Source of the DNA: an uncultured Candidatus Saccharibacteria bacterium
GTDB lineage: Bacteria > Patescibacteriota > Saccharimonadia > CAZBQI01
Reading direction: 5' to 3'
Length of the DNA: 64,000 bases
NCBI GenBank assembly: GCA_964494105.1
Contig: CAZBQI010000001.1
Span: 67,126-131,125 of the forward strand
Shown here: in pieces, positions 1 through 64,000 of the stretch
Position numbering within the stretch: the stretch's first letter is position 1
How the letters are laid out: the number at the start of each line of letters is the position of its first letter
The notes under the pieces: generated by a model
Databases searched by the model: none
What the model was told of the DNA's origin: nothing
Seen by the model: the letters and a program-made list of their open reading frames with translations, nothing else
Position numbers and translations under genes: made by a program

Positions 1-8
1 ATTAAGAT

Positions 9-323
9 ATGGAAAACCGGGATGATATTTTAAGTCTCTGGCCGGAACTGCACAAAGTAGTTTTTGAAAATGACAAAGCTAGAGTAATCAAATCATCTTT
101 ACCACCGGGTAAAAAACTATCCATGCATTGGCATCCCAGTCACGTCGGAATTATTGTTAAAGGCAGTCGAGTCAAGATTACTAAGCCAAATTCTGAACCC
201 GAAGAAGTGGACGTTGAGGACGGTGCATTTTTTGAAGGAAGAGAGGGTACTCATGCTGTTGAGAACATTGGTACAACAACCATAGAAGAGTACTTTATTG
301 AATTTAAGTTGAAAAATGGCTGA
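9..323 (+). CDS. cupin-domain protein
   Basis: 104-aa ORF. Conserved-His beta-barrel pattern (HWHPSHVGIIVKG ... GTHAVEN) typical of small cupins. Confidence 0.5.
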   Translation: MENRDDILSLWPELHKVVFENDKARVIKSSLPPGKKLSMHWHPSHVGIIVKGSRVKITKPNSEPEEVDVEDGAFFEGREGTHAVENIGTTTIEEYFIEFKLKNG

Positions 324-843
324 GTCTTTCACAAGTATTTTACTAGAGGGAAAAGTAAATTCTCTCGGTCGTACGCAAGAAGTGGTGGAAATAGTTTTGC
401 ATGACAAGTCTCGATTAGCCGAGTTGTATCAATGTTTATTTGAAGACGACCAGTGGTTGCGTATGCGGGCCGGTGATGCGCTAGAGAAAGTCTGTCGCGT
501 GCACCCCGGGTGGTTCACTGGCTACCTGTCAAAGCTATTCAACGAGATGGCCAAGATAGACCAGCCATCTATTCAGTGGCACTTAGCCCAAATGCTAGGT
601 GAGATTGAGCTCGATGCAAGCTACCAGCAAAAGGCCAATAATTTGCTTTGCAAAAACGTATCTACGACAGATGTCGACTGGATAGTAGCTGCTAATTCGA
701 TGATTACACTAGTACAGTTCGCAAAAAGCCGTAAGATTGATGCAAAAACTGTGATGAATCTTTTAAAGGTTCAACAGCACCATCATTCGAATGCAGTATG
801 TAAAAAAGCCACGAAGCTTTTAGCTGAGCTCCAAAATCGCTAG
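316..843 (+). CDS. HEAT-repeat DNA alkylation-repair-like protein (AlkC/AlkD-like)
   Basis: 175-aa all-alpha ORF with helical repeats (WLRMRAGDALEKV...). Similarity is judged by eye only. Overlaps the upstream ORF by 8 nt. Confidence 0.35.
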   Translation: MAESFTSILLEGKVNSLGRTQEVVEIVLHDKSRLAELYQCLFEDDQWLRMRAGDALEKVCRVHPGWFTGYLSKLFNEMAKIDQPSIQWHLAQMLGEIELDASYQQKANNLLCKNVSTTDVDWIVAANSMITLVQFAKSRKIDAKTVMNLLKVQQHHHSNAVCKKATKLLAELQNR

Positions 844-857
844 TGTAGTATAAATAC

Positions 858-1268
858 ATGGGTTGGTTTTATTTAATCGGTTACGTGATAATTATCGGTG
901 TGGCTACCTTTCTGATGAAGGTGTCGCTAAAAGACACCACACCTTACCAGCTAAATCTACTTATGGGGATTGGTATGCTACTTACCGGGATTCCAGCTCT
1001 GTGGTTGGCGCAAAAAAACTTAAAGATACCCCTAAAAGAGGCACCCATGGGCCTAGGTATTGGATTAGCAATGGCTATTGGCTCCCTTTTGTTTGTATTA
1101 GCAATTAATAAACTACCAGCCGGCCTTACTGCCGCTATTGCCAGCTGCTATGTGGTTGTAGTAGTGGTTCTTTCGTGGTTAATCCTTAAGGAATCGTTCG
1201 ACGTGGTAAAAGCTCTGGGGATTGTGCTTACGCTGGGCGGTGTAGCGATATTGGCGTATAAAGGATAG
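858..1268 (+). CDS. small EamA/DMT-family membrane transporter (4 TM)
   Basis: 136-aa ORF with four hydrophobic helices and an EamA-like G/A-rich TM pattern. Confidence 0.45.
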   Translation: MGWFYLIGYVIIIGVATFLMKVSLKDTTPYQLNLLMGIGMLLTGIPALWLAQKNLKIPLKEAPMGLGIGLAMAIGSLLFVLAINKLPAGLTAAIASCYVVVVVVLSWLILKESFDVVKALGIVLTLGGVAILAYKG

Positions 1269-1271
1269 CAA

Positions 1272-1529
1272 ATGAAGCTCTCGAAAAACTTAACAACAGT
1301 TACAACTCTCAGCAAGGTGCTGGCCGTAGCTCTATATTTTGTCGTAATGATGATCGGGTTCTTTCTAGGAGTGCAGTACCAGAAAAGCCAGGTTACAAGT
1401 CAGATAGATTCTTATGAAGAATGCGTTGAAGCGGGCGGTAGAGTAGCAGAAAAGTATCCTCCTACGTGTTATTTAGATGATGGACGTAGTTTTGATTCGG
1501 ACGCGCCTGCACCGGTTATAATTGATTAA
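1272..1529 (+). CDS. hypothetical membrane-anchored small protein
   Basis: 85-aa ORF with one N-terminal TM helix. Starts 4 nt after the upstream stop. Confidence 0.35.
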   Translation: MKLSKNLTTVTTLSKVLAVALYFVVMMIGFFLGVQYQKSQVTSQIDSYEECVEAGGRVAEKYPPTCYLDDGRSFDSDAPAPVIID

Positions 1530-1541
1530 GAAAGGTTTTTT

Positions 1542-1907
1542 ATGTATAAAACAGCAATACTGATTGGTTTAATTTCATTTGTAATATTAGCGGTGCTTGG
1601 CTTTGGTTGGCGTAGATCGTTTACCGAAAATGGCGATGCTCCGTTACTGCGAGGCATAATGCTAGAGAGTGGCTGGGTTGCCCAAACTGATACTGGCGCT
1701 ATCGGGTGCCTTTCGATAACGGTAGAGTCGAGCTACAAAGGGTTACCTTTTGTTAATAGTGTTAATCAAAGTGGATGCAATGGTGAATATGTCGCCACAA
1801 ATACGACAGCAAAAATATTGAATGGTGTAGCTGTATTTCTGCTGAGTTTATTATCTGTATTTTTATCGGTTAAGCTATTGCGAAATAAAAAAGTAAAATC
1901 TAGTTAA
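1542..1907 (+). CDS. hypothetical membrane protein
   Basis: 121-aa ORF with TM helices at both ends. Confidence 0.35.
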   Translation: MYKTAILIGLISFVILAVLGFGWRRSFTENGDAPLLRGIMLESGWVAQTDTGAIGCLSITVESSYKGLPFVNSVNQSGCNGEYVATNTTAKILNGVAVFLLSLLSVFLSVKLLRNKKVKSS

Positions 1908-2451
1908 TATCCTGCACAACCACATTAGCGACACTCTCAGCATCAGCTAAAATATGTTCGTCCGGCTGGGGCCCGCCGTTGCTGATAATTAACCAAACAT
2001 TGCTCTTTAGTACGTTTAATTGGCCGAGCTCCGGGTTCCAAAAAGCCATTTCACCAATACCGGTTACTTCTTGGGCACCTTCGGGCACTGGATCGAATTG
2101 CGCCTGGTTGCTTTCGGCACCAGCTTCGGTTTTAGGTGAGCGGGCCAAAACGCTAGCGGTTTTAATGCCGGATACCGTACCGGTGTCGTAAGTATATGTA
2201 CAACTACTGACTGTCACATCATCATTACTGGCTGCTGTTTCGCCACTTTCGCCTTTCGTAGTGGTGCTACCTAAAATGGCTTGAGCTTCTTCAAGGGTGA
2301 AGATTTCGCAAGCATCGATTATCTGAAAATTTTGAGTGACTTGTTCGTTCTGCACAGTCTCTTGCGGATTTGGCTTGAAAATCAACCACCCAGTAATCCC
2401 CAAAGTGACAATTATTAACGTGACTACAATTATTGTTAAGGATTTCTTCAT
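1900..2451 (-). CDS. hypothetical N-terminally anchored secreted protein
   Basis: The ORF track starts it at 2553. The internal ATG at 2451 (MKKSLTIIVVTLIIV...) gives a canonical signal-anchor, and the extension would overlap the divergent neighbour. End overlaps the convergent upstream ORF. Confidence 0.4.
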   Translation of the reverse strand: MKKSLTIIVVTLIIVTLGITGWLIFKPNPQETVQNEQVTQNFQIIDACEIFTLEEAQAILGSTTTKGESGETAASNDDVTVSSCTYTYDTGTVSGIKTASVLARSPKTEAGAESNQAQFDPVPEGAQEVTGIGEMAFWNPELGQLNVLKSNVWLIISNGGPQPDEHILADAESVANVVVQDIN

Positions 2452-2524
2452 AAACACCCTTTTTCTTAATACATTCAGTGTAACAAATGATTTAAGAAAC
2501 AAAGTAGGCTGTATAATATTACCA

Positions 2525-5467
2525 ATGCAAAAACGAAGGTGGCTAAACACCAAATTAGTGCTTGGCGTAGGAATTATATTTGTTTCTATATATACTTTTG
2601 CTACTCATTATTCACCGGTGCGCGCAGATCTAACGACTGGTTTACTTGTTCACTACACCTTTGAAAATACTAGTGGTAGCAATGTATACGATAGCTCAGG
2701 AAATAATCGAACTGCTTCACTAAGCGGTAATGCCACAATAAGTAGTGGCCTTTCAGGTAGCGGCGTTAACTTTGATGGAACTTCTGGCTATATGCAGGTG
2801 CCTCATCAGTTGGTGCCTGGCCAGCAGGCAGATTTTACCTACAGTTTTTTTGTTAAAGCCGATGCAGGTGGTGATAGCAATCAGTACTTAATGGGTCAAA
2901 GTAGTAGTGGCACGTTCAATAATGATTGCTTTAGCGTAGATTACGACAACGTAGGCAAGTCTTTAAAAGTACTAGCTACAAATAATGGTAATGGTGCTCA
3001 AATAACAACCTCGGCTGATCTTTCGAACTGGACGCATATTGCAGTCACAAATTCGCATACTTACGGTGAGTCGCAAGTATATGTCAATGGAGTTGCTACT
3101 TCAGGCCCAGAGGCGACATGTAGTCAGGCTCTCGCCAGTCAGTTTATGATTGGTAGAGCGCCTTACAGCGGTTATAACATGGAATTAGACGGGTCAATGG
3201 ACGAGATCCGGGTTTATAATCGCGTATTAAGCGCCGCCGAAATTTACCAGTTAGCTACCGAAGGCAATACGAATTCAGTTAACATAACTAGCCCAAGCAA
3301 TGGCAGTACTGTTAAGGGCTCTGTGAATCTTACTGCTAGTACGAGCGGTAGCCCTGCAATTGCATCGGTTAAGTATTATGCCAATGGAAGTGCACTTAGC
3401 ACGGCACTAACAACAGATCCCTATACATATACTTGGGATCTTAGTGCTGTCGAGCAAGGAGAGTATTTGCTGGTGGCTGTTGCTACCGATGTAAATGGGG
3501 TTACTGTGCCATCACAAGCCGTATTAGTAACGGTCGACAACGACCCAACAATAGCCATGCAAAGCTCCAAGAGTATACAGAAAACATCGAACAGGATTGC
3601 TTGGATAACTAGTGAGCCCACCACAGCGCGCGTGGATTATGGGTTAACAAGTTCATATGGTTCACAGACTACTCTTGATACTTCACTAAGTTATTATCAC
3701 GAGCAAACTCTGTCTAATTTAACGCCTGGTACAACTTATCATTACCGTGTCACATCCGTGGATTCTAATGATAATAGTGTTAGTTCTAGCGACTCGACCT
3801 TTACTACAATTAGTGATGCCACAGGTAATGAGTGGCATGTTACAACGAGTGGAACGTCTGGTGGAAATGGCTCAGTTAGTAACCCGTGGGATTTAGCGAC
3901 GGCTTTAGCGCAACCAGTTGCTGTTCAGCCAGGTGACACAATTTGGCTACATGGGGGGAACTATAGTGGAAACTACTCCAGCACGTTAACTGGTTCTGCC
4001 ACAGCGCCAATAGTTGTGCGTAACTACAACGATGAAAGAGTGATTATAGATGGTGGAGGTGGAAGCGGTTTTGCCCTGACTGTATATGGCTCGGATGCTT
4101 GGTACTGGGGTCTAGAAATTATGAGTTCTGGACTCGATAGGGATGTGTCTAACGCTGGATCGAGCCCGCCGGACCTAAACCACGCTTATGGATTTTATAT
4201 TTTTGGTGTTCGTACGCGGTTTATAAACAACATTGTTCACGACACGTCGCAGGGTTTTGGCTTTTGGACACCTGCAGTTGACTCAGAGCTTTATGGCAAT
4301 TTGGTTTACTACAACGGCTGGGAAGGTCCTGATCGTGGTCACGGACACGGTTTATATGTTCAAAATAATACCGGCATGAAGTACCTAGCTAATAATTTTG
4401 TATTTAGTAACTTTGGCTGGGGATTGCATGCTTACACTGAGGGAGGTCGCATAAATAACATTCAGACCGATGGCAATACTTTTTTTGAAAACGGTAAAAT
4501 CTCTGCCTTTGGATACACAACCAATCTGTTACATGGCGGGCTACAAATTGCTCAAAATCCAATGATTTTTAACAATGCAACCTATTACCCTCAAGCTGGA
4601 GGTGGTGGGGCGATAGGTCTTGGTTACAGTGCCGGATGCAATAGGCCAACGGTTGAGGGTAATTACTTTGCGGCAGAATCGGCCATTGATATTGGTGGTA
4701 GTTGTACTCATGAAACGTTTAAGAACAACTTATTTTATGGCAGTGTACCTGGTGGGCTTGAGACTAATTTCCCAGATAATACATATAAAACTAGCGCTCC
4801 TACTACTAATGCTACGCTACTGCGACCAAACCAATACGAGCCCAATAAAACAAATCTCACTATCTATAATTGGCAACAACTCAATAGTGTAGATGTGAAT
4901 CTATCCGCCGTCCTTACCGCTAATGATACGTACGAAATACGCGATGTTCAGAATTACTTTGGTGACCCAATTGCTAGTGGTACCTATGGGGGTAGTACAG
5001 TTTCTATTCCTATGAATTCAACGGCCGTTACAGCTGCTATTGGGTCTAATATACCGGTAGCACCAACTCATACCGCCAAAGAATTCGGCGCCTTTATGAT
5101 AATAAAGACCGGACACACCGACCCGGCTGATGAACCTCCAAGCGATGGTGCACCATCCTCAGGCGATGCCACTACAAATTCCACGAATAACACTAGTGGT
5201 TTTGGTAGAGTGTTGTCTATTATTAATACAGTTACACAATATGCTACAGGACAGTACTTCTTTGCCGATTCAGTTGTGGGCGTATCAGAACCAAACTCTA
5301 CTGACAGCACTGAAAAGAAAGTGGTAGAGGCCGGTCCTTTTGTTCAAGAAAATGCCTTAAAACAAATGTTCGCATCTCAGTGGCGTCCATTTTTAGCTAT
5401 TGGCGCTTTGACTCTAGCTGGAGGCTTGGTGGCAATTTATCTACGAAGGAAAACTAGAGTACATTAA
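2525..5467 (+). CDS. cell-surface LamG / Ig-like / FN3 / right-handed beta-helix protein with C-terminal TM anchor
   Basis: Start trimmed to ATG 2525 (MQKRRWLNTKLVLGVGIIF, signal-peptide-like). It has a LamG / concanavalin-like signature (DGSMDEIRVYNRVLSAAEIYQL), then Ig-like and FN3-like beta modules. A parallel beta-helix repeat region follows (NNIVHDTSQGFGFW, GNLVYYNGWEG, NNFVFSNFGWGLHAY). The C-terminus is a TM helix plus RRKTRVH. Confidence 0.7.
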   Translation: MQKRRWLNTKLVLGVGIIFVSIYTFATHYSPVRADLTTGLLVHYTFENTSGSNVYDSSGNNRTASLSGNATISSGLSGSGVNFDGTSGYMQVPHQLVPGQQADFTYSFFVKADAGGDSNQYLMGQSSSGTFNNDCFSVDYDNVGKSLKVLATNNGNGAQITTSADLSNWTHIAVTNSHTYGESQVYVNGVATSGPEATCSQALASQFMIGRAPYSGYNMELDGSMDEIRVYNRVLSAAEIYQLATEGNTNSVNITSPSNGSTVKGSVNLTASTSGSPAIASVKYYANGSALSTALTTDPYTYTWDLSAVEQGEYLLVAVATDVNGVTVPSQAVLVTVDNDPTIAMQSSKSIQKTSNRIAWITSEPTTARVDYGLTSSYGSQTTLDTSLSYYHEQTLSNLTPGTTYHYRVTSVDSNDNSVSSSDSTFTTISDATGNEWHVTTSGTSGGNGSVSNPWDLATALAQPVAVQPGDTIWLHGGNYSGNYSSTLTGSATAPIVVRNYNDERVIIDGGGGSGFALTVYGSDAWYWGLEIMSSGLDRDVSNAGSSPPDLNHAYGFYIFGVRTRFINNIVHDTSQGFGFWTPAVDSELYGNLVYYNGWEGPDRGHGHGLYVQNNTGMKYLANNFVFSNFGWGLHAYTEGGRINNIQTDGNTFFENGKISAFGYTTNLLHGGLQIAQNPMIFNNATYYPQAGGGGAIGLGYSAGCNRPTVEGNYFAAESAIDIGGSCTHETFKNNLFYGSVPGGLETNFPDNTYKTSAPTTNATLLRPNQYEPNKTNLTIYNWQQLNSVDVNLSAVLTANDTYEIRDVQNYFGDPIASGTYGGSTVSIPMNSTAVTAAIGSNIPVAPTHTAKEFGAFMIIKTGHTDPADEPPSDGAPSSGDATTNSTNNTSGFGRVLSIINTVTQYATGQYFFADSVVGVSEPNSTDSTEKKVVEAGPFVQENALKQMFASQWRPFLAIGALTLAGGLVAIYLRRKTRVH

Positions 5468-5557
5468 TTTGGCCGTTTGCTATATAAAGATAGTGCGCCC
5501 GGCTATAGATGCTTTTGCTTGCATAGTAGAGGTAGGTGCAATGTATAATATTGCCCA

Positions 5558-8500
5558 ATGGCAAATAAGAGGCACGGACTTAGTACTCGCATTACGCAAT
5601 ACTTTATTGAGCATTCCCGTATTACCGTAATCGCGCTCGCGACATTAGTAACTTTTGGTATCATTTCACTGCTAACCCTAAAGACCAGCGGTTTTCCTAG
5701 CCCAGAAGTTAACTTTGTAGTTATTAACACAGCTTATCCTGGTGCGTCTTCGTCGACAGTGCTGAAGGATGTGACAAAACCAATCGAATCTAGCATTAAG
5801 CAAGTTGACGGGGTTAAATCGTATTCTTCACAGAGTCTTGATAATTTCTCTATCGTTACAGTAAACATTGATGAATCGGCTAATGCAGATGCCGTTAAGG
5901 CTAAAATTGATTCCACCGTGCGCTCGGTAGCATTGCCGGAAACCGCTAAAGACCCAGAGGTAGCCACACCAAAAATATCTAACGACGAGTACAGTTACGC
6001 AATTGTTAGTAAGAATGGCGACATCCAAACGGCTTATCAGGCGACAGATATACTACGCAAGAAGCTCGAGCAAGATCCGGCGGTCATTGCGGTTAATGTG
6101 GCCGGCAAACTAAAACAAGAAGTAGTTGTTCAGTTGGATGCAGCCAAGCTAAACGCAGCCGGTCTTACACAAGAAGAAGTTAGCAATCAGTTAAAGACTT
6201 GGGGTCTAGCTATACCTGCAGCCGAAAACGCTAACTTTAGCGCCAAAAACTACAACATCGTGTTAACTCTGAGTGGTAGTAGCCTCGAGGAACTGCAGAA
6301 TCTCATGATTGCCAGCCAAAGTGCTCCGTTTGGGGTAAAGCTTTCGCAGGTTGCGGATGTTGGGACCATGTTTAGCTTAGAAGATCAAGCAGACGATGTA
6401 GTCGGTTTTCGTAGCAATGGTGAGGCTAATGTAGAAAAGTCGGTAATCTTTGGGATTGATGTAGATGACAACGCCAACCTAAGCAAGTATGACCCCAAAC
6501 TGCAAGATACTCTAACAAAATATTTCGATCCGGATGCGGCCTCGCATGCAGAGCTAACGCCAGCTGAGCGCGAGCTTTTTGACCAAGTTGAATTAGTTGA
6601 TGTGTATAACACCAACACCGATAATCAGCGTCAGATTCAGGAAGTTTTGGCCGGTTTAGCTGGCGAGAAGTGGGGAATACCGGTTATTGGCTGGATTGGC
6701 TTCGCTTTTGGCGCTATTCAGTTGGTGTTTATTTTTATGATGATTCTGGTCAGTTGGCGAGCAGCCATCATCGCGGCAATTGCCATTCCGTTAAGTTTCT
6801 TTTTCTCGACGATTACGTTGCTGCTAACGGGTAACGACTTAAACACCTTAACGCTGTTTTCACTGGTGTTGGTGATTGGCTTAGTGGTAGACCCGGCCAT
6901 TGTGGTATTAGAGGTTATTCAACGCTACATAGATAAGGGCGAAAAAGGTAAGCAGGCGGTGCTGTCGGCAATTGATGATATTGGCTACGGATTATTTATA
7001 GCGGTTCTAACGTCAATTCTGGTGTTCATTCCATTTGGGGTTGTATCAGGTATTTTTGGTGCCATCATTGCCTATATTCCCCTCACTATTATTCCGGCTT
7101 TAATTGGTTCCTACATAGTGCCGCTAATCTTTCTGGCCTGGTTTGGTAGCAAGATTCTAAAGCGCCGACCAGGCAAGTCGCAAGATGAAGAAAAAAACTT
7201 GTGGCGTAGCGCTCGCTGGATGATCAAAACTAATCGTCGTTTACTAAATCTCGGAGTTTTGCCGCGAATTGGTATTATCATTGTTTCGCTTGTCTTGCCG
7301 TTTGTTGTAGCTGGTGTCTATTTGGGAAGTGGCCAAGTCAAAATGGTACAGTTTTCGCAACCCGAAGACGGTGAGTTTTTGCAGATGGTGGTGGCTAAGT
7401 ATCCACAAGCCTCTGCTATTACTACCGAGGCTAATGCCAAGCAACTGCTAAGCGAAATCATGAAAAACCCGAACGTGGAGTATGTTGCGCCAATCTATAG
7501 CCAAGGTCCCACAAACGTTAGCTACTTCATTAAGCTTAAGGACCCTAGTGAGCGCAAAGGCAATACGGCCAGTGAAATTGCCGATAATTTTAATCATGTT
7601 TTTGAAAATTCAAATGTAGATGATGTTTTCTTTGACGTTAATGTAAGCACGCTTAGTCCAGGGCCACCGAATGCAATATTCCCAATTAGCATTGGTATAA
7701 AAAGCCAAGACCTCAATATTCAATCCCAAGTAGCTGGTGATGTAACAAAGATACTCAATCAAATGTGCCATAGCGATAGTGGCTTTAGCGTAAATTCTAA
7801 TTGCTCAGATGAAAACAAAGTGGTTGTAAAAATAGATAATGGCCAAGGTGCTCAGGCCAATAAATTTATCGAAGTGCGGTTGGATCGGTCTAAACTATTG
7901 ATGAGTCCAGTTAACCCAATTGCTTTGCGTGAGCAGCTGGCAAGCGTATACCAGCTAAATAGTGGCGAGGAATTAGCTAAGCTCCAAAGTGGAAACGAAC
8001 AGCTGCCAATTATAATCGCGCAAAATAATCAGAAACCGGCGAGCATAAATCAGTTACAGGCAGTGCCAGTTTTGACACTAACTGGGCAGAGTGTGCCACT
8101 TGGTCAGATTGCGGATGTGCGCGAGGTGGAAAGCCCGGGCAGTATTCGACAAGTTGATGGCGAGGCAGTTGGTGTAGTTACGGCCAAAGTACAACCCGAA
8201 TTCTCCGATCAGCAAAATGCAGCACTAGTACAGCAAAAAGTAATTGATGAGTTCAAGAATAACTACAAAGGCAAATATCCTCAGGAATTAGTTGTAGAAG
8301 GCTACAGCGAGGGCGATGTTGCAAGTATTGCTAAAAGTTTTAGTGAGCTAGGCATAGCGCTGCTGCTGGCGATTGTGCTTACGTACTTGTTGTTGGTGCT
8401 GTTCTTCGACAGCCTGAGCATGCCGTTGGTTATCCTGTTTGCCATTCCGTTAACATTTCTTGGCATTTTCCCGGGCCTGGCTTACCTGGCAGGTGGTCAG

Positions 8501-8857
8501 CTAGGTTTTCTGGAGATTATTGGCATTATCATTCTGGTTGGACTGGTAGAAAACGTGGCTATATTCTTAATTGACGCGGCTAACCGTAAGGAGCGTGAGG
8601 GCTGGAAACCAAAAGACGCAATTGCCTATGCCAGTGGTGTACGTTTTCGCCCAATTATTTTGACTAAAGTCATGGCCGTAGCATCGTTAGCACCGCTCGC
8701 AATTCTATCAGAGTTTTATCGTTCACTGTCGGTGGTAATTATTTTTGGGTTGCTAACCTCGGGCATCCTCTCGCTGTTTGTAACGCCAATCCTCTACATT
8801 GCCTTCCAGGATTTCAGCCAATTTATACGCGGTATTGGCGGACGAAAAAAGGCCTAA
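5558..8857 (+). CDS. RND-superfamily (AcrB/MMPL-like) membrane transporter
   Basis: 1099 aa. Two clusters of about 6 TM helices each follow two large extracytoplasmic loops. The N-terminus (YFIEHSRITVIALATL) is RND-like. Confidence 0.75.
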   Translation: MANKRHGLSTRITQYFIEHSRITVIALATLVTFGIISLLTLKTSGFPSPEVNFVVINTAYPGASSSTVLKDVTKPIESSIKQVDGVKSYSSQSLDNFSIVTVNIDESANADAVKAKIDSTVRSVALPETAKDPEVATPKISNDEYSYAIVSKNGDIQTAYQATDILRKKLEQDPAVIAVNVAGKLKQEVVVQLDAAKLNAAGLTQEEVSNQLKTWGLAIPAAENANFSAKNYNIVLTLSGSSLEELQNLMIASQSAPFGVKLSQVADVGTMFSLEDQADDVVGFRSNGEANVEKSVIFGIDVDDNANLSKYDPKLQDTLTKYFDPDAASHAELTPAERELFDQVELVDVYNTNTDNQRQIQEVLAGLAGEKWGIPVIGWIGFAFGAIQLVFIFMMILVSWRAAIIAAIAIPLSFFFSTITLLLTGNDLNTLTLFSLVLVIGLVVDPAIVVLEVIQRYIDKGEKGKQAVLSAIDDIGYGLFIAVLTSILVFIPFGVVSGIFGAIIAYIPLTIIPALIGSYIVPLIFLAWFGSKILKRRPGKSQDEEKNLWRSARWMIKTNRRLLNLGVLPRIGIIIVSLVLPFVVAGVYLGSGQVKMVQFSQPEDGEFLQMVVAKYPQASAITTEANAKQLLSEIMKNPNVEYVAPIYSQGPTNVSYFIKLKDPSERKGNTASEIADNFNHVFENSNVDDVFFDVNVSTLSPGPPNAIFPISIGIKSQDLNIQSQVAGDVTKILNQMCHSDSGFSVNSNCSDENKVVVKIDNGQGAQANKFIEVRLDRSKLLMSPVNPIALREQLASVYQLNSGEELAKLQSGNEQLPIIIAQNNQKPASINQLQAVPVLTLTGQSVPLGQIADVREVESPGSIRQVDGEAVGVVTAKVQPEFSDQQNAALVQQKVIDEFKNNYKGKYPQELVVEGYSEGDVASIAKSFSELGIALLLAIVLTYLLLVLFFDSLSMPLVILFAIPLTFLGIFPGLAYLAGGQLGFLEIIGIIILVGLVENVAIFLIDAANRKEREGWKPKDAIAYASGVRFRPIILTKVMAVASLAPLAILSEFYRSLSVVIIFGLLTSGILSLFVTPILYIAFQDFSQFIRGIGGRKKA

Positions 8858-9438
8858 ATAAATTTAAAGGCGAGGATTGCAGCAAATGCAATGGCATACA
8901 ATAACCAGCCAAAGGTGTCTGCACCACTGTTAAAACAGCGTTCGAGCATCGTTTTGGTCTTCTTGCTAAATGGTAAGTCGTTGGCATTAATCCGTAGCCA
9001 GGCCCAGTTCATGGCAATCACACCGGCATAGCAGAAAATACAGAAAATACAGAGTGCGCCAATTACATACGCACTTTGCCAGAGGTACCAAGCGCCGAAG
9101 CCCAAAAAGAACACACTAAAGAAGTGTAGGATTTTACGGTACATTGCTCCGAGGCTTCCGCCACTGATTACTGCGAAACCGGCGCCAAGTACAACAGCAA
9201 AAAAGACAATGCACATGAGTGAATTAGAAAAGCCAAAGACTGATGATTGCCAGGAATCAAACACATTAGAACAACTAAAAATTTTATTCAAATCGCAAGC
9301 CAGTGGTGTCGAAGGGTTGGAAGCGAAATTAATTTTCTCGACAGTCTGGATGAACGAAGCGACAAGGCCAACAGCCGAGGCAAATGTAAGTACACCCCAT
9401 AGTGATTTAGAAGATGTGTTTTTGGTTAGATTAGCCAT
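8854..9438 (-). CDS. vitamin K epoxide reductase (VKOR) family membrane oxidoreductase
   Basis: 194-aa polytopic protein with a loop Cys pair (ACDLNKIFSC) and a TM CxxC (CIFCIFC) as in bacterial VKOR/DsbB analogues. Convergent 4-nt overlap with the RND gene. Confidence 0.65.
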   Translation of the reverse strand: MANLTKNTSSKSLWGVLTFASAVGLVASFIQTVEKINFASNPSTPLACDLNKIFSCSNVFDSWQSSVFGFSNSLMCIVFFAVVLGAGFAVISGGSLGAMYRKILHFFSVFFLGFGAWYLWQSAYVIGALCIFCIFCYAGVIAMNWAWLRINANDLPFSKKTKTMLERCFNSGADTFGWLLYAIAFAAILAFKFI

Positions 9439-9485
9439 TGCATTAATTATAGTCGCAAGTTTTGCAATCGCAAATCACACATAGC

Positions 9486-9514
9486 TTGCAAGCTAGCTTG
9501 ATTTAGTCTATAAT
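9486..9514 (+). promoter_or_regulatory. sigma70-like promoter (TTGCAA-17-TATAAT) upstream of the L,D-transpeptidase gene
   Basis: -35 TTGCAA at 9486-9491, 17-nt spacer, -10 TATAAT at 9509-9514. An SD (AAGAGGTGA) precedes the ATG at 9537. Confidence 0.4.
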
Positions 9515-9536
9515 ATAGTAAATAAGAGGTGATGCA

Positions 9537-10199
9537 ATGTTTAGGCGACTTTTAATTGCGATATTTGTTTTTGCAGTGTGTGCGGGCATCAGCCAGCCGA
9601 TTGCATCGGTCCAGGCGCAATCTGCCCAACAAGCTGGCTCCGAAGCTATTAGTTGCAGAATTACCGCCAGTGGCGTGAGCGTTAGGCAGGTTCAGCTCAA
9701 GGTTGGAGTAGCTGATGATGGAGTTTTGGGGCCAATTACCTGTAATGCGATAAAATCTTATCAATGCACCAAAAACCTATCAGTAGATGGTAATGTGGGC
9801 CCTATAACATGGGGAGTAATGCAGGGCAATACGCCACCAAGAGGCCCGCGAATTTGTGTTGATTTGAATAATCAAAAGTTATGGCTGAGTAAAAATGGTG
9901 TGCGAACCTATACTGCTCAAAGAATGCGATCGGGCGACCCTCGTCTGAGTAATTCTGAAAACACCAAAACGGGAAATCACAGTATTTACTACAAAGATAT
10001 AGACCATATATCATCAATATTTGGTTCGCCAATGCCGTATTCGATGTTCTTTTACGGTGGTCAAGCAATACATGAATCCACCTTTAGTACTCCCGGTAGC
10101 CATGGCTGTATAAATATAACGCGCAATGACGCAAAAAAACTTTGGAATAACTCTCCTGTTGGAACGCCAGTTAGCGTTTGGGGCGCCCGACCACTGTAG
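9537..10199 (+). CDS. L,D-transpeptidase (YkuD family) with peptidoglycan-binding domain
   Basis: Signal peptide, PG-binding-like repeat (GVADDGVLGPITCNAIKSYQ) and the catalytic SHGCINI motif. Confidence 0.8.
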   Translation: MFRRLLIAIFVFAVCAGISQPIASVQAQSAQQAGSEAISCRITASGVSVRQVQLKVGVADDGVLGPITCNAIKSYQCTKNLSVDGNVGPITWGVMQGNTPPRGPRICVDLNNQKLWLSKNGVRTYTAQRMRSGDPRLSNSENTKTGNHSIYYKDIDHISSIFGSPMPYSMFFYGGQAIHESTFSTPGSHGCINITRNDAKKLWNNSPVGTPVSVWGARPL

Positions 10200-10322
10200 A
10201 ATCTTGACCTAAATGCGTAAGTTTAATTTATGAATATACCTATTTACGCTTCTATCAGGGTTTAATTGTGGATGGGTAGCTTGCTGTTTGCCAGTAGCTT
10301 ATACACTTGCTAGGATATAAAA

Positions 10323-10994
10323 ATGGAACAGACGCCTAGAGAGCAACAGCCCGTAAAACAGAAAAGCAAATTTTCACCAACTCTAAATGTAATACTAATG
10401 GGGATATTAACGCTTGTATTGGCTATTGCTGCCGGCTATTTCTATTTGGAGTATAAGAAAATCAAAGAAAACCCACAGATTGTTACCAAGCAAGAAACTG
10501 AAGCATTGGTAGAGCAAGCAAACAAACTCATTGATTTGCCAAAAGACGAAACACCTCAGGTTGCAACCGTGCTAGATAAAGAAAAGCTCAAGGATCAGCC
10601 GTTTTTTGCTAATGCTCAAAATGGCGATAAAATACTGATTTATACCAAGGCCAAAAAAGCGGTAATTATACGACCGAAAGAAAATCGCCTGATTAATGTG
10701 GGGCCGATTGCTATTGATCAGAAAGCGCTAGTATCTGTTGCGCTGGTAAACGCCGGCGGAGACGTGGCAAAGGCCGAAAAGTCGATAAACGATGCCCTCA
10801 ACGCATCAGTTAGCATTAGTGGTAAGTCAAACGCCAAAACCAAGAATGTTAAGCAAATGATTGTAGTTGATGTTAGTGGCCAAAACGCCGAAGCTGCCGA
10901 ACAGATAGCCAGCGCAGTAGGTGGTGGCGTAGGTGCACTACCAAGTGGCGAAAGTGCCCCAGACGGCGCAGCCATTGTTGTATTCGTTAAGTAA
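10323..10994 (+). CDS. membrane-anchored LytR_C (cell-envelope-related) domain protein
   Basis: N-terminal TM helix. The C-terminal region (KNVKQMIVVDVSGQNAEAAEQIASAVGG) resembles a LytR C-terminal domain. Confidence 0.45.
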   Translation: MEQTPREQQPVKQKSKFSPTLNVILMGILTLVLAIAAGYFYLEYKKIKENPQIVTKQETEALVEQANKLIDLPKDETPQVATVLDKEKLKDQPFFANAQNGDKILIYTKAKKAVIIRPKENRLINVGPIAIDQKALVSVALVNAGGDVAKAEKSINDALNASVSISGKSNAKTKNVKQMIVVDVSGQNAEAAEQIASAVGGGVGALPSGESAPDGAAIVVFVK

Positions 10995-11076
10995 AACATA
11001 CCACTATAATTTATTTGACGAACAGCCTTTCTACCTCTATTATATAAGCATAAGTTAAGTGTGAGAAACCAAACAA

Positions 11077-11451
11077 ATGGCTGTGGGAAAAAAAATACTT
11101 ATTATTGAAGACGAAGTGTCTTTGCTGAATCCTTTGTTACAGAAGTTTAAAGATAAAGATTTTGATGTACATGGCGAAAAGAACGGTCGAGACGGACTGA
11201 AGAAGGTAAAAGCACTAAAGCCAGACATGGTTTTATTGGACTTAGTAATGCCCGAAATGGACGGCTTAACAATGCTACAGGCGCTACGCTCTGATTCTGC
11301 AATTAAAAACACTAAGGTCATTGTGTTAAGTAATCTAAGTGATGTCGAAAAAGCCAGCAAAGCAGCTGCGCTTGGTGCACTAGACTACATAGTGAAATCC
11401 GATTGGAAAATTAACGATATTGTTAAGCGAGTATCAGAAAAGCTGGCTTAG
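11077..11451 (+). CDS. stand-alone CheY-like response-regulator receiver domain
   Basis: 124 aa with ILIIEDE, the phospho-acceptor region LLDLVMPEMDG and a conserved downstream K, and no output domain. Its stop is 2 nt before the giant-gene ATG. Confidence 0.8.
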   Translation: MAVGKKILIIEDEVSLLNPLLQKFKDKDFDVHGEKNGRDGLKKVKALKPDMVLLDLVMPEMDGLTMLQALRSDSAIKNTKVIVLSNLSDVEKASKAAALGALDYIVKSDWKINDIVKRVSEKLA

Positions 11452-11453
11452 AC

Positions 11454-14400
11454 ATGTCTAAGCCAAAACAATCAAACGCGCCCAAGAGCAATCTTAAAGT
11501 TCCTGATAATTCGCCGGTTACAGGGGCCGATTATTCAAATGCGGTCGGGACGCTACTATTAGAGAATTCAAAAAACAGCGCTCGTTTGCGACGTTGGGGT
11601 CTTTTAATGCTAGGGCTTCAGCTCGCCGGAGCAGCCCTACTAATAGTTACTGGATTGTCGTTCTTTAATACCTACTACAGCCAAAAGAATATCGAAAAAA
11701 TAAAGAAAGACCCACTTGGCGAAGTAAAGATAGATTTCCAAGACATTGCCAAAGGATCGATTGGGTTTGATCAGCTTGATCCAGGCGTTATTACCAAAAT
11801 TGAACAGATAGATCGCACTCTTTTAGGTCAGCAAGGTAAGGTTGGCCCCCAGGGGCCGGCCGGCTCGACAACCGGTTCGGTGATTAGTGTTGGGTCAGGC
11901 GCCGGCCTTACCGGTGGCACAATAACATCGCGCGGCACATTAGCAATTAGCGCACCAACCTGCGCCGCTAATGAACGGCTTAGCTGGACTGGCACGGCAT
12001 TTGCCTGCCAAGCTGTTGCCTCCGGCACTGCCTCCGGCACCAGCCCGATTGTGTTCGATAGCAACACTGGCGATATAAGTTGCCCCACGTGCCTGACTAC
12101 AGTTGGTATTGCGTTTTCGGCAGCAGCCGATAGTGGTACAGACCAAAATTTGAATATTGGCGATACCCTAAGCTTAATTGGTGGTAACGGTATTTCTACC
12201 GCTGCGTCACTTAGCAATAACATCACCTTTAGCCTTGTCGATACTGCCGTCACGCCCGGTTTCTATGGTACCACCAGCTCTGTACCGTCGTTTACCGTTG
12301 ATGCCCAAGGCCGAATAACTGCTGCCAGTGATACGGCGATTAGTATTAATGCCAGTGCTATTTCTGCGGGAACTCTATCTGTTACCCGTGGTGGTACCGG
12401 TGTCGATGGCTCAGGTGCTACCAATGGCCAGCTCCTGATTGGTAACGGCAGTGGTTACAGTTTAGCTAATCTTACGGCTACCGGTCCTTTGGGCGTTACC
12501 AATGGTGCCGGCACCATAAACCTCACTTGTGCAACTTGTGTTACGACCAGTGGTAACGGTGCCATTACCAGTTCTGGTGGCGATGTCACATTAAGCGGTA
12601 CTACAACTGGCCGGTTAATTGGCTCGGGCAATGTTAACTTTGATCTATCTTCTACCGGAGTGGTGGGTGCTACCTACGGTTCAGCCAGTTCAGTACCCGT
12701 CTTTACAGTTGATGGTAAGGGCCGCATTACTTCAGCCAGTAATACGGCGATTGCTGGTTTAACTAGTTCTAATTTATCGGGCAGTGCTGCCATCACTAAT
12801 GCCCAGTTACAAAATAGCGTTATCACCTTTAATTCGGGTAACGGCTTAACTGGTGGCGGGGCGGTGTCGCTTGGCGGCAGTACTAGCTTGGCCATTAGTG
12901 CGCCTACTTGTCTTTCAAACGAACGGCTTAGTTGGAGCGGGTCGGCCTTTACCTGCGCAACCGTTGCTGCAGGCGGTAGCCAGGCGGCGAACACCTTTTT
13001 TGCTGGGCCGAGCTCCGGCGGTGCGGCGGCGCCTGGTTTTCGCGGAATTGTTGCAGCCGATTTAGGTACCGGCACAGCTAATTCGCAATCCGTTTTGGCC
13101 GGTAACCAAACTTGGCTGCCATTGCTTGATGGCGGCGGCAAGATTTTAACCAGCCTATTGCCTGCCAGTGGTTTAAATTATCAAGGATCTTGGAACGCTA
13201 ATACCAATACGCCAAGCTTAAGTAGTAGTGGCGGCGGTGGCGTACAGGGCGATTTTTATATTATTGACGTGGCAGGAACAACCTCGATTGATGGTAATAG
13301 CACGTGGAACGTTGGCGACTGGATTCTAAATAATGGCGCAACATGGGATCGGATATCAAATACAAATGCGGTTAGTAGTGTTAATGGTCAAACTGGCGCG
13401 GTAGTACTAGATAGTGATGATGTATCGGAAGGCGTCAGTAACTTGTACTTTACCAATGCTCGTGCCCGCGGGGCACTATCCGGCACCGGGCCGATTAGTT
13501 ACAATTCCGGCACTGGAGTAATTGATTGCCCAACCTGTGTTACCACTAGTGGTAACGGGGATATTGTTTCCGGTACAGGCCTATCAATATCTGGCACAAC
13601 TACTGGACGACTCATTGGTACTGGCAATGTGACTTTTGGCTTGTCGACGGCTGTACCAACAAGTGTAGTAAACGACACCAACGTTACGGGCTCGATTTCG
13701 GCTAATGCTTTGACGCTGGGTTGGACTGGTCAACTATCAACAGCCCGTGGTGGTACCGGTGTCGATGGCTCAGGTGCTACCAATGGCCAGCTCCTGATTG
13801 GTAACGGCAGTGGTTACAGTTTAGCTAATCTTACGGCTACCGGTCCTTTGGGCGTTACCAATGGTGCCGGCACCATAAACCTCACTTGTGCAACTTGTGT
13901 TACGACCAGTGGTAACGGTGCCATTACCAGTTCTGGTGGCGATGTCACATTAAGCGGTACTACAACTGGCCGGTTAATTGGCTCGGGCAATGTTAACTTT
14001 GATCTATCTTCTACCGGAGTGGTGGGTGCTACCTACGGTTCAGCCAGTTCAGTACCCGTCTTTACAGTTGATGGTAAGGGCCGCATTACTTCAGCCTCCA
14101 ACACCGCCATTGCCCTAAACGCCTCTGCCATTACCGCCGGTACCCTCAGTGTTACCCGTGGCGGTACCGGAGTAGATGGTTCCGGCGCCACCAACGGCCA
14201 GCTGTTGATCGGTAACGGTACGGGGTACTCTTTGGCCACGCTAGCCTCATCCGGGCCTATTGGTATTACTAACTCCGCTGGTGGCATTAGTATTGGTTGT
14301 GCAACCTGCCTAACAACCGGTACAACCTTATTTACCGCGGCTGGTGATGTTGGTGTAAACCAAAGCGTGACCCAGGGCCAAACCATTACCTTTATTGGTG

Positions 14401-16385
14401 GCGTTGGTTTAACCACTACAGGTTCTGCTACCCGAAATATGACAATAGATTTGGATAATACCGCCGTCACCCCCGGTTCCTATGGTACTGCTAGTTCAGT
14501 AGGCTCATTTACTGTAGATGCGCAGGGACGAATTATCGCTGCTAGCAACTCATCGATATCTATCAACGCCAGCGCAATTACAGCCGGCACCGGGTCGGTA
14601 TCATTCACTTCTGCAACATCCAATGCAATTTCGCTCGACTCTGGAACAACCGGCGGGATAAATATTGGAACAGGTGCGAACTCGAAGACCATTACCATCG
14701 GTAACACTACCGGTACAACCGGTATTAACATCGACTCCGGTAGCGGTAACATTAATTTGCGTCCTGGTGGTTCCGGGACAACCGCTAATGTCCAAATAGG
14801 TGCTGGCGGGGCTGGCTCGACAACGCCCGATTTATTGGTGCTTGATAGAAAAAGTAGTGCCGGTGACCCTGCCGGTACCAACGGTGCAATGTATTATAAT
14901 GCTAGCTCAAATAAATTCCGTTGTTTCGAAAACTCCACCTGGAGGGACTGTATCAAGGGGTCAATAAACCTTGGTCATGCGGCCACCTACGACACGAACG
15001 AAGCCCTTACTAATGTGGCAGCTTCTCAGGTGACTCTCGGTACGGTATCTGTTACGCCAGCATCGGATACTGGTGATGTCTATGTAACTGGCAACGCGGA
15101 TGTCTATAGTAGCAACAATACCGACCAAACATTTGTATTTACCATAGAAACCGGGTCAACTTGTACCGGTACGACTGTGGCGACAAGGTCATATACAATT
15201 ACTGCATCGAACTCCGCAACGGTAGGCCGTGGCTCACTTGTAGTAAGTGGTATTGTCTCTGACCCCGGTGAGTCTTCGCAGGCATATTCACTCTGCGCAT
15301 CAACTGCAACAGGTGATACCGATGTTCTGAACTGGCGTATCGAAGCATTGGTTATTGAATCAGCAGGTGCTGATGTTGCGGAGATGTATTATACGCACGA
15401 TGATGCCCGGCCCGGCGAAGTTGTAAGTATTGACGGCAGTATGAAGGCTGGTGTTCGTAGATCAAACGGCTCGTACGATCCTATGGTGTTGGGTATTATA
15501 AGCACAAAGCCAGGGTACGTTCTTGCTGATGCTGAGGGGGTCGACCCTACGGCTAGGCCGGTTATACTGGCTCTTGCCGGTCGTGTTCCAGTCAAAGTTT
15601 CGGACGAAAATGGGCCAATAAAGGCTGGCGATGCGCTGACACCATCGTCGATACCGGGCGTGGCTATGAAAGCTACCCAAAACGGCTGGGTACTTGGCGT
15701 AGCCATAGAAGACCAAAAGCCAGGAGCGGGCACCTTGATGACTTTTGTGAATAGATCTTGGTATACAGGGGGCAGTAATAACCCCCCCTCACTGACCGGT
15801 ATGAGTTTAGGCGATGCAGATTTACCTGGCATAAAATCAGCCCAATCCGAAGGTGTAAAGAACGGCTTGCAATCAGAAAATCCGGAGTTGGTTGCTCAAG
15901 CTTTGGGCATTTTAAATGATATTCAAAATACGGTGGTAACCCAGCAAACCCAGCTCAACGCACTTGAAGCTAATCAAGCCAAAGCCAGCTCGAATTCACA
16001 GCAGATTAACCAAGCGATATTTAATGGCGGTATTGTGGCCGGCGATGTAGAGTTCCAAGGCAACGCCACCTTTAATGCTATCGCCACATTCAAGGGTCAG
16101 AGTGTCTTTAAGGGGGGTGCTATATTTGAAGGAGACGTAGCAATTAATGGGCGCGTGAAGTTCGGTGCTAATGGATCGGGCGTGGCAACTGTACCAGCCG
16201 GCGCCACGAGCGTTACAGTTAGCTTTACTAGCCCGTATGACGGACGGCCAATTGTAAACTTAACTCCTATAGATTACGACGGGAAATTCAAACTTAGTGG
16301 CGCATCGGCCGGTGGCTTTACGATTGTACTAGATTCGCCCGTGCCAAGCCCGGTAGAGTTTAACTGGTTAGCGAGTGAAAATTAA
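11454..16385 (+). CDS. giant (1643 aa) membrane-anchored repeat fibre protein (tail-fibre-like beta repeats)
   Basis: A cytoplasmic N-terminus of about 50 aa is followed by one TM helix (LLMLGLQLAGAALLIVTGLSFF). A short Gly-X-Y run follows (GQQGKVGPQGPAG). There are then many Gly/Thr/Ser-rich repeats carrying recurring CPTC / CATC motifs, including a protein-level repeat present in two exact copies. The C-terminal part is non-repetitive, with a coiled-coil-like segment (LNALEANQAKASS). Confidence 0.7.
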   Translation: MSKPKQSNAPKSNLKVPDNSPVTGADYSNAVGTLLLENSKNSARLRRWGLLMLGLQLAGAALLIVTGLSFFNTYYSQKNIEKIKKDPLGEVKIDFQDIAKGSIGFDQLDPGVITKIEQIDRTLLGQQGKVGPQGPAGSTTGSVISVGSGAGLTGGTITSRGTLAISAPTCAANERLSWTGTAFACQAVASGTASGTSPIVFDSNTGDISCPTCLTTVGIAFSAAADSGTDQNLNIGDTLSLIGGNGISTAASLSNNITFSLVDTAVTPGFYGTTSSVPSFTVDAQGRITAASDTAISINASAISAGTLSVTRGGTGVDGSGATNGQLLIGNGSGYSLANLTATGPLGVTNGAGTINLTCATCVTTSGNGAITSSGGDVTLSGTTTGRLIGSGNVNFDLSSTGVVGATYGSASSVPVFTVDGKGRITSASNTAIAGLTSSNLSGSAAITNAQLQNSVITFNSGNGLTGGGAVSLGGSTSLAISAPTCLSNERLSWSGSAFTCATVAAGGSQAANTFFAGPSSGGAAAPGFRGIVAADLGTGTANSQSVLAGNQTWLPLLDGGGKILTSLLPASGLNYQGSWNANTNTPSLSSSGGGGVQGDFYIIDVAGTTSIDGNSTWNVGDWILNNGATWDRISNTNAVSSVNGQTGAVVLDSDDVSEGVSNLYFTNARARGALSGTGPISYNSGTGVIDCPTCVTTSGNGDIVSGTGLSISGTTTGRLIGTGNVTFGLSTAVPTSVVNDTNVTGSISANALTLGWTGQLSTARGGTGVDGSGATNGQLLIGNGSGYSLANLTATGPLGVTNGAGTINLTCATCVTTSGNGAITSSGGDVTLSGTTTGRLIGSGNVNFDLSSTGVVGATYGSASSVPVFTVDGKGRITSASNTAIALNASAITAGTLSVTRGGTGVDGSGATNGQLLIGNGTGYSLATLASSGPIGITNSAGGISIGCATCLTTGTTLFTAAGDVGVNQSVTQGQTITFIGGVGLTTTGSATRNMTIDLDNTAVTPGSYGTASSVGSFTVDAQGRIIAASNSSISINASAITAGTGSVSFTSATSNAISLDSGTTGGINIGTGANSKTITIGNTTGTTGINIDSGSGNINLRPGGSGTTANVQIGAGGAGSTTPDLLVLDRKSSAGDPAGTNGAMYYNASSNKFRCFENSTWRDCIKGSINLGHAATYDTNEALTNVAASQVTLGTVSVTPASDTGDVYVTGNADVYSSNNTDQTFVFTIETGSTCTGTTVATRSYTITASNSATVGRGSLVVSGIVSDPGESSQAYSLCASTATGDTDVLNWRIEALVIESAGADVAEMYYTHDDARPGEVVSIDGSMKAGVRRSNGSYDPMVLGIISTKPGYVLADAEGVDPTARPVILALAGRVPVKVSDENGPIKAGDALTPSSIPGVAMKATQNGWVLGVAIEDQKPGAGTLMTFVNRSWYTGGSNNPPSLTGMSLGDADLPGIKSAQSEGVKNGLQSENPELVAQALGILNDIQNTVVTQQTQLNALEANQAKASSNSQQINQAIFNGGIVAGDVEFQGNATFNAIATFKGQSVFKGGAIFEGDVAINGRVKFGANGSGVATVPAGATSVTVSFTSPYDGRPIVNLTPIDYDGKFKLSGASAGGFTIVLDSPVPSPVEFNWLASEN
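12385..12737 (+). repeat. 353-bp perfect direct repeat, copy 1 (inside the giant gene)
   Basis: Identical by eye, base for base, to 13744-14096. Encodes RGGTGVDGSGATNGQLLIGNGSGYSLANLTATGPLGVTNGAGTINLTCATCVTT... Confidence 0.9.
13744..14096 (+). repeat. 353-bp perfect direct repeat, copy 2 (inside the giant gene)
   Basis: Identical to 12385-12737. The offset is 1359 bp, a multiple of 3. A third copy diverged at synonymous sites starts near 14157. Confidence 0.9.
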
Positions 16386-16457
16386 CGTGGTTTTCAAGGC
16401 GGAATTTGCTAGACTCAATGAAGTAAACTACAAAGCCAAATTGAAGACGGAATATAT

Positions 16458-18830
16458 ATGAAACAGAGAACATCTTGGGCACACCCTGTTAAGAGATTGC
16501 CATTTTCTAATCGCTTAAATCTATTAGAATTTGACAACAAGGTTGTAGCAGCCGAATTTTTGCGTAAAAAGAAAATTGGCCAAAACACCTACGAATTTAA
16601 ATTTGCATTGCATCGTAGCATTAAATATGTGCCTGGCCAATATGTTTGGCTTAATCTGCCGCAATTGCGGGCAACAGATAAGAAAGGCGCACGGCGAGCA
16701 ATGTCTATCGTGTATGTGGGGGCTGGCAATAAAGAGATTTCTATCGCAATGAGAATAAGCGATAGTAGTTTCAAGAAAGCTGCATTGCGGCTTACTTCGG
16801 GACAACAGGTAGAAATTATCGGGCCTAATGGTTCTTCTTTTTGCTTGCCGGAAAATGGAAAACAATCAGTTGTGCTTATTGCTGGCGGCACAGGTATTGC
16901 TCCGTTTGTAAACTTAGTACAAAATGAAGAATATAAAAAATCGAAAAGGACAATTCACCTTTTCTATACAGATGAGGGTGGCAATAGTGCGCCATATTTA
17001 GGTTTACTTAACAAAATAAAGTTAAACAACTATCACTTAAAATTTAGCCAAGTGCCTTTTGCTGAAAATGATTTTGCAGGAATTCATGAGTCGATGCGAG
17101 CAATATATTATCTAAGCGGACCTCAGAAATTTGTTGATTTCTACTACCGATTACTTAGCGGTATGGGAATTGCAAAATCAAGCATGAGGTTTGAAAATTT
17201 CTACCCAAGTAATGATGTTGTAGAGCTTATGCAACAGCTGTTTCGCGATGGCGATGCAATAAAACCCGTACCTGGAGATACCAAATTAGCCATTCAGCGG
17301 CGCGATATTTTGCTATCGGCAATACAAAGCTCATCACACCACATAGTCATCACTGACATTAATGGCGTTATTGTACTGGCAAACAAAGCTGCAGAAAGAA
17401 TAACAGGTTTTAGTTTTTACGAAATGGAAGGGCAAACACCACGCCTGTGGGGAGGGCTAATGCCTGTAAATTTCTATTCCAAACTATGGAACAGTAAGCT
17501 ACACGGGCTAACAATTGACGAAGAGATTGTTAACCGGCGTAAAGACGGATCGCTTTACTTGGTTATGTCGCACATTTCACCGATAAAAAATAAGCATGGC
17601 AAGGCGATAGGGTTTATTGGCACTGAAGAGGACATTACCCTGAACCGTCAAAAAGAAATCGAATCAAACACCATAGCTGAACAACTGGAGTCGACATTAT
17701 TAGGGATTGCCGAAGGTCTAATAATCACTGACGGTAAAGGAAGAATACAGCGGGTAAATGCAGCAGCTTGTAGCATGTTAGGTTATAGCCAAAAAGAGCT
17801 AGTTGGTAAAAATGCGAATGATGCTATTGAAATGCTTGATTCGAAAGAAGTCCCGATACCAAAAAATGAACGGATCACCAGCAGAGTAATCTCAAGTTCG
17901 GCGCCAGTAGTAACTGAAGATATTGCAAACAGCATATATTACCGAAAAAAGGACGGAACTAAGTTTCCCGTATATGTTGCGGCTTCACCAGTAATAGAAA
18001 ACAGTCGAATGGTTGGTTCTGTAGAAATATTTAGAGACATAAGTCGAGATAAAGAAATTGACATTGCAAAATCAGAGTTCGTATCTTTAGCTTCGCATCA
18101 GTTGCGTACTCCACTCTCGGCCATTAATTGGAATGCGGAACTCTTAATGGGAGGAGATGCGGGTAAGTTAACCGCTGACCAAGCGAACTTCGTAAAGGAA
18201 ATTTACAGTAGTAGTCAAAGAATGGTGGATCTAGTCAGGTCATTACTAAACGTCTCTCGTATCGAGCTTGGTACACTTGGTTTTGATCCATCGCCACAAA
18301 ATGTAAACGAATTGATAAAGGCAATTATGGCAGACGAAAGACTGCTTCGTGATAAAGAAGAAATTTCAGTTAAACTCAATCTTTCAAAAATACCTAGGAT
18401 ACCTGTCGATCCAAGACTAGTTACGCTACTAGTGCAAAATCTTGGTAGTAATGCTATTAAGTACTCGAAACATGGTGGCGAAATTATTGTGACAAGTGAA
18501 TATCTGGCAAATCCTTCAAAAAGAAAGAATTTTAGAAAAAAAGGTATAAAAATCCCAAGTGTATATTTGTGTTTTAAAGATAGTGGTATTGGTATTCCAA
18601 AAGAACAGCAAAAAAATATATTTTCAAAAATGTTCCGAGCTGATAACGCCCAGGAGCAAGTAACTGATGGTAATGGTTTGGGCTTGTATATGGTTAAGGG
18701 GATTGTCGAGAGCATTGATGGCAAAATATGGTTTGAATCTAGCGTAAAAAATGGCACAAGTTTCCACGTATTATTGCCACTTGAAGGCTTGGCCAAAAAG
18801 GATTCAGGTATAAAACTACTTGATGTATAA
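16458..18830 (+). CDS. soluble sensor histidine kinase: ferredoxin-reductase-like FAD/NAD(P) module + 2 PAS + HisKA + HATPase
   Basis: The N-terminus has an FNR-type FAD-binding signature (RAMSIVY, i.e. RxYS-like) and the NAD-binding motif GGTGIAPF. Two PAS-like regions follow. The H-box is SHQLRTPL, the N-box NLGSNAIKYS, and the G-boxes DSGIGIP and GNGLGL. No TM helix. Confidence 0.8.
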   Translation: MKQRTSWAHPVKRLPFSNRLNLLEFDNKVVAAEFLRKKKIGQNTYEFKFALHRSIKYVPGQYVWLNLPQLRATDKKGARRAMSIVYVGAGNKEISIAMRISDSSFKKAALRLTSGQQVEIIGPNGSSFCLPENGKQSVVLIAGGTGIAPFVNLVQNEEYKKSKRTIHLFYTDEGGNSAPYLGLLNKIKLNNYHLKFSQVPFAENDFAGIHESMRAIYYLSGPQKFVDFYYRLLSGMGIAKSSMRFENFYPSNDVVELMQQLFRDGDAIKPVPGDTKLAIQRRDILLSAIQSSSHHIVITDINGVIVLANKAAERITGFSFYEMEGQTPRLWGGLMPVNFYSKLWNSKLHGLTIDEEIVNRRKDGSLYLVMSHISPIKNKHGKAIGFIGTEEDITLNRQKEIESNTIAEQLESTLLGIAEGLIITDGKGRIQRVNAAACSMLGYSQKELVGKNANDAIEMLDSKEVPIPKNERITSRVISSSAPVVTEDIANSIYYRKKDGTKFPVYVAASPVIENSRMVGSVEIFRDISRDKEIDIAKSEFVSLASHQLRTPLSAINWNAELLMGGDAGKLTADQANFVKEIYSSSQRMVDLVRSLLNVSRIELGTLGFDPSPQNVNELIKAIMADERLLRDKEEISVKLNLSKIPRIPVDPRLVTLLVQNLGSNAIKYSKHGGEIIVTSEYLANPSKRKNFRKKGIKIPSVYLCFKDSGIGIPKEQQKNIFSKMFRADNAQEQVTDGNGLGLYMVKGIVESIDGKIWFESSVKNGTSFHVLLPLEGLAKKDSGIKLLDV

Positions 18831-18839
18831 TCGAAAACT

Positions 18840-19229
18840 ATGGATGCCAGGCTGAAAAGCACGATTCTTATTGTTGAAGACGAAATCCCTTTACAAAAAG
18901 TAGTTGGGTTTAAGCTCAAGAATGCCGGGTTTAATGTGATTTCTGCAAGGAAAGCCGAAGAGGCAATAAACTATATTAAGACTGCCGAATCAATTGACTT
19001 AGTTTGGCTAGACCATTACTTAATCGGTACGAAAACCGGATTAGATATTGTAAAAATAATCAAAAACAGCTCCGAGTTCAAACATATACCAATTTTTGTT
19101 GTAACCAATTCAGCTGACCTTAATAAGAAGCACGCATATATTAAATTTGGAATTGAAAAATATTTTATTAAATCAGACTTACGCCTAGATGAAGTAATAG
19201 ATGCTATTAAAGCCTCTCTAAAAGAATAG
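18840..19229 (+). CDS. stand-alone CheY-like receiver domain protein
   Basis: 129 aa with ILIVEDE ... LVWLDHYL and no output domain. Starts 10 nt after the kinase stop. Confidence 0.7.
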   Translation: MDARLKSTILIVEDEIPLQKVVGFKLKNAGFNVISARKAEEAINYIKTAESIDLVWLDHYLIGTKTGLDIVKIIKNSSEFKHIPIFVVTNSADLNKKHAYIKFGIEKYFIKSDLRLDEVIDAIKASLKE

Positions 19230-19286
19230 GCTACTGCAAAGTGATGCGTAGGTGTAGAATAGGCATAAGCACTAAACGAGCCAATA

Positions 19287-19682
19287 ATGGAACCTAATGA
19301 CAAAGGCAAAAAGAAAATACTAGTTGTTGAGGATGATAAATCTGTAAATGCAGCGATGAGTGCCGGCCTGACAAACAATGGCTATTTAGTTACAGCAAAA
19401 ATGAATGGCGCTGAGGGAATAGAAGCTACAAATACTAATGATTTTGATGTAATTATTCTCGACCTTACTATGCCAAAGATGGACGGGCTTGATGTGCTAA
19501 AAACACTTAAAGCCAATCCCAAAACGAAGCAAATACCAGTTATTATCGCGACTAATAACACGCAAACTGAGCTGGTTTATGAATGTATTGCCGCCGGCGC
19601 GCGCGATTACTTTATAAAGTCTGACATTACACTCATACAGCTATGCGCAGCTATCGACAAAGCTTTAGCTAGCATTGAATAA
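19287..19682 (+). CDS. stand-alone CheY-like receiver domain protein
   Basis: 131 aa with ILVVEDD ... VIILDLTMPKMDG ... K, and no output domain. Confidence 0.8.
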   Translation: MEPNDKGKKKILVVEDDKSVNAAMSAGLTNNGYLVTAKMNGAEGIEATNTNDFDVIILDLTMPKMDGLDVLKTLKANPKTKQIPVIIATNNTQTELVYECIAAGARDYFIKSDITLIQLCAAIDKALASIE

Positions 19683-19780
19683 ATAAGCTATTGCATCATT
19701 TAACGAAATCGCTTGGCGCTCAAAAGTTTATATTAATATGGTAATGCCTTGCGTATGCTATACCAGAAAGTGATAAAAAA

Positions 19781-20215
19781 ATGGACTTCGACACTGAAAT
19801 TGAGTTGAATAAACCCTTAGGAATTGTGTGGGCGTTTTTAATTGATCCTGCCAATATGCATCTTTGGCTAGGTGAGGTCGTTAGGTTTGAACAAAAGGGT
19901 GGCACTAAGGGATTAGCTGGCTTTCGTTGCCGTTATTTTTTTAGCAACGGCTATGTTGATCAACGAATTCAAACAAGTGATATGCACAAGAAATTAGTTA
20001 TGACACTCGAGAACGATAGTTTCAATACCAATATGAAAATGGTATTTAACGAACAAGGTGGCAAGACAAGTATTAAGATCATGAGTAATACGGAAATTGA
20101 TGTTCCGGGCGCGGCGTTTGCCGGAAATGCCATACGCTCGGCAATTGACACCAAGATGTCTACATATCTGAATCGGCTACAAATGGCAATTGAACAACAA
20201 AAAACTACCCCCTAG
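19781..20215 (+). CDS. SRPBCC (Bet v1-like / polyketide-cyclase-like) family protein
   Basis: 144 aa. The N-terminal pattern (LNKPLGIVWAFLIDPANMHLWL) is typical of SRPBCC ligand-binding proteins. Confidence 0.4.
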   Translation: MDFDTEIELNKPLGIVWAFLIDPANMHLWLGEVVRFEQKGGTKGLAGFRCRYFFSNGYVDQRIQTSDMHKKLVMTLENDSFNTNMKMVFNEQGGKTSIKIMSNTEIDVPGAAFAGNAIRSAIDTKMSTYLNRLQMAIEQQKTTP

Positions 20216-20235
20216 AAAGAGGGTAGTTTAGTTTT

Positions 20236-20254
20236 GTTAAGCCAAGGGCTTAAC
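20236..20254. terminator. 8-bp stem hairpin between convergent genes
   Basis: gttaagcc-aag-ggcttaac lies between the convergent SRPBCC gene and the minus-strand small ORF. There is no clear U-tract on either strand. Confidence 0.25.
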
Positions 20255-20481
20255 TAAACAGCTGCTGGTTGGTCGCCACTGCCGTCTTGGCCAGCGTCGT
20301 CAGCCGGTGCTGATGCATCGGCTGCTGGTGCAACACTAGAATCACCAACGTCTTCTACCGGAGCGTTCGCTACAGGAGCGTCACCGCTTACACCGGCGTC
20401 TGGTGCTGATTGATTTTGTGCTGGTAGTTGGCCAGCATCTTGTGCTTGATCTTGTGGGTTTTGGTTCTGATCTTCGTCCAC
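20254..20481 (-). CDS. small acidic low-complexity (D/A/Q/P-rich) protein
   Basis: 75 aa with a GTG start. A GGAGGT Shine-Dalgarno sits 5 nt upstream on the minus strand. Confidence 0.35.
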   Translation of the reverse strand: MDEDQNQNPQDQAQDAGQLPAQNQSAPDAGVSGDAPVANAPVEDVGDSSVAPAADASAPADDAGQDGSGDQPAAV

Positions 20482-20573
20482 GAAAGACCTCCTTTTTTAT
20501 ATATTACCTTTTTATGTTATCACATATGTAAGAAGCTTGTGCTAAGTTGCTTTTGCAGTGCTAAAATGAGCGA

Positions 20574-20954
20574 GTGACTGATGACGAATATAAAGAGAAA
20601 TTAACACCAGAGCAATATCGGGTTTTGCGAAAAAAAGGCACAGAATTGCCGTTTACGGGAAAGCTATTAAATAATAAAGAATCCGGCATATATACTTGCG
20701 CTGCCTGTGGACACGAGCTATTTAGTAGTGACACCAAGTTTGAAAGTGGCAGTGGATGGCCTAGTTTTACCGACCCGGCCAACCGCGAACACGTAAAACT
20801 AAAAGTGGACAAGAGCTTAGGGATGGTACGAACAGAAGTTTTGTGTGCAAATTGTGGCTCGCACCTTGGGCATGTATTCGATGATGGTCCTGGTAAGAGT
20901 GGCCAAAGGTATTGCATTAATTCTGTGTGTTTAGATTTTAGGCCAAAGAGCTAA
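20574..20954 (+). CDS. msrB: peptide-methionine (R)-S-oxide reductase MsrB
   Basis: Two CxxC zinc motifs ([25 protein letters not shown]) and the RxE catalytic region. GTG start. Confidence 0.85.
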
Positions 20955-21030
20955 CTAAGAAGTTACTTTTATAGATAGTAAAATTAGAATTACTTGGCGA
21001 AGCTGAAAGAACAGTTGTACAATAAAGTTA

Positions 21031-21972
21031 ATGAAATCAGGTGAGCTAATACTGTTAAGCGGTAACGCCAATCGCCCCTTAGCAGAAAAGATTGCGGCGT
21101 ATCTCAAGATGCCCTTGAGCAAAGCTGATATTGGTGCGTTTAGTGATGGCGAAACCCACGTGAAGATTCTTGACGATGTGCGAGGTCGTGAAGTTTTTAT
21201 CATTCAGCCAACATCACCACCGACCAATCAGAACCTAATGGAACTTCTAGTGATGATCGACGCAATTAAGCGTGCCTCGGCCGGGCGGATTTCGGCTGTT
21301 GTGCCGTACTTTGGCTACGCCCGCCAAGACCGCAAAGACCAGCCAAGGGTGCCCATAACGGCGAAACTTGTGGCAAATTTGTTAACGGCAGCACGGGTAG
21401 ACAGAGTAGTGACGCTTGATCTACATGCTCACCAAATTCAGGGTTTTTTTGATATTCCCCTCGATCACATTTACGCGATCAATGTATTCGTTGATTATTT
21501 CGAAAGCAAGAAACTAAAAGACTTAGTAATTGTTAGTCCGGACGTTGGAGGAATAAAGATGGCTCGAGGTTACGCAACCCGATTGGGTGTTGATATGGCT
21601 GTGGTAGATAAACGGCGCTTAAGCGATAGCGAAACCGAAGTCATGAATATCTTGGGCGACGTAAAGGGCAAGAACGCCATTATTGTAGATGATATTGTCG
21701 CAACGGCGGGTTCTTTGTGCGAAGCAGCCAGTGCTATCAAGAAAGCCGGTGCTTTGAAGGTTTTTTCGGCAATTACTCACCCGATTCTATCCGGTCCGGC
21801 CATCGAAAGGATTGATAAATCTGACATTGAAGAACTGTGCGTAACAGATTCAATTCAGCTTACAGATGACAAGAAGAATAAAAAAATAACTGTGGTAAGC
21901 GTTGGCGACTTAATGGGTGAAGCCATTCGTCGGATTCACCACGCTGAATCTGTAAGTAGTTTATTTAGGTAA
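21031..21972 (+). CDS. prs: ribose-phosphate pyrophosphokinase (PRPP synthetase)
   Basis: 313 aa with the PRPP-binding loop and the characteristic motifs VVPYFGYARQDRK and DLHAHQIQGFF. Confidence 0.9.
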   Translation: MKSGELILLSGNANRPLAEKIAAYLKMPLSKADIGAFSDGETHVKILDDVRGREVFIIQPTSPPTNQNLMELLVMIDAIKRASAGRISAVVPYFGYARQDRKDQPRVPITAKLVANLLTAARVDRVVTLDLHAHQIQGFFDIPLDHIYAINVFVDYFESKKLKDLVIVSPDVGGIKMARGYATRLGVDMAVVDKRRLSDSETEVMNILGDVKGKNAIIVDDIVATAGSLCEAASAIKKAGALKVFSAITHPILSGPAIERIDKSDIEELCVTDSIQLTDDKKNKKITVVSVGDLMGEAIRRIHHAESVSSLFR

Positions 21973-21986
21973 AAAAAGAGGAAACC

Positions 21987-22703
21987 ATGGCATTTAAACG
22001 AGTACTAATTAAACTTTCAGGCGAAATGCTAATGGGTGAGCGCGAACATGGTATCGACCCCCATTTCATTAATAAACTTGCTCAAGAGTTCAAGCAAATA
22101 GTTGATAGAACAGGGGTTGAAATTGCAATTATGGTTGGCGGTGGCAACTTTATCCGAGGAGCAGCCGTAGCAGGTAACGGGATTGATCGAGTTACGGCTG
22201 ATTACATGGGGATGCTAGCGACAGTATTAAACGGTATGGCACTGGTGGACATTCTCGAGAAGAACAATCAGCCCGCCAGACTTTTGACCAGACTCCATGT
22301 AGCAAGTGTGGCCGAGCCTTACATTCGACGTCGCGGTATTCGACACCTGGAAAAGGGCCGAGTTGTTGTAATTGCGGGTGGATCTGGAAATCCGTTCATC
22401 ACTACTGACACACCGGCTGTTACTACTGCGTTAGAATTAAATTGTGACGTTGTAATGAAGGCGACTAAGGTTGATGGCGTATACAATAAAGACCCAATCA
22501 AGCACGCTAATGCAAAACGGATCGAAAAGCTTACCTATCAAGAAGTACTCAAGAATCCCGATATTGCGGTTATGGATCAATCGGCAATATCATTAGCTGA
22601 GGAAAACGGTCTGCCAATTGTGGTTTTTGATTTGCTTGGCAAGAATAACATGCAGCAATTAATTGAAGGTGAATCAATAGGATCAATCATTAGTGAAGGC
22701 TAA
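21987..22703 (+). CDS. pyrH: UMP kinase
   Basis: KRVLIKLSGE and GGGNFIRG motifs. AAGAGGA SD. Confidence 0.9.
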   Translation: MAFKRVLIKLSGEMLMGEREHGIDPHFINKLAQEFKQIVDRTGVEIAIMVGGGNFIRGAAVAGNGIDRVTADYMGMLATVLNGMALVDILEKNNQPARLLTRLHVASVAEPYIRRRGIRHLEKGRVVVIAGGSGNPFITTDTPAVTTALELNCDVVMKATKVDGVYNKDPIKHANAKRIEKLTYQEVLKNPDIAVMDQSAISLAEENGLPIVVFDLLGKNNMQQLIEGESIGSIISEG

Positions 22704-22712
22704 AGCCTAGTA

Positions 22713-22742
22713 AAATATACGTACTGGGGGTATATTTGCTTT
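22713..22742 (+). terminator. hairpin downstream of pyrH
   Basis: aaatatac-(9 nt)-gtatattt followed by gcttt. The U-tract is weak. Confidence 0.3.
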
Positions 22743-22753
22743 AAGAGGAGCCG

Positions 22754-23191
22754 ATGCCTGCGATAACTAAACGTCATATTATGAAAGTGGCGAAAATATC
22801 AATCCTGGTCTTGTTTGTTATGGCTATCGCAGTGGCAACCTATTACGCTTACGCGACCGTTATGCTTTCGAATCGTGTCAAAATTCACGTTGTTTCATCA
22901 TCCGGTAAGCCGATAACGAATCGCAATGTTGTATTTCGGTCAACCGAGTGCCGGCCAAGTCCCTGTAGTGGCAAAGTGCTAGCCGAGGTGAAAACTAGCT
23001 TGTTTGGTAATGCCACCTTAACAACCAAGGAGCTCCCAGATTCGTTTATAGTTGAGGCAGATGGCTACAAGCCAAGCGAAGAGTATTTACGTTTACCCGG
23101 CTCGCTGCAGTTCAGTCGTCAAAATGACTCTGATTTTTACTCAGTAGATATTAGCCAAGGAGATCTACATATAGTCCTAAAAGATAATTAG
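22754..23191 (+). CDS. hypothetical N-terminally anchored protein
   Basis: 145-aa ORF with an AGGAG SD and one TM helix. Confidence 0.35.
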   Translation: MPAITKRHIMKVAKISILVLFVMAIAVATYYAYATVMLSNRVKIHVVSSSGKPITNRNVVFRSTECRPSPCSGKVLAEVKTSLFGNATLTTKELPDSFIVEADGYKPSEEYLRLPGSLQFSRQNDSDFYSVDISQGDLHIVLKDN

Positions 23192-23376
23192 AAATTCTTG
23201 TTTCGATAGAACAAATACCATCCGGACATTCCGCCCGCAATTAGTGACAACAGCAGGGCGATTCCGCCGGGAAAAAGGATAATTGGCGAGATTAAAAAAA
23301 TTAATGTACGAACCAAAATAAACACTAAGATTGCGGTTATTGTAAATTGGAACTCAGTGTTGTTTAGAAGGTTCAT
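23188..23376 (-). CDS. hypothetical small membrane protein
   Basis: 62-aa ORF with 2 TM helices, immediately downstream of 23379-23903 on the same strand. Confidence 0.3.
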   Translation of the reverse strand: MNLLNNTEFQFTITAILVFILVRTLIFLISPIILFPGGIALLLSLIAGGMSGWYLFYRNKNF

Positions 23377-23378
23377 TT

Positions 23379-23903
23379 CTATCTGTCAGTTGAATCTATT
23401 TGATTTAGTTGGTCAAGGTTGCGTTGATTATTATCATACACAGTTTCTAAAATTTTCTTTAGTGATGTGCTTTTCGATTCGTTAAATAGGTTTTGGATGT
23501 TGTTTCGATTCGCTTCTAGTTCTTGTTTAAGGCTTTTCTTATACTGTTCGTCGAAATCCACGCCGTTTTCTTTGGCGCTCAAAGCCACTGTCGGGTCGGC
23601 AGCTATCTGCTCTTTAGAGAGTTTCTTTAGTTTTATGGGCTTTCCGAAGCGTTTCGTATTATAGGCATTTATTTGAGTAGAATTACTGGTGGTAGTAATG
23701 GCGGTGTTAGTAGCGACCACTTTTATTTCGTAGCTACTTGCGCGTTTCTGAGCAAGCTCGGACAAAGCGATAATCCGGTTGTTTGTGCGATAGATAGTCT
23801 GCAAGCCTGGGCCGGTAACATTATCGCTGGTTGCGTTTATCACTACTAGCGAGAATATAATTAAGATCGCACCGATGAAAGCAAAAATTAAGATTTTCCT
23901 CAT
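23379..23903 (-). CDS. hypothetical N-terminally anchored secreted protein
   Basis: Start trimmed to MRKILIFAFIGAILIIF (signal-anchor). The remainder is polar and coiled-coil-prone. Confidence 0.4.
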   Translation of the reverse strand: MRKILIFAFIGAILIIFSLVVINATSDNVTGPGLQTIYRTNNRIIALSELAQKRASSYEIKVVATNTAITTTSNSTQINAYNTKRFGKPIKLKKLSKEQIAADPTVALSAKENGVDFDEQYKKSLKQELEANRNNIQNLFNESKSTSLKKILETVYDNNQRNLDQLNQIDSTDR

Positions 23904-23982
23904 ATACCTATTTAAGCATAAGAGAGTAGCTTGTGCTAAACATATTGCAAGATAATGCAAAATATGCTATAAAATTGATGTT

Positions 23983-24330
23983 ATGCCAGAAATTACTGAG
24001 CAACTTAGTTTTCCTGAGCAAGGTAGTACACCCTATGAGGATGTTTATTATGAGCAACTATCCTTTAGTGGAATAGATGGCGGTGAGAGCGGTGTATCGG
24101 GTGCAACAATTAATACGTCTGCCGACTATCAAGAAGAAGATCCTGAAACAGCCGAATCTATTTACTTGAGATATTCATTCGCTCATGGAGTGACAAACGT
24201 GCAGCCATCATTACCACTAGTTGAGCAACTGCCACCTCCTCAACCATCGGCCTTACCTGATGCTGTTCGATTGGGCCACGAGAGACACCTAGAGGAAATT
24301 AGAAGTCAGCATTTTCCACATGCTAGTTAA
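23983..24330 (+). CDS. hypothetical acidic protein
   Basis: 115-aa ORF divergent from 23903. No recognisable motif. Confidence 0.3.
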   Translation: MPEITEQLSFPEQGSTPYEDVYYEQLSFSGIDGGESGVSGATINTSADYQEEDPETAESIYLRYSFAHGVTNVQPSLPLVEQLPPPQPSALPDAVRLGHERHLEEIRSQHFPHAS

Positions 24331-24372
24331 GCGAGATTAAAGAGCTCTGGGCACCTCTGTTACAATTAGTGC

Positions 24373-26106
24373 ATGGATGCTGTTGAGGAAATCAAGTCAC
24401 GCTTGAGTGTAGACGAAGTAGTTGGTAGCTATATACAGCTAAAACCTGCCGGGGCAAATTTGCGTGGGTTGTGTCCTTTTCATAACGAAAAAACGCCTAG
24501 TTTTATGGTTAGCCCCGAAAAAGGTATATGGCATTGCTTTGGCTGTGGCGAAGGCGGTGATATGTTTACTTTTGTCGAGAAAATGGAAGGCCTAGACTTT
24601 AAGGCTGTACTAGAAAAGCTAGCGATTAAAGCCGGGGTAACTATAGAGGCTTCGACTCCGATGGCAGCCAAGCACGCTAAGCAAAAAGAGCGCTTAATGA
24701 TGGCGCTAGAACTAGCTACAAAATACTTTCAGCGAGGATTGGTAAAAAGTAAAACAGCCCAAAACTACATTATTCGTATTCGCGGGTTTAATAAGTCTAC
24801 TGTAGAGACATTTCGACTAGGCTATAGTCCGGATTCTCAGTCCGGCCTGAGCACGCAGTTAATAAAGAACGGCTTTAGTGAAAGTGAACTTATTCAAGCG
24901 GGCTTAGCGCGCAAGCGGGGCAATGGATTGCAAGATATTTTTCGGGGGCGAATGATGGTGCCTTTTATGGACGCACAAGCTCGCACCATTGGCTTTACCG
25001 GTAGGCACATCGCTGACGATGCATTCGGGCCCAAATACCTAAATACGCCGGCTACGGCACTGTTCGATAAGAGTCGGTTTATCTTCGGATTGTCGGTTGC
25101 TCGCGAATACATTCGCGATAAGGATGAAGTAGTGGTAAGCGAAGGCAACCTGGATGTACTTACTTCATTTCAGGCGGGTATAAAAAACGTTGTGGCCAGT
25201 AGCGGAACGGCTCTGACTATTGCCCAGTTAAAAACGCTTTCTCGCATTACAAAAAATGTAAAACTGGCTTTCGACCAAGACAAGGCTGGTTTATCGGCTA
25301 CCGAACGAGCTATTCCGTTGGCCCAAGATGCCGGCGTCACGTTGTCGATTGTAGATCTAAGTGGGGCGAAAGATCCCGATGAACTTATTCATCAAAGCCC
25401 AAGAATTTGGGAAAAAGCTATCGCCGAGGCACCCTATATTATGGATTGGTTGCTAGATAATTTAGCGAGCAAGTATTCCATCACGACGGCTACCGGGAAA
25501 AAACAAGTCAGCGACTCCGCTACAGCCGCGATTGCGAAGTTAACAGATAGCGTAGAACAAGATCACTATGTCAAAAAACTAGCTAAGTTGTTGCAGGTTT
25601 CATCGGATTCAATCTGGCAAAAGCTAGAAAAACTATTGCCAATTTCAACGTCTCAAAATAAAAAAGCAAAGTTATCGACAAAGCCAAAGGTGCGCCCGGA
25701 AAGCCAAACGGTTGAAGAGGCATTGCTGGCGATTAATTTGATGTTTCCGGATAGTCGAACTAGTCTAGACGAGCTGACCGCCGAACATTTTAGCTCCCAA
25801 GAGCGCCAGACAATTTTCGAGGCACTGCGTGAACTAGGATCACAAACCATAGAAAATGACATGCCTAAGTCTTTGCGAGCTTACGACAACTATGTTAAAA
25901 TACTACTGTTACGTGCCGAAGAAGAATATCGTGATTGGGCAGCTCTAGATCGTCGTATTGAGGCATTTAGTTTAAGCCAACGACTCGGCGTGCTATATAT
26001 CAAACACCTTAAACAAAAAATAACCAATGAAATTCACAAGGCTGAAGGTCAAGGTGATAGCAGTCGTCGCGACAAATTACTACAGCAATTTCGCGACTTG
26101 AATTAA
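24373..26106 (+). CDS. dnaG: DNA primase
   Basis: CHC2 zinc finger (CPFHNEKTPSF...HCFGCGEGGD) and a TOPRIM region (EGNLDVLT). Confidence 0.9.
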   Translation: MDAVEEIKSRLSVDEVVGSYIQLKPAGANLRGLCPFHNEKTPSFMVSPEKGIWHCFGCGEGGDMFTFVEKMEGLDFKAVLEKLAIKAGVTIEASTPMAAKHAKQKERLMMALELATKYFQRGLVKSKTAQNYIIRIRGFNKSTVETFRLGYSPDSQSGLSTQLIKNGFSESELIQAGLARKRGNGLQDIFRGRMMVPFMDAQARTIGFTGRHIADDAFGPKYLNTPATALFDKSRFIFGLSVAREYIRDKDEVVVSEGNLDVLTSFQAGIKNVVASSGTALTIAQLKTLSRITKNVKLAFDQDKAGLSATERAIPLAQDAGVTLSIVDLSGAKDPDELIHQSPRIWEKAIAEAPYIMDWLLDNLASKYSITTATGKKQVSDSATAAIAKLTDSVEQDHYVKKLAKLLQVSSDSIWQKLEKLLPISTSQNKKAKLSTKPKVRPESQTVEEALLAINLMFPDSRTSLDELTAEHFSSQERQTIFEALRELGSQTIENDMPKSLRAYDNYVKILLLRAEEEYRDWAALDRRIEAFSLSQRLGVLYIKHLKQKITNEIHKAEGQGDSSRRDKLLQQFRDLN

Positions 26107-26131
26107 GATATAGAATAAATCGGAGAAACCA

Positions 26132-27247
26132 GTGCCAAGGAAACCAGCAGCTAAAACAGCTAAAGCAGAAGACAAAGAAGACCTAACCCCCGAAGGTATT
26201 GCCGAAACATTACTAAAGAAAGGCGTAGCCCAGGGCTTTATTGACTACACCGAAATCGCCAAAGCTTTGCCTGATGACGAAGAAAACTTAGAAGCACTCG
26301 ATTCCTTACATGGAAATTTGCTTGAAAAGAATGTGGAAATTATCAATCAAAAGGGCGGCCCATGGGAAGATGATGACGAGGACGAACCCGAAGAAGACGA
26401 CAAATACTTAGATGATATTGCCGATGACTCCGTGCGATTATATTTGCGTGAAATTGGTAAAATTCCCCTGCTAAATGCCGAGGAAGAAATAAAGCTTGCG
26501 AATAAAGTTAAGCGTGGTGACAAGCGCGCCAAAGACGCCATGGCCGAAGCTAACATGCGGCTCGTTGTATCGATTGCCAAGCGCTACGTTGGTCGCGGGC
26601 TGGATCTTTTAGACCTTATTCAAGAGGGCAACACTGGGCTCTTGCGAGCTGTAGAAAAGTTCGACCCTACCAAGGGCTTTAAATTTAGTACCTATGCTAC
26701 CTGGTGGATTCGCCAGGCTATTACCCGTGCCATTGCCGACCAGGCACGCACCATTCGTATCCCAGTGCACATGGTAGAGACTATAAACAAACTACTCCGG
26801 AACCAACGGCGCATGACCCAAGAACTTGGTCGTGAACCAACCAACGAAGAGCTAGCCAAAGAAATGGAAATGGAGGTCGAAAAAGTCGACCACATTATGA
26901 AGATCAAACAAGATATTAGCTCACTCGATGCGCCAGTACGCGATGACGAAGAAGATTCCAAGCTTGGAGACTTTATCGAAGACGAAGACAGTGACAGCCC
27001 TGAGGAGTCGGCTACGCAACAGCTTCTAAAAGAGCACGTAAATGAAATGCTCGATATTCTAACGCCACGCGAACAAAAAATTTTGCGCATGCGTTTTGGC
27101 TTAGATGATGGCCGTACGCACACCTTGGAAGAAGTTGGCCAAGAATTTGGTGTTACCCGTGAACGCATCCGGCAAATTGAGGCTAAAGCTCTGACGAAAC
27201 TACGCAAAAACCGCGACTCTAAGGCTCTCCGCGACTATTTGAAGTAG
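26132..27247 (+). CDS. rpoD: RNA polymerase sigma-70 factor
   Basis: Acidic region 1. Region 2.4 ([27 protein letters not shown]). Region 4 ([22 protein letters not shown]). Confidence 0.9.
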
Positions 27248-27276
27248 TTGACAAAGCATAAACATTACCGTATAGT
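27248..27276 (+). promoter_or_regulatory. near-consensus sigma70 promoter TTGACA-17-TATAGT
   Basis: TTGACA at 27248-27253, a 17-nt spacer, and TATAGT at 27271-27276, immediately after the rpoD stop. Confidence 0.5.
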
Positions 27277-27316
27277 AAATCCTTATGTGTAATTCACACT
27301 CAGCAGTTTCAGACAC

Positions 27317-27432
27317 AAACCGCCACAGCAACGACTTTGGTTTCTATTTTTATGCTTTTACAAAGGGGCGGTTTAGTCGTTAAATAGATTTATTTTTAAT
27401 ACACACTAACCGCCCCCGAAGGGCGGTTTTCT
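27317..27432 (+). promoter_or_regulatory. leader with mutually exclusive hairpins (attenuator or riboswitch-like expression platform)
   Basis: ggggcggttt (27365-27374) can pair with aaaccgcc (27317-27324). Alternatively it can pair with aaccgcccc (27408-27416), which is the 5' half of the terminator hairpin. Confidence 0.35.
27408..27432 (+). terminator. rho-independent terminator
   Basis: Stem aaccgccc, loop ccgaa, stem gggcggtt, then a ttttct tract. Confidence 0.6.
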
Positions 27433-27461
27433 AATGCAAAATTTTTATAAAGGAGATAACA

Positions 27462-28565
27462 ATGAACGAAGTAGATATAGCAGTAAGAATGGAAAATTTA
27501 ATGTCACATCAGTTGGGACGAGGGGGTCAGCCACTTGATCTTGATATTCAAAGGGTAGAGGGCGGCTGGAGTGCGGTAGAAGGAATACGGCTAGGACCTG
27601 ATTTGGAAGTGAGTCTTATGCGTGGGCCCCTAGAAATACCCCATGACTGGATACAAATTGGCACTGATTTAGTAGGGGCTTGGTCTGATTGGGCAATAAC
27701 TCAGGAATCAACTTGGATTGGCAAGAACCATGGTGTGGCATCGCCAATTATGAGGATAGACGGTACACTAGCCATGCAACCAGATAACACTATTGGCCTA
27801 GTGCCATACGAAGTAGAAGTTCGACCGTCTGGCTTGGGAATTGCTGCAGCCATAAGCCCAAAACTAAGATCCAAACTAGAAGCAGTAAGGAGCAGTTGGC
27901 CAGATGTAGTTACAAACGCAGCTGTTGTGGTAGACGATGGTGGTATTAGGCTTGATGATCATTTATGGCACCATGGCCGAGAAGAATCATTAGAGGACGC
28001 CACACATTCAGGCCAGTTGTTATTAGTAAGAAACAACAGTAATGGCAGTCCAGATCACCTAGCGCATTTAAGTGAACGTGCCATTGCTCCTATTACTAGT
28101 GATGGGCTAAAAACTCATGCTGCTACTTTAGGTATGGCAACGCTCGTTTCAAGTGTAGAAGAGCTAGACGGTTGGATGGACTTAATGCAAACTACAGGCA
28201 CTGTAATTAAGCCGGTTAAAGGCGCATATGCTCAGGGCGTAAGCATACATTCTAATGCACCAAAGAAAGAGCGACCTCGTGGTGTAGTAACATCTGGGCG
28301 ACTACTTCGCGATGCAGCCGAGCTAATTGGTCAAGACGGTTCTGTTTTGGTACAGCCGTTAGTCCCTCCTTTGGCCGGGGAAATAGGCCCCGACTCTTGT
28401 AAAATCTTACGATTATTTTGGGCAAATGATCTAGCGGGTGGCGGATGGGTTCCTTTGGGTGGAGTAGCGGTAACGCGTGACAATATTCGTGTACATGGAA
28501 CCTCGGATTCAGTTACTCAAGCGGTAGAAATTGTTGATGCACCAGCTCTTTCTGGTGTGTCTTAA
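27462..28565 (+). CDS. hypothetical protein with atypical composition (possible ATP-grasp-like C-terminal region)
   Basis: 367 aa. Strong SD (AAGGAGATAACA ATG). The protein is Trp/Arg/Gly-rich and Lys-poor, unlike its neighbours, and the local GC looks higher. No motif can be assigned confidently. Confidence 0.5.
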   Translation: MNEVDIAVRMENLMSHQLGRGGQPLDLDIQRVEGGWSAVEGIRLGPDLEVSLMRGPLEIPHDWIQIGTDLVGAWSDWAITQESTWIGKNHGVASPIMRIDGTLAMQPDNTIGLVPYEVEVRPSGLGIAAAISPKLRSKLEAVRSSWPDVVTNAAVVVDDGGIRLDDHLWHHGREESLEDATHSGQLLLVRNNSNGSPDHLAHLSERAIAPITSDGLKTHAATLGMATLVSSVEELDGWMDLMQTTGTVIKPVKGAYAQGVSIHSNAPKKERPRGVVTSGRLLRDAAELIGQDGSVLVQPLVPPLAGEIGPDSCKILRLFWANDLAGGGWVPLGGVAVTRDNIRVHGTSDSVTQAVEIVDAPALSGVS

Positions 28566-28617
28566 CAGAACCTTTGATATTTAGCTTATGCTATAATTTG
28601 GGGAGATATTATAAGGG

Positions 28618-30999
28618 GTGAAAGTGCCCATACTAACACAAAAACATCATAGTCTGCATCACGCGAAAACAAGGCGTCTCGAGCTAGTCTTAATCACATT
28701 GCTAATTGCTACACTAATTATTGGTTTTGTATCATTCAATTTTTACTCGCAGAACCAATCAGCCACAAGTGAATCGGTGCGACTAGCAAAAGAAGAACTT
28801 CAGATTGGGCAAGCCAAAAATGCTCAACAAACGATTAAATCTAAGCTTGGATTCTCGTTGTCTTACAACAAAGATATGTTTAATGTGACTGCTACCGAAT
28901 TTAGTGGTGAAGAGCCGAAAGACTATAATGATTCCCAAACTGCGGTAACTCGTAACTATGCAATTGTAGATATTTATCGACCTATCAACAGCGAGAATGA
29001 CGGGGTAGCTAAGTCATTTGATAGTTCAACTTTCGAAATCATAACTGATCGGACAAAAGAATTCTTTACTCAGAAACAGCTGGAACGCGGTCCGTTTTTA
29101 ACAGACCTCCAAGTAACGGAAGCCCGGTATAGGCCAGTAACAACCGAGGACGTTATTTATACTGAACTTAAGCGCGAGAAAGTAAATGTAGGTGACATTA
29201 ATTATTTGAAGGTTGAATATAGCGAGCAAAATCGCCGGTTCAAGCCAATTAACGGCGAAGAACCGAATAAAACCATTATTTATTACACCGTGCAAAATAA
29301 TCGACCATACGCGATAAAGATGCGTAGTCTGAATTCAGATTCAGCTAATTTGCCTTACTTTGAAACAGTTCTAAAATCAATAGAATACTCTTCACCTGCG
29401 GAAGACGCGCAATTCACATTGAACGATACGACTACTCAAAAACACAAACCAAAACTCACCTGGCTATTGGTAGAGGGTGTGGATGCTGCCGGTGAAAATA
29501 AAAGCGGCATCGATACCGAAACCATTGAAGTAGTAGCCAAAAACACTCCGGCGGTTGTTAGGGTTAATACGGGCTATTGCACAGAGCCGACTGTTAGTTA
29601 CAAAGGAAAGAATGCTCAATTACCCCGTGGATGCGTGTTTGGCCACGGTAGTGGTTTCTTTATTTCCGGGGATGGATATTTGGGTACCAATGGACATGTT
29701 GTAAGGCTTAGTCCGGACGATGCAGTTGCTGGCGCCATAGTGCTTGGTAACGAAAAACTCATCACTGAAGCTCTAAGGTTTTATTACTCGGTTATTGGCG
29801 CTTCTCCAGCGAGCGTCGCCCGTCTATTACCCGAAAGCTTACAAGTAATTCTAACGGACCCCCAAGAAGCTGCAGATTTCGCCAAAACGTTAATGGTGGC
29901 TCAGTTTGGAGCGAAGAACGAGTATTCCGAATATGCATTGCAGCTTGGCAAAACTCCCGTAGCTGTAAATAAACAAGCGATTATTGGTGGCACAGCAAGC
30001 GCTAGTCAGGAAATGTTTGGGTACGACGAAAAAACAGTCAAAGCGCAGTTAAAAGGTTTAAATTTTAACCCCGATGATTTACGTTCACCAACGGGTGAAT
30101 TCAGTGCTTCGGATGTAGCCATACTGAAAGCTAATGGTAATAATTTCCCCACCACTATACTTGGTGAGATTGATGGGCTGGTAAGCGGTGCAAGCATTAC
30201 AGTAATTGGTTTTCCCAGTATTGCCGAAAGCATTAGCGATCAGTTCGCACCGGCAAAAGCCACCGCCACCAAAGGCATAGTTAGTGCAGTGCGAGACGAC
30301 CGCGGAAATGGTAAGAAAATTATTCAATCCGACGTTACAATTAGCGAAGGTAACAGCGGTGGACCAGCCTATGATAATGCCGGTAAGGTAATTGGCCTTG
30401 CTACTTATACACTGAAGGATCCGGATGGAGCTGGCCGAGTTAGCTTAATGCGTGACATCGCCGACCTGAAAGAGCTGTTGTCTAAAGAGGGAATAAAAAC
30501 AGGTTCAATTAGCAAAACCCAAGAAGAATGGTCCAAAGGGCTAGAGGACTTTTTAGGGGCCAAGTACTCTAAAGCCATTAAGCATTTCGATGAAGTGCTT
30601 TTAGAATATCCGCCTCATGTTCTGGCTCAGGAATACATCGATTTAGCTCAAAAAAAGAAGGCCAATGGCGAGGAAGCCAGTGACCCGATTGCAAATACTG
30701 TGAGTTTTTCTCTATTTATACTATTGCTGTCAGCTGCAGTTGTAGTATTCGTTAAGGTGCGCTCACATCGCAAGAATTTACCACCAACAAATAGTTCAAA
30801 TGCGTCGGGCGTATCATCGTCATCAGCACAATCAACGCCTCCAACAACTACTCAACCGAATCAAACTATTGCTCAGACGCCAAGTCAGTCAATCGTAGCA
30901 CCAAAGGCTGCGCCCACTAGCTCTTCTGTCGTTGCTACACAAGCGCATCAAGCAGGAGGAGTATATTATCCCGCTGTTGACGAGACAGCCAATAAGTAA
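28618..30999 (+). CDS. membrane-anchored trypsin-like (S1 / HtrA-like) serine protease with a large N-terminal domain and Ser/Thr/Pro/Gln-rich C-terminal tail
   Basis: N-terminal signal-anchor TM. The catalytic His is in GHGSGFFISGDGYLGTNGHVV, and the catalytic Ser region is GNSGGPAYDNAGKVIGL. A second TM helix near the C-terminus is followed by a low-complexity tail of about 90 aa. GTG start. Confidence 0.7.
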   Translation: MKVPILTQKHHSLHHAKTRRLELVLITLLIATLIIGFVSFNFYSQNQSATSESVRLAKEELQIGQAKNAQQTIKSKLGFSLSYNKDMFNVTATEFSGEEPKDYNDSQTAVTRNYAIVDIYRPINSENDGVAKSFDSSTFEIITDRTKEFFTQKQLERGPFLTDLQVTEARYRPVTTEDVIYTELKREKVNVGDINYLKVEYSEQNRRFKPINGEEPNKTIIYYTVQNNRPYAIKMRSLNSDSANLPYFETVLKSIEYSSPAEDAQFTLNDTTTQKHKPKLTWLLVEGVDAAGENKSGIDTETIEVVAKNTPAVVRVNTGYCTEPTVSYKGKNAQLPRGCVFGHGSGFFISGDGYLGTNGHVVRLSPDDAVAGAIVLGNEKLITEALRFYYSVIGASPASVARLLPESLQVILTDPQEAADFAKTLMVAQFGAKNEYSEYALQLGKTPVAVNKQAIIGGTASASQEMFGYDEKTVKAQLKGLNFNPDDLRSPTGEFSASDVAILKANGNNFPTTILGEIDGLVSGASITVIGFPSIAESISDQFAPAKATATKGIVSAVRDDRGNGKKIIQSDVTISEGNSGGPAYDNAGKVIGLATYTLKDPDGAGRVSLMRDIADLKELLSKEGIKTGSISKTQEEWSKGLEDFLGAKYSKAIKHFDEVLLEYPPHVLAQEYIDLAQKKKANGEEASDPIANTVSFSLFILLLSAAVVVFVKVRSHRKNLPPTNSSNASGVSSSSAQSTPPTTTQPNQTIAQTPSQSIVAPKAAPTSSSVVATQAHQAGGVYYPAVDETANK

Positions 31000-31034
31000 T
31001 AAGTAAGCTAAACTAGAAAGAAGGAGCCAAATAA

Positions 31035-31844
31035 ATGGACGACCAAAACCAACCCCAACCTACCAGTAATCCACCTGTACCTCCAGATCTGCCATCAGCA
31101 CCCATTACACAGCCAGTCATGCTAGCGACTTCTACGGCTCAAACTACGCCAGAACAAACAGAACCTGTTGATTCTCAGGCACCACTCGTATCTCCACAGC
31201 AACCACTTCAGCCTCAGCAAAATCCTAGCGTGCCACCACCAGTTCAACAAGCTCAAACGCCAGAGACGAGCAAGAAGAAGCGGAAATGGCCCAAGATTGT
31301 ACTAGTAATAGTCGTGGTTATCGTGTCCCTGTTTACTATTCTTGCTGTTTTCGGCGCCCTAATGAAGCCCGACCTGACTTTAACTGAATATAAAAATAGT
31401 GAATTCGATTACACTATTCTGCGCCCTGCCAAGTGGAGCGAAGACACGAAATCGTCTATTGGCGCTAAGTCTACTTTGTTTACAGATAAGATTGATAAAG
31501 ACAAAGAGCTATACCGTGCTTATATGGAAATTAGTGCTACAGCTCAGAAATATCCGGATTCAGTTTCTGACGCCGATGAGCTGTTTGATCAAATTCAATC
31601 AAGCATCAAGACAGAACTTAGTGGGTTTGCCCCAACCACAACAGACAACTCAGATTTCAAGGGCAATAAAGCGCGTCGTCTCGAGGGTACGTACAAATCC
31701 GGCTCGGAAGTTGGTAAAGCAATTGTACTAATTATTCTTGAACCAGACGGACAGGCGCAGGCATTGTTATTGGCATCGCCGGAAAAAACTTTTAAAACTT
31801 ACGAAAAGGCTTTTAACGAAATTATTGAGTCGTTTAACCCATAG
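31035..31844 (+). CDS. hypothetical protein: proline-rich N-terminus, single TM, extracytoplasmic C-terminal domain
   Basis: 269 aa. The N-terminal 80 aa is P/Q-rich, the TM helix is IVLVIVVVIVSLFTILAVFGAL, and a globular domain follows. Confidence 0.4.
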   Translation: MDDQNQPQPTSNPPVPPDLPSAPITQPVMLATSTAQTTPEQTEPVDSQAPLVSPQQPLQPQQNPSVPPPVQQAQTPETSKKKRKWPKIVLVIVVVIVSLFTILAVFGALMKPDLTLTEYKNSEFDYTILRPAKWSEDTKSSIGAKSTLFTDKIDKDKELYRAYMEISATAQKYPDSVSDADELFDQIQSSIKTELSGFAPTTTDNSDFKGNKARRLEGTYKSGSEVGKAIVLIILEPDGQAQALLLASPEKTFKTYEKAFNEIIESFNP

Positions 31845-31861
31845 TTATCAGAGGAGTAAAA

Positions 31862-32503
31862 ATGGTCAACAAAATAAAGAGTCACGCCCATATTGAACGG
31901 AAATGGAACGTCCTGGCAATTCTTGGCTTTGTGCTTGCATTTATACCGGTTTGGGCGTTAATTGCACCTGCTTTAGGTGTGATATCGCTAATTCAGATAA
32001 AGACAACCAAAGAAAAAGGGAAGGGCCTGGCGATAGCTTCTATAGTATTACCGATATTCTTTATCATTTTCATTTCATGCTTAATTGGATTTTTAATTAT
32101 CAGGGCTGAAAATCAAACAAGAAAAGAGGCTGAAAAATATGGACTAAGTAGTGGGTCGTATACTCAGCTGAGGAATTCGGTAGAGAATGATTGTTATAAG
32201 TATTTGCAGGCTCTCGATGCGGATATTAACAACACTAACAACGAACCATATGTTGCGAGCGATATAGATATATATAAGGTATCTGGTGATTTTGCAAGCG
32301 GGGATCGCACGTGTGGAGCAAGCCGTTTGAAAGAGAAGTTTATTGCAGAAAATAGAGGCAGATGGAAGGTAATTTTTACTGGGGAATATCCCGATTGTAG
32401 TTGGGCCGAGGAATACAATGTTCCGGCAGATATCGCACCAAAATGCCTGAGCGAACAGGGTGAGTTACAAAATCGATCAAGCCAAGTCCTATCTTCGCTT
32501 TAG
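31862..32503 (+). CDS. hypothetical membrane protein
   Basis: 213 aa with 2 N-terminal TM helices and a Cys-containing extracytoplasmic domain. Confidence 0.4.
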   Translation: MVNKIKSHAHIERKWNVLAILGFVLAFIPVWALIAPALGVISLIQIKTTKEKGKGLAIASIVLPIFFIIFISCLIGFLIIRAENQTRKEAEKYGLSSGSYTQLRNSVENDCYKYLQALDADINNTNNEPYVASDIDIYKVSGDFASGDRTCGASRLKEKFIAENRGRWKVIFTGEYPDCSWAEEYNVPADIAPKCLSEQGELQNRSSQVLSSL

Positions 32504-32539
32504 GGCGGTATCAAATTGGCTAAGGTATACTGAAGTAGC

Positions 32540-35182
32540 ATGAAACGGTTAGTAGTAATTGATGGTAAGTCTGTATTCTATCGGGGTTATTACGCCATGC
32601 CCAACCTGGCTACTCGCGATGGTACTCCGACGGGTGGAGTTTACGGTTTTGCCGTTTTGGCCCTGCAGATACTAAAAAAGCTCTCGCCCGACTACGTCGT
32701 TGTGGCTTGGGATAAAAGCAAAACTAATATTCGTTCTCGGCGCAAGTTGTACCCGGAGTACAAGGCCAATCGCAAACCAATGCCCGATGACATGCGCGAG
32801 CAAATTCCAGTCTTAAGAGAGCTACTAGAAGGTTTCAGCTGGCCGCTAATGGAAGTAGACGATTACGAAGCCGATGACATTATGGGGGCGCTAGCTAAAC
32901 AGGCACAGGCCAAAGGTATTGAAACAATCTTAGTAACCAGCGATATGGATTTACTACAGCTGGTAGACGGGAATATACAGCTTTATACGCTAAAAAAAGG
33001 CCTGACAAACATTGTGCACTACGACGACGCGCTTATTCAGGCAGAATTTGGTTTTAGCAAAGAAAAGTTTGACGATTACAAAGCGCTAAAAGGCGACAGC
33101 AGCGACAACATACCTGGAGTAGTGGGCATTGGTGATAAAACAGCCAAAGATTTGGTGCAAAAATACGAAACCCTAGAGAATATCTACGAACATATTGATA
33201 ATTTTAAGGGTGCTCTACGAAAGAATTTAGAAGAAAACAAAGAAATGGCTTTCTTAAGTCGAGAACTGGTGCACATTATGGTTGATGCCCCTGTAAAATT
33301 AGATTTAAAGGCGGCAGACGTGCAAGATGCCAACCCGGCTAAGATCGCCGATTTGTTCCAGCAACTTTCATTTAAGCGATTGATCGAGGAACTGCCTAGT
33401 CAAATGAAGGCGGAGCAACAACTGTTTACAACAGCAAACGAGCCAAAAAATGACTCACTCGATGTTAGGCCGACGAAAGTAATTGCCGATACAAAAGAGT
33501 TGGCTAGTGTTGTACCGAAAAGTACCAAAGAAGTTGTTCTATACTCATTTTTTAATCCACATGAATCATGGCAACTTCCCGTGCTGGACGGCGTATTATT
33601 TACGCTCGATGGTAAGCAATCGTATCTGATAGAAGGTAAAGAGAAGGCTCTATTGAAGACTTTTGGTACTCTATTGCAAAACAATAATATTGGCTTGATT
33701 GGTTATGACCTAAAGCAAGACATAGAAGCCTGGATTGATGTTGGAATTAGTTTAGAAAAGGTAACTTTTGATGTCATGGATGGTGCGTTTTTGCTGAATG
33801 CACTACTGCGCGAACAAACTTTGCATGATTTAGCTCAAGTCGAGCTTGGCATAAAACTGCCGGAGTTTGAACGCACTAGCGCAATAGATCACTCCCTGGC
33901 TGGTGCTGTAATGACTGCAATATGGAAGCTGTTTCAAACATATGAGAAGCAAATAAACAAATTGCCAAAAGTTTTGAAGGTTGCTGAGGAAATTGAATGG
34001 CCAATTATCCCTGTTCTGGCTCGCATGGAGTACCAGGGAATTCAGCTCGAAAGTAGCTATCTGGATAAAATGTCCAAAGATTTTGAACAAAAAATTGCCA
34101 GTGTTACCGAGCTTATTTATAAAGAATCAAAAACCGAGTTCAATATTAGCTCACCTGCGCAATTGCAAACTGTTCTGTTCGAAACTTTGGCCCTGCCAAA
34201 AGCTTTTGTTAAAAAAACCAAAACTGGCTATTCTACGGCGGCTAGCGAGCTCGAAAAACTGCGAAGTCTGCACCCCATAATTGACCTTATTACCCACTAT
34301 CGCGAACTAACAAAGCTCAAAAGCACCTATGTAGATGCCCTGCCGAAGCTGGTAGATAAACAGGGGCGTTTGCACACGAGCTTTAAGCTGACGGTAGCAC
34401 AAACCGGCCGTTTAAGCAGTGATAACCCGAACCTAATGAATATACCGGTGCGTACAGAGGCCGGACGGCTAATACGCAACGCTTTTGTGGCTAAAAGTGG
34501 CAATATGCTTATCAGTGCCGATTACTCGCAGTTTGAGCTACGCATTGCGGCGTGCTTAGCTAATGATAAAAACATGATTCATGCGTTTAACCAGGGCATA
34601 GACATTCACGCCATGACAGCTGCAGAGCTGGCCGACAAAGAAATCGGCGATGTTACCAAGTTTGAGCGCCGTGCCGCTAAGGTAGTTAATTTTGGCGTGC
34701 TGTACGGCATGAGTCCGCACGGCTTAAGTGTGGCAACGGGAATGACACGGGATAAAGCCAAGGAATTTATAGAGAGATACTTCGAGGTGCGCCAACCCCT
34801 GGTTAAATACCTGGATGGTTTGGTTACTCAAGCTAAAGCGGATGGTTATGTAGAGACACTATTTGGCCGGCGCCGGCCAGTGCCAGACATTCACTCGAGT
34901 AATTTTGTAGTGCGTAACGCCGCTGAGCGCCAAACCATGAACATGCCTATTCAGGGCACGGCTGCTGACCTGATGAAGTTGGCCATGATAGAGGTAGACA
35001 AACAGCTCGACGATGATTGCCAAATGTTACTGCAAATTCACGACTCGATTTTGGTTGAAGCTCCCAAAGCTAAAGCTAAGAAAATAGCAGAACGAGTAAA
35101 AAAAATCATGGAAAACATATATCAACTACCGGTAAGACTTGATGTTGACGTAGCCATTGGTAAAAACTGGGGCGAGCTTTAA
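32540..35182 (+). CDS. polA: DNA polymerase I
   Basis: 880 aa. It has a 5'-3' exonuclease/FEN domain, a central region in the 3'-5'-exonuclease position, and pol A motifs (DYSQFELRIAA, KVVNFGVLYGMS, QIHDS). Confidence 0.9.
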   Translation: MKRLVVIDGKSVFYRGYYAMPNLATRDGTPTGGVYGFAVLALQILKKLSPDYVVVAWDKSKTNIRSRRKLYPEYKANRKPMPDDMREQIPVLRELLEGFSWPLMEVDDYEADDIMGALAKQAQAKGIETILVTSDMDLLQLVDGNIQLYTLKKGLTNIVHYDDALIQAEFGFSKEKFDDYKALKGDSSDNIPGVVGIGDKTAKDLVQKYETLENIYEHIDNFKGALRKNLEENKEMAFLSRELVHIMVDAPVKLDLKAADVQDANPAKIADLFQQLSFKRLIEELPSQMKAEQQLFTTANEPKNDSLDVRPTKVIADTKELASVVPKSTKEVVLYSFFNPHESWQLPVLDGVLFTLDGKQSYLIEGKEKALLKTFGTLLQNNNIGLIGYDLKQDIEAWIDVGISLEKVTFDVMDGAFLLNALLREQTLHDLAQVELGIKLPEFERTSAIDHSLAGAVMTAIWKLFQTYEKQINKLPKVLKVAEEIEWPIIPVLARMEYQGIQLESSYLDKMSKDFEQKIASVTELIYKESKTEFNISSPAQLQTVLFETLALPKAFVKKTKTGYSTAASELEKLRSLHPIIDLITHYRELTKLKSTYVDALPKLVDKQGRLHTSFKLTVAQTGRLSSDNPNLMNIPVRTEAGRLIRNAFVAKSGNMLISADYSQFELRIAACLANDKNMIHAFNQGIDIHAMTAAELADKEIGDVTKFERRAAKVVNFGVLYGMSPHGLSVATGMTRDKAKEFIERYFEVRQPLVKYLDGLVTQAKADGYVETLFGRRRPVPDIHSSNFVVRNAAERQTMNMPIQGTAADLMKLAMIEVDKQLDDDCQMLLQIHDSILVEAPKAKAKKIAERVKKIMENIYQLPVRLDVDVAIGKNWGEL

Positions 35183-35188
35183 TTTTAT

Positions 35189-36112
35189 ATGAATCCAGAA
35201 ACAACAATAACAAAACAACAAATACGTAGTATCTTTAAGCATCATAGTCTATCTCAAAATCCTGAAATTAATCGGATAACAATCGGATTCAGCAATGAGA
35301 TTCATCGAGTTGATGACTACATTCTAAAAATCTACGTCCACAAAGACGAGGAAGGCTCATTTGATAAAGAATCGAAGTTTTATCGAGAACTTTACGGCAA
35401 AGTGTTAGTGCCAAGACTGCTTGTTGCCGATAAAAGCAGAGAAATTATAAAGAAGCCGTATATTATTTATGAAATGATTCCTGGCCAATCACTTGGCAAT
35501 TGCTGGCACCTACTTAATGATGAGCAAAGGAGGGGAATTATCAAAGTTGTGTGTGAACAACTAAAAATAATCATGGCGAACTATCCTGATGGTATTTTAG
35601 ATAAAGCGGAGTCTTGGCAAGATTATATTGTTGGGAGGTTAGAGGAAAAGTTAGCAACCGACAAAATAATCCGAATAATTTCGAATCAAACGAAAAGTCT
35701 GATTAATCAATACATTGCGAAAAATCGACATGTTCTAGAGCCGGCAAGGCTTGAATATACGTATTGGGACTTACACCAAGACAATATTATTGTTGACAAT
35801 GGCGGCCGAGTTACTGGCCTAATTGATTTTGAGCACATTGATGTTGTTTCTGTAGACTACCTATTAAACACTGTCCGACGAATGGTTTTAGACCCGGCTC
35901 GAAATGTAAGCGTGGAGATGGAAAAATATGCCAAGGTTGAAGATTACGCACATGTAATGGATTGGTTCCGTGAGTTTCTACCAGAGGCTTTTAACTTTTC
36001 GCATCTCGAGACCCGACTGGACTTTTACGAGCTAGATGAAGACCTGCGGATTTTACCGGATTTTCCAAAAGCGAAAACGTTGCACGATAGTATTGCTAGG
36101 ATAGTAGGATGA
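35189..36112 (+). CDS. APH / choline-kinase-like phosphotransferase family protein
   Basis: The motifs HQDNIIVDN and GLIDFEH correspond to the HGDxxxxN and IDxE motifs of the aminoglycoside phosphotransferase-like kinase fold. Starts 6 nt after polA. Confidence 0.7.
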   Translation: MNPETTITKQQIRSIFKHHSLSQNPEINRITIGFSNEIHRVDDYILKIYVHKDEEGSFDKESKFYRELYGKVLVPRLLVADKSREIIKKPYIIYEMIPGQSLGNCWHLLNDEQRRGIIKVVCEQLKIIMANYPDGILDKAESWQDYIVGRLEEKLATDKIIRIISNQTKSLINQYIAKNRHVLEPARLEYTYWDLHQDNIIVDNGGRVTGLIDFEHIDVVSVDYLLNTVRRMVLDPARNVSVEMEKYAKVEDYAHVMDWFREFLPEAFNFSHLETRLDFYELDEDLRILPDFPKAKTLHDSIARIVG

Positions 36113-36645
36113 ATTCGTTTATTTTTGTTCGTCACGGTGAAAGCCAAGCCAATGCATCTGGCCTAATTGCCACGCTAGATTCACCACTAACAGAAAAAGG
36201 TAAAGAGCAAGCTCATAAAACTGGGCAAGAATTAAAAAACAAAGGTATTGATACAATTCTTTGTTCACCACTAACTCGAGCCAGACAGACTGCCGAAATT
36301 ATTGCCGGGGAACTTAAAATTAACTCATCAAAAATCCAAATAGTAGATGATTTGCAGGAGCGTCTTGCACCTGGTTTTGAAGGAAAACGAAAGGAACACC
36401 CAGGTGAGTGGTATATTACAACCGATGATCCGCGCGAGGAATCAAGGCAAGTACTGGTAGAACGCATGGCAAGAGCTTTGGACTTAATCAGAAAGGCCGT
36501 TGGTAAAAAAGAGAATGTTCTGGTAGTTGGTCATGGAGCATCGGGTTACTATTTGTTTGAAGTTGCTAAAGGCAAAACCAAGTACAGTGAGTTTGAGCCC
36601 CCAGAACTTATGTTGAACGCTGATTACGTAAAAGTAGAATTATGA
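36109..36645 (+). CDS. histidine phosphatase family protein (phosphoglycerate-mutase-like)
   Basis: The N-terminal RHGES motif (FVRHGESQAN) and a later H (VVGHGAS). 4-nt overlap with the upstream gene. Confidence 0.75.
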   Translation: MNSFIFVRHGESQANASGLIATLDSPLTEKGKEQAHKTGQELKNKGIDTILCSPLTRARQTAEIIAGELKINSSKIQIVDDLQERLAPGFEGKRKEHPGEWYITTDDPREESRQVLVERMARALDLIRKAVGKKENVLVVGHGASGYYLFEVAKGKTKYSEFEPPELMLNADYVKVEL

Positions 36646-37208
36646 TTAAGGCGATAATTTTTGACTGTTTTGGCGTGCTGTACCCCGATGCGTCGTGGGA
36701 TTTTTTTAACAGTCTTAAAGACACCGGCAAACTAACGCGCGAAAAGTTGCTTGTGCACAACGAACAGGCAGACCTAGGGAAACTAAGCGAGGAAGAGTAT
36801 TACAAATACTACTCGGAACAAACAGGTATTCCTGTGCAGTCAATTAAGGACGGTGTGTACGCCAATTTTAGCCCTAATAAAGAAGTTTTTGAGGTGTTAA
36901 AAAAAATGGCCAGTAAATATCAGATTGGCTTGGTAACCAATGCCACAGTTTTTGATATGTTTATGCTCAAACGCGACGGAGTAGAAAAATATCTAGACTC
37001 AATAATCGTTTCGGCGAGCGTTGGTGTGACAAAGCCAAGTCCAAAAATATATCACTTGTCTGCTGAAGAATTAGGGGTTGAGCCAGAGCAGTGTATCTTT
37101 ATTGATGACCGCCAGCGCAATTTGGACGGAGCGACCAAAGTTGGCATGAAATGTGTTCTGTTTAAAAATGCCAAGCAACTAAATCAAGAATTGAAGCGAG
37201 TGCTATGA
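36642..37208 (+). CDS. HAD-superfamily hydrolase
   Basis: Motif I is IIFDCFGVL, motif II is VTNAT, and motif III/IV is K...IDDRQRNL. 4-nt overlap. Confidence 0.7.
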   Translation: MIKAIIFDCFGVLYPDASWDFFNSLKDTGKLTREKLLVHNEQADLGKLSEEEYYKYYSEQTGIPVQSIKDGVYANFSPNKEVFEVLKKMASKYQIGLVTNATVFDMFMLKRDGVEKYLDSIIVSASVGVTKPSPKIYHLSAEELGVEPEQCIFIDDRQRNLDGATKVGMKCVLFKNAKQLNQELKRVL

Positions 37209-37825
37209 GTCAGCGGGATTTTTGGGAAGAGTGGAATAAGGAACATAAAGATACAGAGCAGGCCAGCGAATCAGTAAAGGAATTTGGCTATCTTATTAAC
37301 CCCGGCTGCAAAGTTTTAGAGTTGGGATGTGGCCCGGGAGTAGATGCTTCGTACTTAGCCAAAGATCATAAGGTTATTGCCACTGATTTTGCCGAGTCTG
37401 CCATTAGGCAGAACAAACAAGAGTTTAAGCAGTTAAAGAACCTGGAATTCATACAGCATGACACCAGCGAGCGGCTACCCTTTAAAGATGAAATATTCGA
37501 TGGCATCTATGCTAGGCTAACTCTGCATTATTTTGATGATAAAACTACCAGGGCAATTTTTACTGAAATTCATCGAGTATTAAAACCAAATGGAGTGTTT
37601 TATTTCGTTTGTAAATCTACTTTTGAACACTTTTTTGGCAAGGGGCGGAAAATAAACAAAGACACGTTTATTGATGATGCAAATAACTTGCGCCATTTCT
37701 TTTCAGAGGAATTCACCCGCAATAATCTAGAGGGGTTGTTTCGCGAAGAGAAGCTCGAGGTTAAAGATATGCTTATTTATGACAGCGATTCGAACGTGGT
37801 GGTATGTGTTGCTACTAAAATCTAG
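37205..37825 (+). CDS. class I SAM-dependent methyltransferase
   Basis: Glycine-rich motif I (VLELGCGPGVD) and motif II (VIATDF). 4-nt overlap. Confidence 0.8.
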   Translation: MSQRDFWEEWNKEHKDTEQASESVKEFGYLINPGCKVLELGCGPGVDASYLAKDHKVIATDFAESAIRQNKQEFKQLKNLEFIQHDTSERLPFKDEIFDGIYARLTLHYFDDKTTRAIFTEIHRVLKPNGVFYFVCKSTFEHFFGKGRKINKDTFIDDANNLRHFFSEEFTRNNLEGLFREEKLEVKDMLIYDSDSNVVVCVATKI

Positions 37826-38304
37826 CCAACCTGTGCAACTTCGACTAAACGCACTAGTGGTATTTGCCTGTCACCGGCCTGCTTTTGATAATCCTCATAC
37901 CATGAGCGATCTGCCGTGAGGGCTGCCCATGTTTCGGAATAATCATCACCAGTGAGAATCTGTGGCTCAACGTCATGTAGTCCGTTTTGTGCTAGTACGG
38001 TGATGAGTGGATCGCCTCGATCTCGTATATTTAAAAACCAGGCGGGATCATGTTCGGCACCCTGAAATGAAGCCACGACTATAGAATTACCGGTGGCATC
38101 TTGCCAAATAGGCAGTGCAACTTTGCGTTCTTCACCAGATTTGCGCCCCTTGGTGTAAAGCACTATATTTTCCATGCCTCCCATTTGCCATAGAGGTGTA
38201 TTTGGGTCTTTTTCTAGTTCACTTACGTGCCATGCACTTATCTTGGTTATTTCCGCAGGAGTAAGATCATCCCAGTCACGTTCCACCCCTTGATCTGTAG
38301 GCAT
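37822..38304 (-). CDS. hypothetical protein
   Basis: 160-aa ORF. Its stop overlaps the methyltransferase stop convergently. No recognisable motif. Confidence 0.4.
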   Translation of the reverse strand: MPTDQGVERDWDDLTPAEITKISAWHVSELEKDPNTPLWQMGGMENIVLYTKGRKSGEERKVALPIWQDATGNSIVVASFQGAEHDPAWFLNIRDRGDPLITVLAQNGLHDVEPQILTGDDYSETWAALTADRSWYEDYQKQAGDRQIPLVRLVEVAQVG

Positions 38305-38369
38305 CCGCTCTCCCTCGAGTTAGAAAAAAAGTATAGCACCTTGCATACACCGATAAAAAGTAGTTGTGT

Positions 38370-38621
38370 TTAACCGTACTTGATTTTGTATATATCAACA
38401 ATCAATACAAGACATAGCAATATGCCGTTGCCAAATATTATGACAGGGTCGTTCCTGGCTATGCCATATGTAAGCCACAGGCTCAAAGAAACTGTGGCGA
38501 TCAGTAGCCATATAAGCGACAAGTCCTTGGTATGTTTAGTTTTTACCGTCTTAACAACTTGCGGTATAAAACCAATAACACCTAGAATTCCGGCTGCAGA
38601 GCCAATGGCGTCAATAATCAT
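38370..38621 (-). CDS. SemiSWEET (PQ-loop / MtN3-like) sugar transporter
   Basis: 83 aa and 3 TM helices. The PQ motif is in TM1 (GFIPQVVKTVKTK). The size and pattern are typical of bacterial SemiSWEETs. Confidence 0.65.
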   Translation of the reverse strand: MIIDAIGSAAGILGVIGFIPQVVKTVKTKHTKDLSLIWLLIATVSLSLWLTYGIARNDPVIIFGNGILLCLVLIVDIYKIKYG

Positions 38622-38643
38622 TACATAACTGTATAATTAGTGG

Positions 38644-39021
38644 ATGGCAAAAACAAATTACCTCGCTGTTTACGGCACGCTTAAGCGCGAATTTGATTTA
38701 CCGATTATGAAAAAAGTTGAATCTGCGCTGTCGTATGAACAAGAGTGTGTTATACCAGGCAAGATATACGATTACGGCAGATACCCGGCCTTGGTTTTGG
38801 GTGAGGGCAAAGTGCATGCAGAACTTTACAAAATACACGATGAATCTGCACTTAAATTACTTGATGAGTACGAAGCAGTTGATAACGAACACAGTGAGTG
38901 GCCGGGTTTTCGCCGCACAAGGGTTACTTTGATTGAACCGAAAATTTTGTGCTGGGTGTATGAATATACCGGGAGCTTAGAGGGCGTGTCGCTGGTTGAA
39001 TCAGGCGAGTGGCATGCCTGA
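38644..39021 (+). CDS. gamma-glutamylcyclotransferase-like (AIG2/GGACT family) protein
   Basis: N-terminal YLAVYGTLKRE motif and a later E (YEAVD), with the size of the AIG2-like fold. Confidence 0.5.
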   Translation: MAKTNYLAVYGTLKREFDLPIMKKVESALSYEQECVIPGKIYDYGRYPALVLGEGKVHAELYKIHDESALKLLDEYEAVDNEHSEWPGFRRTRVTLIEPKILCWVYEYTGSLEGVSLVESGEWHA

Positions 39022-39889
39022 GTTGCCGGAAGTAGAAACAATCCGCAGAGGCTTAGATGGATTGATTGTGGGTCAAACATTCTCGAGTGTCGATGTTATT
39101 TTCTATAAAACGATAACTACAAAGTCCTTGACGCCAGTAATTGGCAGTAAAGTATTACGTGTAGCACGACGGGGCAAAGTTTTAATTGTTGAATTGACAA
39201 ACAATCTATCGCTCTTGGTTCATCTAAAAATGACCGGTCAACTGATCTTAGTGCAAAGTGAAAATAAAAGATTCGGAGGCGGACATCCTACCAAAAGTAT
39301 GACTTCTAAGTTGCCAGATTCCAGCACAAGGGCAGTCTTTGTTTTTAGAAGTGGCGATAGATTATTCTTTAACGACCAGCGTAAATTTGGCTGGATCAAG
39401 CTAATACCTACTGGCTTGGTAGATGGTGATTCGCTGATTGCCCGCCTAGGCCCCGAGCCTTTAAGCGAGGGCTTCACGTTGGCAGATTTTAAGGCGAGGC
39501 TGCAAAAACGCAGTGGGCCAATTAAAGCGGTCCTGCTCGACCAGTCTACCGTAGCTGGCCTTGGCAATATCTATGTAGACGAGGCGCTACATATGGCTAA
39601 AATTCACCCAAGCACTCCGGCCAATGCGGTCTCTAATACTAAAGTAAAAGCGCTGTATATTGCCATCCCGAAAATCCTGAATCAATCATTAGGCAAAGGC
39701 GGCACGAGCTTTACTCCGGCAGCTGCCGGATTTGTGAATCATATGGGTTTTATGGGTGATTACCTCAAGCACGCTCGTGTTTTTAGGCGCGAAGGCAAGC
39801 CGTGCCCGGAGTGCCACACAACAATCAATAAGATTCGAGTAGCGGGGCGGGGCACACATATTTGTCCGAAATGCCAACGTGAGCCTTAA
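39014..39889 (+). CDS. mutM: formamidopyrimidine-DNA glycosylase
   Basis: Start trimmed to MPELPEVETIRRGL (catalytic Pro2). H2TH region. C-terminal zinc finger (CPECHTTINKIRVAGRGTHICPKCQ). Overlaps the upstream gene by 8 nt. Confidence 0.85.
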   Translation: MPELPEVETIRRGLDGLIVGQTFSSVDVIFYKTITTKSLTPVIGSKVLRVARRGKVLIVELTNNLSLLVHLKMTGQLILVQSENKRFGGGHPTKSMTSKLPDSSTRAVFVFRSGDRLFFNDQRKFGWIKLIPTGLVDGDSLIARLGPEPLSEGFTLADFKARLQKRSGPIKAVLLDQSTVAGLGNIYVDEALHMAKIHPSTPANAVSNTKVKALYIAIPKILNQSLGKGGTSFTPAAAGFVNHMGFMGDYLKHARVFRREGKPCPECHTTINKIRVAGRGTHICPKCQREP

Positions 39890-39910
39890 AATAACGGTAC
39901 AATGTATTAA

Positions 39911-40663
39911 ATGACACATTTAGAGTTTGCGACCAAATTAGCTCGTGAAGCTGGCGCTGTTATTAAGGCCAACTTTGCCATTGGTATGAAAAAAGACTGG
40001 AAGGCCGACGACACACCGGTAACTGTTACCGACCACGCCATAAATAGAACCGTAATTGAAGCAGTTAGAAAAACTTACCCCAAAATGAGCCTACTGGGCG
40101 AAGAGGACAGCTTTATGGTGGAGGGGTCGGAATACACTTGGGTTTGTGACCCGGTAGATGGCACCATTCCTTTCTCGCACGGCGTGCCGACCTGTATGTT
40201 CTCGCTAGCTTTGGTAAAAAACGGCGAAAGCATCCTTGGTGTTTTGTACGAGCCATTTTTAAACAGAATGTTTACAGCTGAAAAAGGTAAAGGTGCATTT
40301 TTGAACGGCAAGCCAATTCAAGTGAGCAAAGCCAAGACTTTCAAGCGCTCAATTACCAGCGTAACTGAGCCCGGAGCCTATAAGGCTTTTGTCGATGCCG
40401 GCTCGCGGGTTATGAGTTTGCTTTCGTATTGTTATGTTTCGTCTTTGGTGGCTAGTGGTGAGCTCACCGCGGCAGTAGCCTGGAAATGGGCAGGGGCCTG
40501 GGATGTGGCTGCAGTAAAAGTAATAGTCGAAGAAGCTGGTGGCAAGGTAACCGACCTACGGGGTAACGAGCAACGCTACGACGGGCCACTAAACGGCGCA
40601 ATTGCCACAAATGGCATATTGCACGCCGAAGCACTAAAGCTGGTGCAGGTAGATAAGCCGTGA
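39911..40663 (+). CDS. inositol monophosphatase family protein
   Basis: Motifs LLGEE, WVCDPVDGT and the WAGAWD region. Confidence 0.8.
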   Translation: MTHLEFATKLAREAGAVIKANFAIGMKKDWKADDTPVTVTDHAINRTVIEAVRKTYPKMSLLGEEDSFMVEGSEYTWVCDPVDGTIPFSHGVPTCMFSLALVKNGESILGVLYEPFLNRMFTAEKGKGAFLNGKPIQVSKAKTFKRSITSVTEPGAYKAFVDAGSRVMSLLSYCYVSSLVASGELTAAVAWKWAGAWDVAAVKVIVEEAGGKVTDLRGNEQRYDGPLNGAIATNGILHAEALKLVQVDKP

Positions 40664-41607
40664 TTATCTTTTTCTACGGCCCAAACAACTTTGCTGCGCG
40701 CCGTAAGTTACAAGAAACCATTACACGGTTCAAAAGTACTACCGGCAATGATTTTAGCTTAGAGCAATTTTACGGTAGTAGTCATAATTTAAGTGCTAAC
40801 GAGGTAGTTAGCGCCATTACTACTGTGCCATTTCTGGCTGCCAACCGCCTAATAGTATTAGAAGAAATTCTGTCTAACAAGAAACTGGCCGAGGTGCTGA
40901 TACCGGCGCTTAATGACGTACCAAAAGAAACAGTTGTTTTAATACATGAATTAAAAGTAGACGAGCGGACCAAGCTTTTTAAGGAGCTCAAGAAACTTGC
41001 CAAAAGCGTGAAGTTTGAACAGCTAAGAGAGCACCAGCTGACTGCCTGGGTTCAAAAAACTACTAAAGAATTTGGCGGCAGAATAGACTCGTCTACCGCG
41101 AATTTTCTGGTAGAGCGCGTAGGGAATAATCAGTGGCGGTTATGGAATGAAATTCAGAAACTAGTGTCTTATAATTCACTCATTACCAGCAAAAGCATCA
41201 TCTTGCTGGCAGAGCCGGCATTTGAGAGCTCAATTTTTGATATGGTTGAAGCAATAGCAAGCGGGCGAACGGCAGAGGCGGTGAGCTTGTACTTGGGACT
41301 AAGAAATCAGAAGGCCCAACCACTGTATATTCTTTCAATGATTGCCTGGCAGATTCGTAATTTACTAGTAGTAAAGGCTGCCAGCTCGAGTTCAGAGAAT
41401 AACATTAGCGATGCCAAGATATCACCATTTGTTGTTAATAAAATTCGTCCGCTTACAAATGGCATTGAGCTAGACAACATCATAAAAAGCTATAAATCTA
41501 TTCAAGAGACCGACCTAAAGTTAAAGACTACCCAGACGAATCCGGATATAGAAATGCAGCAATTAATTTTGCGAGTAACTGGCTTAATTCTGCCTACTGC
41601 TCGATAG
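40660..41607 (+). CDS. holA: DNA polymerase III delta subunit
   Basis: The N-terminus IIFFYGPNNFAARRK and overall all-alpha layout are typical of HolA. GTG start overlapping the upstream stop. Confidence 0.6.
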   Translation: MIIFFYGPNNFAARRKLQETITRFKSTTGNDFSLEQFYGSSHNLSANEVVSAITTVPFLAANRLIVLEEILSNKKLAEVLIPALNDVPKETVVLIHELKVDERTKLFKELKKLAKSVKFEQLREHQLTAWVQKTTKEFGGRIDSSTANFLVERVGNNQWRLWNEIQKLVSYNSLITSKSIILLAEPAFESSIFDMVEAIASGRTAEAVSLYLGLRNQKAQPLYILSMIAWQIRNLLVVKAASSSSENNISDAKISPFVVNKIRPLTNGIELDNIIKSYKSIQETDLKLKTTQTNPDIEMQQLILRVTGLILPTAR

Positions 41608-41682
41608 ACTGAATTTGGCTAAACATACTTTTTCAGGCTATTCTAATTGATGATAATTCTTATGTTAAAAATGCGTGAGCTT

Positions 41683-42162
41683 ATGTCACGACCTACCATC
41701 CAAAAAAACTCTTCGGGCTTTACAATCGTAGAGCTAATAGTAGTTTTGGTGGTAATAGCGTTATTAATAGCGCTTACACTACCAACTATATTTAGTTTGC
41801 CAAAGCGAGCACGCGACACCCAGCGCAAGAAGGACCTAAAAGACATTCAGTTAGTCGCCGAAGAAGTTTTTGTAGATAATAACGGCTCTTATGGTCCGAA
41901 TGGACCGCTGGATCTTGATTTTTCGCAAATGAGCGACTTCTTTGACTATATGAACGAAAAAAGAAACGTGAATGTGCGAGACCCGAAAACAAACGAATAC
42001 TATGGAATTATCATATCTCCTCCGGATTGTCCCTTCGATCCAGGCTACTGCGATTCTTATACCTTGTTCGCAAATTTAGAGAACTGCAGTGACAAAGAAG
42101 CCGACAATCAGTGTCGATATAAAGTTAAGAGCATACCAAACCCAGACGAAACTTTAGAGTAG
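41683..42162 (+). CDS. type IV pilin / pseudopilin-like protein
   Basis: Class III signal peptide (MSRPTIQKNSSGFTIVELIVVLVVIALLIAL, i.e. G-F-T-x-x-E). Start chosen at ATG 41683; the ATG at 41671 is also possible. Confidence 0.6.
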   Translation: MSRPTIQKNSSGFTIVELIVVLVVIALLIALTLPTIFSLPKRARDTQRKKDLKDIQLVAEEVFVDNNGSYGPNGPLDLDFSQMSDFFDYMNEKRNVNVRDPKTNEYYGIIISPPDCPFDPGYCDSYTLFANLENCSDKEADNQCRYKVKSIPNPDETLE

Positions 42163-42513
42163 TTACTTACTAGGTGCTGATTTCTTAGCTACGGGTTTAG
42201 CTGTGGCTTTTTTGACTACTTTATCGGCTTTAGGAGTTGCCGACTTAGGTGTTTTACCTGCGCTTTTTGCGGCTTGAGCCAACTGTGATTTTTTGCGAGC
42301 TGCATTGTTCTTATGAATCAGGCCGGCCTTAACTGCTTTATCAATTTTTGATTGGGCGTTTTTTAGCTTATCGGCAACAGACTTATCACTGCTTGCTATT
42401 GCCATTGTCAACGCCTTGATATCGCTTTTCATGGCGCGCTTTACGCGGACATTGCGTCGCTGAGACTTTAGATTTTGCCGCATTCGCTTGGCGGCTGATT
42501 TTGTTATAGGCAT
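42163..42513 (-). CDS. rpsT: 30S ribosomal protein S20 with Lys/Ala-rich C-terminal extension
   Basis: The N-terminus (PITKSAAKRMRQNLKSQRRN) matches the S20 signature. The last 45 aa are K/A-rich. Confidence 0.8.
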   Translation of the reverse strand: MPITKSAAKRMRQNLKSQRRNVRVKRAMKSDIKALTMAIASSDKSVADKLKNAQSKIDKAVKAGLIHKNNAARKKSQLAQAAKSAGKTPKSATPKADKVVKKATAKPVAKKSAPSK

Positions 42514-42661
42514 GAATTATAGGTTACAGGGGTACGCGTAAGTGGTCAAGTAGATGAGTAATTCTTAGTTCTAAGTCATAATTTAACGTAAACATTTTCA
42601 TCTCTACACGAATGAGGGGAATTAAGGTATAGTTTATGGTGTTAAGGGGCTTAATATACTC

Positions 42662-44245
42662 ATGGAACCACAAACACAAAAAAATCAGATAGTAGAGCTA
42701 CTTAGAGCCAGTGAAAACCTGGTTATTACTGTAAGTCAGCGTCCAGATAGCGATCAGATATCGGCAGCTATTGGGTTCGCCGAAATCTTGCACAAGCTTA
42801 ATAAACACGCAGATGTGGTAATAAGCGGTGCAGTTCCAAGTAACTTAAGCTATCTTTCAACAGGATTGGTAAAAAAGAGCTTCAGTGGTATTCGCGATTT
42901 CGTTATTGATGTAGATACCTCGACGGTCGAGGCAGACAAGCTTCGCTATGTGCCGGAGGGCAAGAAGTTGCGTATCTACGTGACACCATTTAACGGTAAC
43001 TATTCAGCTGACGATGTGGACTTTAGCTACGGCGATTACCACTGTGATGCGGTGATTGCGCTTGGTGTTGATACACAGGAGCAAATGGATAAGCAAATTA
43101 CTAATCAGAAAGAGCTTCTAAGCAAAACTAAATTAGTTACCCTGAATATTGGCGATGGCAGTGGTGGTGCAGGGTTAAATTGGCATGTTGCAACGGCCAG
43201 TTCCATATGTGAACTTGTGATGACACTGCTCGAAAGTATGCAACCGGATATATTAGATGCCGACATTGCCACTTCTTTGCTGACCGGTATTATCAGCAAA
43301 ACGGATCACTTTACCAATGAGCGAACATCAGCCAAGGTCATGAACATTGCTTCGCAATTAATGGCCGTTGGAGCTAAACAAACCGATATAATAGAGCACC
43401 TCAAGAAGCCGGTTGATGCCCCAAGTGAGCCGGACAGTAAGGATCATAAGCCGGTAGCTCGTCCTCTGGGCGAAAAACCCAAATCCGAAGGCGAACTGGA
43501 ATCGGGGCAAGTACAAGAGTTGCCACACAAGGGTAAAAAGCTGGATGTTGATGAAGCCAAGTCAGACTCAGAACCCGAGCCAAAAACGTCGGCAGAGCAA
43601 GTGCCACCACCAATAGTTAATTCGCCCTTACAACCAGTTTCTGGCTTAACCCCAATTAACAGCCCGCCTTTGCCACCAAAGCCAATGCCAACGCCAACTC
43701 CGCCACCCCTGCAGCCAATTGAAACCAAGCCGGCAGATACACAAGTACCTAAAAGCGAGCCAGTGGCCCCGCCTGCAGAGCTAAAACCGCCGATAAATGC
43801 TAACCCCGTCGCGAATTCAGCTCCGCCGTTACCAAGTATTCCCTCAACACCAGCGCAAATGCCTTTGCCACCCTTACCGAAGCCACCAATTATAAAAGAC
43901 GTCCAGAGTGAGTCGCCCCTTGTAAGTACGGCGCCACCACCACTTTCACCGCTTGGTGTGCCGTCATTACCACCGCTACCACCTTCGCAACCGGGTGATG
44001 TTGCTCAGCCAAATACACCGCTTGCTCTGCTTACAAACAATGCCCCTCCACCAATAGTGACAGCAGGTAGCCCATCTTCAGTATCACCTGATATTCCGCT
44101 TGGCCCCGACGGCAAGCCAGATATCGAAGCAGCCCGCAGGGCAGTAGAAGAGGCCGAAAGAAACGCGCCAGCGCCACCTCCACCACCGGTAAACCCACCA
44201 TCGAACCCGGTGCCGCCACCTCCACCGGCAAATCCGGCATCATAG
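42662..44245 (+). CDS. DHH-family (NrnA-like) phosphoesterase homolog fused to a ~280-aa proline-rich tail
   Basis: The N-terminal 250 aa resemble NrnA (QRPDSDQISAAIGF instead of HxxPDGDAIGS; LLTGIISKTDHFTNE). The position where the DHH triad is expected reads IGDGSG. The C-terminal half is low-complexity P/S/A-rich. Confidence 0.5.
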   Translation: MEPQTQKNQIVELLRASENLVITVSQRPDSDQISAAIGFAEILHKLNKHADVVISGAVPSNLSYLSTGLVKKSFSGIRDFVIDVDTSTVEADKLRYVPEGKKLRIYVTPFNGNYSADDVDFSYGDYHCDAVIALGVDTQEQMDKQITNQKELLSKTKLVTLNIGDGSGGAGLNWHVATASSICELVMTLLESMQPDILDADIATSLLTGIISKTDHFTNERTSAKVMNIASQLMAVGAKQTDIIEHLKKPVDAPSEPDSKDHKPVARPLGEKPKSEGELESGQVQELPHKGKKLDVDEAKSDSEPEPKTSAEQVPPPIVNSPLQPVSGLTPINSPPLPPKPMPTPTPPPLQPIETKPADTQVPKSEPVAPPAELKPPINANPVANSAPPLPSIPSTPAQMPLPPLPKPPIIKDVQSESPLVSTAPPPLSPLGVPSLPPLPPSQPGDVAQPNTPLALLTNNAPPPIVTAGSPSSVSPDIPLGPDGKPDIEAARRAVEEAERNAPAPPPPPVNPPSNPVPPPPPANPAS

Positions 44246-44279
44246 ATAAATCTAGATCTTAATCTGATACGATTAGACC

Positions 44280-44549
44280 ATGAGTGAACTTGAACAGCTA
44301 GAACAGCGCGTTGCTCGCATAGAGGCACGCAATAAGCGGGTAGAGTACGATAAAGCCTGGGAAGTAAGTATTACGCGTCGGGCGATTTTAGCTACTTTAA
44401 CGTACTTAGTAGTAGCAGCTTTTCTGGTTATTATTCATAAAGATAATCCATTTGTGAACGCGTTAGTGCCAGCGATTGGATTCTTGCTTTCCACCCCTGT
44501 AGTACGCTTTGCGAAGCAGCGCTGGATTAAGCGCCAAGAACACAAATGA
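44280..44549 (+). CDS. hypothetical small membrane protein
   Basis: 89 aa. A coiled-coil-like N-terminus is followed by one TM helix. Overlaps truB by 4 nt. Confidence 0.3.
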   Translation: MSELEQLEQRVARIEARNKRVEYDKAWEVSITRRAILATLTYLVVAAFLVIIHKDNPFVNALVPAIGFLLSTPVVRFAKQRWIKRQEHK

Positions 44550-45229
44550 ACGGTATATTATTGGTAGATAAGCCAAGCGGGTGGACATCCTTTGACGTAG
44601 TAGCCAAAGTTCGTGGAATATTGAAGGCTTCAACAGGTCAAAAGGTAAAAGTAGGGCATGCGGGCACGCTGGATCCTCTGGCAATCGGGCTGCTCGTTAT
44701 TCTGATAGGTGATGCATGCAAACAAGCCGATATGTTCCTTAAACTCGATAAGCGCTATGACGGCGAAATTATGCTAGGCGCAACCAGTAACACCGATGAT
44801 GCTGAAGGGGCTATTACACAAGTATCCAAAACAAAACCGAGCCAGCAAAAAATTGAGGCAGTCTTGAGCAAGTTCGTAGGAGAAATATCGCAAATTCCAC
44901 CGGCTTTTAGTGCGATAAAAATGAACGGAAAGCGGGCCTATAAGTCTGCCCGAGCCGGCGAAGTAGTCAAACTAGAACCTCGAATCGTAAAAATATATGA
45001 ATGCTCACTTAAGTTGTACAATTACCCAGTTTTACAGATACAAACTCGCGTTGGTAGCGGTACCTATATTCGCAGTTTAGCCCGCGATATTGGTGCCGAG
45101 CTGGGTACTGGCGCTTACCTTAGTGCGCTGCGCCGAATTCAAATAGATGTCTATTCCGTGAATGAAGCTGTACAAATGTATGAACTCGACATTGCTAAAA
45201 TTCGAGCGAACATCAAATCTGTTCAATAA
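44546..45229 (+). CDS. truB: tRNA pseudouridine(55) synthase
   Basis: The motif GILLVDKPSGWTSFDVV and the catalytic Asp in GHAGTLDPLA. Confidence 0.85.
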   Translation: MNGILLVDKPSGWTSFDVVAKVRGILKASTGQKVKVGHAGTLDPLAIGLLVILIGDACKQADMFLKLDKRYDGEIMLGATSNTDDAEGAITQVSKTKPSQQKIEAVLSKFVGEISQIPPAFSAIKMNGKRAYKSARAGEVVKLEPRIVKIYECSLKLYNYPVLQIQTRVGSGTYIRSLARDIGAELGTGAYLSALRRIQIDVYSVNEAVQMYELDIAKIRANIKSVQ

Positions 45230-45268
45230 CTTGAGTCAAAAAATATATATTGGTATACTAACTTAACT

Positions 45269-45538
45269 ATGGCAAGCGCAGACACACCCAAAGCAGAGAT
45301 CATCGCTGATGCAGCAGAGCATAAGAAAGATACTGGTTCGCCCAGCGTTCAGATAAGTATATTTACGCGTCGTATTCAGCAGTTAACCGACCACCTCAAG
45401 ACACACAAGAAAGACCATCATTCTCGACGCGGGCTATTACAGATGGTAGGCAAGCGCCGTCGCCTCCTTGACTATTTGAAGAAAAAAGACCAAAATAAGT
45501 ATCAGACATTGGTCAAAAAGCTCGGACTTCGTCGCTAA
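45269..45538 (+). CDS. rpsO: 30S ribosomal protein S15
   Basis: 89 aa. [27 protein letters not shown] is the S15 signature. Confidence 0.9.
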
Positions 45539-45649
45539 TAACAATAGAGGTAGTAGGTAGCAGAGCTGTAGGATAACCTTATCCTGAACTGTGCTACGTA
45601 CAACTCACCCTAGAAGGTAGGTTTCCTCTTTAAAGAAAGGTATTTCCAT

Positions 45650-47782
45650 ATGTCGGATATTATTAATCCGTTTAACAAAAAACAACTAAAACTAACAACT
45701 CAATTCTGTGGTCGTGAATTAACTATAGAAACCGGTAACCTGGCCTTTTTAGCCGATGGTGCCGTAACTGTTACCTACGGAGAAACTGTAGTACTAGGTA
45801 CTTCTGTGGTATCCAATACAGTCCGTGAAGGTATGGATTATTTCCCACTACTAATTGACTACGAAGAAAAAATGTATGCGAGTGGCAAAATAAGTGGCAG
45901 CCGTTTTATTAAGCGCGAAGCCAGGCCCAGCGAGGCTGCAATTTTGGCTTGTCGCTTAATTGATAGACCTATTCGACCACTATTTCCCAAGGGCTTTCGT
46001 AACGACATTCAGTGCATTGCCACTGTTGTTTCGGCCGATCTAGTATATAGTTCTGACATTATTGCCATGATTGCTGTCTCTGCTGCGTTAACTCTTACTG
46101 GAGCTCCGTTTGCAGGCCCTATTGGCGGTGTACGAGTTGGTTTAATTAACGGCGAACTTAAGGCTTTCCCAACCAATGAAGAAATGAAAGACAGTAAGCT
46201 CGACCTCGTCGTAGCCGGAACTCGCGACGCGATTATGATGGTAGAGGCGGGTGCCAATGAAGTTGACGAAGAAACAATGATTAAGGCCATTGAGCTTGGT
46301 CATAAAGCCATTCAGCCGGTGATTGATTTACAAGAACAGCTAGCTAAAGAAATGGACGTTCAACCTCGAGAGTTTGAGCTTGAGTTGGTTGATCAAGATT
46401 TACAACAGCGAGTTGAAACCTACTTGCAGGAAAAACTTGGCCCGGCCATTCGCCACGAAGATCATTACGAGCGACATAATGCCATTCGAAATCTAAAGGA
46501 AGAAACCATTGAACACTTTGTTGGTGAAGGCGGTGAGTTTTCAAAGAATGATGTTGGCCAGGCGTTCGAAAACGCAGTCAAAGCCGATGTGCGCCGCTCT
46601 ATTTTAGAGGAAGATGCTCGTCCAGATAACAGAACTCGGGAGCAAATTCGCCCACTTTCTAGCCAGGTTGGTGTATTGCCTAAAGTACATGGCAGTAGCA
46701 TATTTACCCGCGGTACAACGCAAGCCCTGAACATTACGACTTTAGCACCGCCAAGCTACGGAATGCTTATAGACACCATGGAAGAAGACATAACGAAGCA
46801 CTTTATGCATCACTATAATTTTACTCCGTATTCAACGGGCGAGGCTCGACCGCTACGTGGACCAGGACGGCGTGAAATTGGGCATGGCGCACTTGCGGAG
46901 CGGGCGTTAACACCAATGATTCCGGATGTAGAGGATTTTCCATATACCATTCGAGCGGTTTCCGAAATAGTAAGTTCAAACGGTTCGACCTCGATGGCTA
47001 GCGTGTGTTCTACCACCCTTAGTCTTATGGATGCCGGTGTACCGCTAAAGAAACCGGTCTCAGGCATTGCGATGGGCCTAATAACAGAAGGTGAAAAGTA
47101 CGTTATTCTGTCTGACATTGCCGGTGCAGAGGATTTTGCCGGCGACATGGACTTCAAGGTCGCAGGAACTGCCGATGGAATTACAGCCTTACAGATGGAC
47201 ATTAAGGTCAAGGGCTTAACACCAAAGATAATGGACGATGCACTGGCTCAAGCCAAGCGTGGGCGGGCTCAAATTATGGAGCATATGCTTTCGACTTTAT
47301 CGGCGCCCCGAGCAGAGTTATCGCCCAATGCACCACGCATTACTCAGATAAAAATCAATCCGGAGAAAATTCGTGAGGTAATTGGCAAAGGTGGCGAAAC
47401 AATAAATAGAATTATTGACGAAACCGGTGCAGAAATTGATATTAAAGACGACGGAGTAATATTTATCAGCTCAGTCAAAGCCGAGGGCGCAGAGGCTGCT
47501 ATTGCCCAAATAAAGGCCATAACTACTGAACCTGAAGTTGGCCAAATATATCAGGGTAGAGTTGTTAAGCTAATGGATTTTGGCGCATTCGTGGAAATTA
47601 TGCCGGGCAAGGATGGTTTGGTGCATATCTCCGAGCTAGCCCATAATAGGGTAGAAAAAGTTAGCGATGTAGTGCGCGAAGGTGATACAATTCGAGTGAA
47701 GCTAATAGCTGTCGACGACAAAGGGCGCATTAATCTAAGCAAGAAACAAGCCGAAACCGGACCCACCCCCAACCCTTCATAA
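45650..47782 (+). CDS. pnp: polynucleotide phosphorylase
   Basis: 710 aa with two RNase PH domains, a KH domain (IGKGGETINRI) and an S1 domain. It follows rpsO in the canonical order. Confidence 0.95.
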   Translation: MSDIINPFNKKQLKLTTQFCGRELTIETGNLAFLADGAVTVTYGETVVLGTSVVSNTVREGMDYFPLLIDYEEKMYASGKISGSRFIKREARPSEAAILACRLIDRPIRPLFPKGFRNDIQCIATVVSADLVYSSDIIAMIAVSAALTLTGAPFAGPIGGVRVGLINGELKAFPTNEEMKDSKLDLVVAGTRDAIMMVEAGANEVDEETMIKAIELGHKAIQPVIDLQEQLAKEMDVQPREFELELVDQDLQQRVETYLQEKLGPAIRHEDHYERHNAIRNLKEETIEHFVGEGGEFSKNDVGQAFENAVKADVRRSILEEDARPDNRTREQIRPLSSQVGVLPKVHGSSIFTRGTTQALNITTLAPPSYGMLIDTMEEDITKHFMHHYNFTPYSTGEARPLRGPGRREIGHGALAERALTPMIPDVEDFPYTIRAVSEIVSSNGSTSMASVCSTTLSLMDAGVPLKKPVSGIAMGLITEGEKYVILSDIAGAEDFAGDMDFKVAGTADGITALQMDIKVKGLTPKIMDDALAQAKRGRAQIMEHMLSTLSAPRAELSPNAPRITQIKINPEKIREVIGKGGETINRIIDETGAEIDIKDDGVIFISSVKAEGAEAAIAQIKAITTEPEVGQIYQGRVVKLMDFGAFVEIMPGKDGLVHISELAHNRVEKVSDVVREGDTIRVKLIAVDDKGRINLSKKQAETGPTPNPS

Positions 47783-47788
47783 TTTTGT

Positions 47789-48409
47789 ATGTCCTCACAA
47801 TCCGAGCTCGACGCAGTTGCGTCAGAAATAGTTAAAAATAGAGTCTGCCAATGGCTGGCTGGTGGTGCTACTCAGTTAGTGCCGGGAGCCGGAAACCCAA
47901 AAGCTGACCTAATGTTTGTGGGCGAAGCACCGGGCAAAGATGAAGACATACAAGGCCTACCATTTGTTGGTGCAGCCGGTAAGTTTCTAAACGAGATGCT
48001 TGGTACTATTGGCTTGAGCCGAGAGGATATATTCATTACTAATATTGTTAAATATCGACCTCCAAATAACCGTGACCCTAGTCTTGAGGAAATAGAAGCC
48101 TTTATGCCGTACTTATATCGCCAAATTGCCATAATAAAACCAAAGCTACTTATTACTCTTGGTCGCCATGCAATGAACGTTTTTCTGCCCGAAGCCAAGA
48201 TCTCGAATATACACGGCCAACCGAAACGTCGAACATTTATCTTCAACAAGGATGAACAATTCAAGTTGGTCATACTGCCTTTGTTTCACCCGGCAGCAGC
48301 TCTATATAATGGGGGAATGCGTCAAACTCTTATTGACGATTTTGCCCGCATACCGCAAATATTAGAATTAATAAATAAGAAATCCAATAAAACACCGTTG
48401 TCTGCCTAA
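47789..48409 (+). CDS. uracil-DNA glycosylase, family 4
   Basis: The motifs GEAPGKDED and GLPFVGAAGKFL. Starts 6 nt after pnp. Confidence 0.75.
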   Translation: MSSQSELDAVASEIVKNRVCQWLAGGATQLVPGAGNPKADLMFVGEAPGKDEDIQGLPFVGAAGKFLNEMLGTIGLSREDIFITNIVKYRPPNNRDPSLEEIEAFMPYLYRQIAIIKPKLLITLGRHAMNVFLPEAKISNIHGQPKRRTFIFNKDEQFKLVILPLFHPAAALYNGGMRQTLIDDFARIPQILELINKKSNKTPLSA

Positions 48410-48437
48410 GGCAGGTAATAGGTAATGAAAGGAAAAT

Positions 48438-50414
48438 ATGAATCCATCAAAACCAACTAACAATCCGAACACCCAAGGGCAAAAGCGCCAGCCGGGTAGT
48501 GGCGGGGGCGCCGCCGGACGGGCAGCTAGGCGCAATCGAGAAATGGCTAGCAAACTGACAAGTAAACACGCCAGTGTTTCTGATGCCGAAAAGGCACGAT
48601 TAATAATGCAAAAAAAGCAAAACGGCAATTCGGTGTTTGCTCAAAGCGGATTAAAACTCACACCAATTGGCGGGCAAGACGAAATTGGTAGTAAAAACAT
48701 GCAAATAATTGAGTACGGAAACGATGCGATTGTAGTAGATTGTGGCAATAATTTAGGCGTGGACTTGCCGGGTATTAATTACACAATCAATGATTCTACG
48801 TACCTAGAGTCTATAAAGCATAAAATTCGTGGCTATATTATTACGCACGGTCACCTAGACCACATCGGTGGTATTCGCCATATTTTGCCCAAAGCTCCGG
48901 GCCCCGTGTATGGTACGCAGTTTACGATTGGTATGATTGAAAAGCAGTTCGAAGGCGAAACTTTTGACCTACAAAAAGTCATACTCAACTCTGACAACCA
49001 CGACCGCGTAAAGGTCGGACCATTTATGGTTGAGGCTATTCGGGTTACCCACTCAATTCCAGACTGCACATTAATGGTGATAGAAACTCCGGTTGGTAAA
49101 ATTGTACACACAGGTGACTTTCGATTAGACCCAGAACCGCTTGATCGTATGCCAACTGATTTGGCTCGTATAAATGAAGTTTGCAAAGACGGAGTGTTAT
49201 TGTTGCTCTCGGATAGCACTAATGCCGGAAAGCCGGGGCGCGTTAAGACCGAGGATACCTTAAGGCAAAGCTTTAAAGATATTATTGCTCATGCAAGAGG
49301 GCGCGTAATAGCGTCATTCTTCTCAACCAATATGAACCGAACTCAGATGACGATTGATGCCGCCGTAGCTGCTGGGCGCCGGGTGGCTGTTGATGGGCGG
49401 GGAATGCTCTCGACCATCGAAATAGCCGTTAAACTTGGCTACATTCGCATACCTAAAGGCACCATTGTTCCTATTCGAGATGTCCCGCGCATGCAAGATA
49501 GCGACGTGGTTATAATTTGCACTGGTGGCCAGGGCGAAGAAAACGCAGCACTGGTGCGTATGTCGACGGGCGAACACCAGCACGTAAAGCTAAAGCGAGA
49601 CGACACGGTTATTATTAGCTCAACTCCAATACCTGGAAATGAGCGTTCGTATCAGGATATTTCAGGTAATTTAGCGCAAATTGGGGTGCACTTGTTTCGG
49701 GCTATCACTACAGAAGTAGATGGTTGTGGCCCGTTACATGTTTCGGGGCACGCTAACCGAGATGAATTGGCAGAGATGATTGAAATGGTCAAACCAAAGT
49801 ACGTGATGCCAGTTCACGGTAGCCCCCTCGATCGCAGGTATCACCAACAATTAGCTATTCAATCTGGCATTCCAGAATTAAATGCATTAATGGTTAGTAA
49901 CGGTGACACTCTGGAATACAAGAATGACAAACTAGAAATTACTGGGCGCGTGCCAATTGGTGCGCATTTGGTAGATCAAACCGGCAATGTAGTGCCAGAC
50001 TTAGTTATTCACGATCGATTACTAATGAGCGAAGATGGTATTGTGGTGGTAGTACTAACAATCGATAAAAAGAACTCTCAACTGTTAACAAGCCCCGATA
50101 TCATAACTCGTGGGTTTATCTATATGAAAGAAAACGAGGTACTAATGAATGAATTGCGCAACGAACTACGTCGCTTTAGTTTGAGGCGATTTTCGCGGGT
50201 AGACCTGGTGCGATTTAAGCAAGAGTTGCGTGATCACGTAAACAACTTTTTGTTTCAGAATACTCAGCGCTCACCCATTATCATTCCGGTGGTAAATGCC
50301 GTTGGTTCAGGGGGGAATGCACAGCCGCAGTCAAATTCTAATGCCCAAAGACGACCGCAATCTCAATCGCGCTCGCCGAGGCCAAATAATCCGAGACAAG
50401 TTAACAATGGCTAG
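48438..50414 (+). CDS. rnj: ribonuclease J (metallo-beta-lactamase / beta-CASP)
   Basis: THGHLDHIGG motif and a beta-CASP region. A basic, Gly-rich N-terminal extension of about 75 aa and a Q/S/R/P-rich C-terminal tail are present. Confidence 0.85.
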   Translation: MNPSKPTNNPNTQGQKRQPGSGGGAAGRAARRNREMASKLTSKHASVSDAEKARLIMQKKQNGNSVFAQSGLKLTPIGGQDEIGSKNMQIIEYGNDAIVVDCGNNLGVDLPGINYTINDSTYLESIKHKIRGYIITHGHLDHIGGIRHILPKAPGPVYGTQFTIGMIEKQFEGETFDLQKVILNSDNHDRVKVGPFMVEAIRVTHSIPDCTLMVIETPVGKIVHTGDFRLDPEPLDRMPTDLARINEVCKDGVLLLLSDSTNAGKPGRVKTEDTLRQSFKDIIAHARGRVIASFFSTNMNRTQMTIDAAVAAGRRVAVDGRGMLSTIEIAVKLGYIRIPKGTIVPIRDVPRMQDSDVVIICTGGQGEENAALVRMSTGEHQHVKLKRDDTVIISSTPIPGNERSYQDISGNLAQIGVHLFRAITTEVDGCGPLHVSGHANRDELAEMIEMVKPKYVMPVHGSPLDRRYHQQLAIQSGIPELNALMVSNGDTLEYKNDKLEITGRVPIGAHLVDQTGNVVPDLVIHDRLLMSEDGIVVVVLTIDKKNSQLLTSPDIITRGFIYMKENEVLMNELRNELRRFSLRRFSRVDLVRFKQELRDHVNNFLFQNTQRSPIIIPVVNAVGSGGNAQPQSNSNAQRRPQSQSRSPRPNNPRQVNNG

Positions 50415-50421
50415 CATTGAG

Positions 50422-50680
50422 ATGCTTGGTCTTCTGGCGGGGGCGATCAACATCTGTTCGTTTATTCCATAATAATTAAATCGTAAATAATTAAATCGTA
50501 TCGGACAAAAGAAACGCGGTATCTTTCGTTGTTGACTTTTGTCTCGTTATTAGTTGGCACGGTACTTTGGTTTATTTATGGCGTAGCTATTAATCGTGCG
50601 TCTGTCTACATAACCAACGGCGTTTTTCTGTGTTTGCTGGCGGTTATTGTTTTTCAGGAGCTTCATTACAATAAGCGAAA
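50422..50680 (+). pseudogene. decayed SemiSWEET (PQ-loop) paralog
   Basis: MLGLLAGAINICSFIP then TAA (50470-50472), exactly where the Q of the PQ motif belongs. An exact 15-bp tandem duplication (aataattaaatcgta x2, about 50472-50501) follows. The remaining TM2-TM3 region is in another frame and ends at 50680. It parallels LSLIWLLIATVSLSLWLTYGIARNDPVIIFGNGILLCL of the intact copy at 38370-38621. Confidence 0.5.
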
Positions 50681-50731
50681 ACGATAGAATACCGGTAGCA
50701 ATTGCCCCATATACAGCGCTATAATAAGGCA

Positions 50732-52861
50732 ATGGCTAAACGAAAAAGCTCAAAAAAATCAGCATCAAAAAAGAAGCTCGAGAAAAAGTCAGGTTTTAAT
50801 AGTGAACTTGTACCTGAGATAATCGCGATACTATTAGTACTAGTTGCGATACTATTGGTTGTGGCCTTTTTTGGAGCTGGTGGTGCATTGAGTGCCGGTT
50901 TGCTTCGAGGTTTACGGCTGGTGATGGGTTTGGCTGCTTACTTATTGCCGTTTTTATTGGTATACATTGCCTGGCAACTATTTCAAAAAAACGAAGACTC
51001 TTCTTTCGGTGGATTTAGCTATCTTGGTTTGGCGCTTATCATTTTGGCGGCTGCGGGGCTTTTTCATGTTGGTATCAGCTCGAGTGAAGCACTTTCGGTG
51101 GCTCGTTCGGGCGGAGGCGGTGGTTTTTTGGGCTATGTTGAGCACCAGGCATTGTTAGCACTCTTTAACGTCTTTACCTCAACAATTGTATTGATAGCGG
51201 TTGGATTGATCGGCATTATTTTGGCAGCGAATGTAAAGCTCAGCGAATTAATATCCGGCCTATTTAAGCGTGAAGAAAATGAAGATTTGGCTAGTCAGTT
51301 AGCCAAGCAGGATGGTTCCCCCGGCAAATTAACAATTTCTGCCAAGGTGCCTCTAGAAACCGGTGGTGGTAGTAGCGAAAGCAATTCGCCAAAAGAAGAC
51401 GCTGTAGTACTAACAGCCAGCGCAGACCCGGACTGGAAACTACCCCCACTTGATATTCTGGAAGAAAAACAAGGCAAAGCTGATGCCGGCAAGCCGGAAG
51501 AAAACGCTGAAATTATTCATTCCACTCTTTCAAGTTTTGGAATTGAGGCAACCATGCAGGAAGTAAATATTGGTCCAACGGTAACTCAATACACCCTCAA
51601 ACCGGCAAGTGGAGTACGCCTTAGTAAGATATCTGAGCTAGCCAGCAACTTAGAGCTTTCGCTGGCAGCTCACCCAATTAGAATTGAAGCGCCAATCCCC
51701 GGAAAAAGCGCAGTTGGGCTGGAAGTACCAAATCACAAGGCGGCCACCGTTCGGCTAAAGCCAATTCTGCAGTCAAGCGAATGGGGATCACGAAAAAGCC
51801 CGCTAAGTTTTGTGCTGGGTCGCGATATTGCGGGGCAGGCAATAGTGGCTGATTTGATTAGTATGCCACACCTGTTAATTGCCGGTGCCACCGGTTCCGG
51901 TAAATCGGTTATGATTAATACTTTCTTGTTAAGTTTGCTATATCGAAATTCACCGGCAGACTTAAAGTTAATTTTGGTTGATCCAAAGCGTGTCGAACTA
52001 AGTTTGTACGAAGACATACCGCACTTGCTAGCACCGGTAATTGTAGAACCGGAAAAATGTATTTCAGCCCTAAAGTGGGCAACCGCCGAGATGGAACGTC
52101 GCTATAGCGTATTTGCCGAACAGCACAAAAGAAACATTGCTGAATATAATACAGCTAACAAAAACGAAACCATGCCCTACATTGTGGTTGTTATAGATGA
52201 GTTGGCAGATTTAATGAGTTTAGCCGCAAACGACGTAGAAAGTTTGATTGTCCGCTTGGCACAGAAAGCTCGTGCAACCGGTATTCACTTGGTACTAGCT
52301 ACACAGCGACCGAGCGTAAACGTTATTACGGGGCTCATTAAGGCCAATGTGCCGGCTCGTATTGCTTTCAGCACGGTTAGCCAGGTGGATTCACGTACCA
52401 TCATTGATCAAGCCGGGGCTGAAAAGCTACTGGGTAAAGGCGATATGCTGTTCTTGGCGCCGGATTTTGTTAAATCAAGGCGAATTCAGGGTGTGCTGAT
52501 TGATGAAAAAGAAGTTAAAGGTGTAACTGACTTCTTACGCAATGCTCGCGAACCACAATACAATGAAGAAGTGTTATCGCAGGATGTGCGTCTGGGTGGA
52601 GGTAAGGGTAGTTTTGGCGCTGTTGACGATGTTGACGACAGTTTGTTTCTCGATGCGGCCCAATTAGTTATCGAAAGTCGCAAGGCCAGCGCCAGCTTAC
52701 TACAGCGTCGTTTGAGGGTTGGCTATGCCAGAGCGGCGCGATTGCTCGATATGTTAGAGGAGCGCGGTATTGTCTCGGCTCCGGATGGATCACGTCCACG
52801 AGATGTTTTAGCTACAAGCATGAGTGAAGTTATGGGGGAAGATGCGGAACCCCAGACCTAA
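50732..52861 (+). CDS. ftsK: DNA translocase FtsK/SpoIIIE
   Basis: Start taken at ATG 50732 (MAKRKSSKK). N-terminal TM helices, Walker A (GATGSGKSV), Walker B (VVVIDELADL), and a C-terminal gamma winged-helix domain. Confidence 0.85.
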   Translation: MAKRKSSKKSASKKKLEKKSGFNSELVPEIIAILLVLVAILLVVAFFGAGGALSAGLLRGLRLVMGLAAYLLPFLLVYIAWQLFQKNEDSSFGGFSYLGLALIILAAAGLFHVGISSSEALSVARSGGGGGFLGYVEHQALLALFNVFTSTIVLIAVGLIGIILAANVKLSELISGLFKREENEDLASQLAKQDGSPGKLTISAKVPLETGGGSSESNSPKEDAVVLTASADPDWKLPPLDILEEKQGKADAGKPEENAEIIHSTLSSFGIEATMQEVNIGPTVTQYTLKPASGVRLSKISELASNLELSLAAHPIRIEAPIPGKSAVGLEVPNHKAATVRLKPILQSSEWGSRKSPLSFVLGRDIAGQAIVADLISMPHLLIAGATGSGKSVMINTFLLSLLYRNSPADLKLILVDPKRVELSLYEDIPHLLAPVIVEPEKCISALKWATAEMERRYSVFAEQHKRNIAEYNTANKNETMPYIVVVIDELADLMSLAANDVESLIVRLAQKARATGIHLVLATQRPSVNVITGLIKANVPARIAFSTVSQVDSRTIIDQAGAEKLLGKGDMLFLAPDFVKSRRIQGVLIDEKEVKGVTDFLRNAREPQYNEEVLSQDVRLGGGKGSFGAVDDVDDSLFLDAAQLVIESRKASASLLQRRLRVGYARAARLLDMLEERGIVSAPDGSRPRDVLATSMSEVMGEDAEPQT

Positions 52862-53579
52862 AAATCAGAATAAAAATATATTCAAACAGCCGCCCAAGGC
52901 TCCCAAATTACCAAAAATAACCAGGGAACAAGAGGCGGCTGGTCACTTCTTTACGGGTAGCGTTGGTCAGACTCTGCGCAAACGACGCGAGGAATTTGGC
53001 CTTGGGTTTGAATCGATTGCTTCTGAAACGAAAATTCAGCCCAAGTACCTAGAAGCTATCGAAAAAAGCGCATGGAATCAGTTGCCTCATACAGTTCATG
53101 CTTTGGGTTTTGTGCGCCAATATGCAAGAGCCCTGGGTTTGGACGCTGAGGTTGCTGCCACCAAGTACTTATTAGAACGGGGCCCGCTGGCTACTGCTCC
53201 AAGCAGGGCACCGACAAGACGTGTGCAACGAGCGATTGTTGGTACTCGGGTATTCATAGGGGGCGGAATTGCAATCTTGGTAGTAGGAGTTATTGGATAT
53301 TTACTAATTCAGTTATCGGTGCTGGCGGCACCGCCAAAACTTGAGGTTACACAGCCACCCGGAGATGTTGAAATTAGGGAAGCCGATTACGAAATAGTAG
53401 GTAGTACGACAATCTCGGCTAGCGTGACTGTTAATGGCTCGGCCATTACAGTTGGTGATGACGGTAGCTTCAAAACTAATGTCAGCTTGCAGGACGGTCT
53501 AAATACTGTCAGGGTAGAATCTACCAATCGTGCCGGCAAGACCTCTCGCGTCGAGCGCAACATTCTGGTTAAGAACTAG
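52824..53579 (+). CDS. RodZ-like HTH (XRE-type) domain membrane protein
   Basis: An N-terminal HTH (GQTLRKRREEFGLGFESIASETKIQPKYLEAIE), one TM helix and a beta-rich C-terminal domain. The start is uncertain, and the ORF overlaps the ftsK 3' end. Confidence 0.45.
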   Translation: MKLWGKMRNPRPKNQNKNIFKQPPKAPKLPKITREQEAAGHFFTGSVGQTLRKRREEFGLGFESIASETKIQPKYLEAIEKSAWNQLPHTVHALGFVRQYARALGLDAEVAATKYLLERGPLATAPSRAPTRRVQRAIVGTRVFIGGGIAILVVGVIGYLLIQLSVLAAPPKLEVTQPPGDVEIREADYEIVGSTTISASVTVNGSAITVGDDGSFKTNVSLQDGLNTVRVESTNRAGKTSRVERNILVKN

Positions 53580-53590
53580 TCTGTTATAAT

Positions 53591-54457
53591 TTGCCAATGA
53601 ATTGGATTACTGCTAGCTTACTGATGTTCGCATCATCAGTTGCTCTCTATTTGGTGGTTCGGAAAGCGACACTTTTAAAGGTGCCGACGCACATTACCAA
53701 TTTAGCGATGTTCACAATTCCATTGGTTTTCTTTGTGTTGTTGCATGCTGGCAAAGGGGAATCCTACTCAGTGTCATTCAGTGGAATCGCTATACTTCTG
53801 CTTGCCGGTATAATTTTTGCTTTTGGCGGTAACACTGCTTCTTTGCGCGCAATCAAAGAGGCGCCGAATCCGGGTTATAGCCTTGTACTGTCAAAAAGCT
53901 ATGTTTTGTTTACGACTATAGTTGCTCTAATTATTTTCAATGCCGAACTATCAATACGAAAGGCAATTGGAATTTTAGTTATCGTTGGTTTTTCGGCACT
54001 CATTATGGTCGATCCATCTAAGACTAAAAAAATGGCGAAAAAGAATCACTGGCTTGCTCTCTCGATAGGTGCATTTTTTGCCTGGGGTTCATTATCACTC
54101 TCCGCTAAGTACCTGTTTAATAATGGCCTTGGTACATATACGTTCTTACTTTATCTTTATCTGGTAGTCACGATATGCATACTAATAAAACTGTTTGTCG
54201 ATCGGCAGAAACTATATCATATTATGGATCATAAATGGGTACTGTTATTTATTGGAATATTCTCTACGACTTTTAATTTATTTCAGTTTGAGGCAATTAA
54301 GTTGGCACCAAATATTGGGTATGTTAATGCAATAAACGCTGGTTCAATCGCGCTTGTGACTGTACTGGCCGTTCTTGTATTTAAAGATGACTTTTCGATT
54401 AAGAAATTTATTGGTGTAGTCGGTGTGATCGCCGGTATAATTATGCTACTTGTATAA
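53591..54457 (+). CDS. EamA/DMT-superfamily transporter (10 TM)
   Basis: 288 aa with two 5-TM halves of EamA-like pattern. Confidence 0.55.
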   Translation: MPMNWITASLLMFASSVALYLVVRKATLLKVPTHITNLAMFTIPLVFFVLLHAGKGESYSVSFSGIAILLLAGIIFAFGGNTASLRAIKEAPNPGYSLVLSKSYVLFTTIVALIIFNAELSIRKAIGILVIVGFSALIMVDPSKTKKMAKKNHWLALSIGAFFAWGSLSLSAKYLFNNGLGTYTFLLYLYLVVTICILIKLFVDRQKLYHIMDHKWVLLFIGIFSTTFNLFQFEAIKLAPNIGYVNAINAGSIALVTVLAVLVFKDDFSIKKFIGVVGVIAGIIMLLV

Positions 54458-54564
54458 ACGCTTGACCCCCTGTTAGTTAATCAGATACAATTAGTCTCTA
54501 TTAAATAAACCCTTATCTGCTTGTGGCAAATGGTCTACAGGCAAGCCCAAGGAAAGGAGTTATC

Positions 54565-55026
54565 TTGACTCAATACGAATTAGCAGTAATTCTGCACCCG
54601 GATCTCGAGATAGATCTAGAAAAGCCGCTCAAGAAAATTGAAAAATTCATCACAGAGAGTGATGGCAAAGTTGTCAATCGAGACGACTGGGGTAAACGCA
54701 AGCTAGCCTACCCGATTAAAAAACAGGGGTTTGGCTTATATTTTATTTATCTTTTAGATTTGCCACCTTCGGCTGTAAACCGCCTAGAAAAAAATCTTAA
54801 TATTGCCGACGAAGTTATTCGTCATCTGTTAGTGAAATACGTTGAACCACCGGTACCCGAGGAAAAAGAAGAAAAAGAAGCTGCAAAATCGGATGAGTCA
54901 GTAGCTAAATCCGAAAAGAAAGTCGTAAAATCGACCAACCCCGACGTTTCAGTCGGGGCTACGAGCTCTCGCAATAGCGAGGCGCCAGAGAAGAGTACTA
55001 AAGCTAAGGAAAAGGGAGAAAAATAA
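54565..55026 (+). CDS. rpsF: 30S ribosomal protein S6 with acidic/Lys-rich C-terminal extension
   Basis: Start trimmed to the TTG at 54565, which sits 7 nt after an AGGAG SD. YELAVILHPDL...RDDWGKRKLAYPI is the S6 signature. Confidence 0.8.
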   Translation: MTQYELAVILHPDLEIDLEKPLKKIEKFITESDGKVVNRDDWGKRKLAYPIKKQGFGLYFIYLLDLPPSAVNRLEKNLNIADEVIRHLLVKYVEPPVPEEKEEKEAAKSDESVAKSEKKVVKSTNPDVSVGATSSRNSEAPEKSTKAKEKGEK

Positions 55027-55505
55027 TGGCACGTAGCTTTAACCAAGTAATTTTAGTTGGTAATTTAACTCGCGATCCGGAGATGCGAACAATTCCTTCT
55101 GGGCAAAGTGTAACTAGTTTCGGGGTAGCCACTAGTCGCTCCTGGAAAAGCCAAGACAGCGATGAGTGGCAAGAACAGACCGAGTTTCACAATGTGGTTG
55201 TCTGGGGCCGTCAGGGCGAAACAGCCGCGCAGTATCTGAGCAAGGGGCGAAAAGTGATGATTGTAGGTCGCTTGCAAACCCGCAGTTGGGAAAGCGAAGA
55301 CGGTAAAAAGAACTATCGTACCGAAATAGTTGCTGAGCAAGTTAATTTTCTTGATGGTCGCGGCAAAGGCGACGGAGATGATGGTGGCTTTAACCAAGAG
55401 GCGACAGCAAATAATGATAAGTCCAAGAAACCGGCCAAGAAAGACGAAAAAGTTGAAATCGAAGATCTTGGTGACGACGTAGATTTAAGTGAAATACCAT
55501 TCTAG
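55026..55505 (+). CDS. ssb: single-stranded DNA-binding protein
   Basis: OB fold (NQVILVGNLTRDPEMR..., NVVVWGRQGE) and an acidic C-terminal tip (DDVDLSEIPF). Its start overlaps the rpsF stop. Confidence 0.85.
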   Translation: MARSFNQVILVGNLTRDPEMRTIPSGQSVTSFGVATSRSWKSQDSDEWQEQTEFHNVVVWGRQGETAAQYLSKGRKVMIVGRLQTRSWESEDGKKNYRTEIVAEQVNFLDGRGKGDGDDGGFNQEATANNDKSKKPAKKDEKVEIEDLGDDVDLSEIPF

Positions 55506-55637
55506 TATGAAAATATCAATAATCAAGCACCAAAAAACAAATAATTTCCAAATTCAAAAAATAGAGAATTGCTACATGAATATTGTTTGTAGTTTGGAAT
55601 TTGATATTTGTAATTTACCAACCGAAGGGAGTTCGTA

Positions 55638-55862
55638 ATGGCAGAAAGAGATGACAACAGACGAGACAACAACAAACGACGACCTAGGGCGCCAGACTTT
55701 ATAGATTATAAAGACGTAAAAGTACTACAGCGCTATGTAAATATCTATGGTCAAATAGAATCGCGTCGTCGCAGTAATATGAGCGGTAAGCAACAGCATC
55801 AGCTAGCCGTGGCTATCAAGCGAGCCCGACACTTGGCTCTCTTGCCATTTGTTGCGGAGTAA
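55638..55862 (+). CDS. rpsR: 30S ribosomal protein S18
   Basis: 74 aa. [13 protein letters not shown]...[22 protein letters not shown] is the S18 signature. Confidence 0.9.
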
Positions 55863-55865
55863 ATT

Positions 55866-56423
55866 GTGGCTGATTTAGGCGTGCTCAAGAAAGATGCACT
55901 GATACAGATTAACTCACAGCCATATCGGATTTTAGAATCTCAACATTCAAAGCAAGCCAGAGGCAGTGCAGTGGTACGGGTAAAACTTAAAAACCTAATT
56001 GATGGCAGTGTTCGGCAAGAAACCTTTCAGGGCAGCGACAAGATTGAATCTGCTAATGTCCAAAAAGTAGATATGCAGTATTTGTATCGAGAAGGTAGCA
56101 CTCTTCATTTAATGGATACAAATAGCTTTGCACAAGAACAAGTTGAGGCGGCCATGATAGGTGACGCGACAAAGTTCTTAATTGAAGGTATGAATGTGAT
56201 GGCCCTACATTATAACGGTCGAATTATTGGGCTTGAATTGCCAAAAAAACTGAGTGTAAAAATCGCCAAAACTGAACCGGCTGTTCGTGGTGACACCTCA
56301 AAGGCAGCCCTAAAAAAGGCAGAGCTAGAGAACGGTACAATTGTCGACGTACCTCTGTTTATTGGTCCGGGTGTTGTTGTAAAAATTGACACTCGTGATG
56401 GAAAATACGTTGAACGTGGATAA
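55866..56423 (+). CDS. efp: elongation factor P
   Basis: 185 aa with GTG start and three OB/KOW-like domains. The conserved loop region is AVVRVKLKNLIDG. Confidence 0.9.
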   Translation: MADLGVLKKDALIQINSQPYRILESQHSKQARGSAVVRVKLKNLIDGSVRQETFQGSDKIESANVQKVDMQYLYREGSTLHLMDTNSFAQEQVEAAMIGDATKFLIEGMNVMALHYNGRIIGLELPKKLSVKIAKTEPAVRGDTSKAALKKAELENGTIVDVPLFIGPGVVVKIDTRDGKYVERG

Positions 56424-56502
56424 TGTTCCGGCGGAAGCCGTTAGCAGTACTTATGCCCAGACTTATCCATAAGTTCTGCGAATACATTAATTACTCATTA
56501 GC

Positions 56503-57237
56503 ATGAAAAAAGCTCGACTAGATGAGATTGTTTTTAAGCGAGGCTATGCTACCTCCAAAACTCAAGCAGCAGCACTTATTATGGCTGGCAGTGTATTTGT
56601 CGAGGGCAAATTACACACTAAACCAGGGCACTCATTGCCAGCGGATGTAGAAATTCACTTAAAAGAGGCCCAACGCTACGTGAGTCGAGCTGCCCTAAAA
56701 CTGGAAAGCGTAGTACAGAAGCTTTCGTTGCATTTCAAAGACAAGGTAGTTCTAGATATCGGTTCCTCTACCGGTGGCTTTACCGATTACGCCTTGCAAC
56801 ATGGGGCAAAAAAGGTATATGCAATTGATGTAGGAACTAATCAGCTCGACTCTCGCTTGCGTGGAAACGAAAAAATTGACTTGCGCGAGAAGACTGATAT
56901 TCGAGACGTACACGAACTGCCAGATAAAATCGACATCGCCCTAGCAGATGTGTCTTTTATAAGCTTGCGAAAGATTTTGCCTGGTATTAGGCAGTTGCTA
57001 AAGCCAAATGCAATGATTGTCGCCATGGTTAAGCCGCAGTTTGAAGCCGACAGGCAAACGGCCAGTATGCATAAAGGTGTTATTAAGAACAATCGGATAA
57101 GGCGAGAAATCTTGAGGCAGTTCGAAGACTGGACGAAAAGCGACTTTATAATTGATGCCAAGGCAGATTCAGCGGTGGCCGGAGCAAAAGGTAATGTTGA
57201 GCGATTCTATCTGTTACGAGTAGTAAAAAAGCTTTAA
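56503..57237 (+). CDS. tlyA: TlyA-family rRNA 2'-O-methyltransferase (S4 domain + FtsJ-like MTase)
   Basis: An N-terminal S4 RNA-binding region (RLDEIVFKRGYATSKTQAAALIMAGSVFVEG) and the SAM motif VVLDIGSSTGGFTD. Confidence 0.8.
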   Translation: MKKARLDEIVFKRGYATSKTQAAALIMAGSVFVEGKLHTKPGHSLPADVEIHLKEAQRYVSRAALKLESVVQKLSLHFKDKVVLDIGSSTGGFTDYALQHGAKKVYAIDVGTNQLDSRLRGNEKIDLREKTDIRDVHELPDKIDIALADVSFISLRKILPGIRQLLKPNAMIVAMVKPQFEADRQTASMHKGVIKNNRIRREILRQFEDWTKSDFIIDAKADSAVAGAKGNVERFYLLRVVKKL

Positions 57238-57271
57238 TAATTACGCAAATTGGCCTAGTATTAAAACGAAT

Positions 57272-57967
57272 ATGCTTAATACCTTACCGACAAATGTAAT
57301 ACCATCCTTCTTAATCGGTTTGTCTAGCGTGTTTTTCGGTATACGGGGATTGTTACACTATCGACGCTTGCGTTCGCCACTTTCGCTTTATTATTCGCTA
57401 TGTGCCTTATTTGTAGGAATCTCCGCACTATTTTACTCATTGCCATTTGTGTTTACCCAGGCGGATGTACCACTCAAAACGACCACCATTATTGGCGATC
57501 TTTTTTACTACGCAACAGCCGTAATGTGCGGAAGAATAATCTGGTATTTGGGATTAAAGAAAAGGGTGGCTTTTGGTTGGGTATTGGCGCCAATACTGGC
57601 AATATGTACTTTTTCGCTAATCGTGTTCGTTGTCGATATTCAGCAGCTTACCTACCAGGTGGTAGATGGATTGGCAGATTATCCCATACCCCCGTTCTCT
57701 AGCTGGCTAATGGCATTTATTACATTACTAATAATAATTGTAGCTGTTTTGACTATTATTCAAGCCAAAGTCATCGAGGATGCGCGCCAAAGATATAGAT
57801 TGTATTCGATCGGGATTGCCTTTGGGTTGGGCGGTATATTTGCCATAATTAATTTCTTGTTTTTTCAGGGCAATAACTCTTCACCAATCTCCATTATTGG
57901 CTACATTGTTGCAGCATCTATACTGTTTTTTGGGCTGGTTTTTGTAAGTCGGCGTAGTTCGAGATAG
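57272..57967 (+). CDS. 7-TM membrane protein of unknown family (tandem paralog A)
   Basis: 231 aa with seven predicted helices. Blocks conserved with the downstream paralog include GLRG..RYRSL.SPL..YYSL and IGD.(L/F)YY. Confidence 0.5.
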   Translation: MLNTLPTNVIPSFLIGLSSVFFGIRGLLHYRRLRSPLSLYYSLCALFVGISALFYSLPFVFTQADVPLKTTTIIGDLFYYATAVMCGRIIWYLGLKKRVAFGWVLAPILAICTFSLIVFVVDIQQLTYQVVDGLADYPIPPFSSWLMAFITLLIIIVAVLTIIQAKVIEDARQRYRLYSIGIAFGLGGIFAIINFLFFQGNNSSPISIIGYIVAASILFFGLVFVSRRSSR

Positions 57968-57974
57968 ACCGAGG

Positions 57975-58667
57975 ATGTTTAATATGCCTTCAAACGTATT
58001 ACCGCTGTTCTTTCTGGCACTTGGATCTCTAGCGCTTGGATTGCGGGGCATTATGCGTTATCGGTCATTGAAATCACCGTTAATTATGTACTATTCGCTA
58101 GCAGCTATACTAATCGGTGCAGCTGCGTTAGTTTACTCGTTGCCATTTACATTTTTCGATGACAGTCGGAGCTTAAAAATTGCTATCACTATAGGCGATG
58201 TATTGTACTATGTCGGTATTCTAATGGTGGTCAAAATAATATGGTATTTACGACTCAAGCAAAGAAAGGTGCCGTTTTTAATAGTGGCTGTGCCGGTCGG
58301 CCTAGTCGCCGGATTTTCTTTCTTGATTGATCTATTTTATCGCCAAGATCAAATATATGGGGTATTTAACAATGTGGCCACGTACCCAACATCGCCGGTT
58401 GCACTCAGCCTGCTGGCGCTACTAAGCTCATCAATTATAATTTGCGGTTTTCTGACAATTACTGAGGGGGTAAAAATCAACGATAAGCGCCAACGCTGGC
58501 GTTTATTTAGCATTGGCACAATGATGCTACTTGGCGGAATCGTGGCGGTTAACAACTTTTTATTCCTGCAAGGAACGAATAACAATACGGCATCCTTGGT
58601 AGGCTATGCTATGGTTTTCTGGCTATTTTTAAGCGGGCTGTTGTTCGTGCGTAAATCTAAACATTGA
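57975..58667 (+). CDS. 7-TM membrane protein of unknown family (tandem paralog B)
   Basis: 230 aa. Paralog of 57272-57967 with the same 7-TM layout and conserved blocks. It lies 7 nt downstream and overlaps the ychF end convergently. Confidence 0.5.
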   Translation: MFNMPSNVLPLFFLALGSLALGLRGIMRYRSLKSPLIMYYSLAAILIGAAALVYSLPFTFFDDSRSLKIAITIGDVLYYVGILMVVKIIWYLRLKQRKVPFLIVAVPVGLVAGFSFLIDLFYRQDQIYGVFNNVATYPTSPVALSLLALLSSSIIICGFLTITEGVKINDKRQRWRLFSIGTMMLLGGIVAVNNFLFLQGTNNNTASLVGYAMVFWLFLSGLLFVRKSKH

Positions 58668-59730
58668 ACCTGAATTCAACCACGTCGCCCTCGTGCATAA
58701 TGTAATCTTTGCCTTCGGTTCGGACCTTGCCTTTGCTCCGAGCCTCAGCCAATGAGCCGGCCGATATTAAGTCTTCATAATTCACAATCTCAGCTGCAAT
58801 AAAACCGCGCTCAAAGTCACCATGAATTACGCCGGCTGCTTGTGGTGCAGTGTCGCCCTTATGAATAGTCCAGGCACGAACTTCTTTCTGACCGGCAGTT
58901 AGATATGTTTGTAGGCCAAGTGTTTCATAGGCCACACGTACCAGTTCTTCTAGCCCGGAGTGTTTTAGTCCAAACTCAGCTAGCAATTCTGCACCCTCAG
59001 CAGGCTCCATTTGGGCTAGCTCGGCCTCTAGCTTGGCGCAAATAAATGCAGACTTGGCTGGGGCTACCAGCTTAGTTAATTCATCTTGCTTTGCGGTGTC
59101 ACTCAAACCTTCCTCATCTAGGTTGAAAACATATATAAAGGGCTTAGTTGTCAGTAGGTTTAGCTGGGCTAGTGGGGTGGCATCGAGTTCGGTTTTTGAT
59201 AGTAATTTACCTTCATCTAAATGCTTTTTGGCTATCTCTAAATGGGCAACTTCCGACTTAATTTTTGGGTCGGCTTTAGCTTGTTTTTGCAACCGCGAAA
59301 TAGCCGACTCTACCGTTTGAAGGTCGGCGAGGATTAGCTCGGTGTGTATGGTATCGACATCGTCGCTCGGATTTATTTGGTTAGCCACATGAGTCACGTT
59401 GTCATCCTCGAAGGCTCGCACCACCTGTACAATAGCGCTGGTCTCCCTGATGTGGGCGAGGAACTGATTGCCCAGGCCTTCGCCTTTGCTGGCCCCAGCC
59501 ACTAGGCCGGCGATATCCACAAACGTTACCGTTGCTGGAATAATTTTTTCGGTCTGGTACAGATTTGCCAGTTTCTCTAAACGCTCATCCGGCACTGCCA
59601 CAATGCCGGTATTTGGCTCAATCGTGGCAAAGGGGTAGTTAGCCGCCAGCACGTTATTGCGGGTAAGTGCATTAAAAAGCGTAGATTTCCCTACGTTGGG
59701 CAAGCCGACGATACCTAGAGTTAAAGCCAT
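58657..59730 (-). CDS. ychF: ribosome-binding ATPase YchF (Obg-like)
   Basis: G1 motif GIVGLPNVGKSTLFNALT, the motif ANYPFATIEPN, and a C-terminal TGS domain. Confidence 0.9.
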   Translation of the reverse strand: MALTLGIVGLPNVGKSTLFNALTRNNVLAANYPFATIEPNTGIVAVPDERLEKLANLYQTEKIIPATVTFVDIAGLVAGASKGEGLGNQFLAHIRETSAIVQVVRAFEDDNVTHVANQINPSDDVDTIHTELILADLQTVESAISRLQKQAKADPKIKSEVAHLEIAKKHLDEGKLLSKTELDATPLAQLNLLTTKPFIYVFNLDEEGLSDTAKQDELTKLVAPAKSAFICAKLEAELAQMEPAEGAELLAEFGLKHSGLEELVRVAYETLGLQTYLTAGQKEVRAWTIHKGDTAPQAAGVIHGDFERGFIAAEIVNYEDLISAGSLAEARSKGKVRTEGKDYIMHEGDVVEFRFNV

Positions 59731-59811
59731 TTATAAATTATAACAGATAGACGGTATTGCAAAAAGAGGAAAAGTATGCTATTATATACACTTAAGGTAG
59801 CAAAATAAAAA

Positions 59812-60267
59812 ATGAGTACTATTGAACAACCAAATGCCCCTGAATCATCTGAACCTACAGCAGTCGATCTTGGCAACGCTATTGTTCAAGCCTGGTCCTG
59901 GCATACCGATGCGTTAGCACAAACACCAACGCACAATGCTTATAAACTTGTTCTTGATAGCGAGACAGCTGGCTCTCCGGCGACATTAGCGATTGAACCC
60001 ACAGTTGGCGCAGATGTAGAGAGTGGCTTAGTATTCGTTGAGCGAGCAACGAAGCATCACCCACCAGAGACATTTATGCTAATACGTGATCCGAAGGGAG
60101 CAGTTTTGACAAGAGTTGATAAGCGCGGAAAACAACTTAAAATACTACCAACAGCAGATACAGATGTTTCAGAGCTAACACATGCTATTGCCACGGGCAC
60201 TTTGCACTCGCCACGAAAGCGGTCGGCACAGGCAATCAGTCGGCTACTATTTCACAGCCGGCATTAA
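59812..60267 (+). CDS. hypothetical protein
   Basis: 151-aa ORF divergent from ychF. No recognisable motif. Confidence 0.3.
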   Translation: MSTIEQPNAPESSEPTAVDLGNAIVQAWSWHTDALAQTPTHNAYKLVLDSETAGSPATLAIEPTVGADVESGLVFVERATKHHPPETFMLIRDPKGAVLTRVDKRGKQLKILPTADTDVSELTHAIATGTLHSPRKRSAQAISRLLFHSRH

Positions 60268-60424
60268 CGCAAATAGGCTGTTTTCAAGTCGGCGGTTTTG
60301 GTAGCGAACTACATAATTTAGTTATTTGTAATTCGTAGTTGGCGATAATGCTTATGGTACAATTACACTAGTAGAATTAGAAAAATGCAACACGATTTGA
60401 GCATAAAACAAGTGAGAAATTTTA

Positions 60425-61465
60425 GTGAAAATATTTAATCAAAGCGTTACTCAAATTGGATTGGATATTGGCACCACGGGTGTGCGGATGGTAGAGCTAG
60501 AATTTTCAAAAAACGAAACCAAATTACTGTGTAATGCTAGTCAGACAATTAGCACTAATGTATCTGAGAGTCAGACCGTCGAGGATCACCAGGAGCTGAT
60601 CGCTACAATAAAGAAACTAATTACGGATTCCGGCGCGACAAGCAGAAGTGCAGTAATTAGCTTGCCGTTATCAAAAACCACATCGACGCTTTTAAAAACG
60701 TCAAAAAAGTCCGATGAAGAGCTCAAGCCGTTGGTAAAGAAGCAAGTGGAGCACTTTACCTCGATGCCAATAAATCAGTTGGCTTATGATTGGATTACAA
60801 CCGATGACAGCATGCCGGATAATCAGATTGAAATATTAACGGTGGCTTGTCCTATTTCATTAGCCCAAAAATATACCGGTTTGGCGTCCAAAGCCGGTCT
60901 AAAGGTAATAGCAGTGGAGCCGGGAGGGATTAGTATTGCACGCAATTTAGCTTCAGTAACCAAGCTGGGCAAGGTGATCGTTCACTTGGGTGCGTACTCT
61001 ACAGATATTGTAATCGTTTATAAGAACACCCCCCGAATCATGCGCTCAATACCGGTTGGTGGCGAGACTATAGTAAACGAGCTAACCAACGAAGCAACGA
61101 TAGAACTCGGACAGGCTCGACAACTTATTGCCAGCTTTGGGCTTAGCCCGGGCAAGCTAGAAGGGCAACTGCAACGCATAATTAAAGCTTCAATCGATAA
61201 GATTATTGATGAAGTAAAGAACACCAAGTTAGTTTTCTTAAATAGATACAAAGATGCTGTAATTGAGCAAATAGTCGTTAGCGGAGGGTCCTCGCAAATT
61301 CCGGGCTTACCCAGCTATATTGCAAATCAAATTAGCTTGCCGGTAGAAATCGGGAATTCATGGGTAGGAATATCTTATGACGTTGCCCGGCAAGATAAAT
61401 TGCTGCAAGAATCTGCCTCTTATTGCGTAGCAGCTGGCTTGGCCCAGCGATCGGTAAGGTTTTGA
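60425..61465 (+). CDS. pilM: type IV pilus assembly ATPase-fold protein PilM
   Basis: GTG start. The N-terminus IGLDIGTTGVRMVEL is actin-like (FtsA/PilM). The neighbouring genes are consistent. Confidence 0.7.
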   Translation: MKIFNQSVTQIGLDIGTTGVRMVELEFSKNETKLLCNASQTISTNVSESQTVEDHQELIATIKKLITDSGATSRSAVISLPLSKTTSTLLKTSKKSDEELKPLVKKQVEHFTSMPINQLAYDWITTDDSMPDNQIEILTVACPISLAQKYTGLASKAGLKVIAVEPGGISIARNLASVTKLGKVIVHLGAYSTDIVIVYKNTPRIMRSIPVGGETIVNELTNEATIELGQARQLIASFGLSPGKLEGQLQRIIKASIDKIIDEVKNTKLVFLNRYKDAVIEQIVVSGGSSQIPGLPSYIANQISLPVEIGNSWVGISYDVARQDKLLQESASYCVAAGLAQRSVRF

Positions 61466-61467
61466 AA

Positions 61468-62067
61468 ATGTCTAAACAAATAAACCTACTGCCACCAATT
61501 GACCAAAAAGAAATAAGCATCGAACATTCTCGTCAATCGTTAAAGGTGCTTCGTGGGTTAACTATCATATTTTTTACGGCTTTACCGCTTCTGCTGTTTT
61601 CTATTGTTACCATTCAATCAAGATATATCAGAAGCACCCAAGAACAAATCAATACTAGTCTAAGTGCCATCAAAAAAACACCCGGCCTCGACACAATGTT
61701 GACTGTTAAAAATGGTCTGGCAGCACTACCCAAGCTCTACCAGAAGAGAGTGCTGGTGTCCGATATATTTAAAGTACTGCCCGGCGTAAGTTCAACCAGC
61801 ATCCAGCTCACCGGCCTAACCGTAAATTCAGATGGTACTGTTGTGTTTAGCGGAAGCTCAAATAGCTACAATAGTATTTATAAGTTTTTCGAAGCCCTAA
61901 AGCAGTCGGGTAAAAACGCCGACCCAAGCGTTGTTAACAACCCAAATGCCAAAGGCCATTTTAGTAATCTGAAACTTGAGGATGTGGGTGGAATAAGTGG
62001 TGGCAGAGTTGCCTTTAAGATAACCGGCAATTACAATCGCCCACCAGTCGAGGTCAAAAATGATTAA
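61468..62067 (+). CDS. pilN: PilN-like pilus assembly protein
   Basis: Start at ATG 61468. INLLPP is the PilN hallmark, and one TM helix follows. Confidence 0.55.
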   Translation: MSKQINLLPPIDQKEISIEHSRQSLKVLRGLTIIFFTALPLLLFSIVTIQSRYIRSTQEQINTSLSAIKKTPGLDTMLTVKNGLAALPKLYQKRVLVSDIFKVLPGVSSTSIQLTGLTVNSDGTVVFSGSSNSYNSIYKFFEALKQSGKNADPSVVNNPNAKGHFSNLKLEDVGGISGGRVAFKITGNYNRPPVEVKND

Positions 62068-62692
62068 TAAACTTGCGGGTTTCTTTAAGTCGCGGTTTGC
62101 CAATCCGACCAAGGTAACGAAGTCGGCTCAGGTGGCGCTTTTTATCTTGTTTATTTTTTCTAGTATTTGGCTAAGCACTAAGCTTATCGGGGAGATTTCA
62201 TACAAACAGAAAGTAATAACTCAAAAGCGTTTAGTAAATACTATACTGAAATCAAACATTAGTGCGGTCGAGAAAATAAAGCAGAATTACGCTGTTCTAA
62301 AAAAGACCGGCCCAGAACCGAGCAAGGTGCTGATGGCGATACCGGTAGAAGCAAGCTTTGCTAGTTTAGGTAACGAATACGAAGCCATGGCCAGTACGAC
62401 CGGCGCCAGGCTTAGCAAGGTGGAGCAAATAGGAGAAGCCAAGAAACTTTCGAACGAAGACGCCCAGGATTCGCTCGCACAAGTTTGGGAATACCGCTAT
62501 AAAATAAAAGCCAAAGGTAATTACCTTAGCCTGCAAAACCTTACTAAAAGTATCGAGACACAATTAAGGCCAACAAAGATCGAATCCGTCAAAATTAGCG
62601 GGCTCGAGCCCGACCTGACAATTGAATACATCCTGACAGGATACTACCAGCCGGCAACTATAATAAGCCCCGCTACGGAGCCAATAAGATGA
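62060..62692 (+). CDS. PilO-like pilus assembly protein
   Basis: 210 aa with an N-terminal TM helix and a coiled-coil segment. It is translationally coupled to pilN. Confidence 0.4.
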   Translation: MINKLAGFFKSRFANPTKVTKSAQVALFILFIFSSIWLSTKLIGEISYKQKVITQKRLVNTILKSNISAVEKIKQNYAVLKKTGPEPSKVLMAIPVEASFASLGNEYEAMASTTGARLSKVEQIGEAKKLSNEDAQDSLAQVWEYRYKIKAKGNYLSLQNLTKSIETQLRPTKIESVKISGLEPDLTIEYILTGYYQPATIISPATEPIR

Positions 62693-62955
62693 GTATGTTG
62701 TCGAGAGACAATCTGGTCAAAATGATAGTAGTTTTAAGTATGGTGGCATACGGCTTTGTTTTTCTTGCTAGCCTCAGGCCGGCTATTCGCAATACCCAAA
62801 TTGAAATTGCCACTAAACTCGATCCGTCATTCGATGGGCGGGCAAAGTTGATATTACTGGGTCAAGATCCTAATGTGCCGGTCAATACGTACTCGGCGCC
62901 CCTGAATTTGAGTACGGGCATTGGCAACGCTACACCGTTTAATGCCGGCGAATAG
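62689..62955 (+). CDS. small anchored protein, possibly a PilP-like component
   Basis: 88 aa with one TM helix and a 4-nt overlap. The assignment rests on position only. Confidence 0.25.
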   Translation: MSMLSRDNLVKMIVVLSMVAYGFVFLASLRPAIRNTQIEIATKLDPSFDGRAKLILLGQDPNVPVNTYSAPLNLSTGIGNATPFNAGE

Positions 62956-63167
62956 CGCTATTGCCAAATAAATATTGTGCCAGTCTGTCTGGTTTAAAAA
63001 TAGTCCAATACGGGAATTTATAATTGTTGCTTAACTAGCCCTTGCTCATAACTAGTCAAAACGCTTATACTTTAAACAGTGAAAATTAATTGCTGCCGCA
63101 TATGTAAAAGTGCTGAATAATTGTCATGGAGTTATTTAGCCAATAGGCCAAAGCAAAAAGGGTGTGA

Positions 63168-64000
63168 ATGGATAGCCAGCCAAAAATTGAAATCCTACTC
63201 GAAGAGGTTGTAAAGCGGAAAGCTTCGGACTTGCACTTACAAGTTGGCTTGCCACCTACTCTTAGAATTGACGGGGCTTTGGTACCGGTAGCGAACCAAG
63301 CGCCACTTACAGAAGAAGTAACCGAACAATTAATCTTCTTTATTCTTGACGAAGATCAAAAGCAAATTTTGCTTAAAGATAAAGAATTTGATTTCTCGTT
63401 TGCGTTTGGTGATGTAGCCAGGTTTCGAGTTAATGCTTTTCATGAGCGTGGCAATTTGGCTGCAGCGTTGCGCTTAATTCCGAATGAGATACGAACAACC
63501 GAGGAACTTGGCCTACCTAAGGCAATTAATAAATTCACCGACTATCCAAGAGGTTTGGTGCTAGTGACCGGCCCTACAGGGTCTGGTAAGTCTACGACGC
63601 AGGCAGCTTTGCTCGACATCATTAATACCACTAAGGCCGCGCACATCATAACTATCGAGGATCCGATAGAATATACCCATAAAAGCAAAAAGTCGTTGGT
63701 TGTTCAGCGTGAGGTACATTACGATACATACTCATTTGCTGGAGCCTTGCGTTCTTGTTTGCGCGAAGATCCCGATGTTGTGCTGATTGGTGAGATGCGT
63801 GATCTCGAAACTATCTCTTCGGCCATTACAATTGCCGAAACCGGCCACTTGGTATTGGCAACATTGCATACAAACTCAGCATCGCAATCGGTAGACCGCA
63901 TGATTGATGTTTTTCCACCGCACCAACAGCAACAAATACGGGTACAGCTTTCGGTTATCTTGCAGGGTATTTGTTCGCAGCGGCTAGTGCCAACAATTGG
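63168..64000 (+). CDS. pilT: type IV pilus retraction ATPase PilT (partial, runs off window end)
   Basis: ATG at 63168. Motifs LHLQVGLPP..R and HIITIEDPIE, Walker A (GPTGSGKSTT) and Asp box (VLIGEMRD). It was not in the ORF track because it has no stop within the window. Confidence 0.8.
   Translation, partial: MDSQPKIEILLEEVVKRKASDLHLQVGLPPTLRIDGALVPVANQAPLTEEVTEQLIFFILDEDQKQILLKDKEFDFSFAFGDVARFRVNAFHERGNLAAALRLIPNEIRTTEELGLPKAINKFTDYPRGLVLVTGPTGSGKSTTQAALLDIINTTKAAHIITIEDPIEYTHKSKKSLVVQREVHYDTYSFAGALRSCLREDPDVVLIGEMRDLETISSAITIAETGHLVLATLHTNSASQSVDRMIDVFPPHQQQQIRVQLSVILQGICSQRLVPTI

What the first reader, a model, noticed from the sequence alone, without database searches (positions are those of the whole stretch)
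11077..19682. Two-component module wrapped around a giant surface-fibre gene
The gene order is a stand-alone receiver (11077-11451), then the 1643-aa fibre gene (11454-16385), then a cytoplasmic FNR-PAS-PAS histidine kinase (16458-18830), then a receiver (18840-19229), then another receiver (19287-19682). All are on one strand. The first receiver's stop is 2 nt from the fibre ATG, which suggests translational coupling.

No receiver carries a DNA-binding or other output domain. One kinase with three CheY-like single-domain partners therefore points to phosphorelay or phosphate-sink logic, or direct protein-protein control. This could, for example, couple redox state to production, length switching or presentation of the fibre. 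I know of no described system with this arrangement.
Basis: partly seen in the sequence, partly recalled or inferred. Interest (0 to 1): 0.8.

Follow-up and report, generated by a model that had tools for sequence, protein, structure and literature searches.

The report
Sensor kinase cassette dedicated to giant adhesin
In an ultra-small (CPR/Patescibacteria) bacterium, a redox-type sensor kinase and three tiny receiver proteins are encoded around a giant, phage-tail-fibre-like surface protein, and this pairing recurs across distant relatives in a way that suggests the signalling proteins act directly on the fibre's intracellular tail.

Summary
All five ORFs lie at the stated coordinates with the stated domains. 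The three receivers are complete single-domain receivers, the kinase is cytoplasmic, and its N-terminus is a genuine FNR-superfamily module.

The kinase/receiver–fibre link is not chance. Receiver and/or PAS-kinase genes lie beside fibre homologues in 11 other loci from distant CPR lineages, in different orders and with no other shared synteny. The link is conditional:
- Fibres with a cytoplasmic N-terminal extension of at least 34 aa have a receiver gene directly upstream in 8 of 9 cases.
- Fibres that start at the membrane anchor never do (0 of 12-13; Fisher p≈3-4e-5).
- In several relatives the extension is a MerR-like HTH.

REC1's stop codon and the fibre's ATG sit in one stable hairpin (z=-3.7).

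The exact "wrapped" gene order is unique to this genome. The FNR-PAS kinase with several receivers also occurs without any fibre.

Best explanation (inferred, not shown): an energy/redox-sensing kinase acts through REC1 on the tail of a trimeric, lectin-tipped adhesin. I found no published description. It is a new variant of two-component signalling.

The parts
10323..10994 (+). p223: small membrane protein (TM aa 16-43, conserved domain, weak LytR_C-like C-terminus). It is the most widespread partner of the giant fibre genes.
   Evidence: A homologue lies directly beside a giant fibre-like ORF in about 41 of 84 CPR loci. It is 64% identical to the L004 orthologue in the same p223-REC-fibre order. 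LytR_C matches are weak, best E=0.0016.
11015..11043 (+). Promoter-like site TTGACG-17-TATTAT, 34 nt upstream of REC1.
   Evidence: This is a consensus match only; the number of such sites in the region does not exceed the shuffled expectation.
11077..11451 (+). REC1: stand-alone receiver, translationally coupled to the fibre gene.
   Evidence: Response_reg E=1.4e-22. The acceptor pocket is complete. The L004 orthologue is 55% identical and in the same position. REC1 is most similar (44-45%) to receivers that directly follow FNR-PAS kinases in fibre-less cassettes. Its 120 nearest relatives are all stand-alone.
11444..11465 (+). RNA hairpin UGGCUUAGA-CAUG-UCUAAGCCA. REC1's stop codon is in the 5' arm and the fibre's ATG is in the loop.
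   Evidence: the 61-nt context folds at -15.9 kcal/mol, z=-3.68, and 0 of 200 shuffles fold as well. The same hairpin was also flagged.
11454..16385 (+). Giant fibre gene (1643 aa), an N-terminally membrane-anchored, mosaic, phage-tail-fibre-like surface protein.
11454..11591 (+). Cytoplasmic tail of the fibre (aa 1-46), with the conserved juxtamembrane motif SNAVGTLLLENSKNSARLRRW.
   Evidence: The motif is 14 of 16 identical to L004, against 46% identity across the aligned N-terminal region. This tail type is rare: 4 proteins among 1.84 billion representatives. Tails of at least 34 aa correlate with an upstream receiver gene.
11592..11666 (+). Single transmembrane anchor of the fibre (aa 47-71).
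   Evidence: Hydropathy maximum of 2.16, preceded by RLRR, which implies an N-in orientation.
11826..11864 (+). Short collagen-like Gly-X-Y run GQQGKVGPQGPAG (aa 125-137).
   Evidence: Read directly from the sequence. Some relatives carry Pfam Collagen domains.
11871..14783 (+). Repeat-module shaft (aa ~140-1110) made of diverged units of about 140 aa.
   Evidence: Self-comparison of the protein. phrog_36881 matches 4 times.
12385..12737 (+). Copy 1 of an exact 353-nt direct repeat inside the fibre gene.
   Evidence: It is 100% identical to 13744-14096. The edges are sharp. The spacing is 1359 nt, which is 453 codons in frame.
13744..14096 (+). Copy 2 of the exact 353-nt direct repeat.
13125..13436 (+). 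Phage 'tail protein' domain (aa 558-661).
   Evidence: phrog_31460, E=8.9e-19.
14781..16382 (+). Distal C-terminal region (aa 1110-1643). It comprises a β-sandwich, the GADVAE...GRVPVKV module (15366-15764), a coiled coil, a short β-helix and a terminal β-sandwich.
   Evidence: AF2 model, pLDDT 70, terminal domain above 90. Foldseek matches TNF-like trimeric lectins (9ib7 E=3e-6; BC2L-C) and phage spike and tail-fibre tips. Phage proteins match at E=1.6e-11 with 30-37% identity. At least 472 viral-contig stretches carry the module.
16458..18830 (+). Cytoplasmic sensor histidine kinase. Domains: FNR-like (16533-17246), PAS1 (17331-17645), PAS2 (17685-18044), HisKA (18066-18269, His547), HATPase_c (18408-18785).
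   Evidence: FNR motifs: PGQYVW, RRAMS, GPNGS, GGTGIAPF, LSGPQ. The H, N, G1, F and G2 boxes are present.
18840..19229 (+). REC2: stand-alone receiver, the most divergent of the three, 9 nt after the kinase.
   Evidence: Response_reg E=3.4e-14. The acceptor pocket is complete.
19287..19682 (+). REC3: stand-alone receiver.
   Evidence: Response_reg E=1.2e-24. The acceptor pocket is complete.
19781..20215 (+). SRPBCC/Polyketide_cyc2-like small protein, possibly the last gene of the transcript.
   Evidence: Pfam E=7e-6, just below the curated cut-off. It is on the same strand after a 98-nt gap. No terminator-like site with a strong stem lies between REC1 and this gene on the + strand.
20202..20229 (.). 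12-bp palindromic hairpin overlapping the SRPBCC stop codon, followed on the + strand by AGTTTTGTT. This is the likely end of the transcription unit.

Best explanation
This is a dedicated signalling module for a giant surface adhesin.

The fibre is a trimeric, phage-tail-fibre-like protein. It is anchored in the membrane by one N-terminal helix, with a 46-aa tail in the cytoplasm and a lectin-like tip about 1,600 residues away.

The soluble kinase reads the cell's redox or energy state through an FNR-type flavin/NAD(P)H-binding domain and two PAS domains. It autophosphorylates on His547 and passes the phosphoryl group to single-domain receivers.

REC1 is made in step with the fibre, because a ribosome finishing REC1 must melt the hairpin that holds the fibre's start codon. 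REC1 is proposed to dock on the fibre's cytoplasmic tail. That would tie the adhesin's display, clustering, stability or signalling to the cell's energy state. REC2 and REC3 would act as phosphate sinks or side branches that set the response kinetics.

Shown here: the domain make-up, the intact catalytic residues, the recurrent neighbourhood, the tail-versus-receiver correlation, and the junction hairpin.

Inferred: phosphotransfer, the REC1-tail contact, the direction of signalling, and the physiological output.
For: 1. The parts are intact: three complete receivers, a kinase with all catalytic boxes, and no TM segment in the kinase.

2. The kinase N-terminus belongs to the FNR superfamily (E=1.6e-27), with conserved PGQYVW, RRA[FM]S, GPxGS and GGxGxAPF motifs.

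3. Receiver and/or kinase genes lie beside fibre homologues in L004, L007, L008, L009, L012, L043, L059, L169, L170, L171 and L173. These span Saccharibacteria, Dojkabacteria and Nomurabacteria. Gene orders differ, and nothing is shared outside the module apart from a VKOR homologue in L043.

4. Signalling ORFs are 4-5 times denser within 1 kb of the fibre/p223 module than at 1-10 km... within 1-10 kb in the same loci: 0.055 against 0.012 per kb, Poisson P=4e-4.

5. Fibres with a cytoplasmic extension of at least 34 aa have a receiver gene directly upstream in 8 of 9 loci. Fibres with 17 aa or less have one in 0 of 12-13 loci. Fisher p=3-4e-5.

6. The tail's juxtamembrane motif is the best-conserved part of the fibre's N-terminal region between the window and L004.

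7. The stop/start hairpin has z=-3.7. In L004 a GTG start in the fibre's frame lies 1 nt after the receiver's stop codon.

8. The distal fibre domains match trimeric TNF-like lectins and phage receptor-binding tips.

9. REC1 resembles the receivers that directly follow FNR-PAS kinases elsewhere (44-45% identity), so it is probably a cognate partner of this kinase.
Against: - No experiment or co-folding calculation supports a REC1-tail contact.
- None of REC1's 120 nearest relatives is fused to a fibre or to any other domain.
- The window's tail type is found in only 4 proteins, so its conservation is thinly sampled.
- The association is facultative. All 7 non-redundant FNR-PAS sensor loci from metagenomes lack a fibre or p223, and most fibre+p223 modules lack a kinase or receiver.
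- The tail-versus-receiver correlation may partly reflect two fibre subfamilies that each inherited their own operon, so the data points are not fully independent.
- The L004 junction hairpin is weak (z=-1.8).
- The receiver tree has no support values. REC1 does not fall within the cluster of receivers that sit upstream of HTH-type fibres.
Confidence: 0.45

Rival explanations
1. Transcriptional co-regulation only. The kinase and receivers control, or are simply co-expressed with, the fibre operon through a DNA-binding partner encoded elsewhere or next door. REC1 sits upstream only because it belongs to the operon and never touches the fibre protein.
For: - The genes appear to form one transcription unit: a promoter-like site at 11015-11043, short gaps, and no strong terminator before 20202.
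- L169, L170, L171 and L173 each carry a small divergent XRE-type HTH gene next to the kinase-receiver-fibre cassette. This could be the DNA-binding partner.
- Target genes encoded next to their two-component system are common in bacteria (established knowledge).
Against: - No DNA-binding protein is encoded in the window's module.
- All three receivers lack output domains.
- This reading does not explain why receiver genes accompany only fibres with a cytoplasmic extension. It also does not explain why that extension is an HTH in several relatives.
Confidence: 0.3
2. Outside-in sensing. The fibre is the sensor. Engagement or tension at its tip alters the cytoplasmic tail, which binds or releases REC1 and so redirects phosphate flow from the kinase to REC2 and REC3. 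Host contact would thus be integrated with redox state.
For: - The same structural evidence as the best explanation applies: the tail-versus-receiver correlation and the conserved juxtamembrane motif.
- Relatives carry a MerR-like HTH on the cytoplasmic side of the anchor (P0063 E=2.5e-22, P0072 E=2.6e-12; P0012, P0013 and P0031 E≈1e-3). That architecture is typical of membrane-tethered signal transducers.
Against: - A single TM helix on a trimeric fibre is a poor conduit for conformational signals, unless the signal is clustering or proteolysis.
- The window's tail has no recognisable domain.
- No evidence bears on the direction of signalling.
Confidence: 0.15
3. Incidental neighbours. The kinase/receiver cassette and the mosaic fibre gene work independently. 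The fibre was simply inserted into, or next to, an existing REC-HK-REC-REC cassette.
For: - Fibre-less cassettes such as L105 (REC-REC-HK-REC) look like the window with the fibre removed.
- The fibre family is mosaic and evidently recombines.
- The signalling genes have lower GC (0.34-0.40) than p223 (0.44).
Against: - The neighbourhood recurs in at least 11 other loci with different gene orders and no surrounding synteny.
- The 1-kb enrichment has P=4e-4, and the tail correlation has p≈3-4e-5.
- The REC1-fibre junction is tight and structured.
Confidence: 0.08
4. Phage-derived element. The fibre is a prophage or tailocin tail fibre, and the surrounding genes are phage cargo.
For: - A PHROG tail-protein domain is present.
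- The C-terminal module is abundant on viral contigs.
- The model matches phage proteins structurally.
Against: - No phage structural, replication or lysis genes are nearby. The neighbours are an AcrB-type transporter, VKOR, an L,D-transpeptidase, MsrB, PrsA and PyrH.
- The fibre has an N-terminal membrane anchor rather than a baseplate-attachment domain.
- The homologues lie on CPR chromosomal contigs of up to 1.1 Mb.
Confidence: 0.02

Closest known systems
Single-domain response regulators that act by protein-protein contact (CheY-FliM, DivK-DivL/PleC, CpdR-ClpXP, Cle proteins of Caulobacter). Cited from established knowledge.
   Same: These are stand-alone receivers with complete acceptor pockets and no output domain. 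Their output is binding to a target protein. Several receivers can share one kinase.
   Different: The proposed target here is the short cytoplasmic tail (an HTH domain in relatives) of a giant extracellular fibre. The kinase is HisKA-type with FNR-like and PAS inputs, not CheA. No motor, protease or cell-cycle partner is evident.
LapA/LapD/LapG inside-out control of a giant adhesin in Pseudomonas fluorescens. Cited from established knowledge.
   Same: A cytoplasmic signal decides whether a giant, repeat-rich surface adhesin is displayed. The regulators are encoded next to the adhesin.
   Different: No c-di-GMP receptor (GGDEF/EAL/HAMP), LapG-type protease, type I secretion genes or RTX repeats were found in the locus. 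The organism is a monoderm-like CPR bacterium, and the adhesin is anchored by its own TM helix.
Multi-CheY phosphate-sink systems (for example Sinorhizobium meliloti CheA with CheY1 and CheY2). Cited from established knowledge.
   Same: One kinase has several single-domain receivers. The extra receivers may drain phosphate and shape the kinetics.
   Different: The kinase is not CheA: Pfam finds no Hpt or CheW domain. No MCP or CheW gene is seen in the locus.
Redox- and flavin-sensing PAS kinases and regulators (NifL, FixL, ArcB, MmoS, Aer). Cited from established knowledge.
   Same: A cytoplasmic or membrane sensor couples redox or energy state to His-Asp signalling through PAS domains. NifL matches PAS1 at E=2e-25.
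   Different: The flavin or nucleotide here is most likely bound by a complete FNR-type two-domain module placed N-terminal to the PAS domains. I found no characterised kinase with this architecture. The family appears CPR-wide.
Phage tail fibres and appendages, and trimeric TNF/C1q-like lectins (BC2L-C N-terminal domain, PLTL, phi812 spike knob).
   Same: Shared features are a PHROG tail domain, the GADLAE...GRVPVKV module, a collagen-like stretch, a coiled coil, and a TNF-like β-sandwich.
   Different: The gene is chromosomal. The protein is membrane-anchored by an N-terminal TM helix, not attached to a virion. No Peptidase_S74 chaperone domain is detected in this copy.
Membrane-tethered transcription regulators (ToxR, CadC; RsgI-type anti-sigma factors with extracellular carbohydrate-binding domains). 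Cited from established knowledge.
   Same: Relatives of the fibre (P0063, P0072, P0012, P0013, P0031) have the layout cytoplasmic HTH, TM helix, extracellular domain.
   Different: The window's fibre has no HTH. In the relatives the ectodomain is 1,500-5,600 aa, and a separate receiver gene sits upstream.

Membership tests
Two-component system (HisKA-class kinase plus receiver) | HisKA dimerisation domain with the phospho-acceptor His in an H-box | tested here: met
   HisKA E=4.2e-16. H-box SHQLRTPL at aa 546-553.
Two-component system (HisKA-class kinase plus receiver) | HATPase_c catalytic domain with N, G1, F and G2 boxes | tested here: met
   HATPase_c E=7.8e-21. Boxes NAIKYS, DSGIGI, FSKMFR and GNGLGL are present.
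Two-component system (HisKA-class kinase plus receiver) | Receiver with the acidic pocket, phospho-acceptor Asp, and conserved Thr/Ser and Lys | tested here: met
   REC1, REC2 and REC3 all have E-D, D57, T/S87, Y106 and K109.
Two-component system (HisKA-class kinase plus receiver) | Phosphotransfer from this kinase to these receivers | not testable with these tools
   This needs an in-vitro phosphotransfer assay. The only indirect support is adjacency and REC1's similarity to kinase-adjacent receivers.
FNR (ferredoxin-NADP+ reductase-like) superfamily | Two-domain FAD_binding_6 plus NAD_binding_1 module | tested here: met
   The profile of 23 homologues matches PDB reductases: 1krh E=1.6e-27, 4wqm E=4.8e-25, and many more over about 225 positions. 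The single sequence is borderline, E≈4e-4.
FNR (ferredoxin-NADP+ reductase-like) superfamily | Flavin-binding R-x-Y-S/T motif and nucleotide-binding GGxGxxP and CGP motifs | tested here: inconclusive
   GGTGIAPF is canonical. RRAMS (RRAFS in most relatives) has Met or Phe in place of Tyr. LSGPQ has Ser in place of Cys. Cofactor binding itself cannot be tested here.
Chemotaxis-type multi-CheY system | CheA-class kinase (Hpt and CheW-like domains) with MCP and CheW partners | tested here: not met
   The kinase is HisKA-class with no Hpt or CheW hits. The locus has no such genes.
Spo0-type multistep phosphorelay | A histidine phosphotransferase (Hpt or Spo0B-like) between the receivers | tested here: not met
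   No Hpt domain occurs in any protein of the locus. The rest of the genome could not be examined.
Lap-type adhesin control (LapA/LapD/LapG) | c-di-GMP receptor LapD, protease LapG, a type I secretion system, and an RTX adhesin | tested here: not met
   None of these domains is found in the five proteins or their neighbours.
Phage tail fibre or tailspike | Homology to phage tail-fibre modules | tested here: met
   phrog_31460 E=8.9e-19. BFVD hits at E=1.6e-11 with 30-37% identity. At least 472 viral-contig matches.
Phage tail fibre or tailspike | Encoded within a phage or prophage structural gene cluster | tested here: not met
   The neighbours are housekeeping and envelope genes. The protein has an N-terminal TM anchor.
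Phage tail fibre or tailspike | C-terminal intramolecular chaperone domain (Peptidase_S74) | tested here: not met
   There is no PF13884 hit even at E≤10. The domain is present in some relatives and in the neighbouring L009 protein.
Membrane-tethered HTH regulators (ToxR/CadC-like) | Cytoplasmic DNA-binding HTH N-terminal to the TM helix | tested here: not met
   The window's fibre tail (aa 1-46) has no HTH hit (protein 9). The feature is met only in relatives P0063 and P0072, and weakly in P0012, P0013 and P0031.
Known anti-phage defence systems (PADLOC) | A match to a defence-system protein model beyond generic domains | tested here: not met
   Only generic REC and ATPase-domain hits were found.

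The most novel reading that the evidence does not exclude
Giant CPR surface fibres are transmembrane signalling devices. Their cytoplasmic N-terminus is a short conserved tail here and a MerR-like HTH in relatives. In this reading it is the effector half of a 'split response regulator', and the receiver half is the stand-alone REC encoded immediately upstream. Phosphorylation by an energy/redox-sensing kinase, together with mechanical or ligand engagement of a fibre more than 1,600 aa long, would converge on one membrane-tethered complex. That would give these host-dependent bacteria a direct wire between host contact, metabolic state and adhesin behaviour or gene expression.
Probability: 0.25. 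Interest if true: 0.85.

Novelty: new variant of a known kind. Interest (0 to 1): 0.65.

Why it matters
CPR/Patescibacteria make up a large share of bacterial diversity. All cultivated members live attached to host cells, yet how they regulate attachment is essentially unknown. The papers I could search on Saccharibacteria genetics and biology mention adhesins and pili, but not two-component control.

This finding defines three things:
- a conserved kinase-receiver-giant-adhesin module;
- a simple rule for when the module occurs, namely when the fibre has a cytoplasmic extension;
- a concrete candidate interaction, REC1 with a 46-aa tail.

Together these make the regulation of attachment directly testable by phosphotransfer, peptide binding and co-folding.

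If the contact is real, it adds a new output class to two-component signalling: a receiver acting on the tail of a giant adhesin. It would also be a bacterial analogue of inside-out adhesion control.

The FNR-type input domain on a PAS kinase is also an uncharacterised sensor architecture that is widespread in the CPR.

Tried and rejected
Searches that gave nothing usable:
- Pfam, NCBIfam and PDB sequence searches on the whole fibre returned nothing.
- The window's own contig is not in the gene-position index.
- Tandem Repeats Finder found no arrays in the fibre gene. Its repeats are dispersed and diverged, apart from the 353-nt pair.
- Rfam found no RNA family anywhere in the window.
- PADLOC gave only generic domain hits.
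- Six literature searches and two papers read found no description of this arrangement, and none of an FNR-fused PAS kinase.

Tests that came back negative or weak:
- A search for REC1 fused to a fibre or HTH found none. All 120 nearest relatives are stand-alone.
- The reciprocal neighbourhood test showed that FNR-PAS sensors elsewhere have multiple receivers but no fibre or p223. I therefore rejected the idea that the kinase family is fibre-specific.
- The L004 junction hairpin is not significant.

Structure work on p223:
- The single-sequence model was too poor (pLDDT 54) to use for a fold search.
- The p223 profile had no significant PDB match.

Readings rejected on missing defining parts: prophage or tailocin, chemotaxis-type system, Lap-type system, and Spo0-type phosphorelay (see the membership tests).

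'Length switching' is neither supported nor excluded. The only evidence is the in-frame exact repeat.

Full report
**1. The observation**

| Gene | Coordinates | Length |
|---|---|---|
| REC1 | 11077-11451 | 124 aa |
| fibre | 11454-16385 | 1643 aa |
| kinase | 16458-18830 | 790 aa |
| REC2 | 18840-19229 | 129 aa |
| REC3 | 19287-19682 | 131 aa |

The gaps between them are 2, 72, 9 and 57 nt.

*Receivers.* Pfam finds only Response_reg in the three small proteins. Aligned with CheY, all three keep the full phospho-acceptor set: E/D12, D13, D57, T/S87, Y106, K109.

*Kinase.* It has two PAS domains, HisKA and HATPase_c. All catalytic boxes are present: the H-box SHQLRTPL at aa 546-553, plus N, G1, F and G2. 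It has no transmembrane segment.

*The 'FNR' label.* On the single sequence this is borderline (E≈4e-4). A profile of 23 homologous N-termini matches solved FNR-family reductases at E=1.6e-27 and below, across the whole two-domain module. The motifs PGQYVW, RRA[F/M]S, GPxGS and GGxGxAPF are conserved.

*Rest of the window.* No other receiver or kinase gene occurs in the 64 kb.

**2. What the fibre is**

- *No database match.* It has no Pfam, NCBIfam or PDB sequence match.
- *Topology.* A single TM helix (aa 47-71) follows a basic 46-aa N-terminal segment. The tail is therefore cytoplasmic and about 1,570 residues lie outside.
- *Shaft.* After a short Gly-X-Y run (aa 125-137) come diverged repeat units of about 140 aa (aa ~140-1110). 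They are interrupted by a phage 'tail protein' domain (phrog_31460, E=9e-19, aa 558-661).
- *Distal region.* An AlphaFold model of aa 1110-1643 has mean pLDDT 70, with the terminal domain above 90. It shows β-sandwich domains, a coiled coil and a short β-helix.
- *Structural matches.* The model matches trimeric TNF-like lectins (PLTL 9ib7 E=3e-6; BC2L-C) and phage spike and tail-fibre tips. It also matches uncharacterised phage proteins at 30-37% identity (E=1.6e-11).
- *Phage module.* The GADVAE...GRVPVKV module is found in at least 472 stretches of viral contigs.
- *Not a prophage.* The neighbours are an AcrB-type transporter, a LamG/Ig surface protein, VKOR, an L,D-transpeptidase, MsrB, PrsA and PyrH.

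The fibre is thus a chromosomal, membrane-anchored, probably trimeric, phage-tail-fibre-like adhesin. Homologues are giant proteins of CPR bacteria (Saccharibacteria, Dojkabacteria and others). They are mosaics that share different subsets of these modules.

**3.

The gene just upstream of REC1 is p223 (10323-10994). It has a TM helix, a conserved domain and a weak LytR_C-like end.

A scan of one genome per species with a p223 profile returned 80 CPR loci. In about half of them (41 of 84 non-redundant loci) a giant ORF lies directly beside p223, usually immediately upstream of it. Fibre plus p223 is therefore a CPR-wide two-gene module.

**4. Is the kinase/receiver-fibre link real?**

*Neighbourhoods of fibre homologues.*

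| Locus | Arrangement |
|---|---|
| L004 (988-kb contig) | p223 -> REC (55% identical to REC1) -> fibre; a split FNR-PAS/PAS-kinase lies divergently upstream |
| L009 (Saccharibacteria) | kinase -> REC -> fibre ... p223 |
| L043 (Saccharibacteria) | fibre -> p223 -> FNR-PAS kinase -> REC |
| L007 | fibre -> p223 ... kinase |
| L008 | p223-like -> REC -> HTH-TM ORF -> fibre |
| L059 (Nomurabacteria) | fibre -> p223 ... REC, kinase, REC |
| L169 | PAS kinase -> REC -> fibre |
| L170 | three RECs -> fibre, with a kinase 3 kb away |
| L171, L173 (Dojkabacteria) | PAS kinase -> REC -> fibre |
| L012 | one ORF fuses an FNR-PAS N-terminus to the fibre's C-terminal module; a deletion remnant of a kinase->REC->fibre cassette or an assembly chimera |

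*Synteny.* Outside these genes the loci share essentially no synteny with the window.

*Enrichment.* Within the p223-anchored loci, signalling ORFs occur at 0.055 per kb within 1 kb of the module. At 1-10 kb the rate is 0.012 per kb. That is 8 observed against 1.7 expected (Poisson P=4e-4). By loci it is 6 against 1.2 (P=1.5e-3).

**5. The link is conditional, and the condition is informative**

*Reciprocal test.* FNR-PAS sensors form a CPR-wide family. They occur as stand-alone sensors of about 400 aa and as kinase fusions of about 600-800 aa. I examined 9 metagenome loci that carry one (7 non-redundant). None has a fibre or p223. Most have one to three stand-alone receivers: L091 kinase+2, L095 kinase+3, L105 REC-REC-kinase-REC. 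'One kinase, several CheY-like receivers' is therefore an autonomous CPR cassette. The window's 'wrapped' order looks like such a cassette with the fibre placed inside it.

*Which fibres carry it.* I classified every complete fibre ORF in the fetched loci by the length of the segment before its TM helix.

| Cytoplasmic segment | Loci | Receiver gene directly upstream |
|---|---|---|
| At least 34 aa | window, L004, L008, L009, L169, L170, L171, L173, L172 | 8 of 9 (exception L172) |
| At most 17 aa | 12-13 loci | 0 |

Fisher's exact test gives p=3-4e-5.

*What the extension is.* In several relatives it is a MerR/HTH_17-like helix-turn-helix. The match is strong in P0063 and P0072, near threshold in P0012, P0013 and P0031 (which share the window fibre's C-terminal module), and weak in P0007 and P0011. 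The window and L004 instead share a short tail. Its juxtamembrane motif SNAVGTLLLENSKNS-R--RW is 14 of 16 identical, against 46% identity across the aligned N-terminal region. This tail type is rare: 4 proteins among 1.84 billion representatives.

*Caveat.* Tail-bearing and tail-less fibres may be two subfamilies, each with its own inherited operon. The data points are not fully independent.

**6. The REC1-fibre junction**

REC1's TAG (11449-11451) lies in the 5' arm of a 9-bp hairpin, and the fibre's ATG (11454-11456) lies in its 4-nt loop. The hairpin is UGGCUUAGA-CAUG-UCUAAGCCA (11444-11465). Its 61-nt context folds at -15.9 kcal/mol, with z=-3.7, and 0 of 200 shuffles fold as well.

A ribosome terminating on REC1 would open this hairpin. 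That is the classical arrangement for translational coupling (an inference from established mechanisms).

In L004 a GTG start in the fibre's frame lies 1 nt after the receiver's stop. The hairpin there is weak (z=-1.8).

A promoter-like site lies 34 nt upstream of REC1. The first strong hairpin with a T-rich tail overlaps the stop of the SRPBCC gene at 20202-20229. This fits a single REC1-to-SRPBCC transcript but does not prove one.

**7. Mechanism**

*Best explanation (confidence 0.45).* A soluble kinase reads redox or energy state through its FNR-type and PAS domains and phosphorylates the single-domain receivers. REC1 is co-translated with the fibre and docks on the fibre's cytoplasmic tail. 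That links adhesin display or behaviour to metabolic state. REC2 and REC3 act as sinks or branches. REC1 is 44-45% identical to receivers that directly follow FNR-PAS kinases in fibre-less cassettes, so it is probably a cognate partner.

*Shown:* the parts, intact catalytic residues, the recurrent neighbourhood, the tail correlation and the hairpin.

*Inferred:* phosphotransfer, the contact, the direction of signalling and the output.

*Rivals:*
- Purely transcriptional co-regulation through a separate DNA-binding partner, such as the divergent XRE-type HTH genes next to the cassettes in L169-L173: 0.3.
- Outside-in sensing, with the fibre as the contact sensor: 0.15.
- Incidental adjacency: 0.08.
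- A phage element: 0.02.

**8. Comparison with known systems**

It works like two known kinds of system: single-domain response-regulator systems that act by protein contact (CheY, DivK, CpdR), and, at the level of logic, Lap-type inside-out control of a giant adhesin.

It is a bona fide HisKA-class two-component system, and its input domain belongs to the FNR superfamily.

It is not a member of these systems, because each has defining parts that were tested and not found:
- chemotaxis-type (no CheA, CheW or MCP);
- Spo0-type (no Hpt);
- Lap-type (no LapD, LapG, type I secretion or RTX);
- phage tail fibre in the strict sense (no phage context and no S74 domain);
- PADLOC defence systems.

Six literature searches and two papers on Saccharibacteria genetics and biology gave no description of two-component control of these proteins, nor of an FNR-fused PAS kinase.

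**9. Verdict**

The exact gene order is idiosyncratic. The kinase cassette is autonomous. Every biochemical step remains inferred.

Novelty: a new variant of a known kind. Interest: 0.65.

The most novel reading not excluded is that the stand-alone receiver and the fibre's cytoplasmic domain form a 'split response regulator' tethered to a giant adhesin. I put this at probability about 0.25. It would be of high interest if true.

Noticed in passing
window 12385-12737 and 13744-14096: An exact 353-nt direct repeat lies inside the fibre gene. Its edges are sharp: identity falls to background immediately outside. The spacing is 1359 nt, or 453 codons in frame. This could reflect recent gene conversion or duplication, a substrate for in-frame length variation, or an assembly artefact.
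   Followed up: partly
window 10323-10994; L001-L088: p223 has a TM helix, a conserved domain and a weak LytR_C-like end. It forms a CPR-wide family that sits directly beside giant surface-protein genes in about half of 84 loci. It is uncharacterised and has no significant Pfam or PDB match.
   Followed up: partly
L012 11845-14304: An 819-aa ORF fuses an FNR-like+PAS sensor N-terminus in frame to the fibre's C-terminal module, with no TM helix. It looks like a deletion remnant of a kinase->REC->fibre cassette, or a metagenome assembly chimera.
   Followed up: partly
P0063, P0072, P0012, P0013, P0031, P0007, P0011; L172 1-28121: Many giant fibre relatives have a cytoplasmic MerR/HTH_17-like HTH followed by a TM helix and a giant ectodomain. 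L172 holds three such genes in a row (over 5,600, 2,706 and over 3,200 aa), with a p223-like gene and no kinase or receiver.
   Followed up: partly
L008 9682-10053: A 123-aa ORF encoding an HTH and a TM helix overlaps the called start of the fibre gene in another frame. The called fibre protein has no TM helix. The two are probably one gene split by a frameshift, either a sequencing error or a real one.
   Followed up: no
L169 489-713, L170 7556-7780, L171 7396-7641, L173 1-213 (all - strand): A small XRE-type HTH gene (71-81 aa) is divergently transcribed next to the kinase-receiver-fibre cassette in four loci. The window has no counterpart.
   Followed up: no
P0122-P0187; L089-L111: FNR-like+PAS sensors form a CPR-wide family (Uhrbacteria, Kaiserbacteria, Levybacteria and others). 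They occur in two forms: about 400 aa without a kinase, and about 600-800 aa fused to HisKA and HATPase. They are often followed by 1-3 stand-alone receivers. In L004 and L089/L090 the sensor and the kinase are separate adjacent ORFs.
   Followed up: partly
window 11077-20215: The signalling genes and the SRPBCC gene have lower GC (0.34-0.41) than p223 (0.44) and the window average (about 0.44). The fibre is at 0.50, consistent with its Gly/Ala/Thr/Ser-rich composition.
   Followed up: no
window 2336-5467; L012 5593-11474: A 1043-aa Laminin_G_3/Big_7/FN3-like surface protein lies 5 kb upstream of p223. Two paralogous copies (48-56% identical, one with a C-terminal TM anchor) directly follow p223 in L012. 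Other large surface proteins therefore also cluster with p223.
   Followed up: no
L009 7817-9880: A 688-aa protein with YadA-head repeats and a Peptidase_S74 chaperone domain lies between the fibre and p223. It is a second adhesin of tail-fibre type in the same cluster.
   Followed up: no
L170 8335-9060 and L173 10186-10974: Proteins of about 240-260 aa with weak Alph_Pro_TM-like matches lie next to receiver genes in two of the fibre cassettes. Their function is unknown.
   Followed up: no
L006 9161-9643: A 160-aa Zn-ribbon+PAS protein is encoded directly upstream of a tail-less fibre homologue (P0005). This is another kind of sensor-fibre adjacency.
   Followed up: no

Follow-up and report, generated by a model that had tools for sequence, protein, structure and literature searches.

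What does a giant protein with the look of a phage tail fibre do in the genome of an uncultured Candidatus Saccharibacteria bacterium? The question is raised by a single gene in the window, by which we mean the whole 64,000-nucleotide stretch of DNA analysed here, and it touches on how ultra-small episymbiotic bacteria recognise the cells they live on, a task for which the encoded fibre is a candidate. In work on how Patescibacteria (CPR) choose and hold their hosts, attention has gone mainly to type IV pili, along with a handful of lectin-like proteins (PMC10633639, PMC11623550); a CPR 'tail fibre-like protein' has received only a passing mention, in a 2026 preprint. We put at roughly 0.6 the probability that the gene encodes a chromosomal, membrane-anchored fibre made of phage tail-fibre parts, which most likely serves a Patescibacteria cell for adhesion or host recognition; by the labels of homologs the cell is placed in Patescibacteria, probably of the Saccharibacteria type.

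Topology and shaft

The features of the locus are collected in Table 1. The sole strongly hydrophobic stretch of the protein lies at residues 48-70 (Kyte-Doolittle 19-mer maximum 2.16), with RLRR on its N-side, 47 residues before it and 1573 after it. These figures agree closely with the preliminary description, which had proposed about 50 cytoplasmic residues, one transmembrane (TM) helix and some 1550 residues outside. An N-in membrane anchor is in keeping with the sequence and with the folded MerR-type domains that precede the helix in relatives: their TM segments lie 10-105 residues from the N-terminus, in some instances behind MerR/HTH_17 domains (P0063, P0072 and P0154, E 1e-12 to 1e-26), while MerR_1 scores fall just under threshold in P0012, P0013 and P0031. 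The predicted tail of the window protein shares the motif SNAVGTLLLENSKNSxRxxRW with its closest ortholog, P0003.

Whole-protein searches gave nothing usable against Pfam and NCBIfam, no phmmer match among PDB sequences and, in a scan of the contig collection, a sole, irrelevant match (38%, Chitinophaga); a homology search with the N-terminal 140 residues found no match. Some homologs bear the JGI name "trimeric autotransporter adhesin"; the fibre has no Pfam domain for a YadA-type C-terminal membrane anchor or for the head and stalk of such adhesins. An LPASG at residue 569 was considered as a sortase signal and rejected, its position being internal.

Table 1. Features of the fibre locus, in window coordinates; residue numbers (aa) are those of the fibre protein.
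Feature	Position	Strand	Remark
223-aa single-pass membrane protein	10323..10994	+	recurs beside fibre genes
Promoter-like TTGACG-17-TATTAT, upstream of REC gene	11015..11043	+	consensus match only
Stand-alone receiver (REC) gene, 124 aa	11077..11451	+	PF00072, E 1.4e-22
9-bp RNA hairpin	11444..11465	+	REC stop in 5' arm, fibre ATG in tetraloop
Fibre ORF	11454..16385	+	1643 aa and stop codon
Predicted cytoplasmic tail, aa 1-47	11454..11594	+	without Pfam match
Single hydrophobic helix, aa 48-70	11595..11663	+	read as signal-anchor (N-in) from hydropathy and RLRR
Collagen-like G-X-Y run, aa 125-139	11826..11870	+	five triplets; under Pfam Collagen detection
Gly/Thr/Ser-rich modular shaft, aa 140-1140	11871..14873	+	recurring units, self-BLAST
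First ISAPTC-x14-C unit, aa 166-185	11949..12008	+	
CPTC, aa 210-213	12081..12092	+	kept in closest relatives
Exact 353-bp direct repeat, copy 1	12385..12737	+	
CATC, aa 359-362	12528..12539	+	kept in closest relatives
Second ISAPTC-x14-C unit, aa 482-501	12897..12956	+	
Module common to phage minor tail proteins, aa 555-698	13116..13547	+	PHROG and phage-record matches
CPTC, aa 692-695	13527..13538	+	kept in closest relatives
Exact 353-bp direct repeat, copy 2	13744..14096	+	offset 1359 bp, in frame
CATC, aa 812-815	13887..13898	+	kept in closest relatives
CATC, aa 949-952	14298..14309	+	kept in closest relatives
Stalk-end motif GTNGAMYYN...NKFRCFENSTWRDC, aa 1141-1166	14874..14951	+	conserved; Cys 1157/1166
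Swappable tip cassette, aa 1167-1306	14952..15371	+	TNF/C1q-like jelly-roll assigned; Cys 1237/1281
Peptidase_G2-type chaperone / autoproteolysis domain, aa 1307-1440	15372..15773	+	predicted scissile bond A1306|D1307
Linker and long helix (~aa 1462-1519), part of chaperone module	15774..16013	+	model helices 323-334, 338-380
C-terminal beta-repeat and beta-sandwich of chaperone module, aa 1521-1643	16014..16382	+	final sandwich pLDDT 86-98
Soluble histidine kinase, FNR-like module then PAS-PAS-HisKA-HATPase	16458..18830	+	
Stand-alone receiver gene	18840-19229	+	
Stand-alone receiver gene	19287-19682	+	

The shaft, of which Gly makes up 17%, Thr 15%, Ser 13% and charged residues 6.7%, is built from recurring units: RGGTG..LLIGNG, CxTC, GRLIG, YG..S.P.FTVD..GRI and ISAPTC...C. 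BLAST of fragments against the protein itself returned many off-diagonal matches (30-100% identity, residues 140-1130), and this, together with the exact in-frame duplication, substantiates the internal repeats reported earlier. In an alignment of shaft modules, built from long collinear segments, a super-module of ~400 residues is collinear with two copies in each of P0002, P0004, P0005 and P0006. The AF2 monomer model renders the shaft as extended hairpins at low confidence (pLDDT 69, pTM 0.30), and a fold search with it against the PDB gave nothing at E < 1. The short G-X-Y run is as it had been described: it ends after five triplets, with no longer G-X-Y region in the fibre and no match to PF01391, a domain carried by several relatives.

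The likeness to phage tail fibres proved to be real and locally concentrated. Residues 555-698 contain the motif VNG.TG.V.L...NLYFTNARARG (the YFTNARARG segment singled out earlier lies at 664-672) and a small, confidently modelled beta domain (~571-630, pLDDT 84-97). This module is matched by phrog_31460 'tail protein' (residues 558-661, E 9e-19) and, at 38-51% identity, by 128 cultured-phage records whose annotation is minor tail protein or tail fibre protein. Matches to cultured phages are limited to residues 555-698 and, weakly, 1300-1422.

A swappable tip and a predicted self-cleaving chaperone

The C-terminal ~500 residues had been called unique. They are unrepeated within the protein, but rather than being unique they form a widespread conserved module: the profile of the G2-like domain matches 31,264 cluster representatives (clusters at 50% identity). 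The structural model of the region comprises two high-confidence beta-sandwich domains, one like TNF/C1q lectins, the other like the phi29 gp12 autochaperone.

Peptidase G2 had been named as a family to search for, and by profile, by PF11962 in relatives and by fold residues 1307-1440 emerge as a G2-type intramolecular chaperone. PF11962 gives no match to the window fibre at E <= 1; it matches 12 of 25 aligned relatives (best E 7.7e-7), and a profile of the relatives' alignment matches the gp12 chains 3gqh (E 0.0028) and 6qz9 (E 0.0057). The modelled domain has a fold like the solved C-terminal fragment of phi29 gp12, and the G2 assignment of the window fibre rests on this similarity and on a profile match at E 0.003. 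The predicted cleavage point comes from the same comparison: D1307-V-A-E1310 aligns with DFAE, the first residues of the cleaved fragment 3gqh (gp12 S691|D692), and in 121 sequences the conservation of D, A and E is 90% or more. Weak matches to the G2-like stretch also occur among genes for jumbo-phage virion proteins. Another self-cutting chaperone, Peptidase_S74 (PF13884), gives no match to the window fibre at E <= 1; it is matched by the relatives P0008, P0016 and P0047, and many shaft relatives terminate in S74. Downstream of the G2 domain the model predicts a long helix that is probably a coiled coil, followed by residues 1521-1643, which are conserved in 19 relatives.

Between the stalk end and the chaperone lies a cassette that is probably the receptor-binding domain. 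A fold search with the C-terminal model found a ten-strand jelly-roll, superposable on TNF-like lectins and of a type that serves in fibre tips, the matches being TNF-like lectins, Pgp3, BclA, C1q and the tip of Bdellovibrio Bd2734 (8okw). The output of this search carries no aligned query residues, so the TNF-like fold was placed on residues 1167-1306 by elimination; a tip-only profile found no match among PDB sequences. The cassette is exchangeable: of 21 relatives that agree in their stalk-end and cleavage motifs, only nine have this tip in common, and the tip of P0003, the closest ortholog, is unrelated to it.

One relative, P0122, has the FNR/PAS start of a kinase fused to the fibre at 'AGTNGAMYYN'. 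It was considered as a PAS-fibre protein and rejected, the best explanation being a deletion or a contig that is chimeric.

Paired cysteines

The fibre has 18 Cys residues, which form nine local pairs, all predicted from the sequence to lie outside the cell. CxTC accounts for five of these pairs; by chance 0.19 CxxC motifs would be expected, and none of 20,000 shuffles gave five. Every Cys motif quoted in the preliminary description was found, CxTC five times and ISAPTC..NERLSW.G.AF.C twice. CxTC is kept in 15 of the 16 best-scoring homologs (47 times as CPTC) and is absent among the more distant relatives listed. In the second ISAPTC unit the Cys residues flank a predicted beta-hairpin (model strands 210-214 and 219-223, pLDDT about 80). 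The remaining pairs are 1157/1166 and 1237/1281.

In COMP, thrombospondins and matrilins, CxxC motifs next to the coiled coils link the chains in disulfide rings, and the T4 fibres gp37 and gp12 contain HxH metal sites. By analogy, a two-residue motif repeated along the chain at fixed spacing could lock the chains of a fibre, through Cys or through axial metal. The CxTC motif of the window fibre sits in a beta-strand shaft, whereas CxxC in COMP, thrombospondins and matrilins adjoins a coiled coil.

A VKOR gene in the window had been proposed as the supplier of oxidative folding for the fibre. It lies about 2 kb off on the opposite strand, and none of the 11 related loci fetched has a counterpart; VKOR as a partner of the locus is rejected on the latter ground. 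Its presence probably means that the organism is able to oxidise exported cysteines, and no more.

Neighbouring genes and the possibility of a contact sensor

The neighbours of the fibre gene encode an RND transporter, VKOR, an L,D-transpeptidase, a two-component system, PRPP synthetase, primase, sigma-70 and Pol I; genes for a capsid, portal, terminase or baseplate, or for an integrase, were not found near it. Since these neighbours are cellular, the fibre gene does not belong to a prophage. A Pfam scan of 30 ORFs of the window found no pilus gene.

Directly upstream is a receiver gene whose stop codon lies 2 nt ahead of the fibre ATG and in which the acidic pocket and the phospho-acceptor Asp, Thr/Ser and Lys positions are kept. 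The hairpin at the junction (-15.9 kcal/mol, z -3.7) was equalled by 0 of 200 shuffles; it was not seen in L001. Promoter-like sites of the kind upstream of the receiver gene are no commoner in the region than in shuffled sequence. A stand-alone receiver gene occupies this position in seven of 11 related loci with readable context, the window included (its equivalents being in L001, L004, L005, L007, L011 and L012), and six of the seven have a PAS histidine kinase near the fibre; two-component genes are absent from four related loci. The kinase-receiver-fibre arrangement recurs in genomes labelled Saccharibacteria and Dojkabacteria. The small membrane protein upstream also recurs, at 39-64% identity (tblastn), in L001, L003, L005, L006 and L010; LytR_C matches it below threshold, at the same position, in three of four orthologs, and it is possible that it is a partner of the fibre.

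Three points go beyond the preliminary description: the self-cleavage that is predicted, the exchange of tip cassettes, and the conserved arrangement of kinase, receiver and fibre genes.

The arrangement raises the question of whether the fibre is mainly a signalling receptor. Tip binding or tension would then be relayed through the single helix to the tail, which would act on the soluble kinase and on the receiver transcribed together with the fibre or, in relatives, on a fused MerR-type DNA-binding domain. We consider this unlikely. The frequency of the receiver and the kinase beside the fibre, the 2-nt gap spanned by a hairpin, the tail motif kept with P0003 and the MerR/HTH_17 domains before the helix in relatives (including those just below threshold) are all in keeping with signalling; however, co-transcription may equal mere co-regulation, four related loci lack two-component genes, the 47-residue tail has no recognisable domain and stand-alone receivers lack an output domain from which their target could be read. 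The window kinase itself, a 790-aa protein which has no TM segment and in which FAD_binding_6 and NAD_binding_1 fall slightly short of their cut-offs, suggests by its FNR-like module cytoplasmic redox sensing rather than sensing of the fibre. A sensor function is compatible with adhesion. We are just as doubtful of the more general proposal that the fibre and its relatives are a Patescibacteria class of single-pass receptors, whose tail-fibre ectodomain reports host contact to the cytoplasm; the relay could run through the short tail to the receiver and redox-type kinase in the window, or through the fused MerR-type domain in P0063, P0072 and P0154. If true, host recognition and the switch to an attached lifestyle would be coupled in one molecule.

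Less likely readings: a structural, secreted or phage fibre

The fibre could also be structural or self-directed, serving as a nap, a spacer or a cell-cell tether in the manner of the hair-like nap that BclA forms on the Bacillus exosporium or of ENA tip fibrils, a view for which the short collagen-like run and the collagen domains of relatives may be cited. It is, in our estimation, quite unlikely: tip cassettes are exchanged between close relatives, which is a signature of receptor-binding proteins and not of structural naps, and the nearest fold matches are carbohydrate-binding TNF-like lectins.

A further reading holds that the hydrophobic segment is a cleaved signal peptide and that the protein, perhaps a depolymerase, is released or held by another component such as the 223-aa membrane protein that recurs beside it. 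Cleavage after the helix is possible in that the small residues Gly66 and Ser68 fit a loose -3/-1 rule and could serve signal peptidase, and in some relatives the hydrophobic segment, 10-20 residues from the N-terminus, is itself signal-peptide-like. An n-region of 47 residues and an h-region of 23 are atypical of Sec signal peptides, however, and the sequence before the helix is kept with P0003 and replaced in relatives by folded HTH domains; nor did Pfam, NCBIfam and PDB searches identify a catalytic family. Secretion with cleavage is very unlikely.

That the gene encodes a true phage, prophage or tailocin fibre residing in the chromosome is extremely improbable, for although the PHROG and cultured-phage matches at residues 555-698, the G2-like domain of jumbo-phage virion proteins and a gene GC of 0.51 against about 0.43-0.45 in the surroundings point that way, phage records cover at most 9% of the full-length protein, the combination of a cytoplasmic tail and an N-terminal membrane helix is foreign to virions, virion and integrase genes are missing nearby, the kinase-receiver-fibre arrangement recurs in several genomes, and the GC excess agrees with the Gly/Ala/Thr/Ser codon load.

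A proposed model of a probable host-attachment fibre

We return to the preferred reading, a cellular adhesin or host-recognition fibre. By analogy with the MAT fibres of Bdellovibrio, the protein is most likely a trimeric, disulfide-stapled host-attachment fibre. The chain would be exported through Sec and anchored N-in; the G2-type chaperone at the C-terminus, made up of the domain itself, the coiled coil and the beta-sandwich, would register three chains, after which the shaft would fold into an intertwined trimer. The chaperone would then cut itself off at A1306|D1307, leaving the TNF-like tip as the free distal end. The CxTC pairs would be oxidised, plausibly to inter-chain disulfide rings, and the C-x14-C pairs would staple hairpins. 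The tip may bind a glycan or a protein on the surface of the host bacterium, an exchange of tips would give the fibre a new target, and the receiver and kinase may control how the fibre is produced or used.

The locus offers a predicted cleavage site, a conserved Cys motif and a recurring kinase-receiver-fibre arrangement, and its exchangeable tip of ~140 residues could set host range. If tips track hosts, host-epibiont pairs would be predictable from metagenomes. Because the G2-like chaperone abounds in giant metagenomic proteins, with 31,264 clusters, a functional assignment would carry over to a large uncharacterised family.

Comparison with known fibres

The closest parallel is provided by the mosaic adhesive trimeric (MAT) fibres of B. 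bacteriovorus (Bd2734, Bd2439 and Bd3182), phage-like trimers that are displayed on the surface, have S74 chaperones or TNF-like tips and contribute to prey handling (PMC10769870). MAT fibres and the window fibre are both cell-encoded, about 1000 residues or more in length and tail-fibre-like; both kinds have a self-cleaving chaperone domain in part of the family, and both belong to organisms that live on other bacteria (PMC10769870). The TNF-like lectin matches of the window fibre, the Bd2734 tip among them, correspond to the MAT type of adhesive tip with a known binding fold. The differences are as follows: MAT fibres have a signal peptide and an invariant beta-rich N-domain of ~130 residues where the window fibre has a cytoplasmic tail and TM helix; their chaperones are S74 (SDxxxK) and their TNF tips occur in fibres without a chaperone, whereas the window fibre has a TNF-like tip with a G2-type chaperone after it; a CxTC motif and a kinase-receiver operon do not figure in the passages on MAT fibres that were consulted; and surface display is established for MAT fibres but only predicted for the window fibre (PMC10769870).

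The chaperone has its counterpart in the phi29 pre-neck appendage gp12 (3gqh, 6qz9; PF11962). There the G2 domain follows a trimeric receptor-binding structure and is removed after assembly: the mature form ends at residue 691 and the chaperone domain is absent from virions (PMC6542822, PMC9863714). It is at this cleavage point, S691|D692, that the D-x-A-E motif aligns. Yet gp12 is an 854-residue virion beta-helix enzyme without a membrane anchor, whereas the window fibre is predicted to be anchored, has an additional coiled coil and beta-sandwich after the G2 domain, and is cleaved by prediction only. Endosialidase and K1F-type tail spikes (S74, PF13884) follow the same logic of a C-terminal intramolecular chaperone that trimerises the fibre and cuts itself off; the window fibre differs in having a chaperone of the G2 type and no S74 domain. 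Finally, in Bacillus BclA and the F-ENA tip fibrillum a collagen-like stalk ends in a C-terminal domain of C1q/TNF-like type. BclA, whose collagen stalk is long, is fixed to exosporium proteins at the N-terminus and lacks a chaperone at the C-terminus; in the window fibre, by contrast, the collagen-like run is brief and the stalk is a beta-strand repeat.

The fibre protein and its predicted membrane anchor

The open reading frame of the fibre gene was confirmed, and the preliminary description of it (frame, helix, repeats and cysteine motifs) proved accurate. A Kyte-Doolittle scan finds a single strongly hydrophobic segment, aa 48–70, which RLRR flanks on the N-terminal side. It leaves 47 residues in front and 1573 behind, in agreement with the topology first proposed (about 50 cytoplasmic residues, one transmembrane (TM) helix and roughly 1550 residues outside). 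The 47-residue tail matches no domain and has a motif in common with the homolog P0003.

In three other homologs (P0063, P0072 and P0154) one or two MerR/HTH_17 domains precede the TM helix (E 1e-12 to 1e-26), and MerR_1 scores slightly below threshold in P0012, P0013 and P0031. Because a folded cytoplasmic domain lies ahead of the helix in these relatives, the sequences argue for a helix that this family keeps as an anchor, not one removed as a signal peptide; taken alone, the sequence of the fibre protein would also allow cleavage after Ser68. In architecture, P0063, P0072 and P0154 combine an HTH tethered to the membrane with a tail-fibre ectodomain. In P0010 the gene call splits off the TM-bearing N-terminus as an ORF of 123 aa, which gives a weaker MerR/HTH_17-type signal.

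A repetitive shaft with paired cysteines and a phage-related module

Fragment-versus-self BLAST resolves aa 140–1130 into recurring modules of 30–100% identity. Gly makes up 17% of the shaft, Thr 15% and Ser 13%; charged residues are few, and the G-X-Y run comprises five triplets only. All 18 cysteines of the protein lie C-terminal to the helix and fall into nine local pairs: five CxTC, two ISAPTC-x14-C, C1157/C1166 and C1237/C1281. Five CxxC motifs are observed where 0.19 are expected (0 of 20,000 shuffles contained five). The Gly/Thr/Ser-rich repeats with cysteine pairs reported from inspection are borne out. The motif [IL]x[IL]xC[PAST][TS]C is present in 15 of the 16 best-scoring homologs, and CPTC occurs 47 times; among the more distant relatives listed, which are labelled Bacteroidota or are unnamed, the motif was not found and a Gly/Thr turn is present instead.

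Searched as a whole, the protein matches nothing in Pfam, NCBIfam or the PDB sequences. Residues 558–661 match a PHROGs 'tail protein' family (E 9e-19), and a tblastn search of 50,697 phage records returned 128 that match, all within aa 555–698 only (38–51% identity). Their annotations read minor tail, tail or tail fibre protein (hosts Gordonia, Rhizobium, Pseudomonas and Burkholderia), and with them the phage-tail-fibre look remarked on earlier finds support. A super-module of ∼400 aa, collinear with aa 281–700, is found in two copies each in P0002, P0004, P0005 and P0006, which are among the closest relatives. Its AF2 monomer model (40-sequence alignment, mean pLDDT 69, pTM 0.30) is an extended chain with isolated beta-hairpins and one confident small beta domain at ∼aa 571–630; a PDB fold search with the model gave no match. 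The model resembles an intertwined fibre subunit modelled alone, a likeness that does not prove a trimer.

The gene also contains a 353-bp exact in-frame duplication with abrupt boundaries. Gene conversion or duplication in the recent past may have produced it, or else a collapse during MAG assembly. Recombination between the copies would remove 453 codons and keep the frame. GC content is 0.50–0.51 inside the gene (12001–16000) and 0.42–0.45 in the flanks; the load of Gly/Ala/Thr/Ser codons in the shaft explains the excess, which is therefore no sign of a foreign origin.

A putative G2-type chaperone behind an exchangeable tip

A model of the C-terminal ∼500 residues (121-sequence alignment, mean pLDDT 84) comprises, in order, a conserved stalk-end motif, a beta-sandwich (model residues ∼30–165), a second beta-sandwich (168–300), a long helix, a short beta-repeat and a final beta-sandwich. 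Without recourse to this model, a profile of aa 1296–1470 matches the phi29 gp12 chains 3gqh and 6qz9 (E 0.003–0.006), with D1307-V-A-E aligned on D692-F-A-E, the start of the cleaved gp12 fragment. Peptidase_G2 (PF11962) is matched directly by 12 of 25 relatives, and mature gp12 stops at residue 691, without the chaperone domain (PMC6542822, PMC9863714). On these grounds aa 1307–1440 are assigned as a G2-type intramolecular chaperone, by fold and cleavage motif and not by a Pfam score of their own, and self-cleavage is predicted between A1306 and D1307; peptidase G2 was among the families against which the preliminary description had suggested a check. Fold searches give no query ranges, and it is by elimination that a TNF-like fold is tentatively placed on aa 1167–1306, the tip. 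A tip-only profile matched no PDB sequence.

Tips were compared in 22 proteins (the window protein included), each with the stalk-end motif YYN..FRC..W..C and the cleavage motif GAD[LV]AE. The segment between the two motifs ranges from 91 to 322 aa. Only 9 of 21 relatives have the tip type of the window protein (55–65% identity), the tips of the remainder having no detectable similarity to it. Among the latter is P0003, the closest overall ortholog, in which the chaperone is 58% and the pre-tip stretch 63% identical. An exchangeable cassette between a conserved shaft end and a chaperone is a pattern that marks receptor-binding proteins.

Among 1.84 billion cluster representatives, 31,264 match a profile of the G2-like domain at E ≤ 0.001, and 26,199 still do so at E ≤ 1e-10; the matches listed are mostly proteins of 1000–5700 aa that carry the domain a few hundred residues short of their C-terminus. 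In cultured phages it is matched weakly, and only in PA5oct-like and Atu_ph07 jumbo phages. The domain is thus common, without characterisation in this setting. Locus L005 carries a G2-type fibre between two Peptidase_S74 proteins and L008 two giant proteins in tandem; such clusters of fibre genes in related genomes suggest a per-cell fibre repertoire. In P0122 an FNR-like and PAS kinase start is joined to a fibre C-terminus exactly at 'AGTNGAMYYN', with a different tip cassette, probably because the contig is chimeric or because a deletion has fused adjacent kinase and fibre genes.

Genomic neighbourhood and a two-component operon

The MAGs that hold the best homologs bear the labels Candidatus Saccharibacteria and Dojkabacteria, and their contigs reach ∼1 Mb; the source organism is accordingly taken as a Patescibacterium, probably Saccharibacteria-like. 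In the window the order is LamG/Big_7 surface protein, RND-type transporter, VKOR (opposite strand), L,D-transpeptidase, 223-aa membrane protein, receiver, fibre gene, PAS histidine kinase, two more receivers, PRPP synthetase, primase, sigma-70 and Pol I. The kinase and the two receivers after it together span 16458–19682. The neighbourhood is cellular and has no likeness to a prophage. Scans of the window for tRNA genes and Rfam families came up empty. The organism had been described as having pili, and the 30 window ORFs scanned include no pilus gene. VKOR had been proposed to supply oxidative folding: with it the organism is probably equipped to oxidise exported cysteines, but a counterpart is absent from all related loci fetched.

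The LamG/Big_7 protein is probably a large surface protein, and L006 holds two paralogs of it, one 60% identical. Copies of the ∼220-aa membrane protein are 39–64% identical, with sub-threshold LytR_C matches in the C-terminal half; this protein could be an assembly or anchoring partner of the fibre.

Coordinates of features in the window and in related loci
Feature	Locus	Position	Size	Remark
LamG / Big_7 / purple-acid-phosphatase-N protein	window	2336-5467	1043 aa	upstream of fibre
Single-pass membrane protein	window	10323-10994	223 aa	adjoins fibre genes in other loci
Receiver gene	window	11077-11451		
RNA hairpin	window	11444-11465	9 bp	
Fibre gene	window	11454-16385 (+)	1643 aa	
Exact repeat	window	12385-12737 = 13744-14096	353 bp	inside fibre gene
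Kinase	window	16458-18830	790 aa	no TM segment
Membrane protein copy	L001	8887-9546	∼220 aa	
Membrane protein copy	L003	13215-13880	∼220 aa	
Membrane protein copy	L005	15121-15768	∼220 aa	
Membrane protein copy	L006	979-1626	∼220 aa	
Membrane protein copy	L010	4068-4601	∼220 aa	
P0010 N-terminus	L004	5682-6053	123 aa	
Peptidase_S74 proteins	L005	1-3222, 12916-14979		flank G2-type fibre
LamG/Big_7 paralogs	L006	1758-7630		two
P0122	L006	8001-10460	819 aa	
Giant proteins	L008	1-4877		two
P0072	L010	5001-13121		MerR/HTH_17 N-terminus, TM helix, fibre

The receiver gene ends 2 nt ahead of the fibre ATG. A hairpin at this junction (UGGCUUAGA-CAUG-UCUAAGCCA; −15.9 kcal/mol, z −3.7) places the stop codon of the receiver within the 5′ arm and the fibre ATG within the loop, and could enforce translational coupling; it was not found at the receiver–fibre junction of L001. 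Among 11 related loci with readable context, window included, a stand-alone receiver lies immediately upstream of the fibre gene in seven: the window, L001 (P0003), L004 (P0010), L005 (P0014), L007 (P0011), L011 (P0012) and L012 (P0007). A PAS-HisKA-HATPase kinase adjoins in six of these seven, in genomes labelled Saccharibacteria and Dojkabacteria. The arrangement is missing at the other four loci (P0002, P0053, P0047 and P0072), where P0047 ends in an S74 domain and P0053 and P0072 carry a G2-like domain. At L007, L011 and L012 an Xre-type HTH gene, divergently oriented, lies upstream as well.

The acidic pocket and phospho-acceptor Asp of the receivers are intact, as are the Thr/Ser and Lys positions. 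The window kinase has no TM segment, and its first ∼250 residues resemble a ferredoxin-reductase-type FAD/NAD module (FAD_binding_6 and NAD_binding_1 slightly below the Pfam threshold); the L001 ortholog agrees with it on both points. The kinase thus probably senses a cytoplasmic signal, and its domain content suggests a redox or energy sensor. In the simplest reading, receiver and kinase co-regulate the fibre; that the fibre itself signals is possible but less probable.

Proposed mechanism and comparison with known systems

The evidence best fits a trimeric, self-trimming fibre with a lectin tip. The chain would be exported via Sec and anchored N-in, three chains would be put in register by the C-terminal G2 module, and the shaft would fold as a trimer; the chaperone would then cut itself off, freeing the TNF-like lectin tip. 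The cysteine pairs are extracytoplasmic and conserved, and their cysteines come in an even number, which makes oxidation plausible. In COMP and thrombospondin, CxxC motifs form inter-chain rings, and in T4 fibres HxH motifs bind metal on the axis; by analogy, the CxTC motifs could form inter-chain rings or, alternatively, bind metal on the fibre axis.

The tip fold, the swapping of tips, the lifestyle of cultured Patescibacteria (PMC10633639) and the functional precedent of the Bdellovibrio mosaic adhesive trimeric (MAT) fibres (PMC10769870) together point to a host-attachment or recognition fibre. For CPR, a 'tail fibre-like protein' figures only as a passing remark of a 2026 preprint, which places it by the pam pilus operon, and the literature searched yielded no characterisation of this family. 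The fibre protein would work like a MAT fibre. Compared with the MATs described there, however, it has a membrane anchor with a cytoplasmic tail and a G2 rather than an S74 chaperone, located after the TNF-like tip, and both the CxTC motif of the protein and the two-component operon at its locus appear to be its own.

Follow-up and report, generated by a model that had tools for sequence, protein, structure and literature searches.

A 353-bp exact direct repeat in a modular, tail-fibre-like gene of a Saccharibacterium, probably the trace of recent gene conversion

Analysis of the window, i.e., the whole 64-kb stretch of Saccharibacteria DNA considered here, revealed a modular fibre gene carrying two copies of a 353-bp segment that are identical base for base, and we consider it likely that this identity was produced by recent gene conversion between two old paralogous module heads of type A. 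Perfect repeats in surface-protein genes are well known both for causing in-frame length change and as a hazard for assembly. Saccharibacteria/CPR bacteria live attached to other microbes, and, to our knowledge, little is known about the proteins they use for attachment. The phenomenon described here is of a known kind and the gene family is new; our analysis adds one clearly documented case from an uncharacterised, Pfam-less Saccharibacteria/CPR fibre family. The recombination-driven module turnover of this family is relevant for users of its proteins as markers and for those in search of host-range determinants, and the model and length of the fibre gene are to be taken as provisional pending a copy number from long reads.

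The fibre gene and its exact repeat pair

The deduced fibre protein consists of a chain of modules of roughly 120–150 aa, which were assigned to types A, B, and D, plus a larger A-C-B supermodule. With 1643 aa it is large, but not the product of a "giant gene" as it had been introduced in the preliminary description, and its modules follow each other in the order N-terminal region, A-head with C insert and B-tail, A, D, and C-terminal tip, with the C core mapped to aa 430–690. The region of the predicted transmembrane helix (Table 1) is conserved in an ortholog (P0003), and its sequence suggests an N-in, C-out membrane anchor. Searches against Pfam and NCBIfam using the whole protein or four sub-regions resulted in no match, even at E-values up to 5, and the same was true for a PDB sequence search with the fibre protein. 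The C insert showed matches to PHROG tail and minor-tail families (phrog_31460, phrog_13892, and phrog_29238; E 1e-19 to 1e-20) and tail-fibre matches in BFVD down to E 3e-13. Within the supermodule, only a small beta domain (aa 558–661), which is shared with phage tail proteins, was modelled with confidence (pLDDT 75–89 at about model residues 262–322); the model of the entire 453-aa supermodule had a pLDDT of 48 and was unusable apart from this beta domain of roughly 60 aa, and a PDB Foldseek search with it gave meaningless results. For the C-terminal tip, an AF2 model with a mean pLDDT of 75.8 and end domains of about 90 revealed weak Foldseek matches (E 1e-4 to 1e-2) to C-terminal parts of phage tailspikes and a C-terminal fragment of phi29 gp12, and in the same range also to phage decoration proteins and H-type lectins. 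Taken together, the predicted helix, the models, and the matches point to an uncharacterised, N-terminally membrane-anchored, phage-tail-fibre-like protein that is plausibly surface exposed and would carry a tailspike- or lectin-like distal tip. Homologs were found in MAGs of Dojkabacteria and Saccharibacteria, the best of them being 71% identical.

Sequence comparison bore out the claimed base-for-base identity of the two copies R1 and R2, with a maximal exact match of exactly 353 nt, as well as their claimed offset of 1359 bp, corresponding to 453 codons in the same frame of the fibre ORF. What is repeated, on the other hand, is not a unit of 1359 bp: only one module head of 117 aa (353 bp) is common to both copies, where it stands in two different contexts, and the 1006 bp separating them (spacer X) are unique. 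Compared at offset 1359, the flanks immediately drop to chance level (10–25 matches per 60 nt), which rules out tandem duplication of a 1359-bp unit, and Tandem Repeats Finder reported nothing relevant. R1 and R2 form the sole repeat of at least 40 nt within the window and the sole one of at least 20 nt touching the fibre gene, and a chance origin of a 353-nt identity is excluded. The third, diverged copy announced near position 14157 is real, positions 14155–14236 matching its first 82 nt at 78% identity with the repeat.

In regard to its genomic location, the fibre gene sits between housekeeping and two-component-system genes of a Saccharibacteria chromosome, and its neighbours include an AcrB-like transporter, YkuD, VKOR, response regulators, a PAS histidine kinase, PRPP synthetase, DnaG, and RpoD. 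Inspection of the neighbouring ORFs with Pfam revealed no phage structural or lysis genes near the fibre gene. The Pfam scan, which covered nearly all ORFs of 150 aa or more, detected no invertase, transposase, reverse transcriptase, or other machinery dedicated to variation among them. Recombination genes such as recA do not lie in the window. An invertase or transposase mechanism was rejected as no such domains occur in the scanned ORFs, and a diversity-generating retroelement with a VR/TR pair was rejected as the copies are identical rather than adenine-differing and no reverse transcriptase was present in the same set. No Rfam families or tRNAs were found within the window, and non-coding explanations were rejected.

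Table 1. Coordinates of the features at the fibre locus (positions in the 64-kb window)
Feature	Position	Strand	Evidence and remarks
Response-regulator gene	11077..11451	+	ends 2 nt before fibre start codon; Pfam Response_reg on identical product
Fibre ORF, 1643 aa, modular, tail-fibre-like surface fibre	11454..16385	+	translation, module map, PHROG tail-protein matches
Predicted single transmembrane helix, aa 48–71	11595..11666	+	WGLLMLGLQLAGAALLIVTGLSFF, basic residues before; read from translation
R1, exact repeat copy 1	12385..12737	+	A-type module head (RGGTGVDG...GRITSA), followed by C insert
Unique spacer X, 1006 bp	12738..13743	+	C insert and B-type module tail; no match at offset 1359
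Small conserved beta domain in X, aa 558–661	13125..13436	+	phrog_31460, E 9e-19; BFVD tail-fibre/minor-tail matches
R2, exact repeat copy 2	13744..14096	+	next A-type module head; B-type tail before, A-type tail after
Six codons after R2, TCC AAC ACC GCC ATT GCC	14097..14114	+	SNTAIA; right edge of putative conversion tract
Head of third (D-type) module	14157..14236	+	old diverged copy of repeat head, 78% nt identity
C-terminal tip, aa 1291–1643	15324..16382	+	beta domain, coiled coil, short beta-helix-like stretch, terminal beta sandwich
PAS-domain histidine kinase, immediately downstream of fibre gene	16458..18830	+	Pfam

Edges of the identical tract and origin of the identity

Apart from R1 and R2, all module pairs are 57–78% identical at the nucleotide level and use the same codon at only 25–50% of their identical residues; synonymous sites between them are saturated. 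The same holds for the third-module head, in which 36 of the first 48 residues match the repeat, but only 12 of these 36 are encoded by the same codon. The borders of the exact tract lie within homology of this diverged kind. At the right edge, SNTAIA follows both copies, with five of the six codons differing, including Ser AGT versus TCC (AGT AAT ACG GCG ATT GCT at positions 12738–12755 after R1; for R2, see Table 1), and at the left edge both copies share the register G-x-L-S-x-x-R with GGA/GGT and TCT/TCA differences. Because homology continues in register beyond the ends of the exact tract, with synonymously diverged codons, we favour gene conversion, and of the three origins offered before (recent duplication, gene conversion, or an artefact) it is the one to which the diverged codons at the edges narrow the choice, an artefact being unlikely.

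In the proposed course of events, the two A-type heads would be old paralogs, and a recent non-reciprocal homologous recombination, presumably of the RecA type, would have copied at least 353 bp of one head onto the other and erased their divergence. Neither GC3 nor similarity to homolog modules gave a clear answer on the donor direction. As a by-product, the 353-bp identity would be a good substrate for unequal recombination, and such events, probably of low frequency, may drive the differences in module number among homologs. Overwriting of an older sister copy by a repeat module is a common evolutionary route for such genes.

Similar tracts were identified in the fibre family. Ortholog P0003 is located on an independent 988-kb contig in a syntenic position, with an upstream protein that is 64% identical and with the adjacent response regulator conserved. 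It harbours exact tracts of its own (263 and 173 nt, offset 771), which lie at other positions and are flanked in register by sequence with 70–97% amino acid identity and only 23–57% identical codons. Exact intragenic repeats of at least 40 nt and up to 297 nt were detected in 25 of the 66 ORFs of at least 900 aa at the family loci, a few of these loci being duplicates of one gene. As to repeat copy number in orthologs, which had been proposed as a check, module number does differ by whole modules, as homologs P0002 and P0004 (83% identical) are distinguished only by two clean 120-aa gaps of one B module each, and the exact tracts of P0003 lie elsewhere. Whole-module gain and loss in frame on an evolutionary time scale is clearly seen in the family. 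In P0002, P0004, P0005, P0006, P0008, and P0009 the C insert comes after an A-head, and in P0003, which has no C insert at all, the D module comes after an A module; judged by this distribution, both A-head positions are ancestral.

Closer relatives were sought as well. Scans of genome contigs and metagenomes found no same-species genome with a different structure: the former resulted only in an unrelated Chitinophaga match, the latter only in relatives of at most 61% identity. Relatives whose PNPase is 96% and 94% identical reach no more than 72–84% at the nucleotide level, the fibre and PNPase proteins of the window are absent from the gene-position index, and a search with the histidine kinase found no close ortholog.

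Possible length change and alternative explanations

Only one recombination event is possible between the repeats, and it stays in frame (1359 = 3 × 453). The earlier statement that it would remove or add exactly 453 codons is arithmetically correct, the predicted products having 1190 aa (deletion) and 2096 aa (duplication) with a single stop each. Such an in-frame deletion or duplication is mechanistically possible. A deletion would remove X together with one repeat copy and leave an N|A|D|tip protein lacking the C insert and the B tail, and a duplication would extend the protein to the larger size. The predicted deletion product resembles ortholog P0003, both being without the C insert.

The preliminary description had gone further and called the repeat a ready-made length-variation switch. 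The in-frame event is possible, but the term switch overreaches, given two non-tandem copies, an irreversible deletion, and variant proteins that are absent from the protein collection searched; the switch interpretation is unproven, and nothing found here points to regulation or reversibility. Nor do we consider it likely that the gene is a selected contingency locus, whose identity is maintained since frequent loss or gain of 453 codons varies fibre length or binding content. Such a locus would agree with an event that stays in frame and respects module boundaries, with a deletion product that lacks the C insert as a natural ortholog does, with the variation of module number between close homologs, and with a plausibly surface-exposed protein bearing a tailspike- or lectin-like distal tip. 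Moreover, contig L092 (ENA ERZ27258505) carries exactly the predicted deletion-type A-R-C junction at 100% identity. This contig ends 25 nt past R and stems from a low-coverage assembly, and it is ambiguous because reads cannot span R and a repeat-induced join or tip clipping at the fork explains it equally well. Further points argue against selection for length change: the identical pair is single and non-tandem, with all other modules strongly diverged, unlike Periscope-type arrays (PMC8201768); the deletion is one-way because the unique 1006-bp spacer X is lost; neither the 1190-aa nor the 2096-aa variant was present among 15 billion proteins; and the scanned ORFs contain no variation machinery.

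More far-reaching is the idea that the fibre is the host-attachment organelle of an episymbiotic Saccharibacterium, that conversion and module turnover act as high-frequency diversification, and that L092 represents a real co-circulating 1190-aa allele without the tail-protein-like C domain. We regard this as a doubtful proposal; if true, fibre reach or binding content would change within populations. As reads of the same strain are publicly available, the idea of length variation is directly testable.

It is quite unlikely that the identity goes back to a recent structural event, in which one crossover inside an A module brought in or rearranged the 1359-bp R-X block (A-head, C insert, and B-tail). 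Such an event, whether a circular or sister-chromatid intermediate was integrated or modules were swapped with a paralogous fibre gene, would leave identical R at both ends, and an R-X-R topology is what a single-crossover insertion should produce. Shuffling of modules is evident in the family, and P0003 is without the C insert, so the C block was gained or lost in one lineage. In addition, beyond a few codons on either side R1 and R2 adjoin different module types, and therefore the tract spans nearly all alignable sequence. However, with both tract edges in in-register homology with differing codons, a fresh insertion needs an exactly placed later exchange. Furthermore, the arrangement of A-head plus C is ancient and common to at least six homologs, and an A module before D exists in the ortholog; therefore, both sites pre-existed.

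An assembly artefact, i.e., copies that are not identical or not two owing to homogenisation, a wrong loop traversal count, or a strain chimera, is very unlikely. An exact repeat of 353 bp is longer than short reads and than the usual k values, which leaves read pairs as the only means by which short-read assemblers can resolve it, and the true number of R-X units needs depth data. The A-R-C join in L092, a MEGAHIT contig, indicates that assemblers take different paths at the repeat. Polishing or simplification of the graph can make near-identical repeats uniform, though very similar copies are then still implied, and copies diverged like the other modules (about 70%) would be merged by no assembler. 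Two Logan contigs from independent runs of the same strain (L090 and L091) are 100% identical to the window, an identity that independently verifies the repeat as far as its left-edge branch. Both contigs stop at position 12414, exactly 30 nt into the repeat, which equals k-1 for the Logan assembly with k=31 (PMC12424806). A stop at this point means that R has a second left context in those read sets. Moreover, a genome offers no place for the unique spacer X other than between two R copies, and exact tracts like those of P0003 on its 988-kb contig occur in many family members. It is because of the two breaks at k-1 and the similar tracts in the ortholog that we hold an artefact to be so improbable.

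Comparison with known systems

Phage tail-fibre genes are said to be mosaic and modular (reportedly described by Haggard-Ljungquist et al. in 1992 and Sandmeier in 1994). The fibre gene resembles them in the PHROG and BFVD matches of its C insert, in its tailspike-like tip, and in module exchange by recombination at conserved segments; similarity in sequence or fold to tail-fibre modules was found. It differs from them in its chromosomal setting among housekeeping and two-component genes instead of phage structural or lysis genes, and in its N-terminal transmembrane helix.

With Periscope proteins (SasG, Rib, Sgo_0707, and CdrA; Whelan et al. 2021, PMC8201768), the fibre shares the character of a long repetitive surface protein in which repeat identity at the DNA level permits intragenic recombination and in-frame length change, and it may also resemble them in having a repeat stalk between its anchored end and a distal domain with a function. 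In Periscope proteins the stalk is built as a tandem array from many highly identical domains, and copy-number variation between strains is documented (PMC8201768), whereas the fibre gene has no tandem array of highly identical long repeats but only two non-adjacent identical heads next to module pairs of 57–78% identity. The segment at risk contains a distinct globular insert instead of a spacer unit, and the anchor is N-terminal. Length variation was seen only between more distant homologs, the contigs of the same strain breaking at the repeat (L090 and L091) or joining A-R-C ambiguously (L092). As for a rod-like surface stalk, an N-terminal hydrophobic helix and a folded tip were seen, with a pLDDT of 48 for the stalk model.

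As in the repeat regions of Helicobacter pylori cagY (Aras et al. 2003, PMC2194252), direct DNA repeats in a surface-protein gene are placed such that no recombination breaks the frame and the products are deletion or duplication variants. In contrast to cagY, which has extraordinarily many repeats and for which size variants were shown within hosts (PMC2194252), the fibre gene has one pair. The in-frame rule itself applies to the fibre gene in full.

Concerted evolution and gene conversion among repeats of streptococcal surface proteins such as the alpha C protein and Rib have reportedly been described by Madoff et al. in PNAS in 1996. In these proteins, too, homogenisation acts on the DNA of the repeats and extends to synonymous sites, and whole-repeat deletions occur. 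While the arrays of alpha C protein and Rib are uniformly identical, the fibre gene and its ortholog display patchy homogenisation in an otherwise diverged array.

Repeat pair and modular architecture of the fibre gene

Comparison of the two repeat copies revealed equality at every base and a maximal exact match of exactly 353 nt at an offset of 1359 nt (453 codons), as put forward in the preliminary description, with both copies lying in one frame of the single ORF. As the pair is the sole repeat of at least 40 nt in the 64-kb window and the sole one of at least 20 nt touching the fibre gene, chance is not an issue. Beyond the 353 nt, identity at this offset falls straight to chance level, so that a duplicated 1359-bp unit was ruled out. 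A third copy, described as beginning near 14157 and diverged at synonymous sites, was also found: positions 14155-14236 are 78% identical to the repeat start, and 36 of 48 residues agree, only 12 of these 36 using the same codon. Cutting the protein wherever its GGTG motif recurs led to the module layout listed in the table. The repeat corresponds to a 117-aa A-type head (RGGTGVDG...GRITSA), which occurs once before the C insert and once heading the next A module. Further module copies, at a period of 411 nt, revealed nucleotide identities of only 71-78%.

Features of the fibre gene and its surroundings (nucleotide positions in the window; aa, positions in the fibre protein as split at the GGTG motif)
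Feature	Position	Remark
LamG/Big_7/fn3 protein	2336-5467	1043 aa, surface-related
AcrB-like transporter, VKOR, YkuD		upstream of fibre gene
Signalling cluster	10323-19682	around fibre gene: conserved 223-aa membrane protein, response regulator, PAS histidine kinase, two further response regulators
Response regulator		abuts fibre start codon, ends 2 nt before it
Fibre gene	11454-16385 (+)	1643 aa
Repeat copy 1	12385-12737
Repeat copy 2	13744-14096
N-terminal region	aa 1-312
Supermodule	aa 313-765	453 aa; A-type head, large C insert, B-type tail
A module	aa 766-902	137 aa
D-type module		after A module
C-terminal region		conserved; after D-type module
PAS histidine kinase, two more response regulators		downstream of fibre gene
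PRPP synthetase, DnaG, RpoD, PolA, PNPase, RNase J, FtsK, PilM gene		farther downstream, after response regulators
Prepilin-type N-methylation-motif protein	41647-42162	surface-related
PilM-led cluster	60425-62692	surface-related; type IV pilus components, at window end

The fibre protein gave no sequence match in Pfam, NCBIfam or PDB, and its homologs were found in MAGs of Dojkabacteria and Saccharibacteria. Its C insert matched the PHROG families 'tail protein' and 'minor tail protein' (E about 1e-20). The supermodule model was of low confidence (pLDDT 48, with only a beta domain of ~60 aa confident) and matched BFVD models of phage tail fibres and minor tail proteins, mostly driven by sequence. 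The C-terminal 353 aa were modelled with reasonable confidence (mean pLDDT 75.8), displaying a beta domain, a long coiled coil, a short stretch resembling a beta-helix, and a beta sandwich at the end. This model weakly matched (E 1e-4 to 1e-2) the C-terminal portions of phage tailspikes, a C-terminal fragment of phi29 gp12, and phage decoration proteins as well as H-type lectins. A hydrophobic helix with basic residues ahead of it spans residues 48-71, and this region is kept in the syntenic ortholog P0003. We infer a tail-fibre-like surface fibre, predicted to be N-terminally membrane-anchored with a distal binding tip and probably trimeric. G+C content in window 12001-16000 is 50-51% in the gene versus 42-45% in the flanks, with a GC3 of just 0.40-0.47; this excess reflects a Gly/Ala/Thr/Ser-rich protein and not an obvious foreign origin.

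The context of the gene is chromosomal and not that of a prophage, and the named homologs closest to the PNPase belong to Candidatus Saccharimonadales. Across 1-64000, GC skew stays positive and nearly all real genes occupy the + strand, as would fit a single replichore whose genes are co-oriented; neither tRNAs nor Rfam matches were found in the 64-kb window. The signalling-cluster setting suggests regulated expression of the fibre. At the ortholog locus (L001), a response regulator likewise abuts the fibre gene, and PAS kinases are located nearby. In a set of 5.8 billion protein clusters, the identity of fibre homologs did not exceed 71% and that of kinase homologs did not exceed 63%, and the locus of both genes (11454-18830) looks lineage-specific or fast evolving. 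Two genomes with PNPases of 96% and 94% identity (L084 and L085) reached a DNA identity of just 72-84% across the region in common.

Tract edges and origin of the identity

After the tract, both copies encode S-N-T-A-I-A with five of the six codons differing (AGT AAT ACG GCG ATT GCT in copy 1, TCC AAC ACC GCC ATT GCC in copy 2); before it, they have a G-x-L-S-x-x-R register in common, with synonymous differences (GGA/GGT, TCT/TCA). Since matching residues are codon-diverged at both edges, the identity begins and ends inside older homology with saturated silent sites. This pattern is what a gene-conversion tract over two ancient paralogous modules leaves, in contrast to a fresh duplication, whose ends would coincide with the ends of homology. 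Both A-type positions are ancestral: at least six homologs have an A-head ahead of the C insert, and P0003 has an A module ahead of the D module.

The nearest full ortholog, P0003 (1896 aa; L001 10001-15691), comes from a 988-kb JGI contig. P0003 has in common with the window gene the N-terminal anchor region, a C-terminal region of 56% identity, and the upstream neighbours, namely a 219-aa protein (64% identical) and a response regulator. Its module order is N-A-B-A-B-A-D-...-tip, the C insert being absent. It harbors exact tracts of 263 nt and 173 nt at an offset of 771 (257 codons, A + B), located at other module positions than the tract of the window, and their flanks are in register, with a protein identity of 70-97% and the same codon in only 23-57% of identical residues. 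Patchy homogenisation therefore recurs in this gene across independent genomes. The ortholog gene is preceded, at a distance of 5-7 kb, by an IS1595-family transposase and a Replic_Relax gene. Exact intragenic repeats of at least 40 nt, up to 297 nt long, were detected in 25 of 66 family ORFs (at least 900 aa; from fetched loci, some being duplicates of one gene), with all offsets divisible by three.

Duplication, gene conversion, and an assembly artefact had all been offered as origins in the preliminary description. With edges lying inside codon-diverged homology, gene conversion is favored and is the most likely origin, held with good though not full confidence; the tract would have arisen by RecA-type non-reciprocal recombination between sister modules. 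Insertion or duplication, disfavored by the same edges, is improbable. Regarding an artefact, exact look-ups of neighbouring proteins traced the same strain (nucleotide identity 100%) to further public assemblies, namely Logan contigs (SRR30303755, SRR8893623, SRR30350710) and ENA MEGAHIT contigs (ERZ27258501, ERZ27258505, ERZ27258528). Two Logan contigs from different runs (L090, SRR30303755; L091, SRR8893623) enter the gene from upstream and both end at window 12414, after 30 nt of the repeat. In the de Bruijn assemblies of Logan (k=31), each 31-mer is unique by construction (PMC12424806), and a second left-hand context for the repeat leads to a stop at k-1 = 30 nt, exactly as found in both. 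At least the two-context structure at the left edge of the repeat is replicated in two independent read sets, and an artefact as origin is given a slim chance. An assembler may pass through a loop too few times, so that the number of units of repeat plus spacer can be underestimated. Another Logan contig, covering the 3' part of the gene (L086), begins at window 15476, where no in-window repeat of at least 20 nt is located; a coverage gap and strain heterogeneity are possibilities.

Length variation and comparison with known systems

The predicted products of a deletion (1190 aa) and a duplication (2096 aa) both keep the frame, in agreement with the offset arithmetic (453 codons) of the preliminary description. 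The 353-bp identity left by the presumed gene conversion, 1 kb apart, would now be a substrate for unequal exchange; direct repeats of such length and spacing in E. coli reportedly recombine at an appreciable but low frequency. A deletion would take out the B tail together with the C insert and the tail-protein-like beta domain inside that insert, leaving an N-A-D-tip fibre without C insert as in the natural ortholog P0003. Because only a single repeat copy and no spacer would remain, this step would be one-way, and the 'ready-made length-variation switch' of the preliminary description is an unsuitable term. No reverse transcriptase, invertase, or transposase was found among the Pfam-scanned window ORFs of at least 150 aa (nearly all of them). 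A selected variation function is hardly probable.

On evolutionary time, the homologs P0002 (L002 6001-13179) and P0004 are 83% identical across 2148 aligned residues, interrupted solely by two clean gaps of 120 aa, either of which corresponds precisely to one B module; whole-module in-frame gain or loss is thus documented, and module number does differ among homologs. Within the strain, MEGAHIT contig L092 (ERZ27258505, k141_735320, 1802 nt) corresponds at 100% identity to window 10961-12737, followed by 25 nt matching 14097-14121, the right flank of copy 2, and not 12738 onward. This order (upstream flank of copy 1, repeat, downstream flank of copy 2) is that of the predicted 1359-bp (453-codon) deletion allele. 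Such a contig could also be a join that the repeat induced in an assembly of low coverage: the 353-nt repeat is too long for 150-nt reads to span, MEGAHIT ignores read pairs, coverage of the organism is low in those samples (contigs of 0.6-3 kb), and the contig stops just 25 nt past the repeat, as tip clipping at a fork would leave. The contig itself is ambiguous, and a real short allele has a modest but appreciable chance. Neither the 1190-aa nor the 2096-aa product was present among ~15 billion predicted proteins; with a single full-length copy of the gene on record, this absence counts only weakly against such variants. Same-strain read sets being public, length variation is cheaply testable.

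Altogether, the observation in the preliminary description (identity, frame, and third copy) stands, and its interpretation is supported in part only; the case most closely resembles ordinary concerted evolution, through gene conversion, of a modular gene that is phage-tail-fibre-like. In-frame length variants of a surface-protein gene arise from DNA-identical repeats both in Periscope proteins (PMC8201768) and in H. pylori cagY (PMC2194252), and the fibre gene is like them in principle, as its repeat identity would permit in-frame length change. Periscope proteins are defined by numerous highly identical repeats in tandem and by strain-to-strain copy-number variation (PMC8201768), whereas the fibre gene harbors one identical pair, which is not tandem and has diverged neighbours. 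The finding is already known in kind, to which this gene adds a new case.
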